In this document: one piece after another, positions 1 through 64,000 of the stretch
Numbering within the stretch: position 1 is the first letter of the stretch
Layout of the letters: each line of letters begins with the position of its first letter
NCBI GenBank assembly: GCA_964457625.1
Contig: CAYWES010000002.1
Coordinates: forward strand, 30,239-94,238
DNA: 64,000 bases
From: an uncultured Candidatus Saccharibacteria bacterium
GTDB taxonomy: Bacteria > Patescibacteriota > Minisyncoccia > Phycocordibacterales > UBA1550
Direction of reading: 5' to 3'
Notes under the pieces: model-generated
What the model was told of the DNA's origin: nothing
The model's database searches: none
The model's input: the letters and a program-made list of their open reading frames with translations, nothing else
Position numbers and translations under genes: made by a program

Positions 1-543
1 ACCGTCGCGCGCGGAGACCTCATCACCGGACAGGGAGCAAGCGCGACGTGGACACGCCTGCCAAAAGGCACGGCAAACCAAGTCCTCAGTATGGATGCGA
101 CGGCGACAGATGTGGTATGGGCAAATCCGCCGGGATATGCTCTTGATGTACAGGCGCACAACTCAGGTCAACCGCTAGATTCATCAAGGTATTTTGGACA
201 GCTTCCGAAGGTACTACAAAGTACCGCGAATATAAGCAAGGTATATATTCCCAAATCGGGGACGATTAAACGAGCCGTTATCTATTCGTACGCAACAGGC
301 ACCGTAGGAACAGCCCAAGATTGGTCGATGTACATTCGTCTTTATGATAAGACAACAGAGACACTTATTCAAGAGACACTTATTCAGACCGTAGGACTTG
401 ACACCGCAGAACGTATTTGGCAAAACGATGCTCTTAATATAGCCGTCAATGCCGGAGATTATTTTGAAATCAGATCATTTCGCGCTGCCTCAGGTACGGC
501 ATCTAACAATATTATTTTTAGCGGTTATGTGTGGATAGAATAA
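1..543 (+). CDS. Hypothetical protein, 5'-truncated by the window edge
   Basis: The frame is open from nt 1 with no upstream stop, so the gene continues left of the window. No recognisable family. Contains an in-frame 15-bp tandem duplication (ETLIQ x2). Confidence 0.4.
   Translation, partial: TVARGDLITGQGASATWTRLPKGTANQVLSMDATATDVVWANPPGYALDVQAHNSGQPLDSSRYFGQLPKVLQSTANISKVYIPKSGTIKRAVIYSYATGTVGTAQDWSMYIRLYDKTTETLIQETLIQTVGLDTAERIWQNDALNIAVNAGDYFEIRSFRAASGTASNNIIFSGYVWIE
358..387 (+). repeat. Perfect in-frame 15-bp tandem duplication (GAGACACTTATTCAA/G x2)
   Basis: gagacacttattcaa gagacacttattcag, encoding ETLIQ-ETLIQ. Confidence 0.9.
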
Positions 544-554
544 TACTATCTCCT

Positions 555-1634
555 ATGAAATATTTTTTCCCTACCCTTATCATTACCATCTCTTTGTACG
601 GCGCCACTGTTGTCTATGGCGGTATGGATGGCTTTGCTCCTCTGGAGCGATATGAACGTGGAGCACTAAATGTTCAAGATGGATGGTCGCCTATCGGCAA
701 CCCCCTCCTGGTGACTGATGAAGCCTCTGTTTCTGAGGGGGACGTTATCACCGCATATCCTGATGTGGGCGGCTGGACATATAAAGCAATTTCTCCTGAG
801 CTCTACGAAGCCGGGGTTCTCTCTGTGTCACTCCGTATTGAGGGGAACATGTTGGCGGAAGATCTCCCTATCTTTAATTTGTTTAAGGAAAACACACAAG
901 AGTCGTTCGGTATCGTGAGTTTCCGTAATATTCCTGACTATGAAACAGCGCTCACGATATCAGCAAGCATAGGATACCCAGCGGAAACGTTGGGTCCGGT
1001 AACGCAAGGCACCTGGCATACCGTGAAGATTGAATGGAAACGAGATGACTACATGCTCCGCGCATCCCTCGATGATGGCGCCTGGACGGAGTGGTTTTCT
1101 GCATCGATGGGATGGGGCGAGGACGACATCCTGACTGTCGCACTGAGCTTGCCCGACAGCGATACCTATGGAAATTTTTATATTAAGGATATCATCGTTG
1201 CCGTACCACCTTCTGAAATTATCGAAGAAGATCCATCGTCTATCGTACTCGAGACACTTTCCTCTGAAGACAGCGAGGAACAGGTATCCGGAGAATCCGC
1301 AGTGATTGAAACCCCTCCACGGAGGATCAATCGCTTTCTCCAGCGGATTATTAATCGTGAGCGACGCACGGTCACGGAAGAATCTATAGAACCTGTTCCA
1401 GGAGAACCATCTGAGCCTCTCTCCGAGGAATCTTCTGAGATACGGATTTTCTCAGAAGAAGGGGAGAGTGTTTCTGATCCTCTCGAAGAGTACGATGAAG
1501 AAATTGTCCACGAGGACGAGGATATCCTTGACGAAGATGAAAAAGAGGTCGAATCGGTCGAAGACGTCGTCCCTGTCATTTCAGACCCTCTACTAGAGGA
1601 GGAGACCGACGCGCTCGTTACCGTGGAATTTTAA
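555..1634 (+). CDS. Secreted or membrane-anchored protein with a beta-rich domain and a long acidic (E/D/S-rich) low-complexity C-terminal tail
   Basis: N-terminal hydrophobic signal/anchor (MKYFFPTLIITISLYGA). The C-terminal ~140 aa are extremely acidic. The track ORF 531 shares this frame; the ATG at 555 is preferred as the start. Confidence 0.5.
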   Translation: MKYFFPTLIITISLYGATVVYGGMDGFAPLERYERGALNVQDGWSPIGNPLLVTDEASVSEGDVITAYPDVGGWTYKAISPELYEAGVLSVSLRIEGNMLAEDLPIFNLFKENTQESFGIVSFRNIPDYETALTISASIGYPAETLGPVTQGTWHTVKIEWKRDDYMLRASLDDGAWTEWFSASMGWGEDDILTVALSLPDSDTYGNFYIKDIIVAVPPSEIIEEDPSSIVLETLSSEDSEEQVSGESAVIETPPRRINRFLQRIINRERRTVTEESIEPVPGEPSEPLSEESSEIRIFSEEGESVSDPLEEYDEEIVHEDEDILDEDEKEVESVEDVVPVISDPLLEEETDALVTVEF

Positions 1635-1637
1635 TCT

Positions 1638-2627
1638 ATGAATTATAGGTACACTTTTTCAATACGAATCGTAGGACTCATCCTCGTTGGGGGAGGACTT
1701 CTCTCCGCGCACGAACTCCTCGCCGGGACACTCTCCTGTACGGTCGCCACGTCATGCCCCTCAGGTACGGTGATGTACCGCATGGCAGATACCGACAACG
1801 CGCACGGAGAGCTCCCCGGTGAATCAAGCTACCCATACCTCGTATGTTGTACCGGGGTCGCGGGTATGGGGAATAGTTGCTCGGGTACGCATGAGACGCT
1901 CCTCAAGCTTTCGAGTCCGACAAACGCCCACGGAGAACTCTCTACGGAAAGTAATTATAGCGAAAACGCGTGCATCTCTGTCCCCGCGGGGGGAAGCGTG
2001 ACGGTAGGATATCAGACAACAAACTGCAACGGCTACGACACGACCGTAGGCTCACTCAATGATACGACCAACGCGCACCTTGGCGACGCGAACGCCTATG
2101 CCATGAAGATTTGCGCGACTGCATACACGCCTCCAGATCATACGCTTACGTTTAGTATTTCCGATAATACGATCGGCTTCGGTACCCTTTCATCAGTAGT
2201 AGCACGCTACGCGACAGGGGATACCCTCGGCGCTTCGTCTGATTCCGCTCCCGCGCACACCATATCAGTCGCAACCAACGCCGACGAAGGATACGCGCTC
2301 ATGATGACGGGGACGACACTCATCTGCGCGGAATGCGGCGACGGCACCATCGCACCGATAGGGGGTACGCCCACCGCTTCCACACCGGGGACTGATCAAT
2401 TCGGCATGCGCGTGACGGTCGCTTCGGGGACGGGGACAGTGAGCGCGCCATACCATACCGCGTCATGGGCATTTGATACAGCGGCGTTTCCTGATATGGT
2501 CGCGACAGGGGCGGGGGATAGCATCACCACCGTATACGAAGCGCGCTATATCGCCAATATTTCCGCGGCGCGCGAACATGGAACATACACGAGTGTCCTC
2601 ACGTATGTCGTAACACCGACGTTTTAA
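1638..2627 (+). CDS. Secreted surface protein, paralog A: Cys-containing NAHGEL repeats followed by the shared C-terminal domain
   Basis: Signal peptide. Three repeats containing NAHGEL/NAHLGD. The C-terminal ~150 aa (LTFSISDNTIGFGTLSSV...YVVTPTF) is paralogous to the C-terminus of ORF 2734-3801. Confidence 0.55.
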   Translation: MNYRYTFSIRIVGLILVGGGLLSAHELLAGTLSCTVATSCPSGTVMYRMADTDNAHGELPGESSYPYLVCCTGVAGMGNSCSGTHETLLKLSSPTNAHGELSTESNYSENACISVPAGGSVTVGYQTTNCNGYDTTVGSLNDTTNAHLGDANAYAMKICATAYTPPDHTLTFSISDNTIGFGTLSSVVARYATGDTLGASSDSAPAHTISVATNADEGYALMMTGTTLICAECGDGTIAPIGGTPTASTPGTDQFGMRVTVASGTGTVSAPYHTASWAFDTAAFPDMVATGAGDSITTVYEARYIANISAAREHGTYTSVLTYVVTPTF

Positions 2628-2733
2628 TACTCCGCATGTGGACAATACGCTTGTCTTTTGTGAGGAGAGTATTATAATAAAAAGATAGGTATCAAGTGCG
2701 CATTTATTTGAATAGTTAATTATTTATACCAAT

Positions 2734-3801
2734 ATGTTACAAAAAGTTCTTTCGAGTATGCGATTTGTGGGCAAAGCCACCGTTCTCGGTGTCTTTAGTA
2801 TCGTTTCGCTTGCTATGCCGTTTAGTTTTGTGAGCGCGGCATCCCTTACCAATCTTTCCAACACGATGTCGTCTGCAAAGATAAGCACCGCATCAAGTCA
2901 TGAGATTAGGTTTACGACACCGACTGGTGCATCGGATGATACCGACACCATCGTGATCACTTTTCCCGCGGACTTTGATTTCACCGGCAAGGACATTGCA
3001 AGCGTTACATTTACCCACGGTCCAGCAACAGGACTTGAAAACACCGAGGTTCTCGCGGCAGCACCATCAGCAACCGAATGGGGCGCGGTATTCTCAGGTA
3101 CTGAGGATCGCGTTCTTACACTCACCGCTCCTACGGACGGCGTCGGGGCGGCATCGCTTGACGCGAACCACAGAGTGATCATCAGCTATGATGACACCGA
3201 TTCTCTCAACCCTTCAACCCCAGGGTCATATCAAATAACCATCAACGGTACGTTTGGTGATGTAGGGTTCATTACCGTAAACATTTTGAGTGATGACCAA
3301 GTTTCTGTGAGCGCAACGGTGGATCAATCCCTCACCTTTAGCATCTCTGACAACACCATCGGCTTTGGCACCCTTTCCTCAGTAGCAGCACGCTATGCGA
3401 CAGGGGATACTACGGGCAGTGCATCAGAAGTGGAGGCGCACAACATTATCGTGGGTACCAACGCTTCAAACGGATACACCATGACACTCGCGGGTGAGAC
3501 CCTCACCTCGGGTCTCGACACCATTGACGCAATCGGTGCAGCCAACACCGCGTCTGCCACAGGGACCGAACAGTTTGGTCTCCGCATGACCGCAACGGAT
3601 GGTATAGGAGCTGTTTCCGCTCCCTATGCTGCCGCAGGATTCGCGTTTGATACCGCCTCCTTTCCTGACGAAGTAGCTTCCTCTGTCGGCGCGAGCGCAG
3701 ACACGACCTACTCCGTACGTTATCTTGCAAACATTGAATCAAACACAGAAGCAGGTGCCTACACCGCGGCTCTTACCTACGTAGCGACCGCAAACTTCTA
3801 A
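2734..3801 (+). CDS. Secreted surface protein, paralog B, carrying the shared C-terminal domain
   Basis: Signal peptide ending VSAAS. The C-terminal domain (LTFSISDNTIGFGTLSSVAARYATGDT...YVATANF) aligns with paralog A; most differences fall at synonymous positions. Confidence 0.55.
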   Translation: MLQKVLSSMRFVGKATVLGVFSIVSLAMPFSFVSAASLTNLSNTMSSAKISTASSHEIRFTTPTGASDDTDTIVITFPADFDFTGKDIASVTFTHGPATGLENTEVLAAAPSATEWGAVFSGTEDRVLTLTAPTDGVGAASLDANHRVIISYDDTDSLNPSTPGSYQITINGTFGDVGFITVNILSDDQVSVSATVDQSLTFSISDNTIGFGTLSSVAARYATGDTTGSASEVEAHNIIVGTNASNGYTMTLAGETLTSGLDTIDAIGAANTASATGTEQFGLRMTATDGIGAVSAPYAAAGFAFDTASFPDEVASSVGASADTTYSVRYLANIESNTEAGAYTAALTYVATANF

Positions 3802-3834
3802 GGTTGATTATTCATTTCGTTTCTTCTTACTCTC

Positions 3835-4815
3835 ATGAACTCTCTTCTCAAGACCTCTCTCTGGGCGATCGCTCTCTTTCTCGGGGGAGGCTTGGGTTCT
3901 GTATCGGCACTCACCATCTCTCCGGCAAAAATAGAAATCACGGGAGATCCGGGAACCACGCTTCATGGAGAGATAAAACTCTACAACGAGCAGACGGGAG
4001 CACGCACCTTCTTTGCTTCGTATGAAAACTTTGAGCCGATCGGAGAAGCGGGAACGCCGTATTTCGTGGGCGGAACAGAGGGTCTCGCGACGTGGATTGA
4101 TACGGAACGAAGTATCACCATCGCTTCGGGAGAAACACAGACAATTCCCTTCACCATCACCATTCCCACGGACGCAACTCCGGGAGGGCACTTCGGTGCA
4201 ATCTTTTGGGGAACTCAGAATCCTGAAAACAGAGGCGGGGGAGAGGTCTCTGTGGGTGCGAAACTCGGCGCACTTGTTCTCTTGAGAGTTTCGGGCGCTA
4301 TTGAGGAAAACGCGGGAATCTTGGACTTTGAAACAAAAGACAAGCAACGCTTTTTCAGTAGCCTTCCTGTGGCGTTTACCTACCGTGTAAACAATGCCGG
4401 CGGTGACCGTATCGTTCCTCGCGGAGACATACAGATCAAAAACTCTGTACGCTTTACCACGAGCAATCTTACTGCAAACAAAACCGAAGGAAACGTCCTT
4501 CCGGGAAGCGCGCGCAGGTTTGAAACCGTATGGGAATCCAAAGGAGAACACACTGAAGGAGGATTTTGGAATGGAGTGGTGCGAGAAGTACGAGATTTCC
4601 GTTTGGGCTGGTATACCGCTACCCTCGATCTTTCTTGGGGCGGAGCTCCGAATCAACGAGATACCTCTACGTACCACTTCTTCATTTTCCCATGGCATTT
4701 ACTCACGATAGTATTCTTGGGCGGTGGAGTACTCCTCTTCCTTGGAGGAAGGGGTCTCAAGAGCTATAACAAGCGCATTATTGGACGCGCACTCGCGCAA
4801 CAACAGAAACAATAG
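3835..4815 (+). CDS. Cell-surface protein with N-terminal signal peptide, beta-rich ectodomain and a C-terminal transmembrane anchor plus basic tail
   Basis: Signal peptide. The ISPAKIEITGDPG...EIKLYNE chaperone/Ig-like pattern. The C-terminal hydrophobic helix (LLTIVFLGGGVLLFLGG) is followed by KSYNKRIIGR. Confidence 0.55.
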   Translation: MNSLLKTSLWAIALFLGGGLGSVSALTISPAKIEITGDPGTTLHGEIKLYNEQTGARTFFASYENFEPIGEAGTPYFVGGTEGLATWIDTERSITIASGETQTIPFTITIPTDATPGGHFGAIFWGTQNPENRGGGEVSVGAKLGALVLLRVSGAIEENAGILDFETKDKQRFFSSLPVAFTYRVNNAGGDRIVPRGDIQIKNSVRFTTSNLTANKTEGNVLPGSARRFETVWESKGEHTEGGFWNGVVREVRDFRLGWYTATLDLSWGGAPNQRDTSTYHFFIFPWHLLTIVFLGGGVLLFLGGRGLKSYNKRIIGRALAQQQKQ

Positions 4816-4816
4816 T

Positions 4817-5863
4817 GTGGCACGCTTTTTGGCAAAGCTTGTTTTGTCGTTCCTGTGTTTCTTTATTTTTCCGATTGCCACGTCCGCGATGACAATCACG
4901 GTCTCTGCGCTTGTCCCCGGATGTGGAGATGGGATTAAAGGAGTGGGGGAGCAGTGTGATGGTACGGACTTTGGTGGTGCGTCATGCTCAACATATGGCT
5001 TTTCAGGGGGAACGATCTCGTGCAGTAGTGCGTGTACGGTGGTCACCAATGCATGTACGGCTCCTCCCGGTGGCGGAGGTGGAGGCGGTGGGGGCGGAGG
5101 AGGAGGTGGTGTAGTGTTTATCCCCTCAAGCAATGTCGTTACCACGGGCCTTGCCTTCCCGGGGGCGATTGTGAAGCTTCTCAAGGATGGTCAGCTCATG
5201 GCTACTACGGTCGCGGGGAGTGACGCGGGCTTCTCGCTCACCATCAGTAATGTCTCTACGGGTACGTATAATTTCTCGGTTGTCGCGGAAGACACGACCG
5301 GTCTCCATACGCCCATCTTCACCTTTCCGCTTTCTATCGTCTCGTCGACGACTACAAAGGTTGACGACCTCTTTCTTGCGCCCACCATCTTTCTTGATAA
5401 AACTCAAGTAAAGTACGGTGACGCGCTTATTGTGTCGGGAAAGACCGTACCCCATGCCGTAGTAACCATACAAATACAATCGCCCGCGGTCTCTACGCTG
5501 ACGATATCGTCAAATGCTCTGGGCGTATACGCGCACTCTCTCAATACGAGTCCGTTTGGACTCGGGCAACACAGTGTCGTCGTGAGCGCGACAAAAGACG
5601 AGCTCACGAGTAAGCCGTCCAGCACCAAAACATTTCTCATCGGTACGGAAAACGTGTTTGCGGATGTTCCGCAGGTCTCCTTTCTCAAAGGAGACCTCAA
5701 CAATGATGGACGGGTGAATCTCACGGACTTTTCTATTGCGGCATTTTGGTATCGAAAGCCTCTTACCGAAGCGTTTAAGGTCGTTGAATTTGAGCGCCTC
5801 AACGGTGATGGTGCCATCACGCTCGTAGACTTCAGTATTATGGCGTTTTATTGGACGGGGTAG
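4817..5863 (+). CDS. Secreted protein with a Cys-rich repeat, a poly-Gly linker, Ig-like domains and a C-terminal type-I dockerin
   Basis: GTG start immediately after the upstream stop, followed by a signal peptide (cleavage at ATSA|MT). The CGDGxxxxxEQCDG motif resembles myxococcal Cys-rich repeats. G14 linker. The C-terminus GDLNNDGRVNLTDFSI...LNGDGAITLVDFSI has a duplicated DxNxDGxVNxxD calcium-binding pattern. Confidence 0.6.
   Translation: MARFLAKLVLSFLCFFIFPIATSAMTITVSALVPGCGDGIKGVGEQCDGTDFGGASCSTYGFSGGTISCSSACTVVTNACTAPPGGGGGGGGGGGGGGVVFIPSSNVVTTGLAFPGAIVKLLKDGQLMATTVAGSDAGFSLTISNVSTGTYNFSVVAEDTTGLHTPIFTFPLSIVSSTTTKVDDLFLAPTIFLDKTQVKYGDALIVSGKTVPHAVVTIQIQSPAVSTLTISSNALGVYAHSLNTSPFGLGQHSVVVSATKDELTSKPSSTKTFLIGTENVFADVPQVSFLKGDLNNDGRVNLTDFSIAAFWYRKPLTEAFKVVEFERLNGDGAITLVDFSIMAFYWTG
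5684..5860 (+). repeat. Dockerin-coding segment, copy 1 of a dispersed direct repeat
   Basis: 177 bp aligning without gaps to 8573-8749. The 3' ~75 bp differ at a single position. Confidence 0.85.
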
Positions 5864-5884
5864 TCGTCGCGGAGTCGCGGGAGG

Positions 5885-8755
5885 ATGAACTTGTGGTATA
5901 ATATCTTCGTGAACACGATGAAAAGAAGTTTTTTGTTAATCAAACTATTCTCAATCGGATTTGTCTTTTCCCTTGCGTGGGCATTTTTTGTGTCCCCCAA
6001 CCTCTTTGCCGCGGGGGAGAGCTATACGGTGTGTCCCGTTGGTTGTGATTTTCTTACCTTAACGGACGCGCTTCTTGAGCCCGGAATCGGGGATGATACG
6101 ATTATCCTTACGGAAGACTATGTGTTTGTTGATCTTGATGAACAAGATAGCCTCAGTATCCCCGACGGTATTGCTATTGTGTGTGCTCCCGGGGCGGGGA
6201 AGCTGGGAGGAGCGACGGATACCGTGCTCATGTTTTTTGGTGGAGAGAATACTTCGTTTGAAGGATGCACGTTTGAAAATGTACAATTTGATATTTCGGG
6301 GAAATCGGGTTTCTCGTTTACGCATAATACATTTTCCCCTGACGCGCTGAGTGTCATGATACTCACCCACGCGACGGATGTGACTATTACGGACAATATT
6401 GATATTCAAAAAATCCAAATTCAGACCGCGGATGATGTGCTCATTGAAAATAATTCCTTCGCGTGTCGCTTTGAAAGTACCTGCCTTAATGCCGTCACTG
6501 CCGGGGCACCTGATCTTTCTGATGATGCGGACATCAGCAACAATCTCATCATTAGAAACAACACTATTGTTAATCACAAAAAAGACAATGGTGGTGATTG
6601 GGTGCATTTTTGGGGAGGACGAGATATTGAATTTACCGGCAATACGGTGTATTCAGCGGTGACGCTTGATGAGAATATCTATCTGACGGTCGTTACGGTG
6701 ACCGGCGCGCAGATTGAATTTCGCGACAATTTCATTATTACGCCGGAGAAAGACGGCGCGCAAACGAGCGCGACGTGGGCGTTCAATCTTCGTGTCCAGG
6801 AGTACGCCATTGATGTTCTCTTTGATCACAATACCATCCTCCATCGCAATACAATGTCGGGGGCTGATGGGAATGCGTGTTTCGGACTCTATGATCAAGG
6901 GGGCAACCCAAATCTCTCCGTTACGATAACCGCCACATACAATCTTTGTCACCAGGTGGGAACAACTCAGCGGGGGAGGGGTATTTATTTTTCTTACGAC
7001 ATAGGGAGCGTTAATCCTTCGTTGAATGATTCTTGGAATGGATTTTCAAATATTGCTACTCCAATTAGTGATGATGAGGGTATTATCACGACACTTGATG
7101 GAACTACGGTACTGCGCAACGCACTCTTGCGTCTCGAGGACCCGGACCCAAGCAACCACGGTATTCCAAACCCCGTAAGTACGTATCTTGATGTTAACGG
7201 CACCAATGATATTGGGGCGTGGAGTGGTGCTCGCGTTACAACGATTCTCGTAGACGATGGATGCGTTGTTGATTACACTACCTGCCATGGCAATGGGACA
7301 GATTTTCTTCGTCATGCTTTGCGTGATGGAGATACGGCATACCTTGCCGATGGTATATATAGCCCTGTGGTGATACAAGGGTTTGATAATATCTCTCTTG
7401 TTGGGTCTTCGGGTACGATTATTGATGCTTTGGGTGGCGGGTTTGGTTTGGTCCTTGAGAATATTTCCAATAGCTCGTTTCAAGGTATTCGCGTTGAGCA
7501 AGCATCCAGCACATCAACCACGCATACGATTACCATGCCGGGGCTCTCTATGGGAGGGACTGATTACACTGCGTTTCCCGGGTTTATTCTTTTGGGTAAC
7601 GACTGCAATGTGGACAATCTCCTCCTCCCCTCAACGCCGACTGATATATCAGGAGTCACGGGGGTTGGTACCGAGGATTTTGTACTTATGCTTATACACT
7701 TACCTCCGGGGATAGTTGACCCTGACAATGATGCCTATATCACCGCACTTGTGCGAACGAGCCTCATATCGGTCCCGGGGGATTTGACGACACTCTGCGG
7801 TATGCCAGAAAGCTTCATTGATGTATTCCTGAATCCAGGCTTTTCTCTGTCGGACGGAGTATATAATTTTAATGCTACTGATTTTACTGACGAAGGAATC
7901 ACAACAGTCGGTGGCGCTCCACTTCCTTCAATAACAACAGTCACACTCGACGGTATCGGACTCATTCTTGATAATGTAAGCAATACCACCTTTACGGATT
8001 TTGTTTCTACTGACAGTCGCAAGGGGGTAATCGTCCAAGGGGGAAGTGATGGGAATACATTTATTGATAGTGACCTCACGGGAAATACCACTGCTGATAT
8101 TCATAGTATAAGTACGGGGGATACCATATTGCATCAGACGCTTTTTACGCTCGCGAACACGCTCATTGATGATTCCGGAATCATTATTGTCTCTCAAGAC
8201 ATGCAAGTCCACGTCGAAGATTCACAGGGAGCTCCGCTTTCGGGAGCGCAGGTTACGTTTACTGACAAATCTTCCAACGTGACGGGGCCGCTCACGACCG
8301 ATGGAGCCGGGGATATTCCCATCACTTCCATTCCGCTCTACTTTTTGAATCAAGCAAACCCCACGAATCCTCTCGCTAACACCAACAATCCATATCAGGT
8401 GAGTGTGACGAAGGCTGGATATACTCCAAAGACCACGGGAGTCACCATTACCTCGGGAGTTCAGCTTCTCACGGTCGTTCTCGCTACGCAACCTTCTTCG
8501 GGTGGTACGACAACAGGGGGTGGCGGAGGGGTTTTCATTCCGGCACCGGTTGTTCCCGAACCTACGAGCTTCCTCAAAGGAGACCTCAATAATGACGGAC
8601 TTGTAAATCTCATAGACTTCTCCATCGCGGCGTTTTGGTATCGAAAATCTCTCAGTGACGCATTCAAAGTCGTGGAACTTGAACGTCTCAACGGTGATGG
8701 TGCCATCACGCTCGTAGACTTCAGTATCATGGCGTTTTATTGGACAAAGTCATAA
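5885..8755 (+). CDS. Large secreted parallel beta-helix protein with a CarboxypepD_reg-like domain and a C-terminal type-I dockerin
   Basis: N-terminal signal/anchor. Many NxS/T and IxxN repeats typical of right-handed beta-helix (PbH1) proteins. A VHVEDSQGAPLSGAQVTF...TKAGYTPK domain. Gly linker, then a dockerin nearly identical to that of 4817-5863. Confidence 0.65.
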   Translation: MNLWYNIFVNTMKRSFLLIKLFSIGFVFSLAWAFFVSPNLFAAGESYTVCPVGCDFLTLTDALLEPGIGDDTIILTEDYVFVDLDEQDSLSIPDGIAIVCAPGAGKLGGATDTVLMFFGGENTSFEGCTFENVQFDISGKSGFSFTHNTFSPDALSVMILTHATDVTITDNIDIQKIQIQTADDVLIENNSFACRFESTCLNAVTAGAPDLSDDADISNNLIIRNNTIVNHKKDNGGDWVHFWGGRDIEFTGNTVYSAVTLDENIYLTVVTVTGAQIEFRDNFIITPEKDGAQTSATWAFNLRVQEYAIDVLFDHNTILHRNTMSGADGNACFGLYDQGGNPNLSVTITATYNLCHQVGTTQRGRGIYFSYDIGSVNPSLNDSWNGFSNIATPISDDEGIITTLDGTTVLRNALLRLEDPDPSNHGIPNPVSTYLDVNGTNDIGAWSGARVTTILVDDGCVVDYTTCHGNGTDFLRHALRDGDTAYLADGIYSPVVIQGFDNISLVGSSGTIIDALGGGFGLVLENISNSSFQGIRVEQASSTSTTHTITMPGLSMGGTDYTAFPGFILLGNDCNVDNLLLPSTPTDISGVTGVGTEDFVLMLIHLPPGIVDPDNDAYITALVRTSLISVPGDLTTLCGMPESFIDVFLNPGFSLSDGVYNFNATDFTDEGITTVGGAPLPSITTVTLDGIGLILDNVSNTTFTDFVSTDSRKGVIVQGGSDGNTFIDSDLTGNTTADIHSISTGDTILHQTLFTLANTLIDDSGIIIVSQDMQVHVEDSQGAPLSGAQVTFTDKSSNVTGPLTTDGAGDIPITSIPLYFLNQANPTNPLANTNNPYQVSVTKAGYTPKTTGVTITSGVQLLTVVLATQPSSGGTTTGGGGGVFIPAPVVPEPTSFLKGDLNNDGLVNLIDFSIAAFWYRKSLSDAFKVVELERLNGDGAITLVDFSIMAFYWTKS
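8573..8749 (+). repeat. Dockerin-coding segment, copy 2 of a dispersed direct repeat
   Basis: See copy 1. About 83% identity overall, with a mosaic distribution of differences. Confidence 0.85.
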
Positions 8756-8764
8756 TGTACAACC

Positions 8765-9613
8765 ATGCGCATAATTAACACCGTATTCCTCATAGCATTT
8801 CTTTTCCCCGCATGGGCGCAGGCACTGGAGGTACGCCTTGAGACGCAGAAGGCATCTTTTCACAAAGGAGAACTCATCACGGTGGATGTATTTCTCGATG
8901 CCACGGATCCCGTAAATGTAATCTCGGCAAAACTCATATACCCGGAGAGACATCTTTCTTTGGGCGGGATCGTCGACGGAAGTTCGGCGGTTTCTCTTTG
9001 GATTGATCGACCAAAACGCACAAGCTCCGGGGAAATCTCGTTTTCCGGCATGACGCCCGGGGGGATTGAGGGGAAAGAGAACAAGGTGTTTTCTGCCACA
9101 TTTGTCGCGGATCGACCGGGAGACGTGGCGTTTGGTTTGATACAAGGGGAAGCGTTTCTTCATGATGGGCTTGGCTCCGCCCATCCTTTCGAGACGTCTC
9201 TCTCTATTTCTATCGATGCAGGAGAATCTTTGTCTCCGGAGGAAGGTACCTTCCTCGACACTATTCCTCCTGAGGATTTTTTCGTAACGCTTTCCCATGA
9301 TCCAAACCTTTTTGGAGGGAAATACTTCCTTGTGTTTACGACACAAGATAAAGAGTCAGGGATTGATCACTATAAAGTGCGTGAGGGTCGCTGGGGATTC
9401 TTCCGCACTGCGGAGAGCCCGTACCTTTTGCGCGATCAATCACCCACACATAGTATCAGCGTAAAAGCAGTAGATCGATTTGGTAATGAGCGCGTGGCGG
9501 TGTTTCATCCCGAACAGACTTCTTCATTGTGGGATGACATAAAAGGTCTTGTCGTGGTAGTATTACTAGTAAGCATAACAGGTATTATCCTATGGCGCAG
9601 ATATACAAAATAA
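8765..9613 (+). CDS. Membrane-anchored protein with a cohesin-like N-domain
   Basis: Signal peptide with AxA cleavage (AWAQA|LEV). The N-domain pattern EVRLETQKASFHKGELITVDVFLDATDPVNVISAKLIYPERHL matches a cohesin-type beta-sandwich. A second Ig/FN3-like domain, then a C-terminal TM helix and RRYTK tail. Confidence 0.5.
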   Translation: MRIINTVFLIAFLFPAWAQALEVRLETQKASFHKGELITVDVFLDATDPVNVISAKLIYPERHLSLGGIVDGSSAVSLWIDRPKRTSSGEISFSGMTPGGIEGKENKVFSATFVADRPGDVAFGLIQGEAFLHDGLGSAHPFETSLSISIDAGESLSPEEGTFLDTIPPEDFFVTLSHDPNLFGGKYFLVFTTQDKESGIDHYKVREGRWGFFRTAESPYLLRDQSPTHSISVKAVDRFGNERVAVFHPEQTSSLWDDIKGLVVVVLLVSITGIILWRRYTK

Positions 9614-9615
9614 TA

Positions 9616-10395
9616 ATGATAACGGGAGCGTTGTTCTTTGCTCCCCATGTGACGTTCGCGGCAAGCCTCTTCCTTTCTCCTGCTTCGGGAGTGCATGACG
9701 TCGGCACCACCTTTTCCGTCGTGGTTTCTGTGGGAAGTCCTTCTCAAGATATGAATGCCACATCGGGGGTCATTTCATTCCCCGTGGACGCACTTGAGGT
9801 TGTCTCGATATCTCGCACGAATTCAATCATCTCATTTTGGGTGCAAGAGCCTACTTTTTCAAACACGCAAGGTTCTATTTCTTTTGAAGGCGTCGCTCTC
9901 GATCAATCCTTCAGAGGTTCAAATGGGAGAATCTTTTCGGTAGTCTTTCGCGCAAAACAAGCAGGTACGGCAGGGGTGAGTTTCTCCTCGGGTTCGGTCT
10001 TGGCAAGTGACGGATTGGGGACGAACATTTTACAAACACTCTCTCCCGGCTCCTACGCCCTTGCGGTCCCTAAGCCACCAGTAGAACCTCCTCGCAGAGA
10101 AGAGCCAATCGTGGAGGAGCCTCTTGTAGAAACTCCAGAAGAGATTCCGGAAGAAACGCCTCCTTTGGTGGAAGAGATAGTGATTCCGGAGGAACCGGCA
10201 ATCTCAGAATACTTTATAGAACGAGCGCCTTGGTATCGTTTGGAAGTTCCCGTTTCAGTGGGTCTTCTCACGATAATCTTGCTTATCCTTCTCATCTCAA
10301 TCACCTTAAATGTCGTGTTTGGTTCCCACTACACGGCGCGAACGATTCATCATGTGAGAAAGAGACGCGTACGAACTCCGAAGAAGGACATCTAA
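9616..10395 (+). CDS. Membrane-anchored protein with a cohesin-like domain and a Pro/Glu-rich linker
   Basis: Signal peptide. LSPASGVHDVGTTFSVVVSV...ATSGVISFPVDALEVVSI closely matches a cohesin domain. A (P/E)-rich stalk, then a C-terminal TM helix and basic tail. Confidence 0.55.
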   Translation: MITGALFFAPHVTFAASLFLSPASGVHDVGTTFSVVVSVGSPSQDMNATSGVISFPVDALEVVSISRTNSIISFWVQEPTFSNTQGSISFEGVALDQSFRGSNGRIFSVVFRAKQAGTAGVSFSSGSVLASDGLGTNILQTLSPGSYALAVPKPPVEPPRREEPIVEEPLVETPEEIPEETPPLVEEIVIPEEPAISEYFIERAPWYRLEVPVSVGLLTIILLILLISITLNVVFGSHYTARTIHHVRKRRVRTPKKDI

Positions 10396-10481
10396 CTCGT
10401 TGCTGAAAAGGGGAGGGCTTCTGTCTGGACATACTTGTTCCTGCTTGGACTTTTTCCCAAAGCACCGTATACTCGGTTTAT

Positions 10482-11615
10482 ATGGCTACTTCAAAGCGCA
10501 AAAAGAACCCTCCTTTCTTTGTTACACGCCGTTTTTTGTTTGGTGCGGGGGTGTTTGGGGTTACAGTTTTTGCGGGGAGTAGTGTTCTTGATATGGGGAA
10601 GGTCACCTATGAGCGCGTGAATGGCGAACGTACGTCTGATGAGGAGGTGCTCCCAAATGTTCCGCGCTATAAATCCATTGATCCGGAGTGGTATGAAGAT
10701 CAGATGTTCTCTCTCTCAAACCTCCCTCCCATCCCCGTGGTATATGATCCTGAAACGGGAGAAGAGATTCCTCCCGCTCCTCGCGAACCGTCCCTGTGGC
10801 CGGTAACGCCTTTCGTATACCCTAATCCCGGTGCTGTCCTTCCCGAGCATCGCATTATCGCCTATTATGGAAATTTGTATTCCACCCGAATGGGAGCTCT
10901 CGGTGAATATCCCGAAGAGGAAATGAAGGCGCGACTCCTTGCCGAGGTAGAGCGATGGACCGAAGCAGATCCGGAGACTCCGGCGATTCCCGCGCTTCAT
11001 TATATTGTCACCACCGCACAGCTTGACCCGGGGGCTGATGGGAAACATCGTTTGCGCATGCCGTCGAGCCAGATTGATGAAGTTCTCCGTATGGCGGAGA
11101 GTATCGGCGCTCTCGTCTTTTTGGATATACAGGTTGGACTCTCTACGATTGAAGAAGAGCTTCCTCTCCTTGAAAAGTATCTTGCCCTCCCGCATGTGCA
11201 TTTGGGTATTGATCCTGAGTTTTCTATGAAGAGTCGCTCGCGCCCGGGGACTGAGGTTGGCACCTTTGACGCAAAAGATATGAACTTCGCGATAGCGTAC
11301 CTCTCGCGCCTTGTAGAGGAACACGCGTTGCCTCCAAAGGTTCTCGTGATTCATCGGTATACCGTGCCCATGCTTACAAACTCCGCCTCCATACAACCAA
11401 CGCCCGATGTTCAGGTGGTCATTCACATGGATGGATGGGGAGGACAGGCAAAGAAAAAAACCACCTATGAGATGGTCGTCGTCAGGGAACCGGTTCAATT
11501 TGCAGGGTTCAAGATTTTCTATAAACACGATATTCGTGATCCGGGCACCGTTCTCTTTGCGCCGGGAGATCTCCTCAAGCTTTCTCCCCGTCCCAGCTAT
11601 ATTCAATATCAATAG
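10482..11615 (+). CDS. Exported hypothetical protein with alternating beta/alpha segments, possibly a TIM-barrel glycoside-hydrolase-like fold
   Basis: N-terminal TM/signal anchor. Strand-like motifs RIIAYYGN, ALVFLDIQVG, HLGIDPEF, VLVIHRY and VVIHMDGWG. No confident family assignment. Confidence 0.45.
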   Translation: MATSKRKKNPPFFVTRRFLFGAGVFGVTVFAGSSVLDMGKVTYERVNGERTSDEEVLPNVPRYKSIDPEWYEDQMFSLSNLPPIPVVYDPETGEEIPPAPREPSLWPVTPFVYPNPGAVLPEHRIIAYYGNLYSTRMGALGEYPEEEMKARLLAEVERWTEADPETPAIPALHYIVTTAQLDPGADGKHRLRMPSSQIDEVLRMAESIGALVFLDIQVGLSTIEEELPLLEKYLALPHVHLGIDPEFSMKSRSRPGTEVGTFDAKDMNFAIAYLSRLVEEHALPPKVLVIHRYTVPMLTNSASIQPTPDVQVVIHMDGWGGQAKKKTTYEMVVVREPVQFAGFKIFYKHDIRDPGTVLFAPGDLLKLSPRPSYIQYQ

Positions 11616-11622
11616 TTAGTGT

Positions 11623-12063
11623 ATGCGCATTTATGAACTCGGTCATGTGGTGCTCTACGTTACGAATCTTAAGAGGTCTGTGCATTTTTATCGTGATGTT
11701 TTGGGGTTTAGTATGATTACTCAAACATCACATACCGCATTGTTTTCTTCGGGAAGGACACATCACGAGCTGCTTCTCATAGAAATAGGGGGTGAACCTC
11801 CCACAAATCCCCACAAGGGCCCCGGACTCTATCATATCGGGTTCAAAATTGGTGATGGTCCTGAGATGGCACGGAGTGCGTATCAAGAGCTCTCACAGCA
11901 AGGAGTCCGTATTGTAGGGACTGCCAATCATACCGTGACTCACAGTATTTACATACTTGACCCTGATAACAATGAAATCGAACTCTATGCGGATGTTTCT
12001 GATACATGGAAAGATAATCCTGAAGAAATCCTTACCCCCGCAAAATTTTTAGACTTGGAATAG
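11623..12063 (+). CDS. VOC family (glyoxalase/bleomycin-resistance/dioxygenase) protein
   Basis: HVVLYVTNLKRSVHFYRDVLGF and downstream His/Glu metal-ligand positions are typical of the VOC fold. Confidence 0.8.
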   Translation: MRIYELGHVVLYVTNLKRSVHFYRDVLGFSMITQTSHTALFSSGRTHHELLLIEIGGEPPTNPHKGPGLYHIGFKIGDGPEMARSAYQELSQQGVRIVGTANHTVTHSIYILDPDNNEIELYADVSDTWKDNPEEILTPAKFLDLE

Positions 12064-12096
12064 TGATTTTTCTCTTGAGTGCGCTATACTGAGAGT

Positions 12097-12864
12097 ATGC
12101 CTATATTTAATCTTGAAGGGAAAGTAGCTATTGTTACAGGTGCTCGCAGAGGAATGGGGCGTGCTCAGGCGCTTGCTCTCGCGGACCAGGGTGCGCGCGT
12201 CGTGGTGACGGACGTGGATCTTCGTGAATGCGAGCTTGTTGTGGAGGAAATCAAAGGGAAGGGCCATGACGCCGAGTGCTTCGTCCTTGATGTCTCTCGT
12301 CCCGATCATGTCGAAGAAGTTTTTCATGCTGTTGTTGAGAAATTTGGACGTATTGATATTCTCGTGAATAATGCCGGAGTCTTCGAACCAAAGCCCGCTC
12401 TCGAGCTTTCTGAGAACGAATGGGATCGCACGCTTGATATCAATCTCAAGGGGCAATTTCTGTGCGCTCAACAGGCAGCAAACATCATGACAAAACAAGG
12501 TGGTGGGCGTATCATCAATATCGCCTCCATCGCTTCGGGGCAGGTGGGAATCGGCTTCCCGGGAGCGGCGCACTATACCGCGTCGAAGGGTGGAGTGATT
12601 GGTCTCACGGAAACCCTCGCCCTTGAATGGGCACCTCAGGGAATCACGGTAAATGCCATCGCCCCCGGTGCCATTGATACACCAATGACTTCCGCAACCA
12701 GCAGTTCGGAAGAAGCTTTGGAACAACTATCCAAGAGGATTCCCCTCGGGCGCATGGGACGCCCCGAGGAGATTGCCGCCGCCGTAGTATTTTTTGCTTC
12801 TGACGAAGCAAGCTATGTGACCGGCGCAACGCTCGTGGTAGACGGCGGGTGGCTCGCTTCATAA
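12097..12864 (+). CDS. Short-chain dehydrogenase/reductase (FabG-like)
   Basis: TGARRGMG Rossmann motif, NNAG, the YxxxK catalytic motif (YTASK) and PGAIDTPM. Confidence 0.85.
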   Translation: MPIFNLEGKVAIVTGARRGMGRAQALALADQGARVVVTDVDLRECELVVEEIKGKGHDAECFVLDVSRPDHVEEVFHAVVEKFGRIDILVNNAGVFEPKPALELSENEWDRTLDINLKGQFLCAQQAANIMTKQGGGRIINIASIASGQVGIGFPGAAHYTASKGGVIGLTETLALEWAPQGITVNAIAPGAIDTPMTSATSSSEEALEQLSKRIPLGRMGRPEEIAAAVVFFASDEASYVTGATLVVDGGWLAS

Positions 12865-12870
12865 CACAAC

Positions 12871-13581
12871 ATGCAAACCATTATCCATCGTGAAACTGAA
12901 CGGGGTGGAGGGGATTACGGATGGCTCCGTACACGTTACAGCTTTAGTTTTGCCGATTGGAAGGATCCTTTGAGGATGAATTTTGGTGCGCTTCGCGTAC
13001 TCAATGATGATCATATTGCTCCTCACGCGGGGTTTGGAAAACATCCTCATGCGAATATGGAGATTATTACCATCGTTACGCGCGGAGCAATCACTCACGA
13101 GGACAGTATGGGGAATCGTTCTGTCCTCTCCGCGGGAGAAATACAGGTAATGTCTGCGGGGACGGGTGTTGTTCATTCCGAAGAAAATAAGGGAGATGAG
13201 CCCCTTGAACTCTTTCAGATTTGGATTGAACCACGCACGCGCAATACCACGCCCCGATACGAGGAACGAGCGTTTCCTCAGAAGACGACAAACACATTTG
13301 ATCTCCTTGTTTCCGGTGACACCAATCCGGATACGCTTTTTATTCACCAAAATGCATATATCTCTCGGGGGACATTTACCGCGGGAGCACCCTTTCGTTA
13401 TCATATTCACAATATTCACCATGGCGCGTACATCTTTGTTGTGTCGGGGAGTATTCGTATCGGAGAGACGCTTTTAAAGGCTCGGGATGCATGTGGGGTA
13501 TGGAAAGAGGAATATATCCAGGGAGAAGTCGTAGACCACGCGAGCATCCTCGTGATTGAGGTTCCCTTATTTGGGTATTGA
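12871..13581 (+). CDS. Pirin family cupin protein
   Basis: N-terminal cupin with HPHANMEIITIV and the metal-binding His/Glu residues characteristic of pirin/YhhW. Confidence 0.85.
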   Translation: MQTIIHRETERGGGDYGWLRTRYSFSFADWKDPLRMNFGALRVLNDDHIAPHAGFGKHPHANMEIITIVTRGAITHEDSMGNRSVLSAGEIQVMSAGTGVVHSEENKGDEPLELFQIWIEPRTRNTTPRYEERAFPQKTTNTFDLLVSGDTNPDTLFIHQNAYISRGTFTAGAPFRYHIHNIHHGAYIFVVSGSIRIGETLLKARDACGVWKEEYIQGEVVDHASILVIEVPLFGY

Positions 13582-13646
13582 ATAGTAAAAGATTTTCGAG
13601 TGCGTTATACTAGAGGAAGTAGCATATATGCTATAATCAAACAATC

Positions 13647-13916
13647 ATGGAACCTATACTGAAGTCAGATATCTTTTTTGTGATTGCTTCGGCTGCCACG
13701 GCGGTCGTCACGGTCATTCTTGTTATTGCGGGGTTTTATATCATCAGCGTGCTCAAGACTATTAAAGATATCATCAAGAAAGCACATCGCGTAGCCTCAT
13801 TTATTGAAGAGGACAGCGAAGGTATTCACAAACGTTTTCGTAAGACGTGGCTGTACAAAAAACTTTTCGGCAAAGTACCTTCACGCACCAAGTCAAAAGA
13901 GAACAGTACATCATAA
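13647..13916 (+). CDS. Small membrane protein (DUF948-like)
   Basis: Single N-terminal TM helix followed by a charged helical tail. -10-like TATAAT at 13634-13639. Confidence 0.4.
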   Translation: MEPILKSDIFFVIASAATAVVTVILVIAGFYIISVLKTIKDIIKKAHRVASFIEEDSEGIHKRFRKTWLYKKLFGKVPSRTKSKENSTS

Positions 13917-13943
13917 TTATTAATATATTAAGAGGGTAATTTT

Positions 13944-14348
13944 ATGAACAAGAAAACACAGAAACACAATAATAACGCGGGAAATATTGTCGCAGTTGGA
14001 GCAGGAATCGCCGCACTTTCTGCTGCCGCGTATGTTCTCTTTGGTCCGGAAGGGAAGAAAAATCGAAAAGTGATTCGAGGATGGGCGATAAAGATGAAAG
14101 GTGAAGTAATCGAGAGACTTGAAACAGCGCGAAATATTACTGAACCCGTGTACCACGATATCATTGATACCGTCGCTGAAAAATACGCTAAGGTAAAACA
14201 TATTGATACCGAAGAGCTCGCAAACGCGGTAGATGAACTTCGTAAACAGTGGAAACATATGGCGCGTGACGCAAAGCAAAAGAATAAAAAAGTTGCAAAA
14301 AAGACCTCCAAAAAGAGTGTTTCCAAGACAAAAAAGAAATCTCGATAA
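13944..14348 (+). CDS. YtxH-like membrane protein with a Lys-rich tail
   Basis: TM helix followed by GPEGKKNRKV, similar to the YtxH motif (APxSGxETR). The C-terminus is K-rich. Confidence 0.4.
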   Translation: MNKKTQKHNNNAGNIVAVGAGIAALSAAAYVLFGPEGKKNRKVIRGWAIKMKGEVIERLETARNITEPVYHDIIDTVAEKYAKVKHIDTEELANAVDELRKQWKHMARDAKQKNKKVAKKTSKKSVSKTKKKSR

Positions 14349-14359
14349 GAACTGATTTC

Positions 14360-14388
14360 TTGCAATTTTTGTTATTATAGGGTATAAT
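14360..14388 (+). promoter_or_regulatory. Sigma70-type promoter: TTGCAA, 17-nt spacer, TATAAT
   Basis: Near-consensus -35 (14360-14365) and perfect -10 (14383-14388), about 40 nt upstream of the ATG at 14428. Confidence 0.5.
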
Positions 14389-14427
14389 TAAGAGATAGAT
14401 TATTATTCAATTAATATCACTACACAT

Positions 14428-14754
14428 ATGCCCAATTTTGGATTCGAACAAGCGCCCATTCCATCGCAAAAACCTACTCAGGAGCGTAATCTTCATGGAG
14501 TAATCGAAAACTTTGACGAAATTTCTACTCAGCTCTATGTTTCAAAAGAGGGTTTCAATCGTGCCCTTGAGCGTGGAGATGTAGAATACCTCGCGGATTA
14601 TGGGAAATTACTTGCAGGATTTAAGAACGAAATAAACCTTAGATTTTCTTCTCCAAGCAAGGAGGTCTTTGATGTACGCGATGAGATTGAAGAGCGTCTC
14701 GAGAAGATTCAGGAAGTTGTGGAAAAGCAAACTCAGGATCGCCTCGCGGCGTAA
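14428..14754 (+). CDS. Hypothetical protein
   Basis: ORF preceded by a near-consensus sigma70 promoter and followed by a rho-independent terminator. Confidence 0.45.
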   Translation: MPNFGFEQAPIPSQKPTQERNLHGVIENFDEISTQLYVSKEGFNRALERGDVEYLADYGKLLAGFKNEINLRFSSPSKEVFDVRDEIEERLEKIQEVVEKQTQDRLAA

Positions 14755-14766
14755 GGTTGGTGAAAA

Positions 14767-14796
14767 GCCCGCCCCTTAAACGGGACGGGCTTTTTT
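14767..14796 (+). terminator. Rho-independent terminator
   Basis: GCCCGCCCC-loop-GGGACGGGC followed by TTTTTT. Confidence 0.7.
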
Positions 14797-14981
14797 CGTG
14801 GATTGACAAAAATAGTTTTTTAGACTATTATGACCAATGTAATTCAAACTCGAGTTTTTGCGCAGAGGATAAAGGTTTCGGTAGAGCATACTTATTCTTC
14901 CCAGGATGCAGAGGCTTGCGAAGAATTGTTATTAGTGTTCAAGAGCTCCATCTTTAGGGAAAGGAGTTTTATTCTTAATGT

Positions 14982-16265
14982 ATGCACGAAAAAAAATTTT
15001 TTAACACAGCGCTTCACGGCAAACAAACTCAAAGACGACGCGATTGGCAAGGTGGGGGAAGGAAATCAGGAGGGGCAGGATTTGGACCAAACAAACGTTC
15101 ATTTTCCAGGGGTCCTAAAAGAACGTCTCGTTCTTCTTCTCACAAAAATATCGGACCTCATATAGATGTGGCCCGCTTTATCAATAAAGCATCGGTGACC
15201 GAAGAAGCTACCGTCTATGTACCTATTCATCGGTTTTCTGACTTTGCTATTAAGGATGTCCTTAAGCGAAACATTGCAAGTAAAAACTATGAATACCCTA
15301 CGCCGATTCAAGACAAGACCATCCCTCATATCTTGAAAGGGGAGGATATTGTGGGTATTGCAAATACCGGTACGGGAAAGACCGCGGCGTTTCTTATCCC
15401 CCTCATCAACAATGTGCTCCGCGCGCCAAAAGAAAAAGTCCTCATTCTTACTCCAACACGAGAGCTCGCTCAACAGATTGACGAAGAGTTCAAAGGATTT
15501 TCAAAAGACTTTCGCATGAACTCTGTCTGTGCGGTGGGAGGTGTTCCTATCATGCGCCAGCTCCAAAGACTCCGTATTCCTCACAACTTTATTATCGGCA
15601 CACCGGGGCGTGTAAAGGATTTGATTGAACGAAAAGCACTTGATATATCAGACTTCAGAACACTTGTCCTTGATGAGGCTGACCGTATGCTTGATATGGG
15701 GTTTGTCCAGGATATGCGATTCCTTGTGAGCCTTATGCCCAAAGAGCGTCATACACTCTTTTTCTCTGCGACATTCTCACGTGAGATTGAGGCGCTCGTA
15801 CACGATTTCTTGAAAAACCCCGTGCGTGTTTCGGTAAAGACACAGGATACTTCAAAAAATGTTGATCAAGATGTCGTACGCGTTCGCCCGGGAGAGAACA
15901 AGGTTGAGGTTCTTCACGATATTCTCATTCAGCCTGAATTCAAGAAAACACTTGTTTTTGGAAGGACGAAATATGGTGTTGAAAAACTCGCCATCGAGCT
16001 GGGGAAACGAGGGTTCCGCGCGGAGTCTATCCATGGGGACAAGAATCAGCGTCAACGCGAACGTGCGCTTGATGGGTTCAAAAAGGGGAATACTTCAATC
16101 CTTGTGGCTACAGATGTTGCTGCCCGTGGGCTTGATATCAGCGGTGTAACGCATGTTGTCAATTATGACATTCCTGAAACCTATGAAGATTATATTCATC
16201 GCATAGGTCGTACAGGGCGTGCGGGAGCTCAAGGAAAGGCTCTCACCTTCATAGAGCATAGGTAA
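14982..16265 (+). CDS. DEAD-box ATP-dependent RNA helicase
   Basis: Q motif (PTPIQ), motif I (TGTGKT), PTRELA, the DEAD box, SAT and HRIGRTGRAG. Arg/Gly-rich N-terminus; the true start may lie downstream. Confidence 0.85.
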   Translation: MHEKKFFNTALHGKQTQRRRDWQGGGRKSGGAGFGPNKRSFSRGPKRTSRSSSHKNIGPHIDVARFINKASVTEEATVYVPIHRFSDFAIKDVLKRNIASKNYEYPTPIQDKTIPHILKGEDIVGIANTGTGKTAAFLIPLINNVLRAPKEKVLILTPTRELAQQIDEEFKGFSKDFRMNSVCAVGGVPIMRQLQRLRIPHNFIIGTPGRVKDLIERKALDISDFRTLVLDEADRMLDMGFVQDMRFLVSLMPKERHTLFFSATFSREIEALVHDFLKNPVRVSVKTQDTSKNVDQDVVRVRPGENKVEVLHDILIQPEFKKTLVFGRTKYGVEKLAIELGKRGFRAESIHGDKNQRQRERALDGFKKGNTSILVATDVAARGLDISGVTHVVNYDIPETYEDYIHRIGRTGRAGAQGKALTFIEHR

Positions 16266-16272
16266 GTAATAC

Positions 16273-16313
16273 AAAAAACGGGGAGGGGTGAAAATCACCC
16301 CTCCCCGTTTTTT
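16273..16313. terminator. Bidirectional rho-independent terminator between the convergent helicase and trxB genes
   Basis: A-run, then CGGGGAGGGGTG-AAAAT-CACCCCTCCCCG, then TTTTTT. Confidence 0.8.
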
Positions 16314-16321
16314 ATGTATAG

Positions 16322-17248
16322 CTACTTACCCCCGTGGAGTGTCTGGTAGATGTTTTCAATGGCGCGCACCGCATCCCCTACGGCAATGTTGTTTTGATGA
16401 TAGAGAACATTGGTACAATCTCCCGCAGCCCAGATTCCGGGGGTGGTGGTTTTTTGGGTCCAAGGGTCTATCTGTATGTTTCCGTATTCTGTCATTTCAA
16501 CAAGCTCACGTGCAAAGCTGACATTTGGAACTTGTCCGATTTCTACAAAGATTCCTCCGGTGGGGAGCTCCTTCACTTCACCGCTCGTTTTGTCACGGTA
16601 TACGATGGTATCAACCATTGCTCCTCCTCGCGCCTCGAGAAGCTCTGCGTTTTTGATGATACGCATATTGGGGTGGCTGAGAATTTTTTCTACCGTAATA
16701 GCTTCGGCACGGAAATACTCGCTTCTATGTATGAGGGTAACGCTCTTGCAGTAGGCAAGGAGCTGTGCAGCCGTTTCAAATGCTGCGTTCCCACCTCCCA
16801 CGACGACTACATCAAGATCAGAAAAGAGAGGGCCGTCACACGAAGCACAATAGGTGATACCTTTGTGTTCGTATTGCTCGGCTCCGGGGATTTCAAGCTT
16901 GCGGTGGTCGCTCCCTGACGCGATAAGTAATGCTTTTGCACTGTAGGAACCGTTGTCCGTGGTGACGGAAAACCTATCACCATCTTTTGTAATATTCAAA
17001 ACAAATTCACCCTCTTTGATATCCACATACTCATCTTTGTAGGCCTCAATGTGTGCTTTGAGATTTTTTGCAAGAGTTTCTCCCGATATGCTAATGGTTC
17101 CAATCCAGTTTTGTATGTCAGGAGACACTACAGACTGCCCGCCAAACTCTTTTGCGATAATAAGGGCTTTAAGGCGTTTGCGCGCCGCGTATACTGCAGC
17201 AGCAGATCCCGCGGGTCCGCCTCCGATGATGATAAGGTCGTATTGCAT
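16322..17248 (-). CDS. trxB: Thioredoxin reductase
   Basis: GGGPAGSAA FAD motif and the CASC redox-active disulfide. Confidence 0.85.
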   Translation of the reverse strand: MQYDLIIIGGGPAGSAAAVYAARKRLKALIIAKEFGGQSVVSPDIQNWIGTISISGETLAKNLKAHIEAYKDEYVDIKEGEFVLNITKDGDRFSVTTDNGSYSAKALLIASGSDHRKLEIPGAEQYEHKGITYCASCDGPLFSDLDVVVVGGGNAAFETAAQLLAYCKSVTLIHRSEYFRAEAITVEKILSHPNMRIIKNAELLEARGGAMVDTIVYRDKTSGEVKELPTGGIFVEIGQVPNVSFARELVEMTEYGNIQIDPWTQKTTTPGIWAAGDCTNVLYHQNNIAVGDAVRAIENIYQTLHGGK

Positions 17249-17254
17249 TGATGA

Positions 17255-18466
17255 TTATTTTTTACGTCGGAGAAATGCGGGTACTGCGCTCCAATCCTCG
17301 TCTATTTCATTCTCAAGATCAATAACAGGGATTTCTTTTGGAGAAGCATTTTTTGCGGAAGCTTCTTTTTCAGGCGCGGGAGATGAGGAGTCTGCAGTCT
17401 TTTTCTGGTCGAGAAACCCGTTGTGAATTTCTCCACGACGCTCTTCACGTGAGGGAGTCGTTGAAGAGGATTTTGTTGTTCCTGAGAAGAGACTCTTTTT
17501 TTCAGCTGGATTATTGCCAAACCCTGAGGCGATTACGGTAATCTTTACCTCGCCTTTTTTGAGCTTGTCGTCAGTTGCTGATCCAAAGATAACACGTGCT
17601 TCGGGATCAATAGCATCAGTAATAATCTTTGCTACCTCGTTGATTTCATGCATGCGAAGATCATCCCCGCCGGCGATTGAAAAGAGTACTCCCTTTGCTC
17701 CTGACATGGAGATCTCAAGGAGAGGGGAGTTTATTGCCATAAGTGCCGCTTCTTGGGCGCGGTTTTCCCCCGTTGCGGTGCCAATTCCAAGGAGTGCCGA
17801 ACCGGAATCAGAGAGGACAGAACGAATATCCGCAAAATCGACATTGATGATGCCGGGAGTTGTAATGAGGTCAGAAATACCCTCAACGGCTTGTCGGAGT
17901 ACTTCGTCGCACATAGTAAAGGCAGACTTGAAGGTCATATCTTTGTCTGCAACATTCATGACGCGATCATTAGGAACCACAATCAATGCATCAACGTGTG
18001 CGCTTAATTCTGCAAGCCCTTGGTCAGCAAGGCGACCACGATGCGCTCCTTCAAACGAGAAGGGACGGGTTACGACGCCGATGGTGAGTGCTCCCTGATC
18101 CTTTGCAACTCCCGCAACAACAGGCGCTCCTCCCGTACCGGTACCTCCTCCCATACCACAGGCAACAAAGACCATGTCAGCTCCCTTGATGACCCCCTGA
18201 ATTTCTTCTTTGGTCTCCTCTGCGGCCTTTCGTCCTATCTCCGGGTTCATTCCAGTCCCGAGTCCGCGGGTGAGATTCTTTCCGATGTGGATTTTTTTCT
18301 GTGCGAGTGAGTGGTGGAGGTCTTGCGCATCAGTATTCATGGCAATAAATTCAACGCCCTTTACTTTTGAATTCACCATGTGGTTCACGGCGTTTTTCCC
18401 TGATCCGCCTACGCCAATGACTTTGATGCGTGCGAATGCTTCTACTTCCGGTTCAATTTTTGCCAT
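17255..18466 (-). CDS. ftsZ: Cell division protein FtsZ
   Basis: GGGTGTG tubulin signature and the [11 protein letters not shown]-terminus. Confidence 0.95.
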
Positions 18467-18535
18467 ACAGAATAATAATAAAAATTCCTAGTAATATAGG
18501 AGTAAGAATAGCAAAACCACGGCAGGAATACAAAC

Positions 18536-19699
18536 CTAAGGGAGGAAGGGTTTTAGGATGTTTTTGAGGGTTTCGAAGATTGATCCAAGCGGGGAATCCT
18601 TTGGGGTTTGAGGTCTCCTGAGTCCGTAGAGACAAAGTCCATAGGCAACGAGCCAAGAAGCGTCTTTGACAGGAGGTTTCCCCTGAAGAAGGGAACCGTT
18701 GGTAATGGCAAGTGAGGGAAGTTTGAGCGCTCTTTTGGAAAGATCTTCTATGTTTTGTATTCCTGCGCCTCCACCGATAATGATGACTCCTGCAGGAAGG
18801 AGTCCATCTCTTCCTATTTTTTTAAGATACTTTTGGATAAGCTCAAAAATATCGTCGAGACGTGCTTCTATAATCTCAGTCAGTTTCTTTTTTGAAAATG
18901 TTTCTGAAGAAGCATTGAGCTTTACTTTCTCTGCTTCTTCAAGGGGGATTTTAAACCCAAGCGCAATGTCGTTAGTGATATCCGTTGATCCGATAGGGAA
19001 TACATGAATCGATATAGGAACGTCGTTTTCAAACACAACGAGAGAGACTGTTTCTGCGCCAATATCCACAAGAGCACATCCCACGCTCCGCTGTTTTTTC
19101 GTAAGAGCAATGTGTGACGCGGCAAGAGGGGAAGGAATGACTTCATCAACCTCGATACCAATCTCTTCGATACTCTTTATGATGTCGTCCAAATGATGCT
19201 CGAGACATGTCACAAAAAGCATTTTTACCGCAATAGTGGCTCCAATCAGTCCATGCGGGTCACCGAGAACTTCTTTTCCGTCGAGCTCGTAGCTTATGGG
19301 GAGGCGATGTACAATGCGCTTGTTGGAAAGGTTGGGGAGATTTTTTTCGGCGTCCTGCTCCGCGCTTCGCAACTCCTGATCAGATACTTCTCCCGAGGTA
19401 CGCGTAATGGACACTGTCCCTTTTGCGCTGAGAGATTCGAGAGATACTCCACCCAAAGAAAGAAAGGCATTCTTTATCCTTACTCCCGAGCTTTTTTCGG
19501 CATGCGTCACCGCTCCCTTGATACTCTCGAGCGCATCGGCTTTGTTGATGAGGTATCCGTGGCGGATTCCTCGTGATTCCGCATGCCCCGTACCAATAAC
19601 GCGCGGTGCGCCACCCGGTGTATGTTCTACGACGACGACGCGCGTTCGGTGAGTGCCGATATCAATACCTGTGACGATTCGTTTGATGGGAGAGCGCAT
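18536..19699 (-). CDS. ftsA: Cell division protein FtsA
   Basis: Actin-like ATPase fold (GIDIGTHRTRVVV) located immediately upstream of ftsZ. Confidence 0.9.
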   Translation of the reverse strand: MRSPIKRIVTGIDIGTHRTRVVVVEHTPGGAPRVIGTGHAESRGIRHGYLINKADALESIKGAVTHAEKSSGVRIKNAFLSLGGVSLESLSAKGTVSITRTSGEVSDQELRSAEQDAEKNLPNLSNKRIVHRLPISYELDGKEVLGDPHGLIGATIAVKMLFVTCLEHHLDDIIKSIEEIGIEVDEVIPSPLAASHIALTKKQRSVGCALVDIGAETVSLVVFENDVPISIHVFPIGSTDITNDIALGFKIPLEEAEKVKLNASSETFSKKKLTEIIEARLDDIFELIQKYLKKIGRDGLLPAGVIIIGGGAGIQNIEDLSKRALKLPSLAITNGSLLQGKPPVKDASWLVAYGLCLYGLRRPQTPKDSPLGSIFETLKNILKPFLP

Positions 19700-19778
19700 A
19701 TACTACACATATTAGCAGATAGCACCAAAAGTCAAAAGCAGAACTGTATACAATGGTCCTTTTTACCCCCGCTCTATG

Positions 19779-20156
19779 CTATATATCAAATTGAGCACGT
19801 ATCTTTTTTTCAAGGCGTTCCATCCGGGGTCCATGGTCGTAGCCCTTGAGATGCGCAAGTCCGTGGATGAATAAAAACGCAATGAAGTTTGTATATGAAC
19901 GCTCAAAGAGCGACGCATCACGTCGTGATGTTTCGAGATCAAGGAATATTTCACCGCTCGTTTCATCAAGAGGAAATGAGAGTATGTTTGTCGGTTTGTC
20001 TTTTTGACGATAGGTATGATTGAGTGTGCGTGATTTACGGGGGCTGACAATCACGAGGGAACAATCATACTCCTTTCCAAGGACGGCTTCCGCAAGACGC
20101 ACAAAAGGCAAGCGGGGAAGCTTGCCTTTTGTGGTGTTGGTTATTGAGAGAGGCAT
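19779..20156 (-). CDS. ybeY: rRNA maturation endoribonuclease YbeY
   Basis: HGLAHLKGYDH zinc-binding motif. Confidence 0.8.
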   Translation of the reverse strand: MPLSITNTTKGKLPRLPFVRLAEAVLGKEYDCSLVIVSPRKSRTLNHTYRQKDKPTNILSFPLDETSGEIFLDLETSRRDASLFERSYTNFIAFLFIHGLAHLKGYDHGPRMERLEKKIRAQFDI

Positions 20157-20167
20157 CTGATGAGATA

Positions 20168-20416
20168 CTACCTCTTTGCGCCACGAGGATTCTCCGGGAG
20201 TTTCCCCATTTTCTTGAGGTGCTCATAGTGTGCGCGCTTCTCAAGAACCACAAGGGCGCTCTTCTTCCGCTTGAAGTAAGATTCCTTGCGCTTTGCCCAA
20301 CGAAGAGAACGCACGCGGGGGATAACCCCTGATCCTTGGACGCGCTTGGTAAAGCGACGAATAAGGCTGATTGCGCTTTCGTTTTGATTTTTGGTTACTT
20401 CTACGTTTACTGACAT
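20168..20416 (-). CDS. rpsU: 30S ribosomal protein S21 (probable)
   Basis: VEVTKNQNESAISLIRRFTKR...RKESYFKRK aligns with S21 (V.V..NE..E.AL.RFKR...R.REFYEKP). The ATG at 20416 is preferred over the longer track ORF. Confidence 0.5.
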   Translation of the reverse strand: MSVNVEVTKNQNESAISLIRRFTKRVQGSGVIPRVRSLRWAKRKESYFKRKKSALVVLEKRAHYEHLKKMGKLPENPRGAKR

Positions 20417-20476
20417 AGGCGAAAGTCTACCATAGGGAATCTTTTTCTGCAAACTCTTGAATTACCTGCGGAAGCT

Positions 20477-21823
20477 CTAGCGAAGCTCCTCTTTGAGGTG
20501 TTTGACGAAGTCGGGAAGATTCGCGAGGGGGACGGTCTCTTGGGATCGTGTCGTCATGTTGCGTACGATGACGGTGTTGTCGAGCGCTTCCTTTTGTCCA
20601 AAGATGATAGTAAAGGGTGCTCCGCTCCGCTCGGCAATGGCAAGTTGTTGTGCAAGTCCGTCTTTGGAGAGTGCTTGGGCAATAGGCACGCGTGCTTTTC
20701 GGAGGATTTCAATAATACCGAGGCTCTTGAGCTTTGCTTCCATGCCAAGCTGTATGAAATATACTTTTGGCTTCTTTACGATACGAGGGTCAAGCGCTTT
20801 ATGTGATGGCGACATGATGACACGGTCGACACCGATTGCGGCACCCATCGCGGGGACGTCCTTCTTTGATCCCAGTGATCGCGCGAGGAGGTCATAGCGT
20901 CCGCCTGCAGCAAGGGTGAGGGGAGGTTCAGGGTTCTCATTATCATTGTCTGTGGGAGCAAGGTCAATAATCTCAAACACGGTACGCGTATAATAATCAA
21001 GTCCGCGCACGAGATTTTTGTTCATACGGTAGGGGATTTCCATCGCTTCAAGGTATTCGATAACCTCTTTGAAATGTGTACGGCATCCGTTGCAGAGAGA
21101 GTCGACAGGGGTCGGCGAGCCTGCCTTGGGTTCTTGGCACCGAGGGTCTTTGCAATCAAGGACGCGGAGAGGGTTTGTCTTGAGGCGTTCTTTGCAGTTG
21201 GGGCAGATTTCGTTTTGGTGTTTTTTGTAATAATTGGTGAGTTCACGAATGTAGGTGCCACGACATTCCTTGTCACCAATGCTGTTTAATTCTACGGAAA
21301 AGTTCTTAAATCCCGCTTCTTCGAGAATAAGGGTGATGGTACGAATCACTACCGCGTCAATGATTGATTTGCTACTCCCGATAACTTCGAGACCAAACTG
21401 GCGAAGCTCGCGCAAGCGTCCACGCTGAGGGTTTTCGTGACGAAAGAATGGCCCATAGTAGTAGAGCATGACCGGCTGAGGAAGTGTCTGCATGCCGTGC
21501 TCAAGGTACGCGCGCATAACTCCCGCGGTGCCTTCGGGGCGCATTGCGAGGTGGTCACCTCCTTTGGTCTTGAGCGCGTACATTTCTTTGTCGCGAATGT
21601 CGGTACCGATGCCAAGGCTCGAGGTGTAGACCGCTTCACGCTCAAGGATAGGGGTCTCAATGGGGTTGAACCCATAGTAGCGCGCCACCTCGGAAGCTTT
21701 TTCAAAAAAGCCTTGGTACGCATAGTACTCTTTGTCCATAAGATCCCTCATACCCTTGGGGCTCGCGATGTCCTCAGGTCGTAGTTTTGCACGCTCGTTC
21801 GGTGTCTTTTTTTCAGGACTCAT
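20477..21823 (-). CDS. hisS: Histidyl-tRNA synthetase
   Basis: Class II motifs (FRHENPQRGRLREFxQ) and an N-terminal PKGMRD. Start trimmed to the ATG at 21823. Confidence 0.9.
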   Translation of the reverse strand: MSPEKKTPNERAKLRPEDIASPKGMRDLMDKEYYAYQGFFEKASEVARYYGFNPIETPILEREAVYTSSLGIGTDIRDKEMYALKTKGGDHLAMRPEGTAGVMRAYLEHGMQTLPQPVMLYYYGPFFRHENPQRGRLRELRQFGLEVIGSSKSIIDAVVIRTITLILEEAGFKNFSVELNSIGDKECRGTYIRELTNYYKKHQNEICPNCKERLKTNPLRVLDCKDPRCQEPKAGSPTPVDSLCNGCRTHFKEVIEYLEAMEIPYRMNKNLVRGLDYYTRTVFEIIDLAPTDNDNENPEPPLTLAAGGRYDLLARSLGSKKDVPAMGAAIGVDRVIMSPSHKALDPRIVKKPKVYFIQLGMEAKLKSLGIIEILRKARVPIAQALSKDGLAQQLAIAERSGAPFTIIFGQKEALDNTVIVRNMTTRSQETVPLANLPDFVKHLKEELR

Positions 21824-22430
21824 AAGATGTGTACGATGTCGCTCCCGGGTGGAGATCAATCGTGGTGAAAGGGAAGAGACGGATAAATGCTTTGCCAATA
21901 ATGAAATCACGCTGTACCGGTCCCCACATGCGTGAGTCATAGCTTCCGGCACGATTGTCTCCCATCATAAAGTACTCTCCTTCAGCGAGCGTATACTCGA
22001 GCGTCTCGTGTTTGGGGAATTGTATGTACGGCTCGTCGAGGGTGAGGAGGTGTTCACCAAAAGAGTTCTTTATATCCACGATACCCTGGCCGTCAATCAC
22101 TACGGTCTCTCCGGGAAGTCCGATGACGCGCTTGATGAAATATTGCTTTGGATTCTTTGGATACTTAAACACGGCGACATCTCCACGCATGGGATTGTTT
22201 AAATGGTAAGAGAGTTCGTCAACAATCAAATACTGACCGTTTACAAATGTTGGGTTCATGGAAGCCCCTGACACAATGAAAGGTTGCGCCACGAAGAGGC
22301 GGATAGGAAGGACGACCGCGAGCGCAATCAGAATGAAGCGTAATGTCTCCCACAGCTCGGTGCGTATACTATGTCGTGGCGCAAATTTTGCGAAATATTT
22401 TTGAGCCTCTTTGAGAAAATCAGTATCCAT
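21813..22430 (-). CDS. lepB: Signal peptidase I
   Basis: SMNPT, KRVIGLPGE and GDNRAGSYDSR boxes. Confidence 0.85.
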   Translation of the reverse strand: MDTDFLKEAQKYFAKFAPRHSIRTELWETLRFILIALAVVLPIRLFVAQPFIVSGASMNPTFVNGQYLIVDELSYHLNNPMRGDVAVFKYPKNPKQYFIKRVIGLPGETVVIDGQGIVDIKNSFGEHLLTLDEPYIQFPKHETLEYTLAEGEYFMMGDNRAGSYDSRMWGPVQRDFIIGKAFIRLFPFTTIDLHPGATSYTSYES

Positions 22431-22550
22431 TGCTCTATGAAATCAATCATATGATAGAGGGGGACTTGTTGCAAAGGCTATATATGTGGTCTCTTGGTAT
22501 GTTCTCTTGTCTTTCGCGTAAGGAATAAAATCTGCTAGAATGAGAAGACT

Positions 22551-23141
22551 ATGCGATACACCATCGTGGGACTCGGAAATCCGGGAGAGGAATATGTTGA
22601 TACACGACACAATGCCGGGCGCATGGTGCTCGAAGCATTTCGTCGCGCGCACGACTTTCCCGAGTGGTCGCTCGACGCATCGCTCAAGGCGCTCGTCTCA
22701 AAAGGCGAGATAGGGAAAGATACCGTGGTGCTCGTACTTCCCGATGCGTTTATGAATCTCTCGGGGAAGAGTGTTGCCCCTCTTATGAAAACAGCAAAGG
22801 ACGCAGAGCGTACGATGGTGGTATATGACGATATTGACCTTCCTCTCGGCAGTATGAAAATCTCTTTCAATAGGAGCTCGGGCGGGCATCGAGGTCTTGA
22901 GTCAATCATCAAAGCAACAAAAACAAAAGCATTCCCACGTCTTCGTATCGGCATTTGCCCCACAACGCCAACGGGCAAACTCCGCAAACCAAAAGGAGAG
23001 AGCGCGGTGCTTGATTTTATCGTAGGTCCTTTTAAAAAACCTGAGCTTGAGATTATCAACAAGACAGCAAAAAAGGGGAGTAAGGTATTGGAGCAATTTA
23101 TTATAGAAGGGCGCGACCGCGCTACGGCTGAGGTGAACTAG
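22551..23141 (+). CDS. pth: Peptidyl-tRNA hydrolase
   Basis: GLGNPG...TRHNAG and GGHRGLES motifs. Confidence 0.9.
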   Translation: MRYTIVGLGNPGEEYVDTRHNAGRMVLEAFRRAHDFPEWSLDASLKALVSKGEIGKDTVVLVLPDAFMNLSGKSVAPLMKTAKDAERTMVVYDDIDLPLGSMKISFNRSSGGHRGLESIIKATKTKAFPRLRIGICPTTPTGKLRKPKGESAVLDFIVGPFKKPELEIINKTAKKGSKVLEQFIIEGRDRATAEVN

Positions 23142-23315
23142 TATCCTAGAAAAGATATAGTCCTTGAGCCCTGTATTTTCAATGCTTTTTCTCACTTGTG
23201 AAAGAGGGTAGACCCTTGACTTTTTTGATAAAATTTGATACAATTAGGAGAGGTGGGTTGGTCCAAGAGGATTAACCTAATTTGTTTTTTTCACAAAAAT
23301 TCGGAGAAATTAAAA

Positions 23316-23843
23316 ATGAACACACTGAAAAGTTTGTTTGTAGTACTCACACTCGCCATTTTTGCTGGGTGCAATAGCGACAGCGATGATAGAGGACCCA
23401 ACCCTTCGGGGATCTCCCCAGAGGTTGTTGCATGGTCCTATTCCCCTGCGTACGTTGCCCCGGGACCATCCTTTACCACAAGCTTCCTAGGAAGCTTGTG
23501 GGTAGAATGCATCCCCCATGGAGGACGCTGTCTCCGGGCTGACATATACTTTGGAAGTGATCATTTCCAAGGCATCTATGCCCTTGTGAATGGGCAATAC
23601 AGGCCGTTGGAAGAATCTATGCTGCGCCTGTATGAAGATGAAGACAATCTCACGCACGGCGGGGCTCTCTATATAGAGCTCTATGGGTCTAACCCAGGAA
23701 GCCCGTATGCAGGCAGTTCTTATATCTTTATGACCGATGCCTGGTTTCTTGTGAAGTCAAGATGGACAGATCATACTGAGTGGGTCCCCGCGCATCGTAT
23801 GGGGGAAGGATGCACATTAGTGACGTTCATGTGTAAGGGATAA
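23316..23843 (+). CDS. Lipoprotein, hypothetical
   Basis: Signal peptide with lipobox LAIFAG|C. SD sequence GGAGAAAT upstream of the ATG at 23316. Confidence 0.5.
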   Translation: MNTLKSLFVVLTLAIFAGCNSDSDDRGPNPSGISPEVVAWSYSPAYVAPGPSFTTSFLGSLWVECIPHGGRCLRADIYFGSDHFQGIYALVNGQYRPLEESMLRLYEDEDNLTHGGALYIELYGSNPGSPYAGSSYIFMTDAWFLVKSRWTDHTEWVPAHRMGEGCTLVTFMCKG

Positions 23844-23866
23844 TAGCCACGACGCAATGTCATGGC

Positions 23867-23900
23867 AAAAGGGCGAAACCGTACGGTTTCGCCCTTTTTT
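23867..23900. terminator. Bidirectional terminator between the lipoprotein gene and rpsA
   Basis: AAAA-GGGCGAAACC-GTAC-GGTTTCGCCC-TTTTTT. Confidence 0.8.
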
Positions 23901-23923
23901 ATTTGCCGTTATGTTTGCGAGAT

Positions 23924-25018
23924 TTATTTCTCCTCGCTGTAAGAGAGTGTCATTTTTTGCTCCTTTGCATCAAAGAATGTAATCGCAAAAGGATACGTCT
24001 TGCCGAGCTCAAGTGCCTTGCGGAGCTTGTCTTCGGTTCCAAACTCAGATACATGGACGAGACCGGCGATGCCTTCCTCAATAGATACAAGCGCGCCGTA
24101 GTGGTTGAACTTGATCACCACGCCGGTTACCTTGTCACCTTTCTTGTAGCGTGCTTCCGCACCCTTCCAAGGGTTTTCTCGGAGTGCTTTGATAGAGAGG
24201 GAAATCTTGCCCTCCTTGACCTCAATAACCTTCACGCGCACTTTCTCGCCGAGCTTAAAGAGTTTGCGTGGGTCTTCTACGAGGCCCCAGTCAATCTCAG
24301 AGATGTGCACGAGACCTTCCACACCATCATCAAGCTTCACAAAGATACCGAAGTCTACGAGTCCCGATACGGATCCCTCGAGCTCGTCACCTTGTGAGTA
24401 CTTGCCACTGATTTCGCGCTTCTCTTTTACACCCTGTTCCTTTTCAGAGAAGATGAGTTTGCCTTCTTTTGGTGAGGCAGAAATGATGGTCACCACGATG
24501 CGCTCGCCAACGAGCTTTTTCAATTCCTCAAGGATCTTGTCCTTGTCACCATCATCAATGCGAGGGTAATGCTCTTGCTTGAGCTGGGAAGCGGGAAGGA
24601 ACCCTTGGATACCCTGCCACTCCACGATGAGACCACCCTTGTTTGCATCCTTCACGAGGAGCTCAAGTGCTTGCTTTGTCTTGATAGCTTCCTCTGCTTC
24701 GCTCCAGATGATTGCTTGGCGTGCTTCCTTGAGGGAGAGCTCCACATAGCCATCTTCGTTTACGGACTCCACAACCTTTGCGGTGATGGTGTCGCCCACG
24801 TTGAGCTTCTTGATGACGTCGCGCGCGTTGATAAATTCGCGACCATAGATGATGCCGGTACCGATAGGACCAAGGTCAACATATACGGATGATTTTGCAA
24901 TTCCGAGCACGGGACCTTCGACGAGCGCGTCTACTTCAAAAGGTACTGTGATATCCGTCATGAGGTTGCCCATGAGCGAAGGATTTGCGTCTGTTGTTGT
25001 TTCTATTTCTGTATTCAT
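23924..25018 (-). CDS. rpsA: 30S ribosomal protein S1 (short, four S1 domains)
   Basis: Repeated S1 OB-fold motifs (GxV, DGLVHISE). Confidence 0.85.
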   Translation of the reverse strand: MNTEIETTTDANPSLMGNLMTDITVPFEVDALVEGPVLGIAKSSVYVDLGPIGTGIIYGREFINARDVIKKLNVGDTITAKVVESVNEDGYVELSLKEARQAIIWSEAEEAIKTKQALELLVKDANKGGLIVEWQGIQGFLPASQLKQEHYPRIDDGDKDKILEELKKLVGERIVVTIISASPKEGKLIFSEKEQGVKEKREISGKYSQGDELEGSVSGLVDFGIFVKLDDGVEGLVHISEIDWGLVEDPRKLFKLGEKVRVKVIEVKEGKISLSIKALRENPWKGAEARYKKGDKVTGVVIKFNHYGALVSIEEGIAGLVHVSEFGTEDKLRKALELGKTYPFAITFFDAKEQKMTLSYSEEK

Positions 25019-25245
25019 AAAAAATAAATCCCGTCATACCCCTTTGCGCAAAGTGCGCTCGGGGACAAGCGGGAATAGGGGTCTCGGGTCTCTCCGTAAC
25101 GGTCGTGTCGGGATCGGAGAGGGTTACCAAAACCCTGCTTGTTGTTAACAGGGTTACTCTACGGGAAAGGAGGAGAAAAGTCAATAATCTGGGCATTTCC
25201 TCACGAAGAAGCCCGGCCCCTCACTCCGCCAACCATATTCAAACC

Positions 25246-25310
25246 GCACGCATATTTTTCTGGTGAAAAATTGCTCTGCTCGCGCCGTCGCGCTCCGCAA
25301 GGCGTTTTCA
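25246..25310 (+). other. Conserved structured intergenic element, copy A (core GCACGCATATTTTTCTGgTGAAAAATTGCTCtGCTCG plus a CCGCAAGGCGTTTTCA box)
   Basis: The 37-nt core is shared with 35397-35433 (2 mismatches) and contains the hairpin ATTTTTC-loop-GAAAAAT. Lies between rpsA and ddl. Confidence 0.4.
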
Positions 25311-25388
25311 TATGGTCGGCTTCCGTGAGAGCCTTTCTTTCCGCAAACTATTTATTTGTTACCCGCTCTTAAGGTATACTGTATCAAT

Positions 25389-26354
25389 ATGAATGTATGC
25401 AGAGTCGGCGTCATGAGAGGTGGCTTGGGGAGCGAGTATTATGTCTCTTTGAAAACGGGAGAGGCTGTGCTCGCGGCACTCCCGCGTGACCGGTACGAGC
25501 CACACGATATTCTCATCACTCAAGCGGGTGAGTGGCACCTTGATGGAGCTCCGACTACTCCCGCGAGACTCGCTCAACAAGTAGACATTGTATTCAACGC
25601 GCTCCATGGAGAATTCGGCGAGGATGGCAAAGTGCAAAAGATTCTGGAGCAATTCAATATTCCCTATACGGGCTCATCAAGTCTCCCTTCGGCAATCGGT
25701 ATGAACAAAGAGCTTGCAAAGCGTCGTTTGAATGACATCAACGTGCGCGTTCCCTCCGGAGTCACGGTGTCGCGTGGGGAGGATGTAGAAGAAGTCCTCG
25801 CACGTATTGACCGCACGCTCAAGGGTCCGTATATCGTGAAGCCCCTCACGGGAGGGTCATCCCTCGGCGTGTCTTTTGCAGAGACACACAAAGACCTCAA
25901 GCGTGCTCTAGAGCAAGCGCTCGGCTATGCGGAGCAGGCGCTCGTTGAGGAATATGTGAAGGGGAGAGAAATCACGGTGGGAGTTATTGACGCTCCTGAT
26001 GGAGAGACATCGTACCTCGTGGCACCTCTTGAGATTCTCCTTCCCGAAGGTGCGGTCTTTGATTATGACAAAAAATATCGCACGCCCCATCACCCCCTGG
26101 GCCCCGCGCGTCTCCACGATGCTGAACGCCGTGCTCTTGAAGAGGCTGTCCTCGCCTCACACAAAGCACTCGATATACGGCACTATGCTCGGTATGACGT
26201 TATTCTCACGGACAAGGGGCCGGTCGTCCTTGAGGTAAACACGCTCCCGGGAATGTACGAAACGTCCCTCTTTGTGAAGTCTCTTGAACACCACGGACTC
26301 AGTCTTTCTGAGTTTCTTGACTACGTGATTGCCCTTGCATTAGAGAAAAAATAA
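25389..26354 (+). CDS. ddl: D-alanine--D-alanine ligase
   Basis: ATP-grasp fold with GEDGxxQ and EVNTLPGM motifs. A TATACT -10 lies upstream. Confidence 0.9.
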   Translation: MNVCRVGVMRGGLGSEYYVSLKTGEAVLAALPRDRYEPHDILITQAGEWHLDGAPTTPARLAQQVDIVFNALHGEFGEDGKVQKILEQFNIPYTGSSSLPSAIGMNKELAKRRLNDINVRVPSGVTVSRGEDVEEVLARIDRTLKGPYIVKPLTGGSSLGVSFAETHKDLKRALEQALGYAEQALVEEYVKGREITVGVIDAPDGETSYLVAPLEILLPEGAVFDYDKKYRTPHHPLGPARLHDAERRALEEAVLASHKALDIRHYARYDVILTDKGPVVLEVNTLPGMYETSLFVKSLEHHGLSLSEFLDYVIALALEKK

Positions 26355-26378
26355 GGTATGATAGCGAGGTGTTAATAG

Positions 26379-26455
26379 GGGCCCGTAGCTCACTTGGCTA
26401 GAGCGCCGGTTTTGCACTCCGGAGGTAAGGAGTTCGATTCTCCTCGGGTCCACCA
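26379..26455 (+). tRNA. tRNA-Ala (anticodon UGC)
   Basis: Cloverleaf folded by hand: 7-bp acceptor stem with the G3:U70 Ala identity pair, anticodon loop UUUGCAC, T-loop TTCGATT, A73, encoded CCA. Confidence 0.85.
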
Positions 26456-26456
26456 T

Positions 26457-26497
26457 GGCAGGCGACAATGCGATAGCATTGTCGCCTTTTGCCATGG
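26457..26497 (+). terminator. Long hairpin after tRNA-Ala
   Basis: GGCGACAATGC-GATA-GCATTGTCGCC-TTTT, extended by an outer CCATGGC/GCCATGG pair. Confidence 0.6.
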
Positions 26498-26678
26498 TGT
26501 GACGCCGAGGAGAATCGAAAAGCGGAGCCGGTATACAAGACGAGCAAAGCGAGTGCTTGTCGGCGAGCTGGGGTCGAAGGTACTTAGTAACCTGTGACCG
26601 ATTCTCAGTCTGTATCCCGATTCCCTCAGAAGTATCTCAGCACTACGAATCAATCCGGAAAACTGCTAAAATACCCCC

Positions 26679-27239
26679 ATGAGTGACCCGCAGGAACTTT
26701 TGGAAGTTGTGGACGAAAACGATAATGTCGTTGGTCTGGAAACTCGCGCAAAAATCCACCAAGACGGATTACTCCATCGTGAAATACATATCTGGTTTTT
26801 TACGCCGAACGGTGAAATAATTTTTCAACACCGTGCAAAGGACAAAGACACATACCCTGACAAGCTGGACGCAACGGTAGGTGGGCATGTAGAACCAGGC
26901 ATGTCGTATGAGGAAACGGCGGTGAAAGAATGCAAAGAAGAAACGGGAATAGATATTGATCTGGAAAAACTTGTTCTTGTAAAAAAGATGAGAAACACAA
27001 GTTTTGATGAGGCGACGGGGCTAACCAACAACACTATTCGCGACCAGTATGCCTATCTTTATGAACAGGCACTAGACGAACTGCAGGTGGAGGATGGCAA
27101 GGCATTAGGTTTTGAGACGTGGAGCGTTGACGCTCTTCCTCATCTCTCAGGGTCGGACAAAAATAGGTTTATCCCCCTTATTCTCGAAGAGGATATGCGA
27201 GATATTTTCAATCAAGCGCGAAAGATACTAAATGTATGA
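26679..27239 (+). CDS. Nudix hydrolase
   Basis: Nudix box GGHVEPGMSYEETAVKECKEETGI. Confidence 0.85.
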   Translation: MSDPQELLEVVDENDNVVGLETRAKIHQDGLLHREIHIWFFTPNGEIIFQHRAKDKDTYPDKLDATVGGHVEPGMSYEETAVKECKEETGIDIDLEKLVLVKKMRNTSFDEATGLTNNTIRDQYAYLYEQALDELQVEDGKALGFETWSVDALPHLSGSDKNRFIPLILEEDMRDIFNQARKILNV

Positions 27240-27712
27240 AAAAGGGATACATAACATGTGAACTAAGCGACGAAAGCAGAGAGGAAATCATGTCTTTTGT
27301 TGCAGGGCTTGATGAGTATATTATCAGCTCACCAGAAGGGAAGATACCTAAAGGATTTCACGTAACGATATTTTTTGGGATAAACCCGGAGCTCGTGGAT
27401 GAATCAGTTCTTTATGAAGAGCTTGAGAAGTTTCCTATAAAAGAAGCCTGCGTAAAATCCCTATCGTCTTTTGAATTACCCGCTTACAAATCAAGGATAT
27501 TGGTTCTCGAGCTTAAAGATGAGGAACTCAAAATAGCTCATCGAGATTTTCTTAAATTTCCACACATTGAAGATATTTATACATTAGCCTATAAGCCACA
27601 TGTTACCTTAGGGTATCTGAAAGATAATATTTCAATATCAGATATAAACTACGATGGTCCACTTGTCCTCAGTTTGGAAAAACCCACGTACAAGGTTAAG
27701 GATTTTAGTTAG
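27236..27712 (+). CDS. 2H phosphoesterase superfamily protein (LigT/ThpR-like)
   Basis: Two HxT motifs (FHVTIFF and PHVTLGY). Overlaps the Nudix gene by 4 nt (ATGA). Confidence 0.65.
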   Translation: MKKGYITCELSDESREEIMSFVAGLDEYIISSPEGKIPKGFHVTIFFGINPELVDESVLYEELEKFPIKEACVKSLSSFELPAYKSRILVLELKDEELKIAHRDFLKFPHIEDIYTLAYKPHVTLGYLKDNISISDINYDGPLVLSLEKPTYKVKDFS

Positions 27713-27736
27713 TATTTTCGTAGTCAATCCTTGGCT

Positions 27737-28198
27737 CTATTTCTCCTCACTCAACATCCCCTTCATAAACTCAATCTCCGCTTCTTGATTCAAAACAATA
27801 TTCTCACAGAGCTCTTGTATTGCTGGATTAGAAAGCGTAGCCTTTTCGCACATGAGGATTGCTCCCGCGTGGTGGGGAATCATGGATTTCAGAAATTCTC
27901 TATCGGTAATGGCAATCTGGCTCCGTATGCCAACCCAAAAGAAAATAAAGAATACAATACTCACGCCAACAAGAATGCCGTTCAGGCTTTTGCGGGGGTA
28001 CATGGTGCCCATGACGCCGAGCTCAATAAGCACCATTGCCGTCGTCATGAGACCCGCCATAAAGAATTGATTGAGATTGGGAATGACATTGGCAAATACA
28101 TCAACCATTGCATACATGAGTATGTACATGGCGGTGAAGGAGAGCGCGGTCATGAGCGCAAGACGGCGATAGGGGTGTGTATGGTGCATGATTGCCAT
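27737..28198 (-). CDS. DUF305 family membrane protein (four-helix-bundle metal-binding)
   Basis: MIPHHAGAILMC motif typical of DUF305. N-terminal TM helices. Confidence 0.7.
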   Translation of the reverse strand: MAIMHHTHPYRRLALMTALSFTAMYILMYAMVDVFANVIPNLNQFFMAGLMTTAMVLIELGVMGTMYPRKSLNGILVGVSIVFFIFFWVGIRSQIAITDREFLKSMIPHHAGAILMCEKATLSNPAIQELCENIVLNQEAEIEFMKGMLSEEK

Positions 28199-28285
28199 AT
28201 TTTACCATGTAAATTCAATATTTTCTCGGTCACTTTACACCTGCGGGCATATTTGCTAGGATGGCGGGATGGTCGGTATCGTTAT

Positions 28286-28304
28286 TAATAATGATAAAAT
28301 CATA
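28286..28304. promoter_or_regulatory. Fur-box-like AT-rich palindrome (ATGAT-AAA-ATCAT)
   Basis: AATAATGATAAAATCATAT matches the first 11 nt of the GATAATGATAATCATTATC consensus at 10/11. Lies in the divergent region between the DUF305 gene and a short transcript/YibE/F gene. A fur gene sits 1.4 kb away. Confidence 0.4.
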
Positions 28305-28438
28305 TATACCATGAACGAAGAAGAAACAACAACCCAGGCTGATGGACAGACTGTGGAGACCACAGAAGAGACTACAGAAGCTTCTGCTGAGTAATATCTT
28401 TTTGGATTTTAGAATCCAACCCCTTTAAGAAAAACTCT

Positions 28439-28469
28439 GAAACGGCTACCGTTTCGGGGTTTTTCTTTT
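28439..28469 (+). terminator. Terminator ending the short Fur-box-preceded transcript
   Basis: GAAACGG-CTA-CCGTTTC nested within AACCCC...GGGGTT, followed by TTTTTCTTTT. Confidence 0.55.
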
Positions 28470-28481
28470 ACATAGAGCCAC

Positions 28482-29657
28482 ATGATGTATACTGTTTTCA
28501 TGATACGCAGATATTTTTTATTAGGGTTTTTCGCGCTCTCTTTGTGCGTTGGATTTGGGGCGCAAACATTCGCCCAGGAGCTCGTCCCCGATACGCAGAC
28601 AACAGTAAAGGCAAAAGTATTGAGTATTGAGCGGAGTGAGACGGAGATTCTCCCGGGGCTCGGTATTCGCTCGGATTATCAGATCCTCCTTGCAGAGATT
28701 CTTGAGGGGCGTGAAAAAGGCAAGGTCATCACGCTTGAGAATAATTTTATAAAACTCAAAGAAGGGGAGGTGATCTATGTACTCCACACGCAGAGTCACT
28801 TTGACGGAGCAGAGTACTACTCCGTATCGGAGCCGTATCGTCTCCCGTGGGTTGCTTTGTTTGTCGGGCTGTTCGTCATACTCATTGTAGTTTTTGGAGG
28901 ACTGCAAGGACTTCGTGGATTGATTGCCCTTGTGGGGAGCTTCCTCTGTATTTTTTATCTCCTCATTCCCGGCATTCTTCATGGATATTCGCCTGTTCTC
29001 ATGAGTATGGGAGTTGCTTCGGTGATTGTGGTTCTCGGCTCGTATATTACGCATGGGTTTAACAGGACGACGACGAGCGCGGTCTTTGGCATGATTGCTA
29101 CCATCGGTGTCACGGGGTTTCTCGCCATGCTCGCCGTCTCGTCTTCGCGTCTCACGGGACTCACGTCTGAAGAAGCGATTTATCTCAACTTCAACACTGG
29201 AGGAGGTGTCGATTTCGTAGGGCTTCTTTTGGGAGGGATGCTCATCGGTCTTTTGGGTGTTCTCTATGACGCCGCTATCGCGCAGGCTATCGCCGTGGAG
29301 GAGCTCTACAGCATCGGTGGAAATGTCTCAAAGACGGTTGTGTATAAAAAAGCACTTCGTATCGGAAGAGAGCACATCGGCGCGCTCGTGAATACCCTCG
29401 CTCTCGCCTATGTGGGTGTCGCGCTCCCGCTCCTGCTCTTCTTTGTACATTCTTCAAGCGCGGGAATAGGGGAGGTGCTCAATAGGGAGATTTTTGCGAG
29501 TGAGATTATTCGTACCGTCATAGGAAGCATGGGGCTCGTCCTTGCGATTCCGATCACGACATTCTTTGCGGTGAAGATGCTCGCACCCAAAGAAGGCTCT
29601 AAAGGGGAACAGAAAAAAGAGAGCAATTCGCCTCATACGCATAAACATACGGCATAA
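28482..29657 (+). CDS. YibE/F family membrane protein
   Basis: Polytopic membrane protein. NVSKTVVYKKALRIGREHIG resembles the conserved YibE/F segment. Confidence 0.55.
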   Translation: MMYTVFMIRRYFLLGFFALSLCVGFGAQTFAQELVPDTQTTVKAKVLSIERSETEILPGLGIRSDYQILLAEILEGREKGKVITLENNFIKLKEGEVIYVLHTQSHFDGAEYYSVSEPYRLPWVALFVGLFVILIVVFGGLQGLRGLIALVGSFLCIFYLLIPGILHGYSPVLMSMGVASVIVVLGSYITHGFNRTTTSAVFGMIATIGVTGFLAMLAVSSSRLTGLTSEEAIYLNFNTGGGVDFVGLLLGGMLIGLLGVLYDAAIAQAIAVEELYSIGGNVSKTVVYKKALRIGREHIGALVNTLALAYVGVALPLLLFFVHSSSAGIGEVLNREIFASEIIRTVIGSMGLVLAIPITTFFAVKMLAPKEGSKGEQKKESNSPHTHKHTA

Positions 29658-29698
29658 AACACCTCTGACAGGGAGGAGGGATGTTTTCATCGGGATTC

Positions 29699-29728
29699 TT
29701 GACAAATGCAACTCAGTTGCGTTAAGAT
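29699..29728 (+). promoter_or_regulatory. Putative fur promoter with an embedded inverted repeat GCAACT-c-AGTTGC
   Basis: TTGACA at 29699-29704. The perfect 6-1-6 inverted repeat at 29708-29720 sits in the spacer. TAAGAT follows, with the ATG at 29735. Confidence 0.35.
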
Positions 29729-29734
29729 GCCCCC

Positions 29735-30157
29735 ATGACGTCTCATGTCATCGCCACGCTTCGTGAAAGGGGGTATCGCATTACTCTCGTGAGGAAGGCG
29801 CTCGTTGATTTTCTGGAGACTCAGGACGCACCCGTTGCCGTACAGGCAATCATGGAAGGGCTTGTGGCGAAAAAGCTTTCGCCCAACAAGACGACGATCT
29901 ATCGAGAGCTTGAAGTGCTTGCTCGCGAAGGATTGCTCCGAGAGGTTTCCTTTGGAGGGAATCGTCGTCTCTATGAGCTTGCGGGTGATGACCACCATCA
30001 CCATGTGGTATGTGTGCAGTGCGAGGCGGTTCAAGATATTGAGCTCTCTCACGAAGCGAGTGCACAGAAATCTCTCGTAGAAAAGAAAACATCATTTAAA
30101 ATTTTTAATCACACCATGGACTTCTTTGGGCTCTGTGGAAAGTGCCAAGCGAGATAA
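29735..30157 (+). CDS. fur: Fur family transcriptional regulator (Fur/Zur/PerR)
   Basis: Winged-helix N-domain, HHHHVVCVQC and a C-terminal CxxC. Confidence 0.85.
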   Translation: MTSHVIATLRERGYRITLVRKALVDFLETQDAPVAVQAIMEGLVAKKLSPNKTTIYRELEVLAREGLLREVSFGGNRRLYELAGDDHHHHVVCVQCEAVQDIELSHEASAQKSLVEKKTSFKIFNHTMDFFGLCGKCQAR

Positions 30158-30170
30158 TACTTGAGAACAT

Positions 30171-31001
30171 ATGATCGTAGGATTTTTAGGAAAAGGAGGA
30201 TCAGGCAAGTCGACATTGAGTTCGTTCTTTGCAAAACACGCCCATGCGAAAGGGGCTCGCGTGCTTGCGCTTGATGCTGATCACAATATGGACCTCACCT
30301 ACAACCTTCATGGCAAGGAGCTTTCTGCGTATATTGGGCAAGGGCTTCAGGATGTTCTCACTCATGCGGGAGTTACTCAGTATCGAGATGTGTTTGACCT
30401 TGAGACACCGCCCGTATTTTCTTTGAGTCCCCGCGACCCTGTGACGGAGCGCTATACGCACGATATACAGGAGGGGCTCAGCATCATGTGCGCCGGTCCT
30501 CATACGGACAACATCCTCTATGATGATGCGTGTAGTCACTCTCTCGTGACACCGCTCAAAGTCTATCTCCCGCACCTCGTTCTCAATGAGAATGAACTTG
30601 TCGTGGTGGATGAAAAAGCCGGGACAGACAGCGTGGGGACAGGAGTCACCACCGGGTTTACGCTTGCGGTGGTTGTGGCGGAGCCTACGCCTCACGGTAT
30701 CAAAGCCGCTTCTCAGATTAGTGAGCTTCTCTCATTTTATGAAACTCCGCATGTGTTTGTATTAAACAAGGTTCGTGGAGATAAGGATCGCGCGTTGTTT
30801 GAAGAAATCATGGGACGCCTTCCTGACTACGAGGCTCCGTTTGCCGAGGAGGCATCGCGTATTGATGGCGAGGTTCCTTCATTCTATGCGCAAATCTTTG
30901 ATGATATTCATGCGCGTGCAAAGGAGGTTCCCGATGCGCGCCTTGAACGCTCAAAACAAAAGATTGAGAAGAATAAAAAATTCAAAGCAGACAAAGCATA
31001 A
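30171..31001 (+). CDS. P-loop ATPase, CooC/MinD/ParA-like
   Basis: Deviant Walker A motif (GKGGSGKST). Lies 14 nt downstream of fur and is probably co-transcribed. Confidence 0.6.
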   Translation: MIVGFLGKGGSGKSTLSSFFAKHAHAKGARVLALDADHNMDLTYNLHGKELSAYIGQGLQDVLTHAGVTQYRDVFDLETPPVFSLSPRDPVTERYTHDIQEGLSIMCAGPHTDNILYDDACSHSLVTPLKVYLPHLVLNENELVVVDEKAGTDSVGTGVTTGFTLAVVVAEPTPHGIKAASQISELLSFYETPHVFVLNKVRGDKDRALFEEIMGRLPDYEAPFAEEASRIDGEVPSFYAQIFDDIHARAKEVPDARLERSKQKIEKNKKFKADKA

Positions 31002-31098
31002 TATCGCCTTGAGTCGGTAATTACGTTGCCGTTTCAAGGTGGTATTATGTGCCACACTGTTCTTTAAATGTTTATCAACAACACCCAGGAGGTGTATC

Positions 31099-31755
31099 AT
31101 GAGTTTTGGAAAACGATCCCCGCTGTACCAACCCATTCGCTACAACAGTAGAACGAAACGGATCTTCAAGGAGTTGTATCCAGCCTTGAGAGAGAAAGAA
31201 ATACGTTCTCTCTTCAAGATACTGACGGCAAATTGTTCAATAGAGACGATCCTCTTTGTGGCGATACTGGATATGGTGTCGCGCTTTCCCGGGAAGTCGA
31301 CACCTGTAATGCTTTCCGCGGTCTTGAAAACCCACGCAGGGAAGGCGCAGACACAGGACATGGAAATCCTGCATGATGTACTCGTGGAGCTTCAGATGGC
31401 GGGAGAGAATTTCCGCAATCTGCAGAATTTTCTCCGCCAGAATTATGGAGGAGAATTTGTTTTCCTGCATAGTTGTGGAGGAGATTTTATCCCTACCCAT
31501 TTAGTCGATGCCTGGTATCTTTCCCGGCGCAAGGAGCAATCCATGCGTACGAGGCTCGATTGGATGGGGAGTGTGGCAAGAGGTGTTTCTCGTGAGTTTA
31601 TTCTCACGGAGACAACGATGTCTGCCGAGGAGCTTGAAACCATTGAGCGGATTACGCTCAATGCGAAAAAAGTTCTTGGGTTGAATTCTCCTAAAGTCAC
31701 TTCTCTTCTCTCCTCGTGGACTCAGTCTCTTCCTTCGTCCATTGCCGCAAGGTAA
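31099..31755 (+). CDS. Hypothetical protein
   Basis: SD sequence AGGAGG 7 nt upstream of the ATG at 31099. No recognisable family. Confidence 0.4.
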   Translation: MSFGKRSPLYQPIRYNSRTKRIFKELYPALREKEIRSLFKILTANCSIETILFVAILDMVSRFPGKSTPVMLSAVLKTHAGKAQTQDMEILHDVLVELQMAGENFRNLQNFLRQNYGGEFVFLHSCGGDFIPTHLVDAWYLSRRKEQSMRTRLDWMGSVARGVSREFILTETTMSAEELETIERITLNAKKVLGLNSPKVTSLLSSWTQSLPSSIAAR

Positions 31756-31835
31756 TGCATTACCTTTCAAAGCCTCGCAGTATACTGCGAGGCTTTCTCT
31801 TTGATAAAGAAGCGATTGTGCGCTAGTCTATATAC

Positions 31836-32492
31836 ATGACAACACGAACAACCCACATTGCATTTTGGTCTCTGGTGCTTCTGATGATAGCGTTTGGCGC
31901 ATGGGCGTATCCGATGCTTCCCGATCAAATTGCTTCACATTGGAATATCGCGGGTGAGGCGGATGGATTTATGGGGAAGTTTTGGGGCGTCCTTCTTTTC
32001 CCCCTCATGACCGCGGGGATAGGACTTCTCTTTGCGCTCATCCCCAAGATTGATCCTTTAAAGAAAAACATCGAGGGATTTAGGAAGACATACAATATAT
32101 TTTGGTTTTCCGTCGGACTCTTTATGGCGTATATGTTCACGCTGTCACTCGTATGGAATCTCGGAACGCCGTTTGATTTCAGTCTTGCGATTATTCCCGC
32201 GTTCGCGGTCTTTTTCTACGGCATTGGCGTAATCCTCGAGCGCTCAAAGCGAAATTGGTTTATGGGTATCCGTACGCCGTGGACGCTATCAAGCGATACG
32301 GTGTGGGAAAAGACACATCTTCTTGGCGCGAAGCTTTTTAAAATAGCAGGTATCGCCTCTCTCCTCGGACTCCTCTTTGAGGGTGGGTGGCGTTTCGTTG
32401 CGCTCATGGTTCCCCTTGCGTGTGCGGCGCTCATTCCTATTATCTATTCGTACGTCCTCTACCGACGAGAGGAGACAGATAACACTCAGTAG
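31836..32492 (+). CDS. SdpI/DUF1648 family membrane protein
   Basis: LPDQIASHWNIAGEADGF matches the DUF1648 signature (P..I..HWN..GE.D..GSK). Four TM helices. Confidence 0.55.
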   Translation: MTTRTTHIAFWSLVLLMIAFGAWAYPMLPDQIASHWNIAGEADGFMGKFWGVLLFPLMTAGIGLLFALIPKIDPLKKNIEGFRKTYNIFWFSVGLFMAYMFTLSLVWNLGTPFDFSLAIIPAFAVFFYGIGVILERSKRNWFMGIRTPWTLSSDTVWEKTHLLGAKLFKIAGIASLLGLLFEGGWRFVALMVPLACAALIPIIYSYVLYRREETDNTQ

Positions 32493-32503
32493 GAACATAT
32501 CGT

Positions 32504-33226
32504 ATGCATCGGTTCTTTATCAAAGCAGAAGATGTCGTGAATGATCGAGAGTTTCGTGTCGGTTCTTCGGAGCTCCTCAATCAATGGCGCAAGGTGCTTC
32601 GTTTTGAAATCGGTGAGAGGATTATTCTCCTTGATGGGTTTGGGCGCGAGTACAAGGGAGAGATTACGGAAATCACGAATCGGGAAATCATCGGCGCGGT
32701 GCATGAATCCTCTCCGGTGGATCGTGAGTCTCGCGTGGCTATTACGCTTGCGCAAAGTCTCTTGAAGCATGCGGACAAGTTTGAATGGGTTTTGCAAAAG
32801 GGGACGGAGCTCGGTGTTGTCGCGTTTTTGCCACTCATTACCGAGCGCACCGAGCGGACACATCCACCCAAGAGAGAGCGCTTGGAAAAGATTCTCACCG
32901 AAGCATCAGAGCAGTCAGGACGCACCGTCATTCCTCAGCTCCTTGAGGGACGCACGTATGAGGAGGTCGTTTCTTCCGAACAGCTCGTGCTCATACCTCA
33001 CCCCGACGGGGAAGAGTCATTTTCCGCGTTCAAGAAAAAGATTGGAACGTGTCCGCGTGAAGTAACTGTCTGCATCGGTCCCGAAGGAGGATTTTCTCCT
33101 GAAGAAATCGCTCTTGCGCGCACACAAGGAGCGCATGTCGTATCCGTGGGAGGAAGGGTGCTTCGCTCGGAAACCGCGGGCATCGTACTCGCCACACTCC
33201 TTAATGACTGGGCGGAAGAGTTTTAA
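32504..33226 (+). CDS. rsmE: 16S rRNA (uracil1498-N3)-methyltransferase RsmE
   Basis: PUA-like N-domain and SPOUT C-domain containing GPEGGFSPEEI. Confidence 0.85.
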   Translation: MHRFFIKAEDVVNDREFRVGSSELLNQWRKVLRFEIGERIILLDGFGREYKGEITEITNREIIGAVHESSPVDRESRVAITLAQSLLKHADKFEWVLQKGTELGVVAFLPLITERTERTHPPKRERLEKILTEASEQSGRTVIPQLLEGRTYEEVVSSEQLVLIPHPDGEESFSAFKKKIGTCPREVTVCIGPEGGFSPEEIALARTQGAHVVSVGGRVLRSETAGIVLATLLNDWAEEF

Positions 33227-33242
33227 AAAATAGAGAAGGTTT

Positions 33243-34607
33243 GTGTATAATGGGCGAAGCGATATGCGTCACGATATTCACGTTTGGATTATTGTAGGAT
33301 TGGTCATTCTCGGAGGAGCGGGATTTTATGTGTTGAAGTTTCAGCAGTCGCCGACGAGCTACGCGTATACCTTTTTCACCGAGCAGGGGGAGAATGAGAA
33401 AGAGCCGTTTCAGTATGGTGAGCGCACGACACTTTCCAATCCTGATTTTTACGAAGCGACACGGCAGGAGCTGATTCAGGAGAATATTGATTTTATTGAG
33501 GCGAACCTTTCGCTCATGGTGCTGAGGGTATATCAAGAAGGAGCCGTCACGCTTGAGGTCCCTATTCTCAGCAAAGGGCGCAAAGGTTCGTGGTGGGAGA
33601 CTCCGGCAGGGCTCTACAAGGTTGAATACAAGAGCAGAGACCATGCGTCTTCGTTTAGCCCTGTTCGTACGCCGTGGAACATTCAGTTTCAGGGAAATTT
33701 CTTTATCCACGGATGGCCCTCGTATGTTTCAAACGGACAGCCCGTAGACAGCACGTTTTCCGGTGGGTGTATTCGTCTTTCCAGCGAGGATGCTCAAAAG
33801 GTATACAACCTCGCCCTCCTCGGCATGCCCGTTCTCGTCTTTGAAGAAATCTCCGACGACACATACTCATATATACCTACGGTGCCTAATCTTTCCGCAA
33901 CGCAGTATCTCGCGGCAGACCTCAAAAATAATTATGTGTTTCTTGAAAAAGATTCCACAGCCGTCCATTCGTTTTCTCTGGTTACAAAATTTCTCACTGC
34001 GCTCGTCGTCACAGATCACACCAATATTGATAAGCTCATCACCGTCCCTCCTCAAGCACTCGTGCCCACCTGGAAGCCTCGCCTCATCCCCGGAGAGCGC
34101 TACAGTATCTATCAGCTTCTTTTCCCGCTTTTGATTGAGTCCTCAAACGAATCAGCACAGACGCTCGCATATGAGATAGGGGAGGAGCGTTTTGTGAATC
34201 TCATCAATCGCAAAGCGCAGGCGATAGGAATGTCTCATGCCGTTTTCGTGGATGCGTCGGGCGTTTCTCAGGAAAACAAAGGCACGCTGGAGGATGTGTT
34301 TAATCTCTCTCAATATCTCTACAACTATCGCAAGTTTATTTTGAATTTGAGTATTAATGTCGTTGATAACGGAGCATATGAGCCTGCCCTCTGGAAAGGA
34401 CTGGAGGTCTCAACACTCAGCACCATCCCCGGGTATGTGGGCGGGGTTGCGGGAGTGACCGAGGGAGGAAAGCAAGTCGGGTTTGCTGTCGTGGAGATTT
34501 CTTTTGGGGAAGTCGTGCGTCCCATTGTGGTCATTGCTTCAGGAAGTGCGGATGTTCTCAACGACCTTCGTAATATGATTGGATACGTCAGAGGGACGTA
34601 TCGGTAA
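33243..34607 (+). CDS. L,D-transpeptidase (YkuD) domain fused to a PBP5-like D-Ala-D-Ala carboxypeptidase domain
   Basis: N-terminal TM. YkuD catalytic motif HGWPSY...GGCIRL. The C-terminal domain carries an SxN-like motif (LIESSNESAQTLAYEIG) and an SLVTK segment. Confidence 0.75.
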   Translation: MYNGRSDMRHDIHVWIIVGLVILGGAGFYVLKFQQSPTSYAYTFFTEQGENEKEPFQYGERTTLSNPDFYEATRQELIQENIDFIEANLSLMVLRVYQEGAVTLEVPILSKGRKGSWWETPAGLYKVEYKSRDHASSFSPVRTPWNIQFQGNFFIHGWPSYVSNGQPVDSTFSGGCIRLSSEDAQKVYNLALLGMPVLVFEEISDDTYSYIPTVPNLSATQYLAADLKNNYVFLEKDSTAVHSFSLVTKFLTALVVTDHTNIDKLITVPPQALVPTWKPRLIPGERYSIYQLLFPLLIESSNESAQTLAYEIGEERFVNLINRKAQAIGMSHAVFVDASGVSQENKGTLEDVFNLSQYLYNYRKFILNLSINVVDNGAYEPALWKGLEVSTLSTIPGYVGGVAGVTEGGKQVGFAVVEISFGEVVRPIVVIASGSADVLNDLRNMIGYVRGTYR

Positions 34608-34624
34608 ACGCGCAAGATAAAAAT

Positions 34625-35224
34625 ATGCAAAAGAAACGCGTCGTTATCGTGCATGGGAGGAAAAGCAATCCGGAAGATTGCTGGTTCCCGTGGCTACGGA
34701 GAGAGCTTGAGGCGAGGGGCTTTGAAGTGGTGGTACCCGCACTTCCTCAGGCTGATCATCCTATGCGCGAGGTGTGGGTGCCGGCGATTTTAGAAGCGGT
34801 GGGGAAGATTGATGAGCATACGCTCTTTGTCGGACACAGTATCGGATGCCAAGCGATTTTGCGTATCATTGAAGAGCTTCCCGAGGGGCAAACGATAGCG
34901 GGGGCGGTGTTTGTGGGAGGATTCTTTGATCACGTGACGGGGCTTCGCGACGGAATCCCTGTGAAAAAGTATTACATCTCGTGGTTTGGTGAGTCACTCA
35001 ATATTGATGCGGTACGCGCGCGTATGAAAAAAAGCGTTGCGATTTTTTCTGACAATGATCCGTTTATTCCCCTTGATAACAAAGAAGGGTATCGCGAGAA
35101 GGTCGGATCGGAAATCGTGGTGCTCCATAATATGGGGCATTTTAACAAAACCCACGACGGCATCACCGAGCTTCCCCTTGTGCTGGAAAAGGTCTTGGAG
35201 ATTGCGGAGGAGCGTGTTGCGTAA
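34625..35224 (+). CDS. Alpha/beta serine hydrolase, YdeN/RBBP9-like
   Basis: IVHGRKSNPEDCWFPWL and the GHSIG nucleophile elbow. Confidence 0.7.
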   Translation: MQKKRVVIVHGRKSNPEDCWFPWLRRELEARGFEVVVPALPQADHPMREVWVPAILEAVGKIDEHTLFVGHSIGCQAILRIIEELPEGQTIAGAVFVGGFFDHVTGLRDGIPVKKYYISWFGESLNIDAVRARMKKSVAIFSDNDPFIPLDNKEGYREKVGSEIVVLHNMGHFNKTHDGITELPLVLEKVLEIAEERVA

Positions 35225-35260
35225 ACGGCGCTTTTTTGATACCCTGTGCGTACCAAATAT

Positions 35261-35333
35261 GCCACTTTAGCTCAGTTGGTAGAGCAACGCTTTTGTAAAG
35301 CGAAGGTCCCCAGTTCAAGTCTGGGAAGTGGCT
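35261..35333 (+). tRNA. tRNA-Thr (anticodon UGU)
   Basis: Hand-folded cloverleaf: perfect 7-bp acceptor stem GCCACTT/AAGTGGC, anticodon loop UUUGUAA, T-loop TTCAAGT, no encoded CCA. Confidence 0.85.
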
Positions 35334-35377
35334 CCCGTTCGCAAAACTCCCACCAAACATCTAATCTCCGCGAGACT

Positions 35378-35475
35378 CCGCAAGGTGTTTTCAACTGCAC
35401 GCATATTTTTCTGCTGAAAAATTGCTCCGCTCGGACCAGTCGTCCTGCGACGAGGCACTTGAAAACACCTTGTCT
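35378..35475 (+). other. Conserved structured intergenic element, copy B, enclosed by a 14-bp long-range stem
   Basis: CAAGGTGTTTTCAA (35381-35394) pairs perfectly with TTGAAAACACCTTG (35459-35472). These arms enclose the shared core and internal hairpins. Lies between tRNA-Thr and the serpin promoter module. Confidence 0.4.
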
Positions 35476-35532
35476 TCGTCTCCCTGAACTACATAGGGTT
35501 ACCCTATGTAGATACCCTATGTAGAAGAAAAA

Positions 35533-35567
35533 TTGACAATCCCACGGGGGGGGGGGGGTTTTATATA
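35533..35567 (+). promoter_or_regulatory. Promoter-like module: TTGACA, 23-nt spacer containing a G13 tract, then TATATA, immediately before the serpin ATG
   Basis: TTGACA at 35533-35538, G13 at 35546-35558, TATATA at 35562-35567, ATG at 35572. Confidence 0.45.
35546..35558. repeat. G13 homopolymer tract
   Basis: Thirteen consecutive G, read directly from the sequence. Confidence 0.95.
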
Positions 35568-35571
35568 TATC

Positions 35572-36852
35572 ATGTCACAAAAATCATTTCCCTGGGCTAA
35601 ATTATTCTTGAGCATCTTTTTGGTTTTGCTTGTTGCGGTTATCGGACGAGGTCTATGGGCGTATTACAAGGTTCAGGTTGTGGTACAAGAGGCGGTGCCC
35701 ACACCTCCTCTTGTACCACCTACCGCAAGCATCCCGAGTCATATCGTGGAAGCGCATACCACCTTTGGATTTAATGTTTTGAAATCTCTTGCCTCTACAT
35801 CTGAAGACAACATCTTTATCTCGCCATCAAGTATCGCGCTCGCGCTTTCTATGCTTTATAACGGCGCACGCGGTGCTACTCAGGATGCTATGGCAAAAAC
35901 TCTCGCTCTCGAGGGAATAGATCTCAAGACCCTGAATCAGGAAAGTTTGGGACTCATTAATACGCTCAATAATCCTGAGATGGGAGTTGAGCTTGCTATT
36001 GCAAATTCAGTTTGGGCGCGTGAAGGAGTGTCGTTTGAGAAAGACTTTCTTGATGGTGTCGTTCAGTACTTCCACGCAGAGCTTGCAACTCTTGATTTTA
36101 GAAATGAGCAGGCGGCTAACACGATTAATGCATGGGTGAATAAAAACACAAAAGGAAAAATCCCTGGAATCATTCAACCGCCTATTCCCGCAGACATGAT
36201 GATGTACCTCATTAATGCTGTGTACTTCAAGGGTTCGTGGACCACTCCTTTTGATAAGGGCGATACTCGTGTTGCGCAATTTACCAACGGAGACAAAACT
36301 GTACAACAGATCCCGTTTATGTATCGCGGGGGTTTTATGCCTTATTTCGAAACAGCGGATTTTCAGAGTGTCATGTTACCATATGGGCCGTCTGGCCAAC
36401 CTCCGCTCGTGAGCATGTATGTGTTTTTGCCCAAAAAGTCACTTGCGGATTTTGTATCCACCTTGGACAAAGCCGTGTGGGACATATGGATGAATTCATA
36501 AAGAGGGGAGAGGGGTACACTCTTGTTGCCTAAATTTAAGCTCGAATACGTGACGGAGCTTCGCCCTGTCCTCGGTATTCTTGGTATGGATATTGCGTTT
36601 ACGAATGGTGCTGACTTAGGAGGTCTTGCTCAAGGACTTTCTATCAGTAGTGTGCTACACAAAACATATGTTGATGTTAACGAAGAAGGTACGGAGGCTG
36701 CTGCCGTGACGGCTGTTAGTGTCGGGGCAACGTCTGTTAATCTCGACCCGCCAAAGGAATTTTATATGAATGTGAATCAGCCATTCTTTGTTGCGATTCG
36801 TGAGAACACAACGGGAGAGATTCTATTTACGGGACTTATTCAGAAGCCGTAA
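35572..36852 (+). pseudogene. Serpin (serine protease inhibitor) with an N-terminal membrane anchor, interrupted by one in-frame TAA at 36499-36501
   Basis: Serpin hallmarks: IFISPSSIALALSMLYNGARG, the hinge/reactive-centre loop GTEAAAVTAVSVGATS and the C-terminal NQPFFVAIRE. The two track ORFs (35533-36501 and 36523-36852) share one frame and are separated only by the TAA. Confidence 0.6.
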
Positions 36853-36930
36853 TAGACCTTGAATGGTGGGGGGCTATACACAAAAAACCATGGTAGCAAT
36901 GCCGTGGTTTTTTGTGTATGATGGTCCTAC

Positions 36931-37671
36931 ATGACTAATCAAGAGAAGGTCCAAGTGGGTCACATGCACCCCATCACTCAAATGATTCGTGAAATCACGG
37001 ATTCGTTTGTTGCCATGGGATTTGAAATTGCGGATGGACCGGAAGTTGAGAGCGAGCATTATAACTTTGATGCGCTCAATGTGCCCAAAGATCACCCCGC
37101 GCGCGATATGCAAGACACGTTTTGGGTAAAAGGCGTTCCCGAGACCGTGCTTCGTACGCACACGTCCTCGATCCAAGCACGCTTTATGGAGACACACACT
37201 CCTCCTTTCAAGATTGTCGCGCCGGGAAAAGTGTATCGCTACGAAGCCACCGACGCCACGCACGAGACTCAGTTTCATCAGATTGAATGCCTTGTCGTGG
37301 GAGAGGGGATTTCTCTCGCGCATCTGAAACACACGCTTCAAGATTTTTTCAAGAGAATCTATGGGGACAAGGTTGTCGTGCGTACGCGCCCAAGCTTCTT
37401 CCCCTTTGTGGAGCCGGGGGTTGAAATAGATATCTCTTGTTCAAAATGTGATGGCGCGGGATGTGGTATGTGCAAGCACACGGGGTTTATTGAGGTAATG
37501 GGTGGAGGCATGGTGCACCCCAATGTTCTCAAGTCTGTAGGCATTGATCCGCGCAAGTACACGGGCTTTGCCTTTGGCGGAGGAATAGATCGTCTCGTCA
37601 TGCTTAAATACGGCATTGATGATGTGCGCCTTCTGTATTCTGGCGATCTTCGCTTGGTGAATCAATTTTAA
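36931..37671 (+). CDS. pheS: Phenylalanyl-tRNA synthetase alpha subunit (short form)
   Basis: Class II motifs FDALNVPKDHPARDMQDTFW and GGG...FAFGGGIDRL. Confidence 0.9.
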   Translation: MTNQEKVQVGHMHPITQMIREITDSFVAMGFEIADGPEVESEHYNFDALNVPKDHPARDMQDTFWVKGVPETVLRTHTSSIQARFMETHTPPFKIVAPGKVYRYEATDATHETQFHQIECLVVGEGISLAHLKHTLQDFFKRIYGDKVVVRTRPSFFPFVEPGVEIDISCSKCDGAGCGMCKHTGFIEVMGGGMVHPNVLKSVGIDPRKYTGFAFGGGIDRLVMLKYGIDDVRLLYSGDLRLVNQF

Positions 37672-37677
37672 TACGAC

Positions 37678-40050
37678 ATGAACATCCCCATTTCCTACAA
37701 CTGGCTCAAATCTCATTTTGAGAAAGAGATCCCTTCTCCCGAGGAGATTTCGCGTCTTTTTATGCTACACCTCTGCGAGGTTGAAGGTATGGAGAAAAAA
37801 GGGAGCGACACGATTTTTGATCTCAAGATTCTCCCTGATCGTGGGCATGATCTCCTCGCACATCGCGGGATTGCGCGCGAGGTCTCAGTGCTCGCGGGTA
37901 TCCCACTCCGCCCTCTTCCGAGCGCTCCCGATGTACGCGGTGTCACTACTCCTCTCCGCGTGACGGTAGAGGATTCTCAGAGGTGTCCGCGCTACATGGG
38001 GCGTGTTATTTCCGGTATTACGGTGGGAGAATCTCCCACATGGCTCAAAGAGCGCCTTGAGTCCGTCGGACAGCGTTCAATCAATACTATTGTTGATGTC
38101 ACAAACTTCGTCATGCTTGAGCTCGGACAGCCGATGCACGCATTTGATGGAAGCAATATTGAAAAGCGTGATGGTGCATATGAGATTGCCGTGCGCGGGG
38201 CGCAAGAAGGTGAGACCATGACTACACTTGATGGAAAAAATCTTGTCCTTACATCCGACACGCTTGTGATTGCGGATTCCGCTCGCGTGCTCGCGCTTGC
38301 GGGGATCAAAGGGGGGAAGGCGGCGGAGGTTGGGTCTTCTGCAGACACGATCATTCTTGAGTCGGCAAACTTCAATGCCGTAACCACCCGTCGTACGAGC
38401 GCGCGTGTAGGTATTCGTACTGATTCATCAAAGCGCTTTGAACATGAGCTTTCGCCCGCGCTCGCCGAGCAGGCGATGGATCTTGCAAGCGCACTCATCC
38501 TCGAGCTTTGTCCTCGTGCAGAGCTGGGGGAAGTGGTGGATGTTTGCGCTCAGTCGCCAAAGCAGTACAAGGTTGGTATTTCTCTTTCGGAGCTGAACGG
38601 GATTTTAGGCTCATCGTTTGAGAAAAAAGAAGTAGAAGACCTTCTCATGCGGATTGGTTTTGAATACACTGTCGTACCTAATCCTCTTCAATTTGTACTC
38701 GCAGAGGCACCAAAGCAAGCAGGGAAAGCATATCGCCTTGATGCAAGCGTTCTCCATGATGCGCCCGAAACATTTGATTGCTCAAGTTTGGTGGCGTACC
38801 TTTGGAAAGAAGCGGGAGTCTCCCTACCGCGCATGTCGGTGGATCAGATGGTGTTTGGAGATCCTGTCGAAGAATCAGACATGAAGCCGAGCGATTTGGT
38901 ATTTTCAAACAGTGAAGAAGGTGCGATTTTTTATGAATCACAGGAATGGATGCCCGGGACGCCCGTACCCGAAGGCATTGATCATGTGGGAATCTACCTC
39001 GGTGATGACAAAATCATTCACGCATCACGCTACAACGAACACGGCGTTGAGATACAGACTCTTTCAGGTAACCCAATCTTTAAAAAAATCGTAGGGATTC
39101 GTCGTGTCGCTCATGCTGATGAAGAGCGTTTTGTGATTACTATTCCCCTTGAGCGCCTGGACTTGCGTATCAAAGAAGATATTGCAGAGGAGATTGGTCG
39201 CGTGTACGGATTTCATAATATCCCTCCCGCACCGCTTCCTGAGCTTTCTTTTATCCCGAGCCATCTCAAGGCATACTACTACGCGGGCAAGATTCGCGAT
39301 GCACTCGTCACCGCAGGGTTCTCAGAAGTCTTTACCTATTCGTTCCAAAACACAGGCGCATTTGCCGTGGAAAATCCGATAGCAGAGGACAAGGGCTTCT
39401 TGAGAAAAGACCTCGCCACGGGAATCCGCGACGCACTCGTGATGAACGCGCGTCATGCACCCCTTCTCGCACGGGATGACATCAAGATTTTTGAAATAGG
39501 AGCCGTGTACCCCGGAGTAATGGAAGAAAAGCTCTCCTGTGCTATCGGCGTGGAGCTCACCAAGCAGGGAAAGAAAAAAACCGAGCTCACGCGTGCTGAG
39601 CTTGAGAATGCGCAAAAGATAGTGAGTGAAGTACTCGGCGTATCGTTGGATGGGGTATTTACCGAAAACACGTTTGAGTTTGAGTTCGGCGCGCTTCTCG
39701 CGAATCTGCCTGAGATACCTCCTCAGGAGAAAGGATTTGTTTCCGCAGACACGCGCTACACAAAAATCTCCGCGTATCCCTTTGTCCTCCGCGATATTGC
39801 TCTCTGGGTACCTGAGCACGTCTCAAGCGATGACATTGTGACGCTCATTCGGGAGGAGGGAAGCGAGCTCCTCAAAGTGGTGCGCCTCTTTGATGTGTTT
39901 ACCAAGGAATTCCCCGAAGGCAAAAAGACCTCCTATGCATTTAATTTGGTCTTTCAGTCACACGAAAAAACACTCTCCGATGATGAGGTAAACGCTATCA
40001 TGGAGCGCGTCACGCATCGTCTCACCGCCAAAGAATACACCGTGCGCTAA
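37678..40050 (+). CDS. pheT: Phenylalanyl-tRNA synthetase beta subunit with an inserted NlpC/P60-like domain
   Basis: B1, B3/B4, B5, B6/7 and C-terminal FDX-ACB-like regions are recognisable. Residues ~345-476 match NlpC/P60 (DCSSLVAYLW...PSDLVFS...HVGIYLGDDKIIHAS). Confidence 0.9.
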   Translation: MNIPISYNWLKSHFEKEIPSPEEISRLFMLHLCEVEGMEKKGSDTIFDLKILPDRGHDLLAHRGIAREVSVLAGIPLRPLPSAPDVRGVTTPLRVTVEDSQRCPRYMGRVISGITVGESPTWLKERLESVGQRSINTIVDVTNFVMLELGQPMHAFDGSNIEKRDGAYEIAVRGAQEGETMTTLDGKNLVLTSDTLVIADSARVLALAGIKGGKAAEVGSSADTIILESANFNAVTTRRTSARVGIRTDSSKRFEHELSPALAEQAMDLASALILELCPRAELGEVVDVCAQSPKQYKVGISLSELNGILGSSFEKKEVEDLLMRIGFEYTVVPNPLQFVLAEAPKQAGKAYRLDASVLHDAPETFDCSSLVAYLWKEAGVSLPRMSVDQMVFGDPVEESDMKPSDLVFSNSEEGAIFYESQEWMPGTPVPEGIDHVGIYLGDDKIIHASRYNEHGVEIQTLSGNPIFKKIVGIRRVAHADEERFVITIPLERLDLRIKEDIAEEIGRVYGFHNIPPAPLPELSFIPSHLKAYYYAGKIRDALVTAGFSEVFTYSFQNTGAFAVENPIAEDKGFLRKDLATGIRDALVMNARHAPLLARDDIKIFEIGAVYPGVMEEKLSCAIGVELTKQGKKKTELTRAELENAQKIVSEVLGVSLDGVFTENTFEFEFGALLANLPEIPPQEKGFVSADTRYTKISAYPFVLRDIALWVPEHVSSDDIVTLIREEGSELLKVVRLFDVFTKEFPEGKKTSYAFNLVFQSHEKTLSDDEVNAIMERVTHRLTAKEYTVR

Positions 40051-40056
40051 GTCTCT

Positions 40057-40602
40057 ATGATTATTTCTACTCCGTATTACTCTCAATATCTGGATGTGGG
40101 AGATTCTTTTTGGAAAGAGCGGACATGCGCGATTGCGTGCGCAAAGATACTCATTGAGACTGCGGGAGGAAGCGCGCCGGGGCTTGATGTGATGACGATG
40201 CGCGGGATTGAGCTTGAAGCGTATGATCCGCGGTTTGGCTGGATTCATGACGGACTCATTCGCCTTGCGGAAGAGTATGGCACGACGCTTACGCGCAAAG
40301 AATGGCGGACAAAAGAAGATGAAAAGGCGCTCAAAGAGAATCTCAATCAAGAGGGAATTGCATTTTTAATTGAAACACTCAACACAGGGCGCCCCCTCGC
40401 AATATCCACGATTCGCACCTTCACCGAGCAAGAGACATTTCATATGGTGGTCCTCGTGGGATATGAGGAAGGGATAGAGGGAATCGGGGGCTTTTACTAT
40501 CACGACCCGGATGCGCATACGCGCGAGGACGGGATGAACCGTTTTGTTGATATTCAGACCTTCAAAAACTCTTGGCGTTGTATGGCTATTTTTGCCCCAT
40601 AA
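40057..40602 (+). CDS. Peptidase C39-like (C39_2/BtrH-like papain-fold) protein
   Basis: YYSQ...C nucleophile context (TCAIACAK), the His motif HMVVLVGYEE and YYHDP. No signal peptide. Confidence 0.55.
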   Translation: MIISTPYYSQYLDVGDSFWKERTCAIACAKILIETAGGSAPGLDVMTMRGIELEAYDPRFGWIHDGLIRLAEEYGTTLTRKEWRTKEDEKALKENLNQEGIAFLIETLNTGRPLAISTIRTFTEQETFHMVVLVGYEEGIEGIGGFYYHDPDAHTREDGMNRFVDIQTFKNSWRCMAIFAP

Positions 40603-40684
40603 ACACTGTTGCAGAAGGCATTTTTATGCTATACTGGGTGCATAGCAAAGGATGCCTCATAGGGGTATTTTTGTTTACTACACA

Positions 40685-42745
40685 ATGGCGAAAAAAGCAC
40701 CCACAGGATCATACGGAGCAGAGGACATTGTCGTTCTCGAAGGGCTTGAGCCGGTGCGCAAGCGCCCGGGTATGTATATTGGATCTACGGGTCCCGAGGG
40801 TCTCCACCACCTCATTTGGGAAATCTTTGACAACTCGCGTGACGAGGCGATGAACGGTCACGCAAACCACATTGAGGTTGCGCTCCTTCCGGGAAATCGC
40901 GTACGTATCGTTGATAATGGTCGCGGTATTCCCGTGGGCATTCACCCAAAGACAAAAGTCTCTGCGCTTGAGACAATCATGACCACCCTCCATGCCGGAG
41001 GAAAGTTTGAAGGCGCAAACTACAAAGTCTCCGGCGGTCTCCATGGAGTGGGTGCGTCCGTGGTAAACGCGCTCTCTGTCGCGACCAAGGTAGAAGTACA
41101 CCAAGACGGCTCGGTGCATATGCAGGAGTACGAGCGTGGCAAGAGAAAGTCCGCGGTGAAGGTTGTCGGCAAGACGAAATTTCGCGGAACTATTGTGACG
41201 TTTGAGCCGGACGAACTCATTTTCAAAGAGATGGGGTGGAGCTGGAATCAGATTGTGAGCCACCTTCGTCAGCAGGCGTACTTGGTAAAGGCGCTCCGCA
41301 TCACGGTGATTGACGCGCGCGAGTACACCGGGAAGCTCAATCTTGAAAACGAGGCATACCTCGGTACCTTTGGACTTGAAGTCCCTTCTATGTCATTTTA
41401 CTTTGACGGAGGACTTGTCTCCCTCATTCGTTTTTATAATCAATACCAAAAGCCCGTTCACAAGAATATTTGCCATATTGATAAAGAAGTGGACGAGGTA
41501 CAGGTGGAAGTCGCGATTCAATATATTGACGACATCGCGTCTCGCGAGCTTGCTTTTGCAAACAACACTTACAACGCCGAAGGAGGTACGCACGTCACGG
41601 GATTTCGTACCGCGCTTACGCGCAAGCTCAATGACTACGGACGCAAAAACGGCTTCATCAAGGAAAATGACGAAAACTTCACCGCAGACGATGTACGCGA
41701 AGGTCTCACCGCCGCAATCTCCGTCAAAATGCGTGAGATTCAGTTTGAAGGGCAGACAAAAGGCAAGCTCGGAAGCGTGGAAGCGCGTGGTGCTGTTGAA
41801 AAGGCGTTTGGTGAAGCGCTCGGACTCTTTCTTGAAGAAAATCCTGACGACGCACGCGCGATTATCAACAAAGTAGTCCTCGCGCTCCGTGCGCGCAAGG
41901 CGGCAAAGGCGGCAAAGGAGTCCGTCCTCCGCAAGGGCGCCCTCGAGGGGCTCACCCTTCCTGGTAAGCTTGCTGACTGTCAGACTTCAAAAGCGGAAGA
42001 ATCTGAAATCTTTATCGTAGAGGGAGATTCCGCGGGTGGTTCTTCAAAGCAGGGTCGTGATCGTCGCACACAGGCGATCCTTCCGCTCAAGGGTAAAATC
42101 CTCAATGTAGAGCGCGCCCGTCTGGACAAAATGCTCGCGTCTGCCGAGATTCGTTCGCTGGTCATTGCCATGGGGTGTGGTATCGGTGATGTGTTTGATG
42201 TTGAGAAGCTTCGCTATCACAAGATTATCATCGCGACCGATGCCGACGTCGACGGAGCGCATATTCGCACGCTCATTTTGACGCTCTTGTATCGCTATTT
42301 CCGTCCCGTCATTGAAGGCGGATATGTATATATCGCACAGCCTCCTCTGTACAAGATTACCTACAACAAGCAAGTACACTACGCGTACTCCGACGAGGAG
42401 CGTGACAAGACGTATCTCACGCTGGGCTTCAAGCAGGAAGATTTTGCAAACGTAGATACCGCGGAAGCGGAAAACCAAGAAGGTGCGGGCGAAGAAGCGG
42501 AGGAAGAGGTCGTCGCAAAGAAAAAGAAACTCCCTTCAACCCAGCGCTACAAGGGTCTCGGTGAAATGAACCCCGAAGAGCTCTGGGAGACGACGATGGA
42601 TCCAAAGACGCGCGTCTTGAAGCAGGTGACTATTGAGGATGCGGTGGACGCGGACCGCGCCATCAACGTGCTCATGGGTGAGGATGTTGCGTCGCGCAAG
42701 TCCTTTATTCAGTCCAATGCCAAAATGGCAAATATTGATGTATAA
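40685..42745 (+). CDS. gyrB: DNA gyrase subunit B
   Basis: GHKL ATPase motifs (HHLIWEIFDNSRDEA, GGLHGVGASVVNALS), the TOPRIM EGDSAGGS, and C-terminal PLxGK and QRYKGLGEM. Confidence 0.9.
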   Translation: MAKKAPTGSYGAEDIVVLEGLEPVRKRPGMYIGSTGPEGLHHLIWEIFDNSRDEAMNGHANHIEVALLPGNRVRIVDNGRGIPVGIHPKTKVSALETIMTTLHAGGKFEGANYKVSGGLHGVGASVVNALSVATKVEVHQDGSVHMQEYERGKRKSAVKVVGKTKFRGTIVTFEPDELIFKEMGWSWNQIVSHLRQQAYLVKALRITVIDAREYTGKLNLENEAYLGTFGLEVPSMSFYFDGGLVSLIRFYNQYQKPVHKNICHIDKEVDEVQVEVAIQYIDDIASRELAFANNTYNAEGGTHVTGFRTALTRKLNDYGRKNGFIKENDENFTADDVREGLTAAISVKMREIQFEGQTKGKLGSVEARGAVEKAFGEALGLFLEENPDDARAIINKVVLALRARKAAKAAKESVLRKGALEGLTLPGKLADCQTSKAEESEIFIVEGDSAGGSSKQGRDRRTQAILPLKGKILNVERARLDKMLASAEIRSLVIAMGCGIGDVFDVEKLRYHKIIIATDADVDGAHIRTLILTLLYRYFRPVIEGGYVYIAQPPLYKITYNKQVHYAYSDEERDKTYLTLGFKQEDFANVDTAEAENQEGAGEEAEEEVVAKKKKLPSTQRYKGLGEMNPEELWETTMDPKTRVLKQVTIEDAVDADRAINVLMGEDVASRKSFIQSNAKMANIDV

Positions 42746-42783
42746 AGGGAGAGAAGGTATACTAAAGAAGGCCACAAACGCTT

Positions 42784-42933
42784 ATGGAAAGAATCAAGAA
42801 CGTAGTATGGAATAAGAAGAGCAAAGTTGTTATCGCGCTCATTGTGGTTGTTCTTGCTATCTATGGAGGATTTATGTGGAACAAAAAATCAGCGCAAGCA
42901 CCTGAGACGGAAGCACCTTTCTCGGTAGAGTAG
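42784..42933 (+). CDS. Small single-TM protein (49 aa), putative
   Basis: ATG ORF below the track threshold with one hydrophobic helix (VVIALIVVVLAIYGGF). Located between gyrB and the next gene. Confidence 0.3.
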   Translation: MERIKNVVWNKKSKVVIALIVVVLAIYGGFMWNKKSAQAPETEAPFSVE

Positions 42934-42982
42934 GTGAGTCGTGCGACAAAGATTATCGGGAGACGTAACTTTTAGTAATAAT

Positions 42983-43219
42983 ATGAGAATCATTGGTATT
43001 GTATTTCTTGCCGTAGGTATTATTTCACTTTTGGTGAACTACGGTATTGTAAGCCCCGCAACATGGGCAATCGTATGGCCTATCGCTTTGATCGTCGCGG
43101 GTATCGTCATCCTCACCAAGGCGTATCACCGCTCAGGATGCGGATGTGGCGTCTGTGGTATCGGCGGAAAAAAGAAGCATGTGTGCGCTACGGGGGACTG
43201 CAAGGATTGCGGTAAATAA
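42983..43219 (+). CDS. Small membrane protein with a Cys-rich C-terminal tail
   Basis: Two TM helices, then CGCGVCGIGGKKKHVCATGDCKDCGK. Followed by a strong terminator. Confidence 0.45.
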   Translation: MRIIGIVFLAVGIISLLVNYGIVSPATWAIVWPIALIVAGIVILTKAYHRSGCGCGVCGIGGKKKHVCATGDCKDCGK

Positions 43220-43252
43220 GATCCTTTTTTAGCATCAGTACATGATGTACGG

Positions 43253-43290
43253 AAAGCGGGCGAGACCGAAGGTCTCGCCCGCTTTCTCTT
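43253..43290 (+). terminator. Rho-independent terminator
   Basis: AAAGCGGGCGAGACC-GAA-GGTCTCGCCCGCTTT (15-bp perfect stem) followed by a T-rich run. Confidence 0.8.
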
Positions 43291-43299
43291 TCCCCCATA

Positions 43300-43331
43300 T
43301 TGACATTCGTATGGGGGGGGGGGGCTATGAT
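43300..43331 (+). promoter_or_regulatory. Promoter-like module: TTGACA, 20-nt spacer containing a G12 tract, then TATGAT, immediately before the membrane-protein ATG
   Basis: TTGACA at 43300-43305, G12 at 43313-43324, TATGAT at 43326-43331, ATG at 43338. Same architecture and flanks (ATTGACAnTCnnAnG-Gn) as the module at 35533. Confidence 0.45.
43313..43324. repeat. G12 homopolymer tract
   Basis: Twelve consecutive G, read directly from the sequence. Confidence 0.95.
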
Positions 43332-43337
43332 GTTAGG

Positions 43338-44159
43338 ATGAATGAACAAAAAGTTGAAAAGGGCGGTAGTAAGGACTTAGCGTGGTTAATGTTGGTTATT
43401 TTTTCTTTGATTGCTGCTTCTCGTGCGCTTGATTTCGAACTATCTCACCCATTAGTTGTCCCTTCTGGGCTTTCTTTTATGGGGCACTCAACGGTTTTCA
43501 TTGTTTTATCTCTTGTTCTTGCTCTTATTTTTTATTCAGTACCGAGGAAATTATTTAGTAAAAGCAAGGTATCCTTGTTTGATTATAATACAATTGTCGT
43601 TGCCTGTATTTTCTTGGTGCTATTATCTCTAGCCCAGTCGCAACCTTCATATAAACAACAATATCGTGGGAGTAGCCTAAATCAAACTCACTCGGAGCGA
43701 ATAGTTTCAGAAGATGTATATCGCAGTGACCAATATGGGTTTGAAATTAAATTTCCTAAAAATTGGGAAGTTCACACTGATACTAGGTATCCAGGGATAG
43801 AAGCTTTTTCTCCAGATACCACCACAAGCATACGCATAGCATCTGTGGATTTTTCTCATGAGGATATTTCTTCCATAAAAGACCTGGGACCGGTGAGCTT
43901 TGTATCAAGAATGATTGCTGCAACCATAGAAGAAGAAGGATCTAGTAATGTTAGAATCATTAATTATGGAGAAAGGAAAGTTAATGACGCACCAGCTTAC
44001 TGGACAGAAGTTTCTTTTTATGGCGGAACACTACTCGCTTACTCTATTTATGAAAAAAATAAATTTTACCAAATTGTTGGTTCCGTAACTCAAGGTGGGA
44101 GGTATGAAGACATAAAAAAGGATTTTGTGGACGTATTCTCAACTTTCCGTGTTCTTTAG
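43338..44159 (+). CDS. Membrane protein with a C-terminal extracytoplasmic domain, hypothetical
   Basis: Three predicted TM helices. AT-rich coding sequence. A G12 tract and a TTGACA element lie immediately upstream. Confidence 0.5.
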   Translation: MNEQKVEKGGSKDLAWLMLVIFSLIAASRALDFELSHPLVVPSGLSFMGHSTVFIVLSLVLALIFYSVPRKLFSKSKVSLFDYNTIVVACIFLVLLSLAQSQPSYKQQYRGSSLNQTHSERIVSEDVYRSDQYGFEIKFPKNWEVHTDTRYPGIEAFSPDTTTSIRIASVDFSHEDISSIKDLGPVSFVSRMIAATIEEEGSSNVRIINYGERKVNDAPAYWTEVSFYGGTLLAYSIYEKNKFYQIVGSVTQGGRYEDIKKDFVDVFSTFRVL

Positions 44160-44173
44160 ATAACGCCGACATT

Positions 44174-44728
44174 ATGAGAAACATCTGTGACGTTGAGAGT
44201 GAGATTATCGACCAAATACTAATTAGCGAGACTTGTTTTGATGTTTGTAAGGAGATTCCTATATTAAGTGGAAGAGGAAGTGACTTTTTACCATTTTACT
44301 ATAATCTGAGCCTTTCTAAGGGGATTCTCTTGCTCAACAGCTTATTGGTTACACCAAGAGATGACGAACTATCTATAAGATATTTCCTGAATCTCTATAA
44401 GCAAACACATCCAGCTAAGGATTTAAAAGAGATTGAGGCGAAGATAGATACTCTCAGGCTCTCTTTTAAGACTATGTATCCAGTGTCGCTAAGACATAAG
44501 ATGGTCGCCCATCTTGATGACAAGTTTAAACATGGAGATTTTACATGTGCATATCTTGTCCCTGAATCTCTTGAAAAATTTAGAGAAATTACAAAGGATC
44601 TAAAAGAGGTTATTTTTACTATTACAAATTTTTCTATAGATTATCCTCATCACGCGAATATAATGAGACAAACGAAAATTATAGTTGAGCAAATTCTAAA
44701 GGAATCTGAAGAGCGACTTTCGCTATAA
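44174..44728 (+). CDS. Hypothetical alpha-helical protein with a possible HEPN-like Rx5H motif
   Basis: AT-rich ORF containing RHKMVAH. No confident family. Confidence 0.4.
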   Translation: MRNICDVESEIIDQILISETCFDVCKEIPILSGRGSDFLPFYYNLSLSKGILLLNSLLVTPRDDELSIRYFLNLYKQTHPAKDLKEIEAKIDTLRLSFKTMYPVSLRHKMVAHLDDKFKHGDFTCAYLVPESLEKFREITKDLKEVIFTITNFSIDYPHHANIMRQTKIIVEQILKESEERLSL

Positions 44729-44731
44729 GGG

Positions 44732-46492
44732 TTACCAAACCGCCTTCTCTTTGATGTCGCGGAGTGTTCCGTTGATGAAATCCGCGAGGGGGTGCGTTTC
44801 GCCTTTTTCAAAACCACGACATTCTGCGGTCACCGTCCCTGCTTCAGCTTCTTTGTCCCCAAGCACGAGTACATACGGCACTTTTGCTGTCTTTGCGACA
44901 CGGATGCGTTTGCCGAGGCTGTCGTTTGAGGCATTGAGTTCTACGCGTATGCCGACTGCAAGGAGTTCATCGCGTACTTTTTCTGCATACGCATTGTGCG
45001 CTTCGGCGACAGGGAGTACGACGACCTGCGTGGGCACGAGCCAGAGGGGGAAGTTCCCCGCAAGGTGCTCGATCAGAGTAGACATAAAGCGCTCAATAGA
45101 GCCCATAATCGCGCAGTGTACCATCACGATAGTTTCTTTTTCTCCTTTTTCATTCGTACACACAAGTCCGAAGTTTTGTGGTTGATTGAAGTCAAGCTGA
45201 ATGGTTGCGACCTGGAGCGTGCGCCCGAGAGAATCTTTTGCAATGAAGTCAATTTTTGGTCCATACATTGCGGCTTCGCCTTTGCCATCAATGTAGTCGG
45301 TGATACCGCGCTTCTTCATGAGAGAGAGGAGTGCGGTCTCAGCCTTTTCCCAGACGTCTTTCGTCCCGAGGTAAGTTTCAAAGTTTTCAGGATCGTGGCG
45401 CGAAAAACGAATCTGCATTTCGCCGAAGTTGAATGTTTTATAAAACGTATCAATGATGTCCCAGATAGCAAAGACTTCTTCCTCAATCTGATTTTCACGA
45501 CAAAAGACGTGCGCGTCATCCTGAGTGATGGAGAGTACGCGGGAAAGGCCCGAGAGCTCGCCTGATTGTTCGTCGCGGTATACCATCGTCGTCTCGCAGT
45601 AGCGCTGAGGCATATCGCGGTAGCTTCTCGGCTCCGCGTCAAAAATCTGCGTATGGTGAGGGCAGTTCATGGGCTTCATCGCGTACTCGTGTTTTTCACG
45701 CGTGGTGATTCTAAAGAGTTCGTCGGCAAACTTTTTCCAGTGCCCTGATGTTTCGTAGAGAGCCTTTTTGGTGATATGAGGGATGGTCACCTTTTGGTAC
45801 CCTCGCACGCGACGGAGCTCCCACACATAATCATTGAGTGCTTCGCGGATGAAGGTGCCTTTTGGTGTCCAGAGGGGAAGCCCTGAACCCACAAGCTCTG
45901 AAAATACAAAGAGCCCGAGTTCCTTTCCGATTTTTCTGTGGTCGCGCTTCTTTGCTTCTTCTTGCTGTTTCTCGTACGCGGTGAGTTCCTCGGGGGTTTC
46001 AAACGCGAGTCCGTAGATACGGGTGAGCATGGGATTCTTTTCATCTCCGCGCCAGTAGGCGCCCGCGGTATGGGTAATCTTAAACGCATCAGTGTTGATG
46101 TCTTTTGTCGTGTCTACATGACCGCCTTTGCAGAGATCGGTAAAGGTGCCGAGCGTGTAGAGGGTGAGTGTCTTTGCTTCTTCTGCGAATTCATTGAGAA
46201 GCTCAAGCTTGTAAGGCTGGTCGGTGAAAAGTCCGCGCGCTTCCTCGGGCGATACCTCGCGCCCCTCCATGGCGAGTCCTTTGCCGACGATCTTTTTCAT
46301 CGCTTTTTGGAAATCTTTGAGGTCGTCGGGAGTAGGGGTGTAGCCTTTTGAAAATTCAAAGTCGTAGTAAAAGCCGTTATCAATCACCGGTCCGATACCA
46401 AGCTTCGCGCCGGGGTCTTTTTCAAGGACGACGGTTGCAAGGACGTGCGCCAAGGTGTGGCGGATATTGTGGAGCTTTGAGGTCTCAGTCAT
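44732..46492 (-). CDS. thrS: Threonyl-tRNA synthetase (lacks the N-terminal TGS extension)
   Basis: Class II core, anticodon-binding domain and the HRKIGKELGLF motif. Confidence 0.9.
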   Translation of the reverse strand: MTETSKLHNIRHTLAHVLATVVLEKDPGAKLGIGPVIDNGFYYDFEFSKGYTPTPDDLKDFQKAMKKIVGKGLAMEGREVSPEEARGLFTDQPYKLELLNEFAEEAKTLTLYTLGTFTDLCKGGHVDTTKDINTDAFKITHTAGAYWRGDEKNPMLTRIYGLAFETPEELTAYEKQQEEAKKRDHRKIGKELGLFVFSELVGSGLPLWTPKGTFIREALNDYVWELRRVRGYQKVTIPHITKKALYETSGHWKKFADELFRITTREKHEYAMKPMNCPHHTQIFDAEPRSYRDMPQRYCETTMVYRDEQSGELSGLSRVLSITQDDAHVFCRENQIEEEVFAIWDIIDTFYKTFNFGEMQIRFSRHDPENFETYLGTKDVWEKAETALLSLMKKRGITDYIDGKGEAAMYGPKIDFIAKDSLGRTLQVATIQLDFNQPQNFGLVCTNEKGEKETIVMVHCAIMGSIERFMSTLIEHLAGNFPLWLVPTQVVVLPVAEAHNAYAEKVRDELLAVGIRVELNASNDSLGKRIRVAKTAKVPYVLVLGDKEAEAGTVTAECRGFEKGETHPLADFINGTLRDIKEKAVW

Positions 46493-46645
46493 AATCCACC
46501 TATTCTATCATTTCCCTGTTATTTTGAAAGGGGATTGTAGGGAGTTTGTAGATTGACAATTCGTGTTAAAGATGATACAACCGCAAAAGATAAACAAGGC
46601 ATTTTGCCAACCGCATGCTGACGGTTTTCAGTAGAGGATTTTGAA

Positions 46646-46912
46646 ATGATACATTTACGTTTGGAGCGCATGTTTACACTCATGATCCCTTTGTGGTTTC
46701 GGGTTGTGGCCAGTGTGATTGCTGTACTCCTGATTCACCTTGCTGCTTGGCAGTATGTTAAAACAATAGACGTGGACATTATTCCTACGTTCGTGTATGG
46801 GCTCGTTATAGCTGTCCACTGTATACAAAGCTTGGTTTTCTTCTGTGAAGACGAAATTAGAACAGAAAAGAAATGGAACCCAAAGTTCCAGACCCAAGAA
46901 AAGGAAGAATAA
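46646..46912 (+). CDS. Small membrane protein, hypothetical
   Basis: Two hydrophobic helices. Followed by a hairpin terminator. Confidence 0.4.
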   Translation: MIHLRLERMFTLMIPLWFRVVASVIAVLLIHLAAWQYVKTIDVDIIPTFVYGLVIAVHCIQSLVFFCEDEIRTEKKWNPKFQTQEKEE

Positions 46913-46946
46913 ATTCTTTCACACCTGCGGAGGGTTACCCTCCGTG

Positions 46947-46979
46947 ACACCCTCGCAACAACGTTGCGAGGGTGTTTTT
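46947..46979. terminator. Bidirectional terminator between the small membrane gene and dnaE
   Basis: ACACCCTCGCAAC-AAC-GTTGCGAGGGTGT followed by TTTTT. Preceded by a second hairpin GGAGGG-TTA-CCCTCC. Confidence 0.75.
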
Positions 46980-46989
46980 ATGTATGGAG

Positions 46990-49900
46990 CTATTCCAGCT
47001 CCTTCACGCGCTCGACGATGATGCTCTTTTCACCATTGCGTTCGGAGATTTTGCCTTTGATTTTGACACAGCGGTCGGTTGTCTCAAAGAGTTCTTTGTG
47101 GGCAAAAAGGACTTCGGGGAAGAGGACGAGCTCTATGGTACCGGTCATGTCTGTGAGCTTCACAAATGCCATTTTGCCACCCTTTTTCGTGAGAATAGCG
47201 CGGATGTCTTCCGTGATTCCTGCCGCGACGACGACGGTCCCATCCGTGAGTGCGCGGACGCTTTCTATGGTCGAGCCGATGGTAGCAAGCTTGTCTTGAT
47301 ATTGCTCAAGGGGATGTCCTGAGACATAGAGACCGAGGAGTTCTTTTTCCCACGCGAGGTATTCACGCTGAGGGACGGGAGGGACGGGCTTGAGGCGGAG
47401 CGTGGGGACAGTGGAGGTATCTGCCATCATGCCAAAGAGCGAGGGTTGTCCCGATTGTTCTCCCACCTGCGCTTTGTGATAGACCAAAAATTCTTCAACA
47501 TTCCCAAAGAGATCTCCACGCTCACCAAAATCATCCATGGCGCCACTTTTGATAAGGGCTTCAAGAGATTTCTTGTTGAGATTTTTATGTTGGATGCGTT
47601 CGAGGAATTCGGCGATGGATTTGAATTTCCCTTGTTCGCGACGATTTGTCACGATGGCATCCGCGATATCGGTGCCGAGATTTTTAATCGTGTGGAGTCC
47701 AAAGCGAATTTCTTTTTGATCTCCCGCGTCGATGATGGTGAAGTCCGCCGCGCTCATGTTTACGTTTGGAGGGAGGATGGGGATATTCATGCGCTTTGAG
47801 TCAGCGATGATTTCCGCGATCTTTTCCGTATCACCCGATTCTGCTGAGAGAATCGCGGTCATATACTCCGTCGGATAGTTTGCCTTCATATAGGCGGTCT
47901 GGTATGCCACGCGTCCGTAGCTCGCGGAATGAGCTTTGTTGAACCCATATGCCGCAAAGGGCTCAATCCATTCCCAGATTTCTTTTGCCTTCTTTTCGTT
48001 CCAGCCGGTATGCTTTACACATCCGGAAATAAACTTTTCTTTTTGTGCCTGCATTTCGGCAGGGATTTTTTTGCCCACCGCTTTTCGAAATTTATCCACC
48101 TCACCCCACGTGTATCCCGCGAGCTCGTGCGCCATGATGAGAAGGTCGTCCTGATAGACGAGGATACCGTACGTTTGTTTGAGGATAGGCTCAAGGACCG
48201 GGTCGAGATATGAAATGAGGCTCGGGTTGTGCTTGCGCGCAATATAGTCGGGGATAAACTGCATCGGTCCCGGGCGATAGAGAGCAACCATCGCGTTGAT
48301 ATCGTGAATCGTCGTGGGGCGAAGCTCTTTCAAATAGCGGGTCATGCCGGCACCATTGAGCTGAAAGAGTCCCATGGTCTCGCCACGCGTGAGCATTGCA
48401 TACGTCTTTTCGTCATCAAGAGGAATCTCGTCAATATCAATATTGACACCATATCGCTCTTTCACAAGCTTCATGGAGTTTGCGAGGATGGTGAGGTTGC
48501 GGATTCCGAGAAAATCAAACTTTGTAAGTCCCACGCCGTCTTCTCCCACGGAGTACATGTCATACTGAGTAATCACTTTACCCCCACGAGGATCAAGCTG
48601 TGTCGGCGCGAAATCAATGAGCGGTCCCGGAGAAATCACCACACCTGCGGCATGTACGGAGATGTGACGCACACATCCTTCAAGGCGTTTTGCGAGGTCA
48701 ATGATTTCTTTTGAGGTCGCATCGTTTTTATACAAATCAGCAAGCTCGGGGACGGTCGCGAGCGCGGTGTCGATCGTCATGGGGAAGCCTTGAGACCCTT
48801 CGGGAATGAGACGAGAAAGTCTGTCACCTACGGTATAGGGGTGTCCCAGCGCGCGTGCCACATCACGCACCGATCCTCGTGCCATCATGGTACCGAAAGT
48901 ACCAATCTGAGCCACATGGTCGGTGCCGTATTTACTTTTTGCGTATTCGAGCACCTCTTCACGGCGATCATCGGCAAAGTCCATATCAATATCGGGTGCT
49001 GAGGGGCGATCAGGGTTTAGGAAGCGCTCAAAGGGAATGTTGTATTCAAGAGGGTTCAACTTGGTGATGTTGAGCACGTATGTCGTCATGGAGCCTGCCA
49101 CCGAACCACGAATGTTGGTGAGAATGCCGTTTTCGTGCGCAAAGCGGATGAGGTCTTCTACCACGAGAAAGTACGCAGCGTAGCCCTTAAACGCAATAAC
49201 CCCAAGCTCATAATCCAAACGCTCCTGCGCCTTTTCGTCCCCCGAAAGCCCACGCTTTTCAAGCCCCGCATATGAGAGTCGCTTGAGCGCTTCGTCAGGG
49301 GTTTCTCCTTGAGTAAGGGGGAATGTAGGAAAAAGGAATTTCCCGAGCGTGAGCTCAATATTGCATTGGTCGGCTATCTTTTGCGTATTGGTAATGGCTT
49401 CAGGGATGTCCGCAAAAAGCTCCTGCGCTTCTTCGGTATCAATAAAGTGAGCCTCACATTCAAATTTCAATTGCTTGCCGTCTTCCTTGCCTGTTTGAAT
49501 GTTGAGCAAGGTGTTGTGCGCGAGACGGTCTTCGCGATGAAGATAGTGCGAATCTTGGGTGCCCGCGAGAGGTATGTCGAGTTCTTTTGCGAGTTTGATG
49601 AGCATGTTTTCCACCTCAGTGTGGCCCTCAATCTCAGGCTTGCGCATGATTTCAATGAAATAGTTTTCTTTCCCAAAAATTTCCCGATACTCGAGCGCTA
49701 TTGCTTTGCCCGCGTCGTATCCTTGTTTGTGGAGCGCACGCGAAAGTTCACCTCCAAAGCATCCGGAGAGGCAGATGATACCCTCGGCATAGGTACGCAA
49801 GAGTTCTTTGTCCATGCGAGGCTTGTAGTAGTAGCCTTCAAGGTTTGCAAGCGTGACGAGCTTTACGAGGTTGCGATATCCTTGGTCGTTTTTTGCGAGA

Positions 49901-50184
49901 AGGGTGAGGTGAAAGCGCTCATTGTCGATGCCGGGGCGTTTGTCGTGGCGCGATCCCGCGGTGACGTATGCTTCCACACCGAGAATAGGTTTGATCCCCG
50001 CGTTGGTGCATGTCTTATAAAAATCAATCGCGCCGTACATGTTGCCGTGGTCGGTGAGGCCGATGGCATTCATGCCGTAGCTTTTTGCAAGGTCAACCAT
50101 CTCGGAGACCTTTGAGAGACCATCAAGAAGGGAGTAGTGGGAGTGGGTGTGGAGGTGTATGAATTGAGGTTTTTCTGTCGGCAT
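46990..50184 (-). CDS. dnaE: DNA polymerase III alpha subunit
   Basis: PHP domain (HLHTHSHYSLLDG), polymerase core and an OB domain. Start set at the ATG at 50184. Confidence 0.9.
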   Translation of the reverse strand: MPTEKPQFIHLHTHSHYSLLDGLSKVSEMVDLAKSYGMNAIGLTDHGNMYGAIDFYKTCTNAGIKPILGVEAYVTAGSRHDKRPGIDNERFHLTLLAKNDQGYRNLVKLVTLANLEGYYYKPRMDKELLRTYAEGIICLSGCFGGELSRALHKQGYDAGKAIALEYREIFGKENYFIEIMRKPEIEGHTEVENMLIKLAKELDIPLAGTQDSHYLHREDRLAHNTLLNIQTGKEDGKQLKFECEAHFIDTEEAQELFADIPEAITNTQKIADQCNIELTLGKFLFPTFPLTQGETPDEALKRLSYAGLEKRGLSGDEKAQERLDYELGVIAFKGYAAYFLVVEDLIRFAHENGILTNIRGSVAGSMTTYVLNITKLNPLEYNIPFERFLNPDRPSAPDIDMDFADDRREEVLEYAKSKYGTDHVAQIGTFGTMMARGSVRDVARALGHPYTVGDRLSRLIPEGSQGFPMTIDTALATVPELADLYKNDATSKEIIDLAKRLEGCVRHISVHAAGVVISPGPLIDFAPTQLDPRGGKVITQYDMYSVGEDGVGLTKFDFLGIRNLTILANSMKLVKERYGVNIDIDEIPLDDEKTYAMLTRGETMGLFQLNGAGMTRYLKELRPTTIHDINAMVALYRPGPMQFIPDYIARKHNPSLISYLDPVLEPILKQTYGILVYQDDLLIMAHELAGYTWGEVDKFRKAVGKKIPAEMQAQKEKFISGCVKHTGWNEKKAKEIWEWIEPFAAYGFNKAHSASYGRVAYQTAYMKANYPTEYMTAILSAESGDTEKIAEIIADSKRMNIPILPPNVNMSAADFTIIDAGDQKEIRFGLHTIKNLGTDIADAIVTNRREQGKFKSIAEFLERIQHKNLNKKSLEALIKSGAMDDFGERGDLFGNVEEFLVYHKAQVGEQSGQPSLFGMMADTSTVPTLRLKPVPPVPQREYLAWEKELLGLYVSGHPLEQYQDKLATIGSTIESVRALTDGTVVVAAGITEDIRAILTKKGGKMAFVKLTDMTGTIELVLFPEVLFAHKELFETTDRCVKIKGKISERNGEKSIIVERVKELE

Positions 50185-50247
50185 AGGGTGAGTATAACAG
50201 ATTTGAAAATGCCTCGCGATGGAGACTTTTGGTATACTAAATATCTC

Positions 50248-50874
50248 ATGAAATCCTCTCGCGCAAAGACACGTCATATTGTGGGTATTGATGAAGTAGG
50301 GCGTGGACCTATTGCGGGGGAGGTCGCCGTGGGCGCCGTGCTTCTCTATGCGGAATATCTCTCCGAGCTCCAGATATTATTTCCTGAAGTCAAAGACTCA
50401 AAAAAGCTTTCTCCAAAGGTGCGCGAAGAATGGTTTTTGAGGATAAAAGAAGCCCGCACAAAAGGGTACCTTGAAATCGCGGTCACCACCGTTCCTCCCT
50501 CAGTCATTGATAAGAAGGGGATTGTGTATGCCATTCGCACCGCGCTTGATGCGTCACTTGAGAAGGTGCGCTCTGTGAGTGGGCATGCTCCCAACAATCT
50601 CCATGTCCTCTTGGATGGAGGGCTCAAAGCCCCACAGATTTATCCCCATCAAGAAACAATCATCAAAGGCGACGAGAAAGAGCTCGCCATAGCGCTTGCG
50701 TCAGTCGCGGCAAAAGTCTATCGCGACAAACGAATGACCGCCTTGGGCAAAAAATTTCCCGCATATGGCTTTGAAGATCACAAAGGGTATGGTACCCGCG
50801 CACACTACCAGGCAATCAAAGATTACGGACTGTGTCCTCACCATAGAAAAAGCTTTCTCAAAAATCTTGCATAA
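50248..50874 (+). CDS. rnhB: Ribonuclease HII
   Basis: GIDEVGRGP motif containing the catalytic Asp/Glu residues. A TATACT -10 lies immediately upstream. Confidence 0.85.
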   Translation: MKSSRAKTRHIVGIDEVGRGPIAGEVAVGAVLLYAEYLSELQILFPEVKDSKKLSPKVREEWFLRIKEARTKGYLEIAVTTVPPSVIDKKGIVYAIRTALDASLEKVRSVSGHAPNNLHVLLDGGLKAPQIYPHQETIIKGDEKELAIALASVAAKVYRDKRMTALGKKFPAYGFEDHKGYGTRAHYQAIKDYGLCPHHRKSFLKNLA

Positions 50875-50963
50875 TAGACGATATATGGTATAGTGGTCTG
50901 CGGAGAGGCGTTGTTCTTTGTGAAAACAACTCAAAATATAAAACTATAAGGGGAGAAATTCAT

Positions 50964-51299
50964 ATGCGTTTTAACGACGAGATTTATATTGCTGCACATG
51001 AGCATCTTGAGGAAGATGGTTCTTTCAAAAGGGAGTGCTTACTTTGTTTGGAAAAAGAAGCAGGAAAGTTTAGGCTGTACGAGATAAAGAAGAAAGAGCT
51101 CGAGCCTGAGCCCAAACACAAATATAAATATAAAAAAATGAACCCCCCTCAGAGTGAAGTTATCTTTTTGAGAGAGTTCAGAGAGAAGGAACTTGAAGAA
51201 AGTATCTCTAAAGGAGAAATTTCTGTTGAGGGACGAAAGTATGTATCCCCAGGGATGCATCATTTTCGGAAACTTTTTCGACGAAAGATTTTCGCTTAG
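50964..51299 (+). CDS. Hypothetical protein (AT-rich, Lys-rich)
   Basis: ORF followed by a strong terminator. No recognisable family. Confidence 0.4.
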   Translation: MRFNDEIYIAAHEHLEEDGSFKRECLLCLEKEAGKFRLYEIKKKELEPEPKHKYKYKKMNPPQSEVIFLREFREKELEESISKGEISVEGRKYVSPGMHHFRKLFRRKIFA

Positions 51300-51337
51300 C
51301 TATAAGCGGAGACCCTGGCCAGCCAGCTGGGGAAAAA

Positions 51338-51378
51338 GGGCGGTAACGTTTCAGACGTTACCGCCCTTGATTTTTTTT
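51338..51378 (+). terminator. Rho-independent terminator
   Basis: GGGCGGTAACGT-TTCAG-ACGTTACCGCCC, then TTGA and TTTTTTTT. Confidence 0.8.
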
Positions 51379-51404
51379 ATACCTTCTGATACACTCTTCC
51401 TATT

Positions 51405-51623
51405 ATGGTAGTACGCATGAGACATACGCGGGCACACACCGCAAACCGCCGTTCCCACCACGCGCTCAAGGGGACACGCCTTTCTACGTGTGCAAAGTGT
51501 TCAGCACTTCACACACGTCATCAGGTCTGCACGAGTTGTGGCACCTATCGCGGACGCACGATTTTAAAGGTGGCAAAACAGATTAGCAGAACAGAGAGTC
51601 GTGCTACGAAGAAAACGGCATAG
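51405..51623 (+). CDS. rpmF: 50S ribosomal protein L32
   Basis: RRSHHAL and CxxC...C..CG.YRGR zinc-ribbon pattern. Confidence 0.75.
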   Translation: MVVRMRHTRAHTANRRSHHALKGTRLSTCAKCSALHTRHQVCTSCGTYRGRTILKVAKQISRTESRATKKTA

Positions 51624-51688
51624 GGAACCTACTGCCGTTTTCCTTTTGTGGGGGCTTTCGTTAATGTACATTTAAAATATTATTTACC

Positions 51689-52591
51689 ATGGCAAATAGA
51701 CACCTTTCCCGAAGTATCGTCATGCAGACTCTCTACGAATGGGATTTTCGCGGAGGAAATCTGACATCACTTGAGGTAGAGCAGGCGCTCGCGCGCAATG
51801 TTCAAGAATTTGCTCCAGGGTCAAATGATATGTCTTTTATGCGCCCTCTCCTCCTCGGCATCATTGAGAAGCGCCCAAAGCTTGATACCATTATTGAAAA
51901 GGCAGCCCCTGATTGGCCACTTGAAAAGATTGCGCTCGTTGACCGAAACATTCTCCGCGTAGGGTTGTATGAACTTCTCTTTGAGGATCGCGCGGTGGTA
52001 CCCGCAAAAGTTGCCATCAACGAAGCGATTGAACTCGCGAAAACATACGGAGGAGAGACGAGCGGTAAGTTTGTAAACGGAGTGCTCGGTGCGGTCTACA
52101 AGGAGCTCGGTGAGCCCGGTAAAGAAGAGACGAGCAAAAAGAAACACAAGGAAGTCATTGACCCTAAAACTCTCCCGCTCGAGCGCCTTGGGGGAGCGGT
52201 AGTCTTTGCGCGGGCGGACGAGGAAGTATACCTCGCGCTCGTGCATGATATCTTTGGTCACTGGACCCTTTCCAAAGGACACTTTCAAGAGGGGGAAGAG
52301 GATAAAGATGCTATCGTGCGCATCGTGGCTGAGGAGATAGGATTGCCGGTAAAGCCTCTGGATCTTTTGGGAGAGAATGAATACGTGGCGTCACATCCCG
52401 AAAAGGGAAAGCTTCGCAAGCATGTGAGCTATTTCCTCGCCGAGGCTCCGTATCAGGAGGTGGAGCTTCTCAAAAAAGGAGGTCTCGATGATGTGCGCTG
52501 GTTTAGGCTCGCGGACATTCTTGACCTCAAAATGTATGACGACATGGTACCCGTCATTACGAAAGCCGTAAATATATTGCTCAAAAAATAA
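51689..52591 (+). CDS. nusB: Transcription antitermination factor NusB fused to a C-terminal Nudix-like domain
   Basis: NusB motifs (QTLYEWDF, DRNILRVGLYELLF) in residues 1-150. The C-terminal ~140 aa carry a Nudix-box-like GHWTLSKGHFQEGEEDKDAIVRIVAEEIGL. Confidence 0.75.
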   Translation: MANRHLSRSIVMQTLYEWDFRGGNLTSLEVEQALARNVQEFAPGSNDMSFMRPLLLGIIEKRPKLDTIIEKAAPDWPLEKIALVDRNILRVGLYELLFEDRAVVPAKVAINEAIELAKTYGGETSGKFVNGVLGAVYKELGEPGKEETSKKKHKEVIDPKTLPLERLGGAVVFARADEEVYLALVHDIFGHWTLSKGHFQEGEEDKDAIVRIVAEEIGLPVKPLDLLGENEYVASHPEKGKLRKHVSYFLAEAPYQEVELLKKGGLDDVRWFRLADILDLKMYDDMVPVITKAVNILLKK

Positions 52592-52604
52592 TTATTTAGA
52601 TAGT

Positions 52605-53309
52605 ATGGATTTGTTTGCTCCCTTTGAAGAAAAAATCGGATTCGTATTCAACGATAAAAAAGTACTTCGCGAGGCATTCACGCACCGCTCGTATATCAAT
52701 GAATCCCATGAACGAGGACTTGCGCACAATGAGCGCTTGGAGTTTTTGGGTGATGCGGTCGTAGAACTTGTGGTAACGGATTTTCTCTACGAAAAATATC
52801 CTCACGCTGATGAAGGACTCCTCACAAGCTATCGTGCGGCACTGGTAAACGCGGTCACGCTCGGGAATCTCGGCATTGAGCTCGGCATGGATGACTACCT
52901 CCTCCTCTCAAAGGGTGAGGCAAAAGACAAAGGTACTAAAGCCCGGGAGATTATTATCGCGAATGCGTTTGAGGCGCTCGTGGGGGCACTCTACCTTGAT
53001 CAGGGGTATGATGCGGCATATGGATTTTTGAAAAAGTTTCTCTTTGGGAAGACAGATGAAATTGTAAAAAAAGGACTGTGGCGCGACGCAAAAAGTTTTT
53101 TCCAAGAGCAAGCACAGGATTACGCGGGCATCACACCCTCATACCGTATTCTCCGTGAAGTCGGACCTGATCATAACAAAGAGTTTGTGTCAGGAGTATT
53201 CCTGGATGAAGAGCTTGTCGCCGAGGGGTCGGGCATGTCAAAACAAGAAGCCGAACAACACGCCGCGCGCAAAGCCCTCGAGGCAAAAGGCTGGGAAGAG
53301 AAGAAATAG
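52605..53309 (+). CDS. rnc: Ribonuclease III
   Basis: ERLEFLGDAVVEL signature and a C-terminal dsRBD. Confidence 0.9.
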   Translation: MDLFAPFEEKIGFVFNDKKVLREAFTHRSYINESHERGLAHNERLEFLGDAVVELVVTDFLYEKYPHADEGLLTSYRAALVNAVTLGNLGIELGMDDYLLLSKGEAKDKGTKAREIIIANAFEALVGALYLDQGYDAAYGFLKKFLFGKTDEIVKKGLWRDAKSFFQEQAQDYAGITPSYRILREVGPDHNKEFVSGVFLDEELVAEGSGMSKQEAEQHAARKALEAKGWEEKK

Positions 53310-53404
53310 TTTCATTGACAATACAATTTATGTATGCTTTTGTGTACGTAGAGCTACCCGTTTGGTGATAGCGTTCATTTTTACATAATCAGGAGGAAAG
53401 GATT

Positions 53405-53596
53405 ATGAAACTTTTGCTTTCTTGTTTCGTCTTTGCGTTAATGGTGGTTTCCGTGGTGCTTGCCTACCACACCCTTTCTCATATCGTACAGTCCTACCGA
53501 ACCCCACAACTAGAATGGTACGATTTTGTTGGGATTGTGGGAACCCCTTTCTTCTTTGCGTTATGGGTGTGGATCGAAGTACACTCATCTCTATAA
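53405..53596 (+). CDS. Small membrane protein (63 aa)
   Basis: Strong SD (AGGAGGAAAGG) upstream, two hydrophobic helices, and its own terminator. Confidence 0.4.
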   Translation: MKLLLSCFVFALMVVSVVLAYHTLSHIVQSYRTPQLEWYDFVGIVGTPFFFALWVWIEVHSSL

Positions 53597-53611
53597 CTAG
53601 GGGAGACCCAA

Positions 53612-53640
53612 AAACACCGAACCTTTGGTCGGTGTTTTTT
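53612..53640 (+). terminator. Rho-independent terminator
   Basis: AAACACCGAACC-TTTG-GTCGGTGTTT followed by TTT. Confidence 0.6.
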
Positions 53641-53713
53641 CTTTGATATGTATGCTAATCTGTCTGTAGAGTCGTTAACAGTGTTCATTGTCCACACATG
53701 AGGAGAAATAGTT

Positions 53714-53911
53714 ATGAACGTTTTTCTTTTTTCGTTTTTTGTACTTATAATCTTTTTAACCACGGTGATTGTCTACCGTTTCGCGGAAGCTGATGATGCT
53801 GCTGCTGACGATGAGGGCAAAAAGGGGTTACTAAACTTTTCCCTCGTCCTTATCTATGTAGCCCTGCTTCTCGTCTTTATCTTTTTCGCGGTATCCGCTT
53901 TAAATAGATAG
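53714..53911 (+). CDS. Small membrane protein (65 aa) with an acidic loop
   Basis: SD GAGGAGAAA upstream, two hydrophobic helices flanking EADDAAADDEGKKG, and its own terminator. Confidence 0.4.
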   Translation: MNVFLFSFFVLIIFLTTVIVYRFAEADDAAADDEGKKGLLNFSLVLIYVALLLVFIFFAVSALNR

Positions 53912-53945
53912 CGACTCCCTGATACTATAAGGAACACAGTCTCTT

Positions 53946-53985
53946 AAAAACACCGCAACGTTCGTTGCGGTGTTTTTCTTTTTAT
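53946..53985 (+). terminator. Rho-independent terminator
   Basis: AAAAACACCGCAACG-TT-CGTTGCGGTGTTTTT followed by CTTTTT. Confidence 0.7.
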
Positions 53986-54019
53986 TGCCACCGTACTTGT
54001 GGTACAATTTACTCAAAGA

Positions 54020-56263
54020 ATGCGCGTCAAAGCTCTCGAAATTTCAGGGTTTAAATCATTTGCTCGCAAGAGCTCTTTTGAGTTTGGGGCGCAGGTTTCG
54101 GCTATTGTGGGCCCCAATGGCTCGGGAAAATCAAACGTCGCCGAGGCACTCCGCTTTGTGCTCGGGGAGCAGTCGCTCAAGTCCATGCGTGGCAAGCGCA
54201 CCGAGGATCTCATCTGGAACGGATCAAAGAGCGTAGAGCGTCAAAATCGCGCGCGCGTGACGATTACCTTTGATAATAGTGACCATACGTTTCCGATTGA
54301 CTACGGAGAGGTCTCCATCGCGCGCGAGATTCACCGCGATGCCTCAAGTGAGTATTTTATCAACGACTCGCCGGTGCGCTTGAAAGATGTCATTGAGCTC
54401 CTCGCCACGGTGCACATCGGCGCATCGGGGCACCACATCATTTCTCAGGGTGAAGCGGATCGTATTTTAAACGCGACACCAAAGGATCGTCGCGCGATGA
54501 TAGAAGACGCGCTTGGTCTCAAAGTATATCACTGGAAAATCTCCGAGAGTGAAAAGAAGCTCGCAAAGACCGAAGAAAATATGCGCCAGACGGAGTCTCT
54601 CCGCCGTGAGATTGCTCCGCACATCAAGTTTTTGAAAAAGCAGGTGGAGAAGATTGAGCAGGCACGAAGTATCCGTGACGAGCTCCTCGGACTCTATCAT
54701 GAATATCTGAAACGCGAAGAGTGGTATATCACGACTGCGCGCGAAACATTTCGCGTAGAGCAAGATGTTTTGGAGCGAGATTTGGCAGTCACCGAAGAAG
54801 AGCTCGCGCAGGCGCTTTCACAGCGAGGCGCGCGTGCGGAGGAGAGTCCCGAGGGAGCGGAGCTTCTCCGTGTACGCGGGGAGCTCGGTACGATGCGTCG
54901 TGAGCGTGATGAGCTGGGGCGCAAGATTGGGCGCCTGGAGGGAATGATAGAGTCCGAGGAGCGTCGCCTTCAAACCCCACGAGAAACCGCCGAGAGGATG
55001 ATTTCCGCGCGCACCAGTGAGTCCCTCGCCCAAGAGATATATGATGAGCTCGGCGCTATTGAGACGAGCGAGGATCGTATTCATATACGAGCGGTTGTGC
55101 AAAAGCTCCGCGACCGCGTGAACCACTTTCTTGAGATGCTCCGTGGTGGAGGAGGGGGTATGGAAGAAGAGCGCCACGCGCGGGAGGCAGAGCTTTTGGG
55201 CTACAAAGGGGAGCGTGATAATCTCCTTGCTTCGCAGACAGGCATAGACGCATCCCTTGAGCGTCTTGATATTCGCGTGCGTGAGCTTGAACAGATTTTG
55301 GAATCAAAGCGCGCTGAGACGAGCGATGCCGAAAGGAGATCCTTTGAGCTTCGCTCAAAAAAGCAGGAGCTCACGCTTCGCCTCGGTATGCTCAAAGATC
55401 GCACAGAGCACCTTGCTCGTGAAGAGACGGCATTTCAGGAGGAGCTTCGTGAGGGAAGTATCCTTGTGGGGCGCGTGATTTTGGACTACACGGGATTTAC
55501 CTTTGATGAGGAGAGCGCGCGCGGAGAATCTCGTGATGTACAAGAAGATCGTCGCAAAAAGATTGAGCGCTTAAAGATTCGCCTTGAGGACATCGTGGGT
55601 GGTGGCTCAGGTGAGGATACGATGCGTGAATACGAGGAGACAGTCGCACGTGATGCATTTTTGGAAAAAGAGCTTGAGGATCTGCGCCAGTCTTCCGAGA
55701 GTCTCCGTGCCCTCATCCGTGACCTTGAGGAAACACTCAATACGCAATTCAAAGACGGCATTACAAAAATCAACAAACAGTTTAGTGAGTTTTTCGCACT
55801 TATGTTTGGCGGTGGCTCGGCAACACTTCAGGTGACCCTTGAGAAAAAGCGCAAAAAGTCAGACCTTGACATTGAGGATGCGCCTCCTGATGACGAAGAA
55901 GAAGGTGAGGAGGGGATTGAAGTTGCCGTGTCGCTCCCGCACAAAAAGATTCGCGGACTCCAAATGCTCTCGGGCGGTGAGCGCGCGCTGACCTCTATCG
56001 CGCTCCTCTTTGCGATTTCCCAGGTGAATCCACCTCCATTCCTCGTCCTTGATGAGACCGATGCCGCGCTTGACGAGGCAAACTCAAGGAAGTACGGCGA
56101 TATGATTGAAAATCTCGCAAAGTACTCTCAGCTCATCGTCATCACGCACAACCGCGAGACCATGTCCCGCGCGGGCATTATCTACGGTGTCACCATGGGC
56201 TCCGATGCAATCTCCAAGCTTCTCTCTATCAAGTTTGAAGAAGCAGCGCAGTTGGCGAAATAA
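54020..56263 (+). CDS. smc: SMC-like chromosome segregation ATPase (short, ~747 aa)
   Basis: Walker A motif GPNGSGKSN, long coiled-coil, ABC signature LSGGERALTS and Walker B LVLDETDAALD. Confidence 0.7.
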   Translation: MRVKALEISGFKSFARKSSFEFGAQVSAIVGPNGSGKSNVAEALRFVLGEQSLKSMRGKRTEDLIWNGSKSVERQNRARVTITFDNSDHTFPIDYGEVSIAREIHRDASSEYFINDSPVRLKDVIELLATVHIGASGHHIISQGEADRILNATPKDRRAMIEDALGLKVYHWKISESEKKLAKTEENMRQTESLRREIAPHIKFLKKQVEKIEQARSIRDELLGLYHEYLKREEWYITTARETFRVEQDVLERDLAVTEEELAQALSQRGARAEESPEGAELLRVRGELGTMRRERDELGRKIGRLEGMIESEERRLQTPRETAERMISARTSESLAQEIYDELGAIETSEDRIHIRAVVQKLRDRVNHFLEMLRGGGGGMEEERHAREAELLGYKGERDNLLASQTGIDASLERLDIRVRELEQILESKRAETSDAERRSFELRSKKQELTLRLGMLKDRTEHLAREETAFQEELREGSILVGRVILDYTGFTFDEESARGESRDVQEDRRKKIERLKIRLEDIVGGGSGEDTMREYEETVARDAFLEKELEDLRQSSESLRALIRDLEETLNTQFKDGITKINKQFSEFFALMFGGGSATLQVTLEKKRKKSDLDIEDAPPDDEEEGEEGIEVAVSLPHKKIRGLQMLSGGERALTSIALLFAISQVNPPPFLVLDETDAALDEANSRKYGDMIENLAKYSQLIVITHNRETMSRAGIIYGVTMGSDAISKLLSIKFEEAAQLAK

Positions 56264-56300
56264 TACGCTTTGTTTGATTACCGCATGGGGAGGTGGTATT

Positions 56301-56801
56301 ATGCAAACATATATGTCTTTGTTAACATTATTGTTTTTTTGCACCGCATTAACTAACTATCATTTTTACAAAAATGGCCTATTTAATTCATTTAGGGGGA
56401 ATTTGCCCCCGATATATGCTGCTGGGAAAGGTCCACTCATAGTTTGGACATGGAAGATAATACTTTTTGTTTCTGATATTTTCTTTGCTAATATAATGTT
56501 AGCAGTCTTTCATTTATTTATAATTCAAGTTGTTGTAAAATTCTTCGCACTTAAAAGTGCGATAAATGAACAAGGCGACATTTATTACGTCCTCAGTGGT
56601 CGTAGGATTATCAAAGATGTAGCAGCAACAAAACAAGATATAGACAATCAGCTAGACAAAGTTCAAAAAAAAGAGGTTGAACGTGAATCAAGAGATCTTA
56701 TAAAGGGTCAAATTTTTGGCACTTTTGGAAGTGGAATTTTTGAAGAACGTCATAGTATGTTATTCAATTTTCTTTTTGGAAAAAGAAAATTTTGGCACTA
56801 A
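56301..56801 (+). CDS. Membrane protein, hypothetical (AT-rich)
   Basis: SD GGAGGTGG before the ATG at 56301, then multiple hydrophobic helices. The track ORF 56106 extends upstream into the smc 3' end. Confidence 0.4.
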   Translation: MQTYMSLLTLLFFCTALTNYHFYKNGLFNSFRGNLPPIYAAGKGPLIVWTWKIILFVSDIFFANIMLAVFHLFIIQVVVKFFALKSAINEQGDIYYVLSGRRIIKDVAATKQDIDNQLDKVQKKEVERESRDLIKGQIFGTFGSGIFEERHSMLFNFLFGKRKFWH

Positions 56802-56871
56802 GTAAAGTGGGAAGGTGCTGTGCGAAATAAAATGTGTTTAGAATAACGAGACACTAAACTTCCTGTTGTTT

Positions 56872-57582
56872 TTATGTTAAATAATGCTCAAGCGTATAAA
56901 TCCAGTCTTCTTCGTCGGCTGGATTTTGTTTTTTCTGATCCAGAAGCCACTTGAGGTATCCTGCGTCTGTCTTTGCGACGTCGGCGATGGGTTTATCAAG
57001 ATATTTGCCAAAGTTAAAGGTGCGTATGAGTGAGGGACGCGCGGAGACCGCGAGCATCTCGGCGAGCGCCTTTTCCTCATCACCCATTTCCTGTATCATC
57101 TTTGCTCTGAGGCGCTCAAAAAGTGCTTCAAGGATTTTCACATCACCAAGGGCGTCATGCGCCTGGGCTTCAATATCAATATCAAGATAGTAGCGGAGGA
57201 ACTGGAGGTTGTAGCGAGGAATCACGCCTTCTTTATCCAAGTGGCGAGCAAGGCGGAGGGTGCAGATGAATTTGGGAATCTCAATACCTTCTTTTTTAAA
57301 CATTCCGATATCAAACTTTGCATTGTGGGCTACGGGGATGACTTCACCGCCCTCAAAGAGCGCCTTAATCGTCGCGTAATCTTTGCTCTCGCGAAAGGCA
57401 GGCTTGTCCGCAATCATGCGATTGGTGATGTGGTGCACGGCGCTCGCTTCCGGAGGAATGGGGGATTCCGGCTTGTAGAGCTCAGAGAATTCTGTGTCAC
57501 CGAGCTTGTAGGCGATTTGGCAGAGGAAATCAGTTTCCTTGTTGCCGGTGGTTTCGGTATCAAAAAAAAGAAAATGAGACAT
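56872..57582 (-). CDS. DEDDh 3'-5' exonuclease (DnaQ-like) with a C-terminal extension
   Basis: Exo I (FFDTETTG), Exo II (HNAKFDIGMF) and Exo III (HDALGDV) motifs. Confidence 0.75.
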   Translation of the reverse strand: MSHFLFFDTETTGNKETDFLCQIAYKLGDTEFSELYKPESPIPPEASAVHHITNRMIADKPAFRESKDYATIKALFEGGEVIPVAHNAKFDIGMFKKEGIEIPKFICTLRLARHLDKEGVIPRYNLQFLRYYLDIDIEAQAHDALGDVKILEALFERLRAKMIQEMGDEEKALAEMLAVSARPSLIRTFNFGKYLDKPIADVAKTDAGYLKWLLDQKKQNPADEEDWIYTLEHYLT

Positions 57583-57618
57583 GAGATAAGTATACAAGAA
57601 AGTCGTACGTTTGTAAGC

Positions 57619-59604
57619 CTAATTCACCAGCGCGTAATCAATGCTCTTTTTCCCCAGATCTACCGCTTTGACATTGAAGGTGACTTTGTCACCCAGGGTG
57701 AAGGTCTTTTTCGTTTGTTTGCCGATGACGCGATAGTGATCTTTTTCAAAGATAAAGAAGTCGTTGCCAAGCTCAGAAATGCGCACGAGTCCTTCGCACT
57801 TGGTCTCGTCTTCTTCTACAAAGATTCCCCACTCGGTGACGCCTGAGACGACACCTGTGAATGTTTGTCCGATGCGCTCGCTCATGTATTCGGCTTGTTT
57901 AAATTTGATAGATGCGCGCTCCGCGTCGGCGGCGAGCTTCTCCATTTCGGATGAATGCGCGGTGAGTTTGCGGTATTCTTCCATTTCGCGCGTGGAGACT
58001 TCTTCGCCCTTGAGATAATGCGCGAGGAGGCGATGCACCATCACGTCAGGATAGCGACGAATAGGGGAGGTGAAATGCGTGTAGTGCTCATACGCGAGAC
58101 CATAGTGACCGATGTTTTTTGTCGTGTAGGTCGCCTTTGCCATGGTGCGGACGGTCGCGGTCTGAATCATCGGCTCCTCGGGCTTGCCTTTGATTTGCAT
58201 GAGGAGCTTGTTGATAGCGTGCTGGGGGACGCGTCCGTCTTGGACGGGAAGCTTGTAGCCGAGGCGGGCGAGAAATGTCGCAAGTGCGCTCAGACGCTCG
58301 GGCTTTGGCTCATCATGTACGCGATAGACAAAGAGATTCTCATTGTCTTCGTCCGCTTTTTCGTTTTTGCCAAGCTTTCCGCTCACAAACTCAGCAACTT
58401 TTTTGTTTGCAAGGAGCATGAATTGCTCAATGAGCTTGTTGGTATCTTGAATCTGCTTGCGGTAGACGCCGATAGGCTTTTTGTTTTCATCTAAAATAAA
58501 CTTTACTTCATCATGGGAAAAGCTGATTGCTCCCGCGGATTTATCTTGCGCGCTCATCTTTTTTGCAAGCGTATCAAGGGTGAGGAGCTCCGCGTGATAG
58601 AGCCCTTCTCCTTTGTCTAAAATTTCCTGAGCCTCTTCGTACGTAAAGCGCTTGTTTGAGTGAATCACCGTGCGACCAAACCATTCGGTGAGGGGGTGTA
58701 CGGGGGTCGCGGTATCGGAAAAAGCTTCAGACGAAAAGGTAAACACCGCGGAAAAGGTGAGCTTGTCTTCTTTTTCATTGAGTGAGCAGAGGTCATTGCT
58801 GAGGACTTCGGGGAACATGGGAATCACGCGGTCTACGAGATAAATAGACGTCGCACGCGCACGCGCTTCTTCGTCAATGGGAGTATGTGGCGTGACATAC
58901 GCGGATACATCGGCAATATGCACGCCGATTTCAATCGTGCCATCGGGGAGCGTCTGCACGGAAAGCGCGTCGTCAAAGTCTTTGGCATCAGCAGGGTCAA
59001 TGGTGAAGGTGGTCGCTTCACGCATATCACGGCGAAGTGGGATTTCACGAGAGAGGAGATTTGGCGCGCCGGCCTTGATAGTGTGCGCTTCTCGTTCAAT
59101 GTCTTCAGGGAGATCAGGTACAAGCCCTCGGTCCAAGACGATGGCGCGGATTTCCGTTTCGTTGTCGCCGGCATCACCGATGATTTCCACGATTTCTCCC
59201 GTGGGATTTTTCTTAGGATCAGTCCATTCCGTGATACGCACGAGAGCTTTTTTACCATCAATATCTTTTGCGTCTGATGAGAGGATTAAAATATCCATGT
59301 ACACACGCGTGTCTTGAGGAATGAGGTAATATACACTGCCGTCACGCTCGAGGGTTCCTACAAATGCTTCCTTTGCGCGCTCAAGGACTTCAACAATTTC
59401 TCCTGTTTGTTGCGTGTTGGGGATACGGGCATGAAGTCTCACCCGTACACGGTCGCCGGGAAGCGCGGTATTGAGAAATCCTTGCTCAATGCGTATCGTC
59501 TCTTCGCGGGGAGTTTCTTCGGTGGGGCTCACAAAACCGAGTCCTTTTCCGGTCGTCATAATAGTCCCCTCGAGTACGGTGGGGGAGGTGTGTTGGTCGT
59601 TCAT
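57619..59604 (-). CDS. rnr: Ribonuclease R
   Basis: Cold-shock-like N-terminus, RNB domain (DFDDALSV) and a C-terminal S1 domain. Start set at the ATG at 59604. Confidence 0.9.
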   Translation of the reverse strand: MNDQHTSPTVLEGTIMTTGKGLGFVSPTEETPREETIRIEQGFLNTALPGDRVRVRLHARIPNTQQTGEIVEVLERAKEAFVGTLERDGSVYYLIPQDTRVYMDILILSSDAKDIDGKKALVRITEWTDPKKNPTGEIVEIIGDAGDNETEIRAIVLDRGLVPDLPEDIEREAHTIKAGAPNLLSREIPLRRDMREATTFTIDPADAKDFDDALSVQTLPDGTIEIGVHIADVSAYVTPHTPIDEEARARATSIYLVDRVIPMFPEVLSNDLCSLNEKEDKLTFSAVFTFSSEAFSDTATPVHPLTEWFGRTVIHSNKRFTYEEAQEILDKGEGLYHAELLTLDTLAKKMSAQDKSAGAISFSHDEVKFILDENKKPIGVYRKQIQDTNKLIEQFMLLANKKVAEFVSGKLGKNEKADEDNENLFVYRVHDEPKPERLSALATFLARLGYKLPVQDGRVPQHAINKLLMQIKGKPEEPMIQTATVRTMAKATYTTKNIGHYGLAYEHYTHFTSPIRRYPDVMVHRLLAHYLKGEEVSTREMEEYRKLTAHSSEMEKLAADAERASIKFKQAEYMSERIGQTFTGVVSGVTEWGIFVEEDETKCEGLVRISELGNDFFIFEKDHYRVIGKQTKKTFTLGDKVTFNVKAVDLGKKSIDYALVN

Positions 59605-59672
59605 ATATTTTCTCAGAGTAGCACAAAGGCACTCACTTGACCATTTTCGTGTCTTTTGGTAGGATGCTTTGC

Positions 59673-60071
59673 ATGTTAGCAATTAGATTACAGCGTGTAG
59701 GACGCAAGAATGACCCATCATTCCGCGTCATCGTTACTGATTCAAAGTGGAAGCCAAAGACGGGGAAATTCCTCGAGATTTTGGGTTCATATGATGCTCG
59801 CAAGGGAGAGCCGGTCATTAATGCTGACCGCACCAAGCACTGGCTCTCTGTGGGCGCACAAGCATCGGGGACCGTACACAATATCCTCGTTGACCTCAAG
59901 CTCGTCGAGGGAAAGAAAGTGAACGTTCTCGGCAAAAAGACACCAATCGTAAAAGAAGAAGCTCCCGTAGCAGCTCCTGCTGAAAGTGCTCCCGCTGATG
60001 CTCCGGCACCTGCAGAAGCTCCCGCAGAAGCAGCGCCTGTTGCACCTGAGGCAGAGACTCAGACAGCGTAG
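59673..60071 (+). CDS. rpsP: 30S ribosomal protein S16 with an Ala/Pro-rich C-terminal tail
   Basis: MLAIRLQRVGRKNDPSFRVIVTDSK...GSYD matches the S16 N-terminus. Confidence 0.85.
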   Translation: MLAIRLQRVGRKNDPSFRVIVTDSKWKPKTGKFLEILGSYDARKGEPVINADRTKHWLSVGAQASGTVHNILVDLKLVEGKKVNVLGKKTPIVKEEAPVAAPAESAPADAPAPAEAPAEAAPVAPEAETQTA

Positions 60072-60178
60072 TTCGTTAGATTTTGTCGGTCAAGGTTTGC
60101 TCCTCCGGAGCACCTTGCATACCACACCATAGTTTCTTTCCTTATTTACCCAGATGACTGTTAAGATATAAGACTGAT

Positions 60179-60496
60179 ATGACCAACCAGGAACCAGATG
60201 TAGTATTTCTCGAATTTGTTATTAAGGCACTCGTCGATCATCCTGACGATGTGCGCGTACATCGTGTGATTGATGAGATGGGCGTTTTGATTACCCTCGA
60301 TGTCAATCCTCATGATATGGGGAAAGTTATCGGTCGTGATGGCAATACTGCCAAGGCAATCCGCACCCTCCTCCGTGTGGTAGGTATGAAAAACAACGCG
60401 CGCGTAAATCTCAAGATAAACGAGCCCGACGGTGTAGAACAATCTTCTGCTCCAACAAAAACTCCTGAAGAGGTGGCAGAGACCATCGCCTCATAA
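60179..60496 (+). CDS. KH-domain RNA-binding protein (YlqC/UPF0109-like)
   Basis: VIGRDGNTAKAIRTLL GXXG KH motif. Located in the conserved rpsP-KH-trmD neighbourhood. Confidence 0.75.
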   Translation: MTNQEPDVVFLEFVIKALVDHPDDVRVHRVIDEMGVLITLDVNPHDMGKVIGRDGNTAKAIRTLLRVVGMKNNARVNLKINEPDGVEQSSAPTKTPEEVAETIAS

Positions 60497-60506
60497 AGTA
60501 ATCAAC

Positions 60507-60538
60507 AAAAACTCGGAGACGCTCGTTTCCGAGTTTTT
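60507..60538 (+). terminator. Rho-independent terminator
   Basis: ACTCGGAGACG-CTC-GTTTCCGAGT followed by TTTT. Confidence 0.6.
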
Positions 60539-60550
60539 GTTTCTCTAACA

Positions 60551-61210
60551 ATGATTCGTTTTCATATCATCACACTCTTTCCTGACGTAGTACGCGCATA
60601 CTGTGATGCGTCTATCCTTGGGCGTGCTCAGGAAGCGGGTCATATTGAGGTTTCGTATGTGAATCCTCGCGACTTTTCACGCGACCGTCATCAGAAGGTG
60701 GATGATCGTCCATATGGTGGTGGCCCCGGTATGGTTATGAGTCCTGATCCGCTCGTGCGCGCACTTGAATCTGTCACAAAGCGCATAGCCCGCAGGAAAC
60801 AATCAAAGACGAAAGTTATCCTCTTCGCGCCCGGGGGGATGCTCTTTACAAATACTTCTGCAAAAAGTCTCACAGGACGCTACACGGATATCATCCTTAT
60901 TGCGGGACGCTACGAGGGGATTGATGCACGCGTGAAAAAGATTTTTAAGGCGCAGGAGATGAGTGTGGGAAATTTTGTCCTGACAGGTGGGGAAGTGCCG
61001 GCAATGATTGTCGTTGACGCTTGTGCCCGGCAGATTCCCGGAGTCTTGGGAACACATGAGTCTCTGGAAGAGGAACGGACAGCATCGCCGGAAATGTATA
61101 CACGCCCTGAAGTATATGAATACAAGGGGAAGAAATATCGTGTTCCCAAGATTCTCACCAAAGGGAATCACAAAGAGATTGAAGCGTGGCGCGCAAAAAA
61201 GAAAAAATAA
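60551..61210 (+). CDS. trmD: tRNA (guanine37-N1)-methyltransferase
   Basis: FHIITLFPD SPOUT N-terminus and GGGPGMV. Confidence 0.9.
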   Translation: MIRFHIITLFPDVVRAYCDASILGRAQEAGHIEVSYVNPRDFSRDRHQKVDDRPYGGGPGMVMSPDPLVRALESVTKRIARRKQSKTKVILFAPGGMLFTNTSAKSLTGRYTDIILIAGRYEGIDARVKKIFKAQEMSVGNFVLTGGEVPAMIVVDACARQIPGVLGTHESLEEERTASPEMYTRPEVYEYKGKKYRVPKILTKGNHKEIEAWRAKKKK

Positions 61211-61316
61211 TATTCAATTACATTGAATTCCTCAAAGAATATACTCGGAAGAGTTCTCTCGTAAAACCCTTTTATTTTTTCAAACTTTTTGGTAGAATGC
61301 GGGGACTTTTTTATTT

Positions 61317-62066
61317 ATGGCTATAGCAGATCATGGTATTCATATCGCCCTCTCGGCGGAGCGTCTTGGCACCTTTGCCGGTGTCCCCATCACCAATACT
61401 TTGGTGATGAGCTTTGTGGTTATGGCGCTCCTAGGTATTTTGACCTATGCGGTACGCGCGCGCCTCGCGCTCGTCCCCGGACGCCTTCAAACGACCGTTG
61501 AAGTTGTTTTCACCACCGCTCTTGATTACATGACGGAGACGCTTGGGGATGCAAAGCTTGCACGGAAGGTGTTTCCGCTTATCGTAACCATTTTCCTCTT
61601 TGTGTTTGTGGCAAATGTCATCGAGTTTACTCCGGGTATTGGGAGTGTGGGAGTCCACACTTCTGAAGGGGAGTTTGCCCCCCTCCTGCGCTCCCTCAAT
61701 ACTGACTTAAATGTAACCATCGCGCTCTCGCTCATTGCCTTTCTTGCTATTGAGATTATCGGTGTTGCGACGATAGGATTCTTGAAATATGGGAAGAAAT
61801 TTGTTAACCTTACCTCGGCTTTAGGTTTTTTGGTAGGAATTATCGAACTTTTTTCCGAAGTTGCGCGGTTGGTCTCTTTTTCTTTCCGTCTTTTTGGAAA
61901 TATTTTCGCGGGGGAAGTCTTGGTGCACGTTATCCAGTATTTCGTGCCCATTGTGCTCCCGGTTCCTATCATGGCGTTTGAAGTGTTTATTGGGCTTATC
62001 CAGGCGATAATTTTCGCCCTCCTAACGCTCTTCTTTATAAAGATCGCGATTACGGAACCGCATTAA
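61317..62066 (+). CDS. atpB: ATP synthase F0 subunit a
   Basis: Conserved FRLFGNIFAGE Arg-containing helix. Polytopic membrane protein. Confidence 0.85.
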   Translation: MAIADHGIHIALSAERLGTFAGVPITNTLVMSFVVMALLGILTYAVRARLALVPGRLQTTVEVVFTTALDYMTETLGDAKLARKVFPLIVTIFLFVFVANVIEFTPGIGSVGVHTSEGEFAPLLRSLNTDLNVTIALSLIAFLAIEIIGVATIGFLKYGKKFVNLTSALGFLVGIIELFSEVARLVSFSFRLFGNIFAGEVLVHVIQYFVPIVLPVPIMAFEVFIGLIQAIIFALLTLFFIKIAITEPH

Positions 62067-62100
62067 TAATTTAACCACGCGCATCTTGGTGCGCGTTTAG

Positions 62101-62340
<240 letters not shown>

Positions 62341-62364
62341 TAGCAAAAACCTCCTCGTCTCTTT

Positions 62365-62808
62365 ATGGAACAAGTCATTGCCGTCTTTGGTATTAACTGG
62401 AAACTCCTCCTTATCCAGGCGGTAAACTTTCTCTTGCTCCTTGTTCTTCTCCATCATTTTCTCTATCGTCCTGTTCTCAAGATGATTGATACGCGCAAGC
62501 GTATGATTGAGGATTCTGTACGAAAAGCCGAACTCATAGAAGAAGACGCGGAGAAGGCTGAAGAAGATCGCAATGCTCTCCTCGGCAAGGCGACGCGGGA
62601 GGGTGACGCACTCGTTGAGGCTGCGCGTGCACGCGCCCTTGAAGAAGAGCAAGCGCTCGTCAAAGAGGCTCAACGCAAGGCATCACATCTTGTGCTTGAG
62701 GCGGAGCGCCGAGCACTCCGGGGGAAGGAAGAAATACTCAAAGAGACAGAGCGTGAGGTCGCGCGCGCCGCAGTACTCGCAGCGGAAAAGATTCTCCTCA
62801 AGAAATAA
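62365..62808 (+). CDS. atpF: ATP synthase F0 subunit b
   Basis: N-terminal TM helix followed by a long charged coiled-coil (AEEDRNALL...). Confidence 0.8.
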   Translation: MEQVIAVFGINWKLLLIQAVNFLLLLVLLHHFLYRPVLKMIDTRKRMIEDSVRKAELIEEDAEKAEEDRNALLGKATREGDALVEAARARALEEEQALVKEAQRKASHLVLEAERRALRGKEEILKETEREVARAAVLAAEKILLKK

Positions 62809-62818
62809 TCATAAGAAT

Positions 62819-63217
62819 ATGAAAGCACGCTGGTATGCCGAAGCGCTCTTGCGCGCTCTCGAAGGAAAATCAAAAAAAGAAGAGGAGCGTATCGTTGCAA
62901 ATTTTTACCGAGTAGTACGCGCGCGCGGACACGAGAAGCTCCTTCCTCGTATCCCTCGTGAGCTTGAGGCCTCCTTGTCTCAAAAAGCAAAGGATGAAAC
63001 GGTAACACTCGTCACCGCGGACGTAAAAAGTTTTTCAAAATGGAGTCACGCCTGCGACCACTATGAGCACGAAGGGATTCTTCCCTCAGGACAAACGCCT
63101 AAACACATCGTAGATAAAGGGATTATCGGAGGATACCAAATACGAAGCAACCGACTCCTCATCGACGCAAGTTATAAACGATCTCTCCTCAACCTGTATC
63201 GCACTATTACCAAATAA
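62819..63217 (+). CDS. atpH: ATP synthase F1 subunit delta (OSCP)
   Basis: ATG at 62819, in frame within the longer track ORF. Positioned between atpF and atpA. OSCP-like helical N-terminus. Confidence 0.7.
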   Translation: MKARWYAEALLRALEGKSKKEEERIVANFYRVVRARGHEKLLPRIPRELEASLSQKAKDETVTLVTADVKSFSKWSHACDHYEHEGILPSGQTPKHIVDKGIIGGYQIRSNRLLIDASYKRSLLNLYRTITK

Positions 63218-63232
63218 GTCAAAATCACTTCC

Positions 63233-64000
63233 ATGAACAGCATCCTCATCGAAAAAATCAAGAAAGAAATCGAAGCATTAAACACGAGTACGACCGTTGA
63301 GCGTATTGGCACGGTGGTTGCTTCGGGTGACGGTATTGCCGAGATTGAGGGCCTTGATGATGCGCGCATGGCGGAGATGGTTGTCTTTGAGGATGATGCG
63401 AAAGGGTCTCTTGAGGATGCGCTTGACCACGCTCCTATTGTGGGATTTGTCCTCAACCTTGAGGAGAATTTTGTAAAAGCGGTTTTGCTTTCCGGAGCAG
63501 ATCGCGTGCATGAGGGGATGACCGTGAAAGCATTGGGAAAGACGCTCTCTATCCCTGTTTCCAAAGAAATGATTGGTCGCGTGGTAAACGCGCTCGGAGA
63601 GCCTATTGACGGCAAAGGCGCACTCCCCGAAGAAGACAGACTCCCTGTGGAGCGTATTGCGTTTGGTGTGATTGATCGTTCGGGAGTTGATACTCCTCTC
63701 CATACAGGGATTAAGGCGATTGACTCTATGATTCCCGTTGGTCGTGGACAACGCGAGCTTATCATTGGAGACCGTGGTACCGGCAAGACATCTATTGCAC
63801 TCGACACGATTTTAAATCAGGTTAGTGAACCCGAAGAAACCCGTCCTATTTGTATCTATGTTGCGATTGGTCAAAAAGAATCAAAAATCGCACGTATCGT
63901 TGCTGAGCTCACCGAGCGTGGAGCGATGGATTATTCTGTCGTTGTGGTCGCGGGAGCTTCGGAGCCTGCCGCGATGCAATATCTCGCGCCGTTTACGGGG
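63233..64000 (+). CDS. atpA: ATP synthase F1 subunit alpha (3'-truncated by the window edge)
   Basis: N-terminal beta-barrel and Walker A GDRGTGKT. The ORF runs off the window end. Confidence 0.9.
   Translation, partial: MNSILIEKIKKEIEALNTSTTVERIGTVVASGDGIAEIEGLDDARMAEMVVFEDDAKGSLEDALDHAPIVGFVLNLEENFVKAVLLSGADRVHEGMTVKALGKTLSIPVSKEMIGRVVNALGEPIDGKGALPEEDRLPVERIAFGVIDRSGVDTPLHTGIKAIDSMIPVGRGQRELIIGDRGTGKTSIALDTILNQVSEPEETRPICIYVAIGQKESKIARIVAELTERGAMDYSVVVVAGASEPAAMQYLAPFTG

Follow-up and report, generated by a model that had tools for sequence, protein, structure and literature searches.

A putative Pam-type pilus operon with an apparent dockerin–cohesin tether in a Yonathbacteria-like Parcubacterium

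What is built by two neighbouring secreted proteins that share a C-terminal domain under unrelated N-terminal halves, and that are followed by a chaperone-like membrane protein and by dockerin and cohesin genes? The window in which they lie (the whole stretch of DNA analysed, 64,000 nucleotides) belongs to a Yonathbacteria-like Parcubacterium, and its open reading frames at 1638–2627, 2734–3801 and 3835–4815 are genuine, all on the forward strand. With a probability of roughly two in three, the locus is a Pam-type pilus operon. The reading as a filament in Parcubacteria is drawn entirely from monomer models and sequence patterns. The Pam pilus of Candidatus Mycosynbacter amalyticus has been resolved as a filament by cryo-EM; its parts are the pilins PamA/B, the chaperones PamC/D, the tip PamT and the anchor PamR (Troman et al., 2026 preprint, bioRxiv 10.64898/2026.03.03.709456). 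The original prediction had not recognised a pilus.

Topology calls use hydropathy and AxA-type cleavage motifs, which place an N-terminal signal-like segment on every operon product. Another assembly of the same organism (L001) is identical to the window over the 5800 bases compared. By the gene call in L001, the first dockerin gene begins at 4817 and not at 4724; the second pilin gene probably begins at 2758 instead of 2734 (database protein P0001, 347 aa). Upstream of the operon lie u390, a secreted tail-fibre-like protein of 390 aa whose gene begins upstream of the window (3′ part, 1–543, forward strand), and p367 (531–1634, forward strand), which is secreted or N-terminally anchored and combines a beta-rich domain with a very acidic tail. 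u390 is directly preceded by its paralogue u392 (both genes are visible in full in L001); both have signal peptides and NGGTG/QGGTG motifs, neither matches a family in Pfam, NCBIfam or PHROG, and homologues stand upstream of the operon in nine other loci. p367 has no homologue in the 38 related loci and no Pfam or NCBIfam match; it is specific to this genome. The best promoter-like site in the first 12 kb is a sigma-70-like consensus match (TTGTCT-16-TATAAT, 10/12 matches; 2651–2678, forward strand) within the 106-nt gap preceding the second pilin gene.

The shared C-terminal domain and a candidate donor strand

The products of 1638–2627 (pilin 1) and 2734–3801 (pilin 2) are 43% identical over 278 aa (BLASTP, E=1e-57), a signal that stems from a C-terminal block of 160 aligned codons with 57% identity. 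The block opens with (Q/H)(S/T)LTFSISDNTIGFGTL (pilin 1, nt 2139/2145; pilin 2, nt 3325/3331) and extends to the last codon, a few bases off the bounds first given (2146–2624 and 3334–3798). Differences fall mostly at third codon positions (47/43/110), with 57 synonymous against 67 non-synonymous differences among the aligned codons. The N-terminal halves have no significant similarity (tblastn E 0.01–0.02), and the 64 kb hold no further copy of the domain (tblastn). By these sequence comparisons the two are old paralogues under purifying selection, and the description of secreted paralogues with a common C-terminal domain and unrelated N-terminal halves is thus borne out.

The domain had been considered unassigned, and it has no Pfam match. 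Both proteins, however, pass the NCBIfam model NF058581, “Pam pilus system pilin subunit” (67.9 bits for pilin 1 and 85.2 for pilin 2; cut-off 55 bits), as do 7 of 10 diverse members of the domain family. By this model the shared domain is the Pam pilin C-terminal domain. The suggested survey found 661 cluster representatives carrying it; in the 150 matches listed, the domain always lies at or within a few residues of the C-terminal end, in proteins of 146 to 3243 aa.

Pilin 1, the candidate tip adhesin, consists of a signal peptide, a Cys-rich N-terminal domain and the Pam pilin C-terminal domain (nt 2139–2624). The protein has three NAH-G(E/D) repeats (residues 54, 96 and 145), which lie in that N-terminal domain, and 10 cysteines; pilin 2 has neither. 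In other genomes this position is held by proteins of 289–1681 aa with unrelated N-termini. Pilin 2, the candidate major shaft pilin, consists of a signal peptide, an N-terminal beta-sandwich, a linker and the same C-terminal domain. Among its 1260 homologues, the best 120 are 62–76% identical over the full length. Its AF2 model has a pLDDT of 74.6; the C-terminal domain is moderately confident, with low segments at residues 268–273 and 296–310.

The linker of pilin 2 contains QVSVSATV (3298–3321, forward strand; residues 189–196), with a pLDDT below 50 in the AF2 monomer model. The motif DDQVxVxATV occurs in every shaft-type orthologue and in no tip-type protein; pilin 1 has KICATAYTPPDH upstream of LTFSIS and no QVxVxATV motif. 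Conservation alternates along the segment (Q189, V190, A194 and V196 at least 90%, positions between them variable), and the motif recurs at the mature N-terminus of the first dockerin protein and in the chaperone loop. QVSVSATV is therefore probably a donor strand, and polymerisation of the pilin, judged from sequence and model together, is likely. The long first strand of the shared module, LTFSISDNTIGFGTL, might form the acceptor edge (3331–3375, forward strand; residues 200–214 of pilin 2; nt 2145–2189 in pilin 1). It is the most conserved block, common to tip and shaft types, modelled by AF2 as a single 17-residue strand (residues 199–215), and it directly precedes the region matched by NF058581, which begins at residue 222. 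This strand could itself be the donated linker, in which case the distinction between tip and shaft would need another explanation.

Dockerin and cohesin genes downstream

The gene following the chaperone, dock1 (4817–5863, forward strand), encodes a putative pilus terminator and adaptor with Big_6 and Dockerin_1 above the Pfam cut-offs. The protein comprises, in order, a signal peptide, a donor-like strand (TITVSALV, nt 4892–4915), a Cys-rich module, a Gly14 tract, an Ig domain and a C-terminal dockerin (nt 5693–5860). A pilin-linker PSSM finds its best match directly after the signal-peptide cleavage site in 34 of 36 dock1 orthologues. The median score is 9.5 bits, the 95th percentile of the background 3.1; only 16 of the 36 exceed the background 99th percentile, and TITVSALV itself scores only 3.8 bits.

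The dock2 gene (5885–8755, forward strand) encodes a 956-aa beta-helix protein (Beta_helix Pfam hit) with a C-terminal dockerin (nt 8582–8752) and no donor strand (PSSM score −9.4). Among the 38 related loci it is present in this genome alone, and only its dockerin matches dock1 orthologues elsewhere; the last ~75 nt of its dockerin DNA are nearly identical to those of dock1. Then follow coh1 (8765–9613), with a signal peptide, a cohesin-like domain, an Ig-like domain and a TM helix (residues 258–279), and coh2 (9592–10395), with a signal peptide, a cohesin domain, a Pro/Glu-rich linker and a TM helix (residues 217–246), both on the forward strand. Both proteins of the window stay under the Pfam Cohesin cut-off (coh2 20.6 bits against 24.1); the model is matched by 4 of 21 coh1 and 11 of 22 coh2 orthologues (best E 7.5e-9 for the latter), and the two families align with each other at 100% and E 5e-41 (hhalign). 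By profile comparison coh1 and coh2 are cohesin paralogues with predicted C-terminal TM helices.

The order tip-type protein, shaft pilin, chaperone, dock1, coh1, coh2 is kept in about 30 of the 38 species surveyed for synteny. The original prediction had joined the dockerin and cohesin genes to the pilin and chaperone genes in a surface-protein island of roughly 10 kb. The grouping holds; the synteny survey shows, instead of a strain-variable island, a conserved operon, within whose genes only dock2 is genome-specific. About 28 loci carry both dockerin and cohesins, and 7 assessable ones, with 6 kb or more of sequence downstream, carry neither (Fisher p = 9e-7, without phylogenetic correction). 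In two of these 7, L005 and L016, the dock1 orthologue has a TM helix of its own at the C-terminal end. In five other loci without the dockerin (L007–9, L013 and L014) the dock1-like proteins are short and lack a clear TM anchor (KD 0.35–0.45 in four and 1.59 in L013). The downstream sequence, inspected for L007 and L014, contains nothing that resembles an anchor; a tether is therefore not universal.

Whether dockerin and cohesins tether the pilus is, on the sequence evidence, an even call. They might instead be a display system of their own that is only transcribed together with the pilus genes, a scaffold like a minimal cellulosome for enzymes such as the beta-helix protein, with dock1 as cargo, while the pilus is anchored otherwise or released; this is unlikely. 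Enzymes are the usual load of dockerin–cohesin pairs, dock2 with its nearly identical dockerin is an obvious cargo, and the published Pam pili readily detach (Troman et al. 2026). Some loci have neither anchor nor cohesins, and the N-terminal motif of dock1 is a short one, with modest scores in many orthologues. Against this, dock1, coh1 and coh2 directly follow the chaperone in most species, the donor-like strand keeps its register at the mature N-terminus even in orthologues that lack the dockerin, and the modules of dock1 are Cys-rich, Gly-rich and Ig, none of them catalytic (Pfam); replacement of the dockerin by a TM helix where cohesins are missing (L005, L016) fits a tether better than a cargo. 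As in cellulosomal type-I systems, duplicated Ca-binding dockerin repeats stand at the extreme C-terminus and the partners are cohesin domains. Unlike in cellulosomes, the cohesins are single-domain and TM-anchored, and the conserved dockerin bearer is a non-enzyme with a pilin-type donor strand, for which a tether role is proposed.

A putative membrane-anchored chaperone remotely related to WxLIP

The product of 3835–4815 (forward strand), a putative membrane-anchored chaperone, has a signal peptide, two Ig-like domains (residues 26–152 and 161–284) and a C-terminal TM helix (residues 287–305; nt 4693–4749). Its AF2 model contains two beta-sandwich domains and the TM helix at a pLDDT of 90, in agreement with the chaperone-like, TM-anchored beta-domain protein first described. 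The suggested Foldseek search places WxLIP of E. faecium first (9i25_C and 9i1y), followed by RbmA, CfaA and CsuC. Alignment to a WxLIP profile reaches 83% (hhalign, E 8.5e-6; z against shuffled controls about 9.4) and is colinear across both domains. WxLIP_PGBD is the commonest weak Pfam hit of the family (15 of 47 members); the WxLIP Pfam scores are below cut-off, DUF3324 is not hit and no NCBIfam model matches the chaperone. No sequence relation to PapD or FimC is found (hhalign FimC 0.1%, no PapD Pfam hits). Remote homology to the Firmicute WxLIP (DUF916/DUF3324), a likeness already noted in the original prediction, is the best-supported relationship.

The strand lent to the pilin groove may lie in a loop with its adjoining strand, NPENRGGG-EVSVGAKL-GALVLLRV (4219–4290, forward strand; residues 129–152). 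Model confidence is lowest in this block (pLDDT 66). Its family consensus is GGGxVSIGGKIGVLVLLRV, many orthologues have QVSVGAK(V/I/L), and its aligned counterpart in WxLIP is the GLSIKNEYSYVVAL segment.

In Lactobacillales, WxL clusters encode WxL proteins together with WxLIP (DUF916/PF06030, DUF3324/PF11797 and a TM helix), whose proposed role is to bind WxL proteins and to stabilise them through an inserted strand (Hassan et al. 2023, PMC10599100). Such a cluster suggests a non-polymerising arrangement, in which the shared domain is an attachment tag for diverse passengers and a TM-anchored WxLIP-like protein holds its clients singly, completing their fold with a strand. Common to both are the partner, remotely homologous and of the same architecture, its proposed insertion of a strand into an incomplete client domain, a similar gene order (several clients, then the partner) and the C-terminal placement of the shared domain under variable N-termini, here in proteins of up to 3243 aa. 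This reading is nevertheless improbable, since the client domain has no significant similarity to WxL domains, the Pam pilin model is passed and family members have been seen as cryo-EM filaments; pilin 2 is also unusually conserved across lineages for a passenger, and display alone does not explain why a shaft-specific strand recurs on dock1 and the chaperone. The locus also lacks LPXTG and sortase genes. Unlike the pilus proposed here, WxL proteins are thought to sit on peptidoglycan and not to polymerise.

The proposed pilus among known fibres

A TasA/camelysin-type matrix fibre can be practically discounted. The original prediction had hinted at such a fibre from a motif: FSISDNTIGFGTL resembles (F)S.....N.F..GTL, the pattern that TasA and camelysin show in the region of their N-terminal donor strand. 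Homology of the shared domain is rejected: the pilin family aligns to TasA at 0.2% (hhalign) with the aligned stretch elsewhere, Peptidase_M73 and the SipW-cognate signal model give no hit at E<=1 (Pfam, NCBIfam), TasA (5of1, 8aur) is missing from the top 50 fold matches, and the motif is internal, after a Sec signal peptide and a whole N-terminal domain. TasA fibres do form by donor-strand exchange, and the TasA segment to which the original prediction pointed is the TasA donor strand (PMC9674648), so the analogy is mechanistic. In both cases a donor-strand fibre would be made in a monoderm without an usher, and the donor-like N-terminus of TapA of Bacillus subtilis (PMC9674648) resembles that of dock1; the TasA strand is N-terminal, unlike that of pilin 2.

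Chaperone-usher pili of Gram-negative bacteria (Fim, Pap, CFA/I, Csu) share with the proposed pilus the logic of donor-strand complementation and exchange, with a polymerising shaft subunit, a terminator subunit and, in FimH and PapG, a two-domain tip adhesin without a donor strand; the chaperone fold also resembles that of CfaA and CsuC. In contrast, the locus has a membrane-anchored chaperone, no usher and no outer membrane, its candidate donor strand is an internal linker instead of an N-terminal extension, and its C-terminal pilin domain matches FimA at only 0.6% (hhalign).

The closest likeness is to the Pam pilus, whose pilins have two domains joined by a donated linker strand, whose chaperones are two-Ig and TM-anchored, and whose terminator inserts an N-terminal strand (Troman et al. 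2026). Shared features are the pilin C-terminal domain, here above the NF058581 cut-off, two pilin domains joined by a linker, Sec export of every part (predicted for this operon), a two-Ig chaperone that ends in a TM helix, the lack of an usher, a terminator (putative here) with an N-terminal strand, a tail-fibre-like gene nearby and restriction to the ultra-small CPR bacteria. The host differs (Parcubacteria, against Saccharimonadia or Microgenomatia), as do the number of chaperones (one instead of two), the single conserved shaft pilin and the tip, which combines a variable N-terminal domain with the C-terminal domain that alone makes up PamT. PamT and PamR equivalents are absent as such from the NCBIfam search (PamT model NF058579: 38.6 and 50.3 bits against 240 required). 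ATP synthase is not adjacent, unlike in the Pam neighbourhood; its sole match in the window is at 63233–64000, and none of the 38 related loci has one. In place of an RbmA-like TM-anchored PamR stand a strand-bearing dockerin protein and two TM cohesins; the Pam preprint makes no mention of dockerin, cohesin or WxL (Troman et al. 2026).

For the Pam-type pilus, the following assembly can be proposed. All operon products would be exported by Sec, and the TM-anchored chaperone would keep hold of freshly exported subunits, lending its EVSVGAKL-GALVLLRV strand to their incomplete Ig-like C-terminal domain. Pilin 1 has an acceptor domain and no donor strand, so it could only accept and would sit at the distal tip, where its Cys-rich N-terminal domain with the three repeats would be displayed as an adhesin. 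Pilin 2 would form the shaft: with both an acceptor domain and QVSVSATV in the linker after its N-terminal sandwich, it would polymerise head to tail through donor-strand exchange. Bearing a copy of the donor strand and no acceptor domain, dock1 would probably cap the base of the filament, and its dockerin might bind the TM-anchored coh1 and coh2, tethering the pilus to the membrane; dock2 would be a second, genome-specific cargo of the same cohesins. The Pam pilus is a kind already described, and the operon of this Parcubacterium appears to be a variant of it, in which a dockerin–cohesin tether would take the place of the TM-anchored PamR of the published system.

Identity and distribution of the operon

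The three open reading frames of the original prediction are present as described, all on the forward strand: pilin 1 (1638-2627), pilin 2 (2734-3801) and a chaperone (3835-4815). The pilins are paralogous, as had been proposed (alignment E=1e-57; 57% identity over 160 aligned codons); their likeness is concentrated in the final ~160 residues, and the N-terminal halves show no significant similarity. The shared block runs from (Q/H)(S/T)LTFSISDNTIGFGTL to the final residue in both. Its differences number 47/43/110 at the three codon positions, with synonymous-only differences in 57 codons, and this codon-position pattern marks the pair as old paralogues under purifying selection. Pilin 1 contains 10 cysteines and three NAH-G(E/D) repeats; pilin 2 has zero cysteine. 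No further copies of the module were found in the window by tblastn. All operon products have signal-like N-termini, and C-terminal transmembrane (TM) helices occur only on the chaperone and two putative cohesin proteins, coh1 and coh2.

The C-terminal domain, earlier regarded as unassigned, belongs to a named family. No Pfam family matches either pilin at E≤1; NCBIfam (release 20) assigns both through NF058581 "CPR_Pam_pilin_C" (pilin 1, 67.9 bits; pilin 2, 85.2 bits; curated cut-off 55), and 7 of 10 diverse relatives also pass this cut-off. The source of the family is a preprint in which PamA and PamB were identified by cryo-EM of filaments from the Saccharimonadia parasite Ca. Mycosynbacter amalyticus (Troman et al. 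2026, 10.64898/2026.03.03.709456). PamA and PamB are two-domain pilins that donate a linker strand to the neighbour's open C-terminal domain; PamC/D are TM-anchored, FimC/PapD-like chaperones; PamT is a tip that consists solely of the C-terminal domain; and PamR is an RbmA-like, TM-anchored terminator that inserts its N-terminal strand (10.64898/2026.03.03.709456). The NF058581 match, together with this operon description, identifies the domain and its TM-anchored partner as a Pam-type operon. The likeness covers the C-terminal pilin domain family, the two-domain pilin with its linker, and the two-Ig chaperone with a C-terminal TM helix. The finding is a real, correctly delimited piece of the Pam pilus system, published and modelled in 2026; the lineage and arrangement of this operon are not described in the preprint.

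Profiles of the pilin and of the chaperone, searched against PDB sequences, gave no match, even at E≤10. Foldseek with the pilin model against the PDB returned only Ig-like adhesin folds of a generic kind (SdrE/G, Cna, BslA, TTHA1873), with no Pam, WxL, TasA or chaperone-usher (CU) pilin within the top 50. The N-terminal domain of pilin 1 gave one weak PHROGs "tail protein" match (E 0.0023).

The window is chromosomal, encoding DnaE, GyrB, FtsZ, SMC, RNase R, ThrRS and HisRS. By GyrB, its nearest relatives (~82%) are Candidatus Yonathbacteria and other Parcubacteria; M. amalyticus falls in another phylum-level lineage. Elsewhere in the window, one 454-aa protein (33243-34607, +) combines YkuD L,D-transpeptidase and Peptidase_S11 D-Ala-D-Ala carboxypeptidase domains, and in the phenylalanyl-tRNA synthetase beta subunit (37678-40050, +; B3_4, B5, FDX-ACB) an NlpC/P60 peptidase domain (residues 363-476, E 3e-16) seems to have been inserted between B3_4 and B5.

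Pilin 2 has 1260 homologues, the best 120 of the 1260 being 62-76% identical over their full length, and the chaperone has 383; named homologues come from Kaiser-, Taylor-, Nomura-, Harrison-, Magasanik-, Uhr- and Falkowbacteria. In an exhaustive search by phmmer, the 160-aa module matched 661 representatives (50%-identity level), 362 of them at E≤1e-10. Among the 150 of the 661 that were listed, the match lies at the C-terminal end, or a few residues short of it, in every one, and the proteins range from 146 to 3243 aa. Homologues also turn up in a few MAGs named as Syntrophomonadaceae, Gammaproteobacteria or Saccharibacteria. Since their loci look like Parcubacteria loci, faulty binning or naming probably accounts for these labels, rather than a presence outside Parcubacteria.

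Synteny was compared in 38 species-representative genomes. The order is kept in ~30 of them: module-ended protein (289-1681 aa), pilin 2 orthologue (~350 aa), chaperone, the dockerin protein dock1, coh1, coh2. The suggestion that the downstream dockerin and cohesin genes go with the surface-protein genes is borne out by this conserved order, which makes them core operon members. The sole insertion specific to this genome is dock2, a beta-helix protein with a dockerin. Some related loci contain a second, divergent pilin-chaperone pair (L028 6314-8364; L035 12178-15264), 33-34% identical to the window in the C-terminal domain and 24-25% in the chaperone; the published operon likewise has two chaperones, PamC and PamD, which these pairs recall.

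Just upstream of the operon are two secreted paralogues of 390 and 392 aa, u390 and u392 (window 1-543; 4304-6709 in L001, the same organism in another assembly). Their NGGTG/QGGTG motifs recall phage tail fibres, relatives stand upstream in 9 other loci, and no family in Pfam, NCBIfam or PHROGs matches them; the Pam preprint also reports a tail-fibre-like neighbour (10.64898/2026.03.03.709456). The 38 related loci contain no homologue of a 367-aa protein (531-1634, +) made up of a hydrophobic N-terminal segment, a beta-rich domain and a tail that is extremely acidic and rich in Glu/Asp/Ser. The published neighbourhood differs in containing ATP synthase genes, which lie next to the operon neither in the window nor in any of the 38 loci. 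With E. coli AtpA, AtpD and AtpG as tblastn queries, the sole match was window 63233-64000, ~53 kb from the operon, and L001-L039 gave none; the ATP synthase alpha-subunit gene begins there (+), at the window's very end.

Proposed tip, shaft and donor strand

The AF2 model of pilin 2 places about ten strands between residues 39 and 185, leaves 188-197 unstructured and then has the C-terminal domain, in which LTFSISDNTIGFGTL forms one long strand (residues 199-215); at pLDDT 74.6, this two-domain model is of moderate confidence. Every shaft-type (pilin 2) orthologue carries DDQVxVxAT-V directly before QSLTFSISDNTIGFGTL, and in the variable module-ended proteins, pilin 1 included, the common sequence begins only at QSLTFSIS. 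The shaft-specific segment has pLDDT <50 in the monomer model. Within it, Q189, V190, A194 and V196 are at least 90% conserved and the intervening positions vary; judged from sequence, this alternation at 189-196 is what a strand would show if one of its faces were buried.

This motif evidence suggests that QVSVSATV (residues 189-196) is the donated strand and LTFSIS... the acceptor edge strand, and that pilin 2 would assemble into filaments by donor-strand exchange. An alternative is that LTFSIS... itself is the donated linker strand, which would fit its position just before the NF058581 match; the motif evidence favours QVSVSATV. With QVSVSATV as donor, pilin 1-type proteins could accept a strand and could not donate one, and for that reason would occupy the tip, as do FimH and PapG, the tip subunits of chaperone-usher pili that accept but do not donate a strand.

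The role of PamT would then be taken by a variable N-terminal domain joined to a C-terminal domain without a donor strand. Against the PamT equivalog NF058579 (cut-off 240), the pilins score 38.6 and 50.3 bits, and the window contains no C-terminal-domain-only gene. Short C-terminal-domain-only database proteins were considered as PamT equivalents and set aside; they lack a signal peptide and begin mid-domain, and are thus fragments.

The resemblance to TasA/camelysin noted originally does not hold as homology: the Peptidase_M73 family and the SipW-type signal are unmatched in Pfam and NCBIfam, and hhalign against TasA gives 0.2%. The segment in question is the TasA donor strand, residues 28-47 (PMC9674648), and the resemblance is best read as one of analogous mechanism.

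Dock1, the cohesins and a proposed tether

Dock1 (4817-5863) consists of a signal peptide, the strand TITVSALV, a Cys-rich module, a Gly14 tract, an Ig domain and a dockerin. The run of 14 glycine codons (5069-5110, +) gives rise to a spurious ORF on the opposite strand (4699-5184, -) that includes a poly-proline run; in many orthologues a comparable Gly tract takes the place of the Cys-rich module. The best match to a shaft-linker PSSM falls directly after the signal-peptide cleavage site in 34 of 36 dock1 orthologues (e.g. ITVEITATV, DVNISATV, EIISVSATV). Their scores have a median of 9.5 bits (background 95th percentile, 3.1), and 16 of the 36 exceed the background 99th percentile. This N-terminal strand parallels both the inserted N-terminal strand of PamR and TapA of the TasA system. 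PamR differs in having a C-terminal TM helix, whereas dock1, with its N-terminal strand, ends in a dockerin; dock1 orthologues that end in their own TM helix occur in L005 and L016, two of the loci without dockerin and cohesins.

The dockerin of dock1 passes PF00404 (23.7 bits; cut-off 22.9), and that of dock2, nearly identical in sequence, falls under it at 18.3; the duplicated repeat is visible as two repeats in most orthologues. The window contains no dockerins beyond these two. Dock2 (5885-8755, +; 956 aa) lies between dock1 and coh1 and combines a beta-helix with a CarboxypepD_reg-like domain. Over the final ~75 nt its dockerin DNA hardly differs from that of dock1, pointing to a recent duplication or to gene conversion. 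Coh1 (8765-9613) and coh2 (9592-10395) are paralogues and probably cohesin-domain proteins, each with a C-terminal TM helix. For PF00963, coh2 of the window scores 20.6 (cut-off 24.1) and coh1 has no match; at family level, matches occur in 11 of 22 coh2 orthologues (best E 7.5e-9) and 4 of 21 coh1 orthologues (best E 7.7e-6).

Dockerin and cohesins occur together in ~28 loci. Seven loci for which 6 kb or more is available downstream have neither, and true discordance is not seen in any locus (Fisher p = 9e-7, with no correction for relatedness). The pilins of L005 and L010 are close relatives, yet their tether types are opposite. Co-occurrence and co-loss across loci point to a tether in which the dockerin of dock1, the putative terminator, would be held by TM-anchored coh1/coh2. 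Such a tether is not universal: the dock1-like protein is short and without a TM helix in L007-9 and L014 (KD 0.35-0.45), short with a weakly hydrophobic C-terminus in L013 (KD 1.59), and followed by nothing further in L007 and L014, the two loci inspected downstream, where the operon ends. No paper was found linking dockerin or cohesin to CPR pili.

The chaperone, WxLIP and the wider reading

The AF2 model of the chaperone (pLDDT 90) has two beta-sandwich (Ig-like) domains and a long C-terminal helix (287-325; hydropathy 2.27 at 289). No NCBIfam model matches it. The original prediction likened this protein to the DUF916/DUF3324 partners of Firmicute cell-wall-associated proteins; fold, hhalign and sub-threshold Pfam evidence make this link, to the WxLIP of WxL clusters, its best-supported relationship. 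The top PDB folds in Foldseek are Enterococcus faecium WxLIP 9i25_C, in which WxLIP is bound to a long WxL protein, and 9i1y (E ~1e-10, TM 0.45-0.47), followed by RbmA and the CU chaperones CfaA and CsuC. Compared by hhalign with a WxLIP alignment drawn from WxL clusters on Enterococcus, Melissococcus and Lactiplantibacillus plasmids, the chaperone family gives 83.4% (E 8.5e-6, 202 colinear columns), and its score of 48.6 stands above block-shuffled controls (16.8 ± 3.4, max 29.3). WxLIP_PGBD is the commonest sub-threshold Pfam match among chaperone relatives (15 of 47). The chaperone scores 18.8 bits against PF06030 (DUF916), below the gathering score of 27.3, and PF11797 (DUF3324) has zero matches in it or its relatives. 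Domain order and TM helix are the same as in WxLIP. The Pam preprint does not mention a WxLIP/DUF916 relationship (10.64898/2026.03.03.709456). A PapD/FimC relationship by sequence was rejected (hhalign against FimC 0.1%; PF00345 and PF02753 unmatched); the operon contains no usher-like gene, and the resemblance to chaperone-usher pili is confined to the folds of CfaA and CsuC.

Confidence in the chaperone model is lowest at the loop GGG-EVSVGAKL, after which comes the strand GALVLLRV. In many orthologues the loop has the sequence QVSVGAK(V/I/L), a mimic of the pilin strand, and the loop and strand align with the WxLIP segment GLSIKNEYSYVVAL. WxLIP has been proposed to complete WxL via an inserted hairpin strand (PMC10599100).

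Homology of the pilin module with the WxL domain (dual Trp-x-Leu) was rejected, since profile-profile scores are no better than block-shuffled controls: no Pfam match was found, hhalign gives 0.3% full-length and 3.3% domain-only, and the local score is 21.4 against controls of 14.0 ± 2.9 (max 21.7). By eye, three motifs are alike, LSLSVDNTNLSFG and LTFSISDNTIGFG, GT.AGWSL and GTEQFGL, YTTTLTW.L and YTAALTYVA; this possible likeness is a lead, not a result. In enterococcal plasmid WxL clusters (L040 1-5457; L043 1688-6235), WxLIP comes after several WxL proteins, of which some are small and others large, the large ones bearing MucBP or another N-terminal domain; in some cases a class A sortase and an LPXTG protein come next. 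The architecture of these clusters parallels that of the CPR operon.

A joint reading, to which a probability of roughly one in three is given, is that CPR Pam and Firmicute WxL/WxLIP are branches of one ancient monoderm system, and that dockerin-cohesin holds the Parcubacteria pilus base to the membrane non-covalently. The feature common to the branches would be a TM-anchored two-Ig-domain protein that completes, by strand insertion, the C-terminal module of many surface proteins. In the tether half of the same tentative reading, dockerin-cohesin would be interchangeable with a fused TM helix, the module's first use as a pilus tether. New here, all in silico, are the proposed tip/shaft distinction via the shaft-specific strand, the apparent return of this strand both in the chaperone and on the cap protein, the putative tether by dockerin-cohesin (or TM), together with its covariation, and the WxLIP relationship of the chaperone.

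CPR bacteria, which make up much of bacterial diversity, live in attachment to other cells, and to our knowledge little is understood of how they make that contact. The Pam pilus has been known only since 2026, from one cultured Saccharimonadia species (10.64898/2026.03.03.709456). The window adds a strongly conserved relative of its operon from Parcubacteria and allied lineages; 661 cluster representatives carry the domain. It also suggests a parts list that is both simple and open to test: tip, shaft, chaperone, cap and tether. The WxLIP link gives both fields an experimentally tractable relative, because WxLIP-WxL complexes are already in the PDB. If Pam and WxL/WxLIP are branches of one system, the nearest relatives of the Pam machinery would lie in Gram-positive bacteria and not among chaperone-usher pili, and WxL loci may also perform strand exchange. 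The dockerin-cohesin tether, if true, would widen the known uses of that module. The highly variable tip proteins, up to several thousand residues long with one conserved module, are natural candidates for host recognition.

Follow-up and report, generated by a model that had tools for sequence, protein, structure and literature searches.

Four consecutive genes (A to D) in the genome of a Patescibacteria bacterium probably encode a non-cellulosomal cohesin-dockerin module that tethers proteins to the cell envelope, a reading to which we assign a probability of about 0.7. The genes lie in a 64-kb stretch of DNA, which was analysed as a whole (the window). A and B carry C-terminal dockerins, C and D carry one cohesin each ahead of a C-terminal membrane helix, and the triad of A, C and D (dockerin-cohesin-cohesin) is a cassette conserved phylum-wide. 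Surface proteins, perhaps also a pilus, are probably fastened to the cell by this A/C/D set. Patescibacteria account for a large part of bacterial diversity, and most of them live in attachment to other cells; the ways in which their surface apparatus is built and kept in place are, to our knowledge, poorly understood. The reduced-genome host assumed in the first-pass annotation of the window is indeed a CPR genome, with Kaiserbacteria and Paceibacterota MAGs as its nearest relatives.

Gene order and the predicted operon

All four genes run in one direction on the plus strand (Table 1), as annotated at first pass, and the peptide motifs quoted there are found in the sequence. The gaps of 21 nt between A and B and of 9 nt between B and C were given correctly as well; the 1-nt overlap between C and D was not, the junction being a 2-nt gap with the D start at 9616 or a 22-nt overlap with the start at 9592 (residues of D are counted from 9616 here). 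In a Kaiserbacteria orthologue of the locus (L002), C and D likewise overlap by 22 nt.

A to D are the 3' half of a longer predicted operon, overlooked at first pass, that also contains two Pam-type pilin genes (P1 and P2) and the gene of a WxLIP-like membrane protein (H); the junctions further 5' measure 33 nt (P2-H) and 1 nt (H-A). The best promoter-like site of the region lies at 2651-2678, before P2 (10/12 in the promoter scan), and apart from this single site the scan for promoters and terminators was uninformative. An Rfam search returned two tRNAs only, elsewhere in the window. A prophage or mobile-element origin was considered and rejected, as phage families are absent and the synteny is conserved among chromosomal housekeeping genes.

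Table 1. Genes of the predicted operon and domains of their products, with nucleotide positions in the window
Feature	Position (nt)	Strand	Residues (aa)	Assignment
P1	1638..2627	+		secreted Pam-type pilin, Cys-rich N-terminal domain
P2	2734..3801	+		secreted Pam-type pilin
H	3835..4815	+		WxLIP-like membrane protein
H, TM helix			282-308	C-terminal
A	4817..5863	+	348	conserved dockerin-bearing ligand; start GTG
A, signal peptide			1-24	
A, Gly run	5069-5110		85-98	exactly 14 Gly
A, dockerin	5678-5860		288-348	
B	5885..8755	+	956	lineage-specific second cargo
B, beta-helix			117-255	right-handed; further repeats follow
B, CarboxypepD_reg/Big_1-like domain			772-813	
B, dockerin	8570-8749		896-955	
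C	8765..9613	+	282	membrane cohesin receptor 1
C, signal peptide			1-20	
C, cohesin	8825-9226		21-154	
C, FnIII-like domain	9284-9505		174-247	
C, TM helix			253-281	
D	9592..10395 or 9616..10395	+	267 or 259	membrane cohesin receptor 2
D, cohesin	9661-10065		16-150	
D, Pro/Glu-rich stalk	10066-10257		151-214	
D, TM helix			~206-240	by hydrophobicity; AF2 helix 215-251

Dockerins, cohesins and membrane anchors

An N-terminal hydrophobic signal-like segment is present in each of A, B, C and D. A, the ancestral conserved partner in the tethering explanation, consists of a variable N-terminal head, a Gly-rich hinge, two Ig-like stalk domains and the dockerin. Its signal peptide is followed by an amphipathic strand (MTITVSALVPG) and a Cys-rich knot, whose pattern CGDG...GEQCDG is conserved; the 'myxo-type' repeat named at first pass was undetected in A of the window and seen solely in one orthologue, below the cut-off. 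The hinge is the G14 linker that had also been noted. The mature protein contains no pilin C-terminal domain. A PHROGs search with A and B gave no match, so that the label 'tail-fibre-like' has no sequence support here.

Dockerins were recognized by a significant match to the family model (Pfam PF00404, Dockerin_1) or to solved dockerins, with both repeats included. A matches Dockerin_1 with 24.0 bits (cut-off 22.9), besides Big_6 with 29.8 bits. B scores 18.3 bits with Dockerin_1, below the cut-off, and matches the solved dockerin 2y3n_B over aa 897-955, i.e., both repeats, with an E-value of 1.4e-4 (phmmer). Furthermore, a profile built from 27 dockerins of the family and compared with solved structures had dockerins as its first nine matches, again with 2y3n_B as the best (E 2e-6). 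Both C-terminal modules are thus dockerins, as proposed from the sequence initially; their designation as 'type I' cannot be assigned, since the entry of 2y3n_B is titled 'Type II cohesin-dockerin domain from Bacteroides cellulosolvens'.

The module comprises two tandem segments of ~22 residues, each with an EF-hand-like Ca loop (ligand positions 1, 3, 5, 9 and 12) and a helix. Repeat 1 is canonical (D, N, D, N, D), its ligand positions being 93-100% conserved across 75 proteins. Repeat 2 retains N3, D5 and D12, and in A and B of the window it has Arg at position 1 and Thr at position 9, which makes this loop partly canonical; among the family dockerins, position 1 is D in just 41%. The claim of two intact Ca-binding segments therefore stands for the first and only in part for the second, and, to judge from these residues, the second loop would weigh against Ca-dependent tethering. 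The two halves are consistently asymmetric in a pseudo-symmetric frame, with DFSIAAYWY in one and DFSIMAFYW in the other. A-type dockerins gave 1,223 matches in the library. In most of the best 150 of these, which were examined, the dockerin sits at the extreme C-terminus of a protein of ~250-520 aa; the other entries among the 150 are 66-250 aa long (probably fragments), two single-dockerin proteins of >600 aa and a few multi-repeat proteins. Within the window, only A and B possess this dockerin, and other loci have one gene per locus with a strong match (>=60 bits; three additional weak ones in L046).

B was described at first pass as a 956-aa beta-helix protein with a CarboxypepD_reg-like domain, and this description holds (Beta_helix 28.6 bits, cut-off 25.9; CarboxypepD_reg 27.8 bits, below the cut-off of 32.3). 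These domains lie between a signal peptide and a Gly/Pro linker leading to the dockerin. Just eight homologues of B were found, with weak matches to NosD; they have no dockerin and end in SLH (3xSLH) or PG_binding_1 modules, which, standing at the same C-terminal position, back a surface-tethering role of the dockerin. The dockerins of A and B share ~88% protein identity (85% of the DNA over 177 nt), a closeness that neither reaches with any orthologue (76% at most) and that would be expected of two dockerins with common receptors. B is an insertion, seen at the locus of the window alone of the 80 loci compared. As a lineage-specific extra cargo it has acquired a copy of A's dockerin; the conserved ligand is the Ig-stalk protein A, whereas display of the beta-helix protein had been proposed at first pass. 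A or B may have an adhesive role; B could equally be an enzyme, as the beta-helix fold is common to polysaccharide lyases and depolymerases.

C has its cohesin followed by an FnIII-like domain, the TM helix and a basic tail (RRYTK). In D, a signal peptide and the cohesin precede the 64-residue stalk (15 Pro and 17 Glu) and a single C-terminal hydrophobic helix with the basic tail HHVRKRRVRTPKKDI. The first-pass annotation had recognized all these features, i.e., the single C-terminal TM helix and basic tail of both proteins and the Pro/Glu-rich stalk of D. A TM helix is found in 74 of 80 C proteins and 84 of 86 D proteins, which supports C and D as single-pass membrane proteins with the cohesin outside.

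Neither protein of the window reaches the gathering score of Pfam Cohesin (PF00963): D scores 20.7 bits (E 5e-4; cut-off 24.1), and the Pfam search of C gave no match. Of the searches with Pfam Cohesin and Dockerin_1 suggested at first pass, only that of A with Dockerin_1 thus gave a score above the cut-off. At the level of single sequences, the shortfall of C and D would weigh against the cohesin-dockerin reading. However, 20 of the 37 D-family members match Pfam Cohesin at an E-value of 0.01 or better (best 8e-11), and the C and D families align with each other with a probability of 100% (hhalign, E 3e-41), their N-domains being homologous. The AF2 models of C and D are both of high confidence (pLDDT 86.1 for D). 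The top 46 Foldseek matches of the D model in the PDB are all cohesins (E to 5.7e-9, TM 0.72-0.81), and the structural neighbours of C are cohesins as well, with RbmA-like folds absent among them. The N-domains, which had been proposed to follow the cohesin pattern, are accordingly nine-stranded flattened beta-sandwiches superposable on solved cohesins. Profiles and structure prediction were needed for this assignment, as C and D, each compared singly with PDB sequences, matched nothing beyond noise (catechol dioxygenase, CheW); the D-family profile against the PDB matched only Ig-like domains of longer homologues and no cohesins. The window contains no cohesins besides those of C and D.

Conservation, upstream pilins and rival readings

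Relatives of C can be found in at least 253 species-level genomes, a conservation of the cassette that the first-pass annotation had missed. [quoted passage not shown] Such breadth points to a core function of the envelope rather than a niche trait. One of the genomes with the cassette belongs to Ca. Microsyncoccus archaeolyticus, which was enriched in culture and parasitises a methanogen.

Both upstream pilins match the NCBIfam model of the truncated-Ig C-terminal domain of Pam pilins (NF058581, CPR_Pam_pilin_C; cut-off 55), P1 with 67.9 and P2 with 85.2 bits, whereas A, B, C and D do not. In P2, the strand 'QVSVSATVDQS' immediately precedes this domain, which begins 'LTFSISDNTIGFG'; P1 lacks the corresponding 'VxVSATV' strand and may for this reason be a tip-like pilin. 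H consists of a signal peptide, two beta-rich domains, the C-terminal TM helix and a basic tail. Its match to Pfam WxLIP_PGBD has an E-value of 0.0018; 7 of 14 members of its family match this model (best E 6e-6), and the family profile matches EfmWxLIP1 in the PDB (9i25_C) with an E-value of 0.003. [quoted passage not shown] NCBIfam has no model for H, A, B, C or D beyond weak Ig-repeat matches, and PamC, PamD and PamR were unmatched in this search. The linkage was counted over 48 loci with enough flanking sequence: the order pilin, pilin, H, A, C, D with strong pilin matches occurs in 16, a BLAST cluster containing Pam pilins co-occurs with an H-like protein in 29, the triad stands with other upstream genes and without pilin-linked or H-like proteins in 10, and none of these families is present in 4. 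The BLAST clustering suggests many more pilin-like loci, through divergent 'cluster 0' proteins that NCBIfam does not confirm as Pam pilins.

The tethering mechanism could proceed as follows. C and D would be exported by Sec and held in the cytoplasmic membrane by their single C-terminal helix, the positively charged tail facing the cytoplasm and one cohesin each being exposed outside the cell, that of C near the membrane on an FnIII-like pedestal and that of D on a Pro/Glu stalk of ~64 residues. A and B would be secreted, and their C-terminal dockerins would plug into the cohesins of C and D in a Ca2+-dependent manner, so that both proteins are kept on the cell surface without a covalent link. 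With its acquired copy of A's dockerin, B would use the receptors of A, where the relatives of B would rely on SLH or peptidoglycan-binding anchors. As the module appears to be co-transcribed with the Pam-type pilin genes and the WxLIP-like membrane protein, we propose that it belongs to a surface-appendage or attachment apparatus. The analysis establishes the domain identities, the topology signals, the synteny and the dockerin swap; binding, for which the synteny argues, its Ca dependence, the pairing of dockerins with cohesins and an adhesive role are proposals.

One point against tethering is that a pair of distinct cohesin paralogues is retained universally although there is essentially a single ligand. 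A possible, though tentative, refinement, which does not exclude tethering, makes A the subunit that ends the Pam-type pilus, encoded upstream, on the side of the cell: the mature N-terminal strand of A would complete the last P2 C-terminal domain as a donor strand and its dockerin would fasten the fibre to C and D. A and C/D together would thus do, as separate proteins, what PamR is proposed to do as a membrane-anchored terminator in Ca. Mycosynbacter. The single operon with its tiny junctions on both sides of H and the recurring gene order argue for it. Having no pilin C-terminal domain, A could donate a strand and not accept one; in most strong-pilin loci with a locatable A start, mature A opens with an amphipathic strand (AITVEITATVPG, DVAVSATVSE) resembling the 'QV[AS]V[TS]ATV' of P2 just ahead of the pilin domain. 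In the Pam pilus paper, the interdomain linker strand is the donor strand, and PamR is predicted to insert an additional N-terminal strand into the last pilin and to possess a C-terminal TM helix (bioRxiv 10.64898/2026.03.03.709456). However, a matrix of the P2 strand scores >=8 bits in just 14 of the 75 A proteins, against a background rate of 6.5% among ORFs, and the best matrix match in A of the window is not its N-terminus, so the donor-strand idea stays a lead. From the sequence, 'VSVSATV' is either a donor linker or else the first strand of the C-terminal domain. Furthermore, the loci with the triad and without pilin-linked or H-like proteins, those with none of these families, the unconfirmed 'cluster 0' proteins and the cohesin, not RbmA-like, neighbours of C speak against the pilus anchor. 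We hold it still more tentatively that a donor-strand-exchange pilus of monoderm CPR bacteria has the triad as its membrane anchor, with A capping the Pam-type fibre at the cell-proximal end through its N-terminal strand and its dockerin engaging C and D, possibly both at once (1:1:1); D has a conserved cytoplasmic helix in most genomes, through which it could then couple the fibre to the cell interior.

It is unlikely that no binding takes place between the cohesin-like and the dockerin-like modules, with C and D binding the cell wall, the host surface or pilins instead, and the dockerin-like tails being Ca-binding stabilising or wall-binding modules. The sub-threshold Pfam Cohesin scores of C and D and the degenerate second Ca loop would fit such a view, but a dockerin gene stands beside both cohesin genes almost without exception across very divergent lineages, and the newly recruited cargo B copied exactly the dockerin of A. 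Very improbable is a true minimal cellulosome-like complex, in which B, possibly also A, would be a carbohydrate-active enzyme degrading plant or host-surface polysaccharide on scaffoldins. The cohesin-dockerin pairing itself is compatible with it, as are the weak NosD matches of B homologues and the right-handed beta-helix of B, a fold that includes pectate lyases and phage depolymerases. Against it, no GH, PL or CBM families were detected in A or B with Pfam, NCBIfam and PHROGs, the conserved ligand A has only Cys-knot and Ig-like domains besides its dockerin, and B occurs at a single one of the 80 loci. [quoted passage not shown] Both defining features fail here, each receptor having one cohesin and the Pfam and NCBIfam searches of A, B, C and D finding no GH or CBM families, and the cellulosome was therefore rejected. 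The 'minimal cellulosome-like scaffold' of the first-pass annotation was not borne out, although it had rightly seen that the four genes encode no recognisable glycoside hydrolases.

Tethering through the cassette is a concrete predicted protein-protein interaction between small, easily expressed domains that would be Ca-dependent, and it could explain how wall-poor reduced cells fasten adhesins or the newly described Pam pili to their membrane. In a cultured Saccharibacterium, one protein with a dockerin domain is already known to be essential. The cohesin-dockerin repertoire would gain a membrane-helix-anchored format with two receptors, and possibly orthogonal pairs for protein engineering. 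If the pilus-anchor reading is true, a cohesin-dockerin pair would here hold a pilus for the first time, and C and D would be the first receptor in which two cohesins are obligatory.

Comparison with known systems

The Pam pilus system shares with the present locus the Pam-type pilins (P1 and P2), a putatively PamC/PamD-like architecture of H and a monoderm, Sec-dependent, usherless setting. Its anchor is a single protein, PamR (RbmA-like, two FnIII domains and a TM helix), whereas we propose A together with C/D here. The paper describing it makes no mention of cohesin or dockerin and reports Pam pilins mainly from Saccharimonadia and Microgenomatia (Troman et al., bioRxiv 10.64898/2026.03.03.709456); the present locus and its relatives are of Kaiserbacteria/Paceibacteria type. 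The WxL clusters of Firmicutes, which encode WxL proteins and WxLIP (DUF916-DUF3324-TM; PMC10599100), are likewise operons for non-covalent surface display in a monoderm with a C-terminally TM-anchored protein of two Ig domains, and the H family matches WxLIP_PGBD and the solved EfmWxLIP1, the similarity to the latter being weak (E 0.003). In contrast to these clusters, WxL domains are absent here, and tethering of A and B would use cohesin-dockerin rather than WxL-peptidoglycan contacts.

Adjacent genes for a single-cohesin and a single-dockerin protein are also known as ClcC and ClcD of Cellulosilyticum lentocellum (PMC13487519). However, ClcC has a CBM3 and ClcD is a cellulase of family GH5, whereas CBM and GH modules are absent here and the receptors are membrane-anchored and two in number. 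Like C and D, OlpA and OlpC of C. thermocellum and ScaE of R. flavefaciens are cell-surface anchoring proteins with a single cohesin. They are anchored by SLH modules or sortase and serve glycoside hydrolases or scaffoldins; here, two paralogous receptors are always encoded beside one dedicated ligand. Other non-cellulosomal cohesins are those of the C. perfringens toxin complex (2vo8, 2jh2, 2w1n) and of Archaeoglobus fulgidus (2xdh; for a survey, see Peer et al. 2009). In C. perfringens, the modules are parts of secreted glycoside hydrolases and connect one enzyme with another, whereas the cohesins described here belong to dedicated membrane receptors and, in contrast to the known non-cellulosomal pairs, form with their dockerin a conserved three-gene cassette across one phylum.

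Gene order and the upstream pilin genes

The cluster encodes two secreted dockerin-tailed proteins (A, with an Ig-like stalk, and B, with a beta-helix body) and two membrane-anchored cohesin proteins (C and D). All four ORFs of the first-pass annotation are present, co-directional and tightly packed, and its gaps of 21 nt (A-B) and 9 nt (B-C) agree with ours; the claimed 1-nt overlap of C and D is instead a 2-nt gap (D start at 9616) or a 22-nt overlap (start at 9592). Starting at 9592 would give D a more convincing signal peptide, whose n-region is charged, and the 22-nt overlap is also present in a Kaiserbacteria orthologue. A hydrophobic signal-like segment is found at the N-terminus of all four proteins, and in both C and D a single hydrophobic helix near the C-terminus precedes a basic tail, i.e., the signals for Sec export and for a single-pass N-out topology are present. 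These helices and tails, the Pro/Glu stalk of D (64 residues, 15 Pro and 17 Glu) and the run of exactly 14 Gly in A had been described correctly.

Upstream of A there are two Pam-type pilin genes (P1 and P2) and a gene for a WxLIP-like membrane protein (H). As P2 and H are separated by 33 nt and H and A by 1 nt, P1-P2-H-A-B-C-D reads as a single putative operon. Its start is probably outside the window, since ORF 1-543, apparently the 3' end of a gene cut at the window's left edge, clusters with giant proteins found upstream of other cassettes. The C-terminal half of the product of ORF 531-1634 is very acidic and Glu/Ser-rich.

Genes of the cluster and of the pilin region preceding it
Gene	Position	Strand	Features
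P1	1638-2627	+	NCBIfam NF058581 'Pam pilus system pilin subunit', 67.9 bits (cut-off 55)
P2	2734-3801	+	NCBIfam NF058581, 85.2 bits (cut-off 55)
H	3835-4815	+	signal peptide, beta domains, TM, basic tail
A	4817 (GTG)-5863	+	ORF, 348 aa
B	5885-8755	+	ORF, 956 aa
C	8765-9613	+	ORF, 282 aa
D	9616-10395 (259 aa) or start 9592 (267 aa)	+	ORF

Pam pili, described in June 2026 by cryo-EM of Ca. Mycosynbacter amalyticus, are donor-strand-exchange fibres in which an interdomain linker serves as the donor strand; the chaperones PamC/D are C-terminally membrane-anchored, PamR is the proposed membrane anchor, and the pilins were reported mainly in Saccharimonadia and Microgenomatia (bioRxiv 10.64898/2026.03.03.709456). 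Neither cohesin nor dockerin is mentioned in that paper. The nearest relatives of the P1/P2 host are Kaiserbacteria/Paceibacteria-type MAGs, and the Pam system may therefore be wider spread; a P1/P2-type pilin pair recurs in many of the fetched loci (e.g., L002, L009, L011, L048). A direct repeat of 89 nt (2136-2224 and 3322-3410, 82% identical) is shared by the P1 and P2 genes. This repeat codes for the beginning of the pilin C-terminal domain (LTFSISDNTIGFGTLSS...), where both pilins are most conserved, and may reflect gene conversion or a strong constraint on the strand-acceptor site.

The predicted architecture of H is that of the PamC/D chaperones. Furthermore, its family resembles the WxL-interacting proteins of Firmicutes: Pfam WxLIP_PGBD is matched by 7 of 14 members (best E 6e-6), and the family profile matches the solved EfmWxLIP1 (E 0.003). 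For WxLIP, AlphaFold2 predicts a beta-hairpin strand inserted into the WxL partner, as with strand insertion in pili; there may be an evolutionary relationship between WxL clusters and Pam-type pilus operons. In an H-like subfamily (~380-400 aa; L005:4245-5420, L020:4309-5460, L027:3741-5126), a LysM domain follows the C-terminal TM and basic stretch; by the positive-inside rule, this peptidoglycan-binding module would then face the cytoplasm, a puzzling topology.

Cohesin and dockerin domains

For the cohesin pattern noticed in the N-domains of the genes at 8765 and 9616, the individual sequences make a weak case: D scored 20.7 bits with Pfam Cohesin, under the cut-off of 24.1, C had no Pfam match, and single-sequence PDB searches with C and D returned noise. 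The families give stronger evidence. Pfam Cohesin is matched by 20 of 37 D relatives (best E 8e-11), the C-family profile reaches R. flavefaciens cohesins (E 0.003), and hhalign aligns the C and D families with 100% probability (E 3e-41). The question was settled by structure prediction. In the model of C (pLDDT 92.7), a beta-sandwich spans aa 21-154, followed by another beta domain over aa 174-247 and a helix over aa 253-281; its top Foldseek match is 2w1n, a cohesin+FnIII double module (E 5e-10), followed by dozens of cohesins. In the model of D (pLDDT 86.1), the sandwich (aa 16-150) is followed by a disordered stalk and then by a helix (aa 215-251), and its top 46 matches are all cohesins (E to 5.7e-9, TM to 0.81). 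Both predicted N-domains are thus cohesins, nearest to type I and non-cellulosomal ones, type II/III matching more poorly (TM ~0.5).

Pfam Dockerin_1 (cut-off 22.9) was exceeded by A (24.0 bits) but not by B (18.3 bits), and in both its alignment covers the first repeat only. In B, both repeats nevertheless align to the solved dockerin 2y3n_B (E 1.4e-4), and a profile of 27 orthologous tails reaches the same module at E 2e-6, its first nine matches being exclusively solved dockerin modules or dockerin-bearing enzymes. As the title of this best solved match is 'Type II cohesin-dockerin domain from Bacteroides cellulosolvens', the proposed 'type I' label is not assignable. The claim that both Ca-binding segments are intact holds for repeat 1, where the ligands are canonical among 75 distinct orthologues (D1 100%, N3 93%, D5 99%, N9 95%, D12 100%). 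In repeat 2 of these orthologues, N3, D5 and D12 are kept and Asp occupies position 1 in 41% only; in A and B of the window, Arg and Thr occupy positions 1 and 9 of this repeat, respectively.

Conservation of the cassette

At least 253 species encode a C relative in a scan of one genome per species, among them Ca. Microsyncoccus archaeolyticus PMX.50. We fetched 80 loci (labelled, e.g., Kaiser-, Taylor-, Wolfe-, Falkow-, Magasanik-, Staskawicz-, Nomura-, Doudna- and Veblenbacteria) and scored them with a custom HMM per module. In 62 of the 63 judgeable loci, C is preceded within 600 nt by a gene with an A/B-type dockerin, and in 78 of 80 a D-type cohesin gene follows directly downstream, with 2-4 D paralogues in 14 loci. 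Among C proteins, 74 of 80 carry a C-terminal TM, as do 84 of 86 D proteins. At ≥60 bits, the A/B-type dockerin is confined to one gene per fetched locus, and in the 64-kb window it occurs in A and B only. A search of 1.84 billion representatives with the 62-aa dockerin found 1,223 proteins (E ≤0.001); the best 150 were mostly 250-520 aa long with the dockerin at the extreme C-terminus, the others being shorter (probably fragments), two single-dockerin proteins of >600 aa and a few multi-repeat proteins. With one strong dockerin gene per locus adjoining the cohesin pair, the cassette would match one dedicated ligand to two receptors rather than serve as an open platform for display.

The A family shares a Gly-rich hinge, two Ig-like domains and the dockerin, and its N-terminal heads vary. 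Most D-type proteins (340-630 aa; e.g., L016:10821-12557, L012:7248-8747, L021:10887-12767) carry a cytoplasmic tail of 60-100 aa past the TM, ending in a conserved charged helix (~LKKDLDxAEKFIKKEIEDIEKEVK); D of the window, the shortest of its family, has neither this tail nor the second Ig/FnIII-like ectodomain. In a second cassette type (L004, L017, L022, L050), A is ~450 aa long with another head (SSSF-rich motif and FnIII), usually with two D paralogues; giant proteins (2,000-2,400 aa) and small ones (~140 aa) are encoded upstream, joined in L017 by a class A beta-lactamase-like protein (7110-8129).

B appears to be a lineage-specific cargo: among the 80 loci, the window alone has a second dockerin gene between A and C. 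The A and B dockerins are 85% identical over 177 nt (peptides ~88%) and ≤76% identical to any orthologue, implying that B acquired the module of A within this lineage. Of the eight B homologues found, seven share the beta-helix body; in most, three SLH domains or PG_binding_1 form the C-terminus in place of the dockerin. By its domain composition, B thus presents a swap between putative cell-surface anchoring modules, which backs an anchoring role of the dockerin. One SLH-ending homologue (L087:6001-9381) lies immediately 3' of an F-type ATP synthase operon. Other lineages may sporadically carry further dockerin cargo: in L046 (915-8318), three consecutive large ORFs (755-882 aa) that precede the A gene terminate in weak dockerin-profile matches (16-26 bits).

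Proposed function and known systems

Besides the domain identities, the near-obligate gene adjacency and the anchor-module swap in B, which the data establish, a mechanism can be proposed. A and B would dock by their dockerins, Ca-dependently, onto the cohesins of C and D and so be held on the membrane's outer face. In C, an FnIII-like pedestal would keep the cohesin near the membrane; D would present its cohesin further out, by means of its Pro/Glu stalk in the window and of additional Ig/FnIII-like domains in other genomes. The variable head of A would project outward as an adhesin or adaptor.

That A is a pilus-base adaptor held by C and D seems possible, though rather doubtful. Of the 48 distinct loci whose flank upstream of A spans ≥4.5 kb, 16 have strong Pam-pilin matches, 33 a member of the BLAST cluster containing Pam pilins (the divergent members not being confirmed as such by NCBIfam), 30 H or a short H-like protein and 29 a cluster member together with an H-like protein; 10 have other families only, and four none of these. 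In most loci with strong pilin matches, the N-terminus of mature A is an amphipathic strand (MTITVSALVPG in the window, AITVEITATVPG in L002, DVAVSATVSE in L038) resembling the P2 segment 'QV[AS]V[TS]ATV' just before the pilin C-terminal domain, and in Pam pili the donor strand was identified as the interdomain linker (bioRxiv 10.64898/2026.03.03.709456). However, a position-matrix test gave modest enrichment (14 of 75 A proteins at ≥8 bits vs 6.5% of background ORFs) and did not select the N-terminus of the window's A; the adaptor is therefore kept as a lead, not as a conclusion.

Full-text literature searches found no description of the cassette, the nearest mention being an essential dockerin-domain protein in a cultured Saccharibacterium. 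A few C relatives are already annotated at NCBI as 'cohesin domain-containing protein', so recognition at the domain level is not new; the conserved three-gene cassette, its transmembrane-helix anchoring and phylum-wide spread, and its linkage to Pam-type pilin genes appear to be undescribed. The cassette gives a testable handle on CPR surface biology, with binding and the pilus link as proposals.

The first-pass annotation is thus confirmed in its observation and borne out in part in its interpretation. Glycoside hydrolases are absent, as claimed, but the minimal cellulosome-like scaffold is not a cellulosome as defined in PMC13487519: a scaffoldin with several cohesins is missing, and neither a CBM nor a glycoside hydrolase fused to a dockerin is present. 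Rather, OlpA, OlpC and ScaE, anchoring proteins with a single cohesin, would be its functional counterparts, as would cohesin-dockerin pairs of the non-cellulosomal kind.

Follow-up and report, generated by a model that had tools for sequence, protein, structure and literature searches.

Two small gene cassettes of an uncultivated member of the Patescibacteria each possess their own σ70-type, leaderless promoter, in which a run of 12 or 13 G residues makes up most of the spacer, and both of these promoters are probably length-sensitive and hypermutable. They are encoded in a 64-kb stretch of DNA (the window), where one of them (site 1) precedes a serpin gene and the other (site 2) a gene for a PsbP-like membrane protein. 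The order of elements is the same in both cases and consists of TTGACA, 7 nt, the G12-13 tract, a -10 hexamer, and an ATG 6-7 nt further on (Table 1). As the tract constitutes most of the spacer, its length sets the distance between -35 and -10. A homopolymer within the spacer, found twice and both times ahead of genes for envelope proteins, matches promoters of the porA/tp0126 type (PMC7864442), and the classic phase-variable geometry that an earlier note on this DNA had recognised at site 1 is borne out. Phase variation at both sites is plausible, and the comparison of two assemblies might hint at heterogeneity in tract length at site 1.

Table 1. Features of the two cassettes with their promoters and borders, and extent of the independent contigs, in coordinates of the window.
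Feature	Position	Strand	Remarks
tRNA-Thr (TGT)	35261-35335	+	left border of serpin cassette
Long hairpin, 18-nt arms, 56-nt loop	35381-35472	+	z=-6.7; no Rfam family
Three copies of the 11-mer ACCCTATGTAG	35489-35524	+	one inverted, two in tandem at 13-nt period
-35 hexamer TTGACA, site 1	35533-35538	+	
7 nt between -35 and G tract, site 1 (ATCCCAC)		+	
G13 homopolymer in promoter spacer, site 1	35546-35558	+	G12 in independent Logan assembly (L224)
-10 region, site 1	35559-35567	+	TTTTAT register 35559-35564; TATATA register 35562-35567
Serpin gene, N-terminal TM anchor, leaderless ATG	35572-36852	+	Pfam PF00079, E=6e-67
Intrinsic terminator of serpin unit	36882-36913	+	extended -10 and ATG of pheS directly after
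Perfect 16-bp hairpin terminator	43252-43295	+	3' of LiaF-like gene, directly 5' of promoter 2; hairpin at 43252-43286
-35 hexamer TTGACA, site 2	43300-43305	+	
7 nt between -35 and G tract, site 2 (TTCGTAT)		+	
G12 homopolymer in promoter spacer, site 2	43313-43324	+	also G12 in L224; L226 begins with G11
-10 hexamer TATGAT, site 2	43326-43331	+	spacer 20 nt; one C separates tract from hexamer
Three-TM membrane protein, extracytoplasmic PsbP-like domain	43338-44159	+	Pfam E=2e-8; topology predicted from sequence only
184-aa ORF, probably co-transcribed with PsbP-like gene	44174-44728	+	GC 35%
Logan contig L225	25287-35425		0 differences
Logan contig L224	35546-43334		2 differences
Logan contig L226	43314-44734		0 differences

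The window is ordinary chromosome, containing dnaE, thrS, hisS, ftsA/Z, gyrB, pheST, smc, rnr, rnc, fur, ddl, and atpB. Its GyrB shares 80-87% identity with proteins whose names refer to Candidatus Yonathbacteria, Paceibacterota, or Patescibacteria, and searches with PheT and with the serpin agree with this affiliation to Yonathbacteria-like Patescibacteria. A scan for all homopolymers confirms that long G tracts are otherwise absent from the window, the G13 and the G12 being its only G or C runs of more than 6 nt. Next in length come five G6 and two C6 runs, and none has a length of 7 to 11; from base composition, we estimate the expected number of runs of at least 12 nt in the window at about 0.005. 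Although TTGACA occurs only 16 times on both strands together, either tract starts exactly 7 nt past a perfect copy of this hexamer, a placement that by our estimate would arise by chance with a probability of about 1e-4 for each tract. Both tracts end 0-3 nt before a -10-like hexamer that is followed by a leaderless ATG, and at both sites a homopolymer of at least about 8 nt therefore lies between a recognisable -35 and -10, as is the case for porA and tp0126.

For many genes of this genome, for example those starting at 26679, 29735, 31836, 36931, and 51689, a -10 hexamer is located 5-8 nt before the ATG, and leaderless transcripts therefore seem to be the norm. The near-leaderless serpin transcript that had been postulated agrees with this layout. 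Where a perfect -35 is present elsewhere, spacers measure 17-18 nt (TTGACA-17-TATTAT at 14803 and TTGACA-18-TAAGAT at 29699), and apart from their longer spacers both G-tract promoters match the usual leaderless design. If transcription starts are leaderless, the tracts would not be transcribed, which would exclude mechanisms acting at the RNA level. Both promoters seem to stand alone, since a terminator precedes site 2 and another one follows the serpin gene. A good -35 is absent from many promoters of this genome, so that dependence on the spacer might be weak; expression may hinge little on spacer length, and the tract would then work as a dimmer instead of a switch.

At site 1, the G13 tract is situated within the spacer of the serpin promoter, behind TTGACA, just as the earlier note had described it. 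After the tract comes TTTTATATATATC, then the ATG at 35572, and the -10 can be read in two registers. In the TATATA register, on which the earlier description was based, the spacer is indeed 23 nt long, and the hexamer is separated from the ATG by 4 nt (TATC) and not by the 5 nt that had been given. The TTTTAT register adjoins the tract directly, with a spacer of 20 nt and a distance of 7 nt to the ATG. This register is probably likelier to be the functional -10 than the one with the 23-nt spacer, because a T35560A substitution in an independent assembly creates TATTAT abutting the tract; TATTAT is encountered as -10 elsewhere in the genome, at 14826 and upstream of 51689. With a spacer of 19-20 nt, a loss of only 1-3 G would suffice to restore the spacing, and not of 4-6 G as had been proposed. 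The claim that the same module recurs at 43300-43340 holds for all of its parts, namely TTGACA, 7 nt, G tract, -10, and ATG, except that the tract is G12 and not G13; there, 6 nt (GTTAGG) lie between TATGAT and the ATG at 43338.

The independent evidence comes from the Logan assembly of run SRR16797977, which was found through an identical GyrB and from which three contigs were recovered; a literature search for this run found no paper. Throughout 19.3 kb, the Logan contigs differ from the window at two positions, both at site 1, that is, there are 2 differences over the 7.8 kb of L224 and none over the 11.6 kb of L225 and L226. L224 starts with C-G12-TATTATATATATCATG, where the window has C-G13-TTTTATATATATCATG, and the differences consist in one G fewer and in T35560A, 2 nt beyond the tract, which gives the Logan haplotype the layout TTGACA-19-TATTAT-7-ATG. 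Two assemblies of one strain therefore report G12 (Logan) and G13 (window) at site 1, and G12 in both at site 2, and the discrepancy at site 1 might stem from miscalling of the homopolymer. At both tracts, Logan contigs break off. We rejected these breaks as proof of heterogeneity, because they are generic at poly-G: among the metagenomic poly-G matches listed, 36 of 120 (30%) lie at most 100 nt from a contig end, versus 3.6% expected.

The serpin unit is monocistronic and has its own terminator, and the public gene call for the serpin begins at ATG 35572. An in-frame TAA at 36499-36501 cuts the ORF into two ORFs of 309 and 109 aa, so that no single ORF encodes the whole serpin domain together with its reactive-centre loop. 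In an alignment with six Patescibacteria serpins, an invariant Tyr (WMKQY) stands at the position of this TAA, and the nonsense codon is real, as it is found in L224 as well. The inhibitory-type hinge EEGTEAAAVT in the downstream fragment and the remainder of the serpin are intact, which suggests that inactivation was recent. Judged from its reading frame, the serpin is a pseudogene or truncated, and site 1 would therefore drive a pseudogene. Given this nonsense codon and a -10 lacking the key A in the window haplotype, site 1 seems to be a decaying switch at best, and site 2 with its PsbP-like cassette would be the intact example. The closest serpin is 61% identical; poly-G is lacking upstream of the homologous serpin loci from five other Patescibacteria, and at least two of these loci (L082 and L219/L220) adjoin tRNA genes. 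When the serpin, PheS, and the public 305-aa call for the PsbP-like protein were looked up as exact proteins, none was on record.

Between tRNA-Thr and the site-1 promoter extends a structured spacer of 197 nt that includes the long hairpin. Rfam searches returned only sub-threshold noise for this spacer and only tRNAs for the rest of the window. The 18-nt inverted repeat forming the hairpin was considered as an invertible segment and rejected, the Logan break at 35425 not being at a repeat boundary. The triple 11-mer ends 8 nt 5' of the site-1 -35, has no other occurrence in the window, and is a candidate operator.

The PsbP-like protein of the second cassette is unique but for remote homologues. 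Its neighbour, the 184-aa ORF, has no match in Pfam, PADLOC, or NCBIfam, none of the cassette proteins belongs to a family in PADLOC or NCBIfam, and an AlphaFold model of the 184-aa ORF made without alignment (mean pLDDT 44) is unusable. The view that both promoters control exported proteins is acceptable if these are understood as cell-envelope proteins, with a TM anchor predicted for the serpin and three TM segments for the PsbP-like protein; by their predicted topology, both sites precede genes of the surface or host-interaction type.

Both cassettes look lineage-specific and apparently were acquired horizontally into a conserved housekeeping backbone. Two relatives (L227 and L228; 84-87% GyrB identity) have kept this backbone, which consists of pheS, pheT with an NlpC/P60 insert, a C39-like gene, gyrB, and convergent thrS, and L228 has kept the LiaF-like gene also. 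Both cassettes are absent from L227 and L228, and in L228 tRNA-Thr is directly followed by pheS, and the LiaF terminator by thrS. Within 35 kb, runs of G or C in L227 and L228 never exceed 6 nt. The GC content is 37% (GC3 29%) for the PsbP-like gene, 35% for the 184-aa ORF, and 46% for the serpin gene, versus about 50% (GC3 52-58%) for the backbone. A search for att-like direct repeats flanking either cassette gave only short chance matches. No orthologous locus was found elsewhere; in a PheT scan of a genome collection, relatives among the matches listed were at most 47% identical and none had poly-G, and a locus-specific pattern allowing G7-G19 had 0 matches in metagenomes. A comparison of tract length among related genomes, which had been suggested earlier, encounters no orthologous tract, L227 and L228 being without cassettes, and is provided instead by L224 from the same strain with its G12 versus G13.

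Scanning public collections with the pattern TTGACA-N7-G10 yielded 16 viral and at least 120 metagenomic matches. Among the 119 non-redundant matches listed, TAnnnT occurs at offset 0 after the tract in 15 (12.6%), versus 1.6% at control positions, and a hexamer matching TATAAT in at least 5 of 6 positions directly follows the tract in 13, versus a background of 0.8%. The 27 module-like matches listed have spacers of 17 (five cases), 18 (eight), 19 (three), 20 (six), 21 (one), and 24 nt (four), and tracts in this class range from G10 to G21 among the matches listed. Tract length differs in four of five homologue groups with diverged flanks and is the same in all three groups with 100% identical flanks, again among the matches listed. 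For example, L153 with G17 (spacer 24) and L191 with G11 (spacer 18) form a homologous pair, as do L174 with G12 and L212 with G16; both pairs are located upstream of lipoproteins and have flanks that are 93-95% identical. Downstream genes among the matches listed code mostly for lipoproteins, pilin-like or prepilin-like proteins, and other proteins with signal peptides. These comparisons suggest that the TTGACA-polyG-TATAAT anatomy is a recurrent and evolutionarily labile way to drive envelope proteins. Modules of the form TTGACA-N3-7-G10-21-TATAAT (the L153/L191 and L174/L212 pairs, L117, L118, L142, and L176) share with the window sites the -10 abutting the tract, spacers of 17-24 nt, and envelope or secreted proteins downstream. 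In contrast to the leaderless transcripts of the window, they mostly have ordinary Shine-Dalgarno leaders and occur in organisms of higher GC, and none is homologous to the cassettes of the window.

In the mechanism that we propose, slipped-strand mispairing during replication would change the tract by one G per event, and each change would alter the spacer by 1 nt. As the tract would change one G at a time, shifts in promoter strength would be heritable and reversible. Promoter strength would be expected to peak at spacers of 17-18 nt, to which tracts of G10-G11 (site 1) and G9-G10 (site 2) would correspond. The assembled spacers, with 20 nt at both sites (23 nt in the TATATA register of site 1), are above this optimum, and the assembled majority might represent a low or OFF state. 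The outcome would be a population heterogeneous for two envelope proteins.

The G tracts might instead be static or decaying relics which came with the acquired cassettes, so that the promoters would be weak or dead, adaptive reversible switching would not occur, and the cassettes would be in the course of being lost. The nonsense codon in the serpin gene, TTTTAT in place of TATTAT in the window haplotype, supra-optimal spacers of at least 20 nt at both sites, the foreign GC content of the cassettes, their absence from relatives, and the nearly orphan status of the PsbP-like protein would all fit such a history. Nevertheless, the same precise architecture exists in two independent cassettes, the genes at site 2 are intact, tracts of G12-13 are intrinsically unstable, so that they could hardly fail to vary somewhat in length and thereby to affect the promoter, and the module class is enriched before surface proteins and varies between strains. 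We consider a mere relic unlikely. Another alternative is that the G run is bound by a regulator or adopts a non-B structure, tuning the promoter regardless of its length. One might think so in view of the identical offset of the tracts from the -35, the partly shared spacer bases (TTGACAnTCnnAnG...), and the operator-like triple 11-mer just upstream of site 1. However, this repeat is missing at site 2, there are no second G-run partners for an intramolecular quadruplex, and the strong variability of tracts in the module class (G10-G21) argues against a recognition site of fixed length, which makes a role of this kind quite improbable.

Contingency genes of the Campylobacter jejuni type have intragenic poly-G tracts of similar length in genes for surface structures. 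There, the tract belongs to the coding sequence and changes in its length shift the reading frame, whereas the tracts of the window are upstream of the most plausible starts and at neither site inside an ORF. If phase variation were nevertheless translational, with the tract in a coding region and length changes shifting the frame, one would have to rely on the public call for the PsbP-like protein, which has 305 aa, begins at ATG 43242, and translates the G12 in frame as GGGG, and on the site-1 tract being in frame with a TTG at 35533. However, the 32-codon extension of the 305-aa call passes through the 16-bp terminator hairpin and has no homologue, the sole match below 1e-30 being the protein itself, and matches from other genomes cover the query from residue 17 onward, i.e., downstream of ATG 43338. 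At site 1, the -35 hexamer itself supplies the sole upstream start, its TTG, in contrast to the ATG used in the public serpin call, and promoter hexamers (a perfect -35 and a -10-like sequence) flank both tracts. We treat the 305-aa call as an over-extension, the same error as in the mis-annotated tp0126 of T. pallidum (PMC7864442), and consider frameshift switching highly improbable at these sites. Poly-G is also a known class of artefact, and it could be thought that the tracts originate from two-colour Illumina chemistry or from a chimeric join, the more so as 30% of the poly-G matches listed are at contig ends. Yet both tracts lie in the interior of the sequence between promoter hexamers, both were recovered in a second, independent assembly, and the pheS-thrS backbone has the same order as in relatives, so that an artefact is hardly conceivable.

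The preferred reading, i.e., promoters whose strength varies with the length of the tract, has established precedents. The closest known systems are meningococcal porA and tp0126 of T. pallidum, which are controlled by poly-G in the -35/-10 spacer, 17 nt being the optimal spacing (PMC7864442). In N. meningitidis porA, a G homopolymer in the σ70 spacer of a surface-protein gene sets the level of transcription by its length (PMC7864442), which is the layout found here. When porA loses G residues, its spacer becomes too short, whereas the assembled spacers of the window, with 20 nt, are too long. For tp0126, which encodes an OmpW homologue, transcription is best with a spacer of 17 nt, and the original annotation took the poly-G tract of the spacer into an over-long ORF (PMC7864442), as did the 305-aa call at site 2. 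Variable poly-G is also present in the promoters of the outer-membrane protein genes tprE/G/J/L of T. pallidum, where at most 8 G are permissive; those tracts adjoin the TSS or overlap with the -10, and the -35/-10 spacing is not altered by them (PMC7864442), whereas the tracts of the window are squarely in the spacer. Compared with porA, the tracts of the window are longer (12-13), their transcripts are leaderless, and their host belongs to the uncultivated Patescibacteria. For tp0126, which differs in gene content, measurements had covered both the variation of the tract within isolates and the activity of reporters, whereas the sites of the window are known from sequence.

Patescibacteria are ultra-small, and many of them are attached to host cells. 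We know of essentially no described means by which they vary their surface, and a full-text literature search for phase variation or homopolymer tracts in Patescibacteria/CPR found no paper. It is possible, and we suggest it only tentatively, that promoters with a poly-G spacer are a portable contingency module which travels with small cassettes for surface proteins and operates in Patescibacteria (CPR) episymbionts with their tiny genomes, where it would give rise to stochastic, heritable variation of host-facing envelope proteins. If so, the CPR would have gained their first described case of phase variation through simple sequence repeats, and this case would be part of a much wider, uncatalogued class in metagenomes situated before lipoprotein and pilin-like genes. 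If the tracts switch, a protease inhibitor and a membrane protein with PsbP fold would be marked as accessory envelope proteins under fluctuating selection, and the signature of TTGACA, a few nucleotides, at least 10 G, and TATAAT might be used for mining contingency loci in uncultivated bacteria. With regard to annotation, gene callers extend ORFs too far across tracts of this type, the 305-aa call being an example, and assemblers break contigs at them.

Compared with the close relatives L227 and L228 (84-87% GyrB identity), both G-tract units of the window, i.e., the serpin unit with G13 in its promoter spacer and the G12 unit, in which the PsbP-like gene is followed by the 184-aa ORF, are insertions with a GC content down to 35%. 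The former is placed between tRNA-Thr and pheS, the latter between the LiaF terminator and thrS. As serpin genes of other Patescibacteria (loci L219 and L082) also adjoin tRNA genes, there are hints that the serpin cassette might be mobile.

The 197 nt separating tRNA-Thr from the serpin promoter are predicted to form a very stable fold (-64.7 kcal/mol, z=-6.7) centred on an 18-nt inverted repeat, and an Rfam search of this stretch gave no match. At its end, a short way upstream of the serpin -35 hexamer, ACCCTATGTAG occurs three times, and this triple repeat is a candidate operator. Part of this region was not recovered in the Logan assembly of the same strain (run SRR16797977), where it falls into a gap. 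The serpin itself is divided by an in-frame TAA into ORFs of 309 and 109 aa. Since this TAA replaces an invariant Tyr and is also found in the independent Logan contig, the pseudogenisation is genuine and recent.

For the PsbP-like protein, the start of the public 305-aa call falls within the preceding terminator hairpin, so that the call includes the G12 tract as coding sequence, and it is probably an annotation over-extension arising from a chance open frame. Most recognisable promoters throughout the window have their -10 hexamer 5-8 nt upstream of the start codon, without a Shine-Dalgarno sequence, and this genome thus seems to rely mainly on leaderless mRNAs.

Among the matches listed, promoters of the form TTGACA-N3-7-G10-21-TATAAT precede lipoprotein, secreted or prepilin-like genes on many metagenomic contigs (L153/L191, L174/L212, L117, L118, L135, L142, L169, L176, and L209), with tract lengths differing between related strains. 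Judged from these sequences, they look like a widespread class of candidate contingency promoters. In the Patescibacteria MAG GCA_039738235.1 (38% GC; locus L081), the gene for threonyl-tRNA synthetase contains a coding G12 tract (VGGGGLP, in frame) close to its 5' end, and thus a hypermutable tract lies within an essential gene.

Homopolymer tracts are absent from a cluster of large genes that probably encode surface or adhesion proteins, with Pfam matches absent or weak (beta-helix, Big_6, dockerin-like, cohesin-like). The phenylalanyl-tRNA synthetase beta chain PheT carries an inserted NlpC/P60 peptidoglycan-hydrolase domain (residues 363-476) and is followed by a C39-like peptidase gene, an arrangement kept in the Logan contig L224, in L227 and L228, and, among the matches listed, in PheT matches at 42-47% identity. 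NusB of the window is fused with a NUDIX hydrolase domain, and this fusion is kept in the closest relative, L227.

Coordinates of the features discussed (window positions unless a locus is named)
Feature	Position	Counterpart
Large-gene cluster	531-11615	
Starts with -10 hexamer 5-8 nt upstream (examples)	26679, 29735, 31836, 36931, 43338, 51689	
Serpin insertion	35336-36915	
tRNA-Thr to serpin promoter	35336-35532	
Logan assembly gap	35426-35545	
Serpin TAA	36499-36501	
pheT	37678-40050	
C39-like peptidase gene	40057-40602	
Extension of PsbP-like call	43242-43337	
PsbP-like/184-aa ORF insertion	43296-44731	
NusB-NUDIX fusion	51689-52591	L227 18543-19412
Coding G12 tract	L081 3703-3714 (minus strand)
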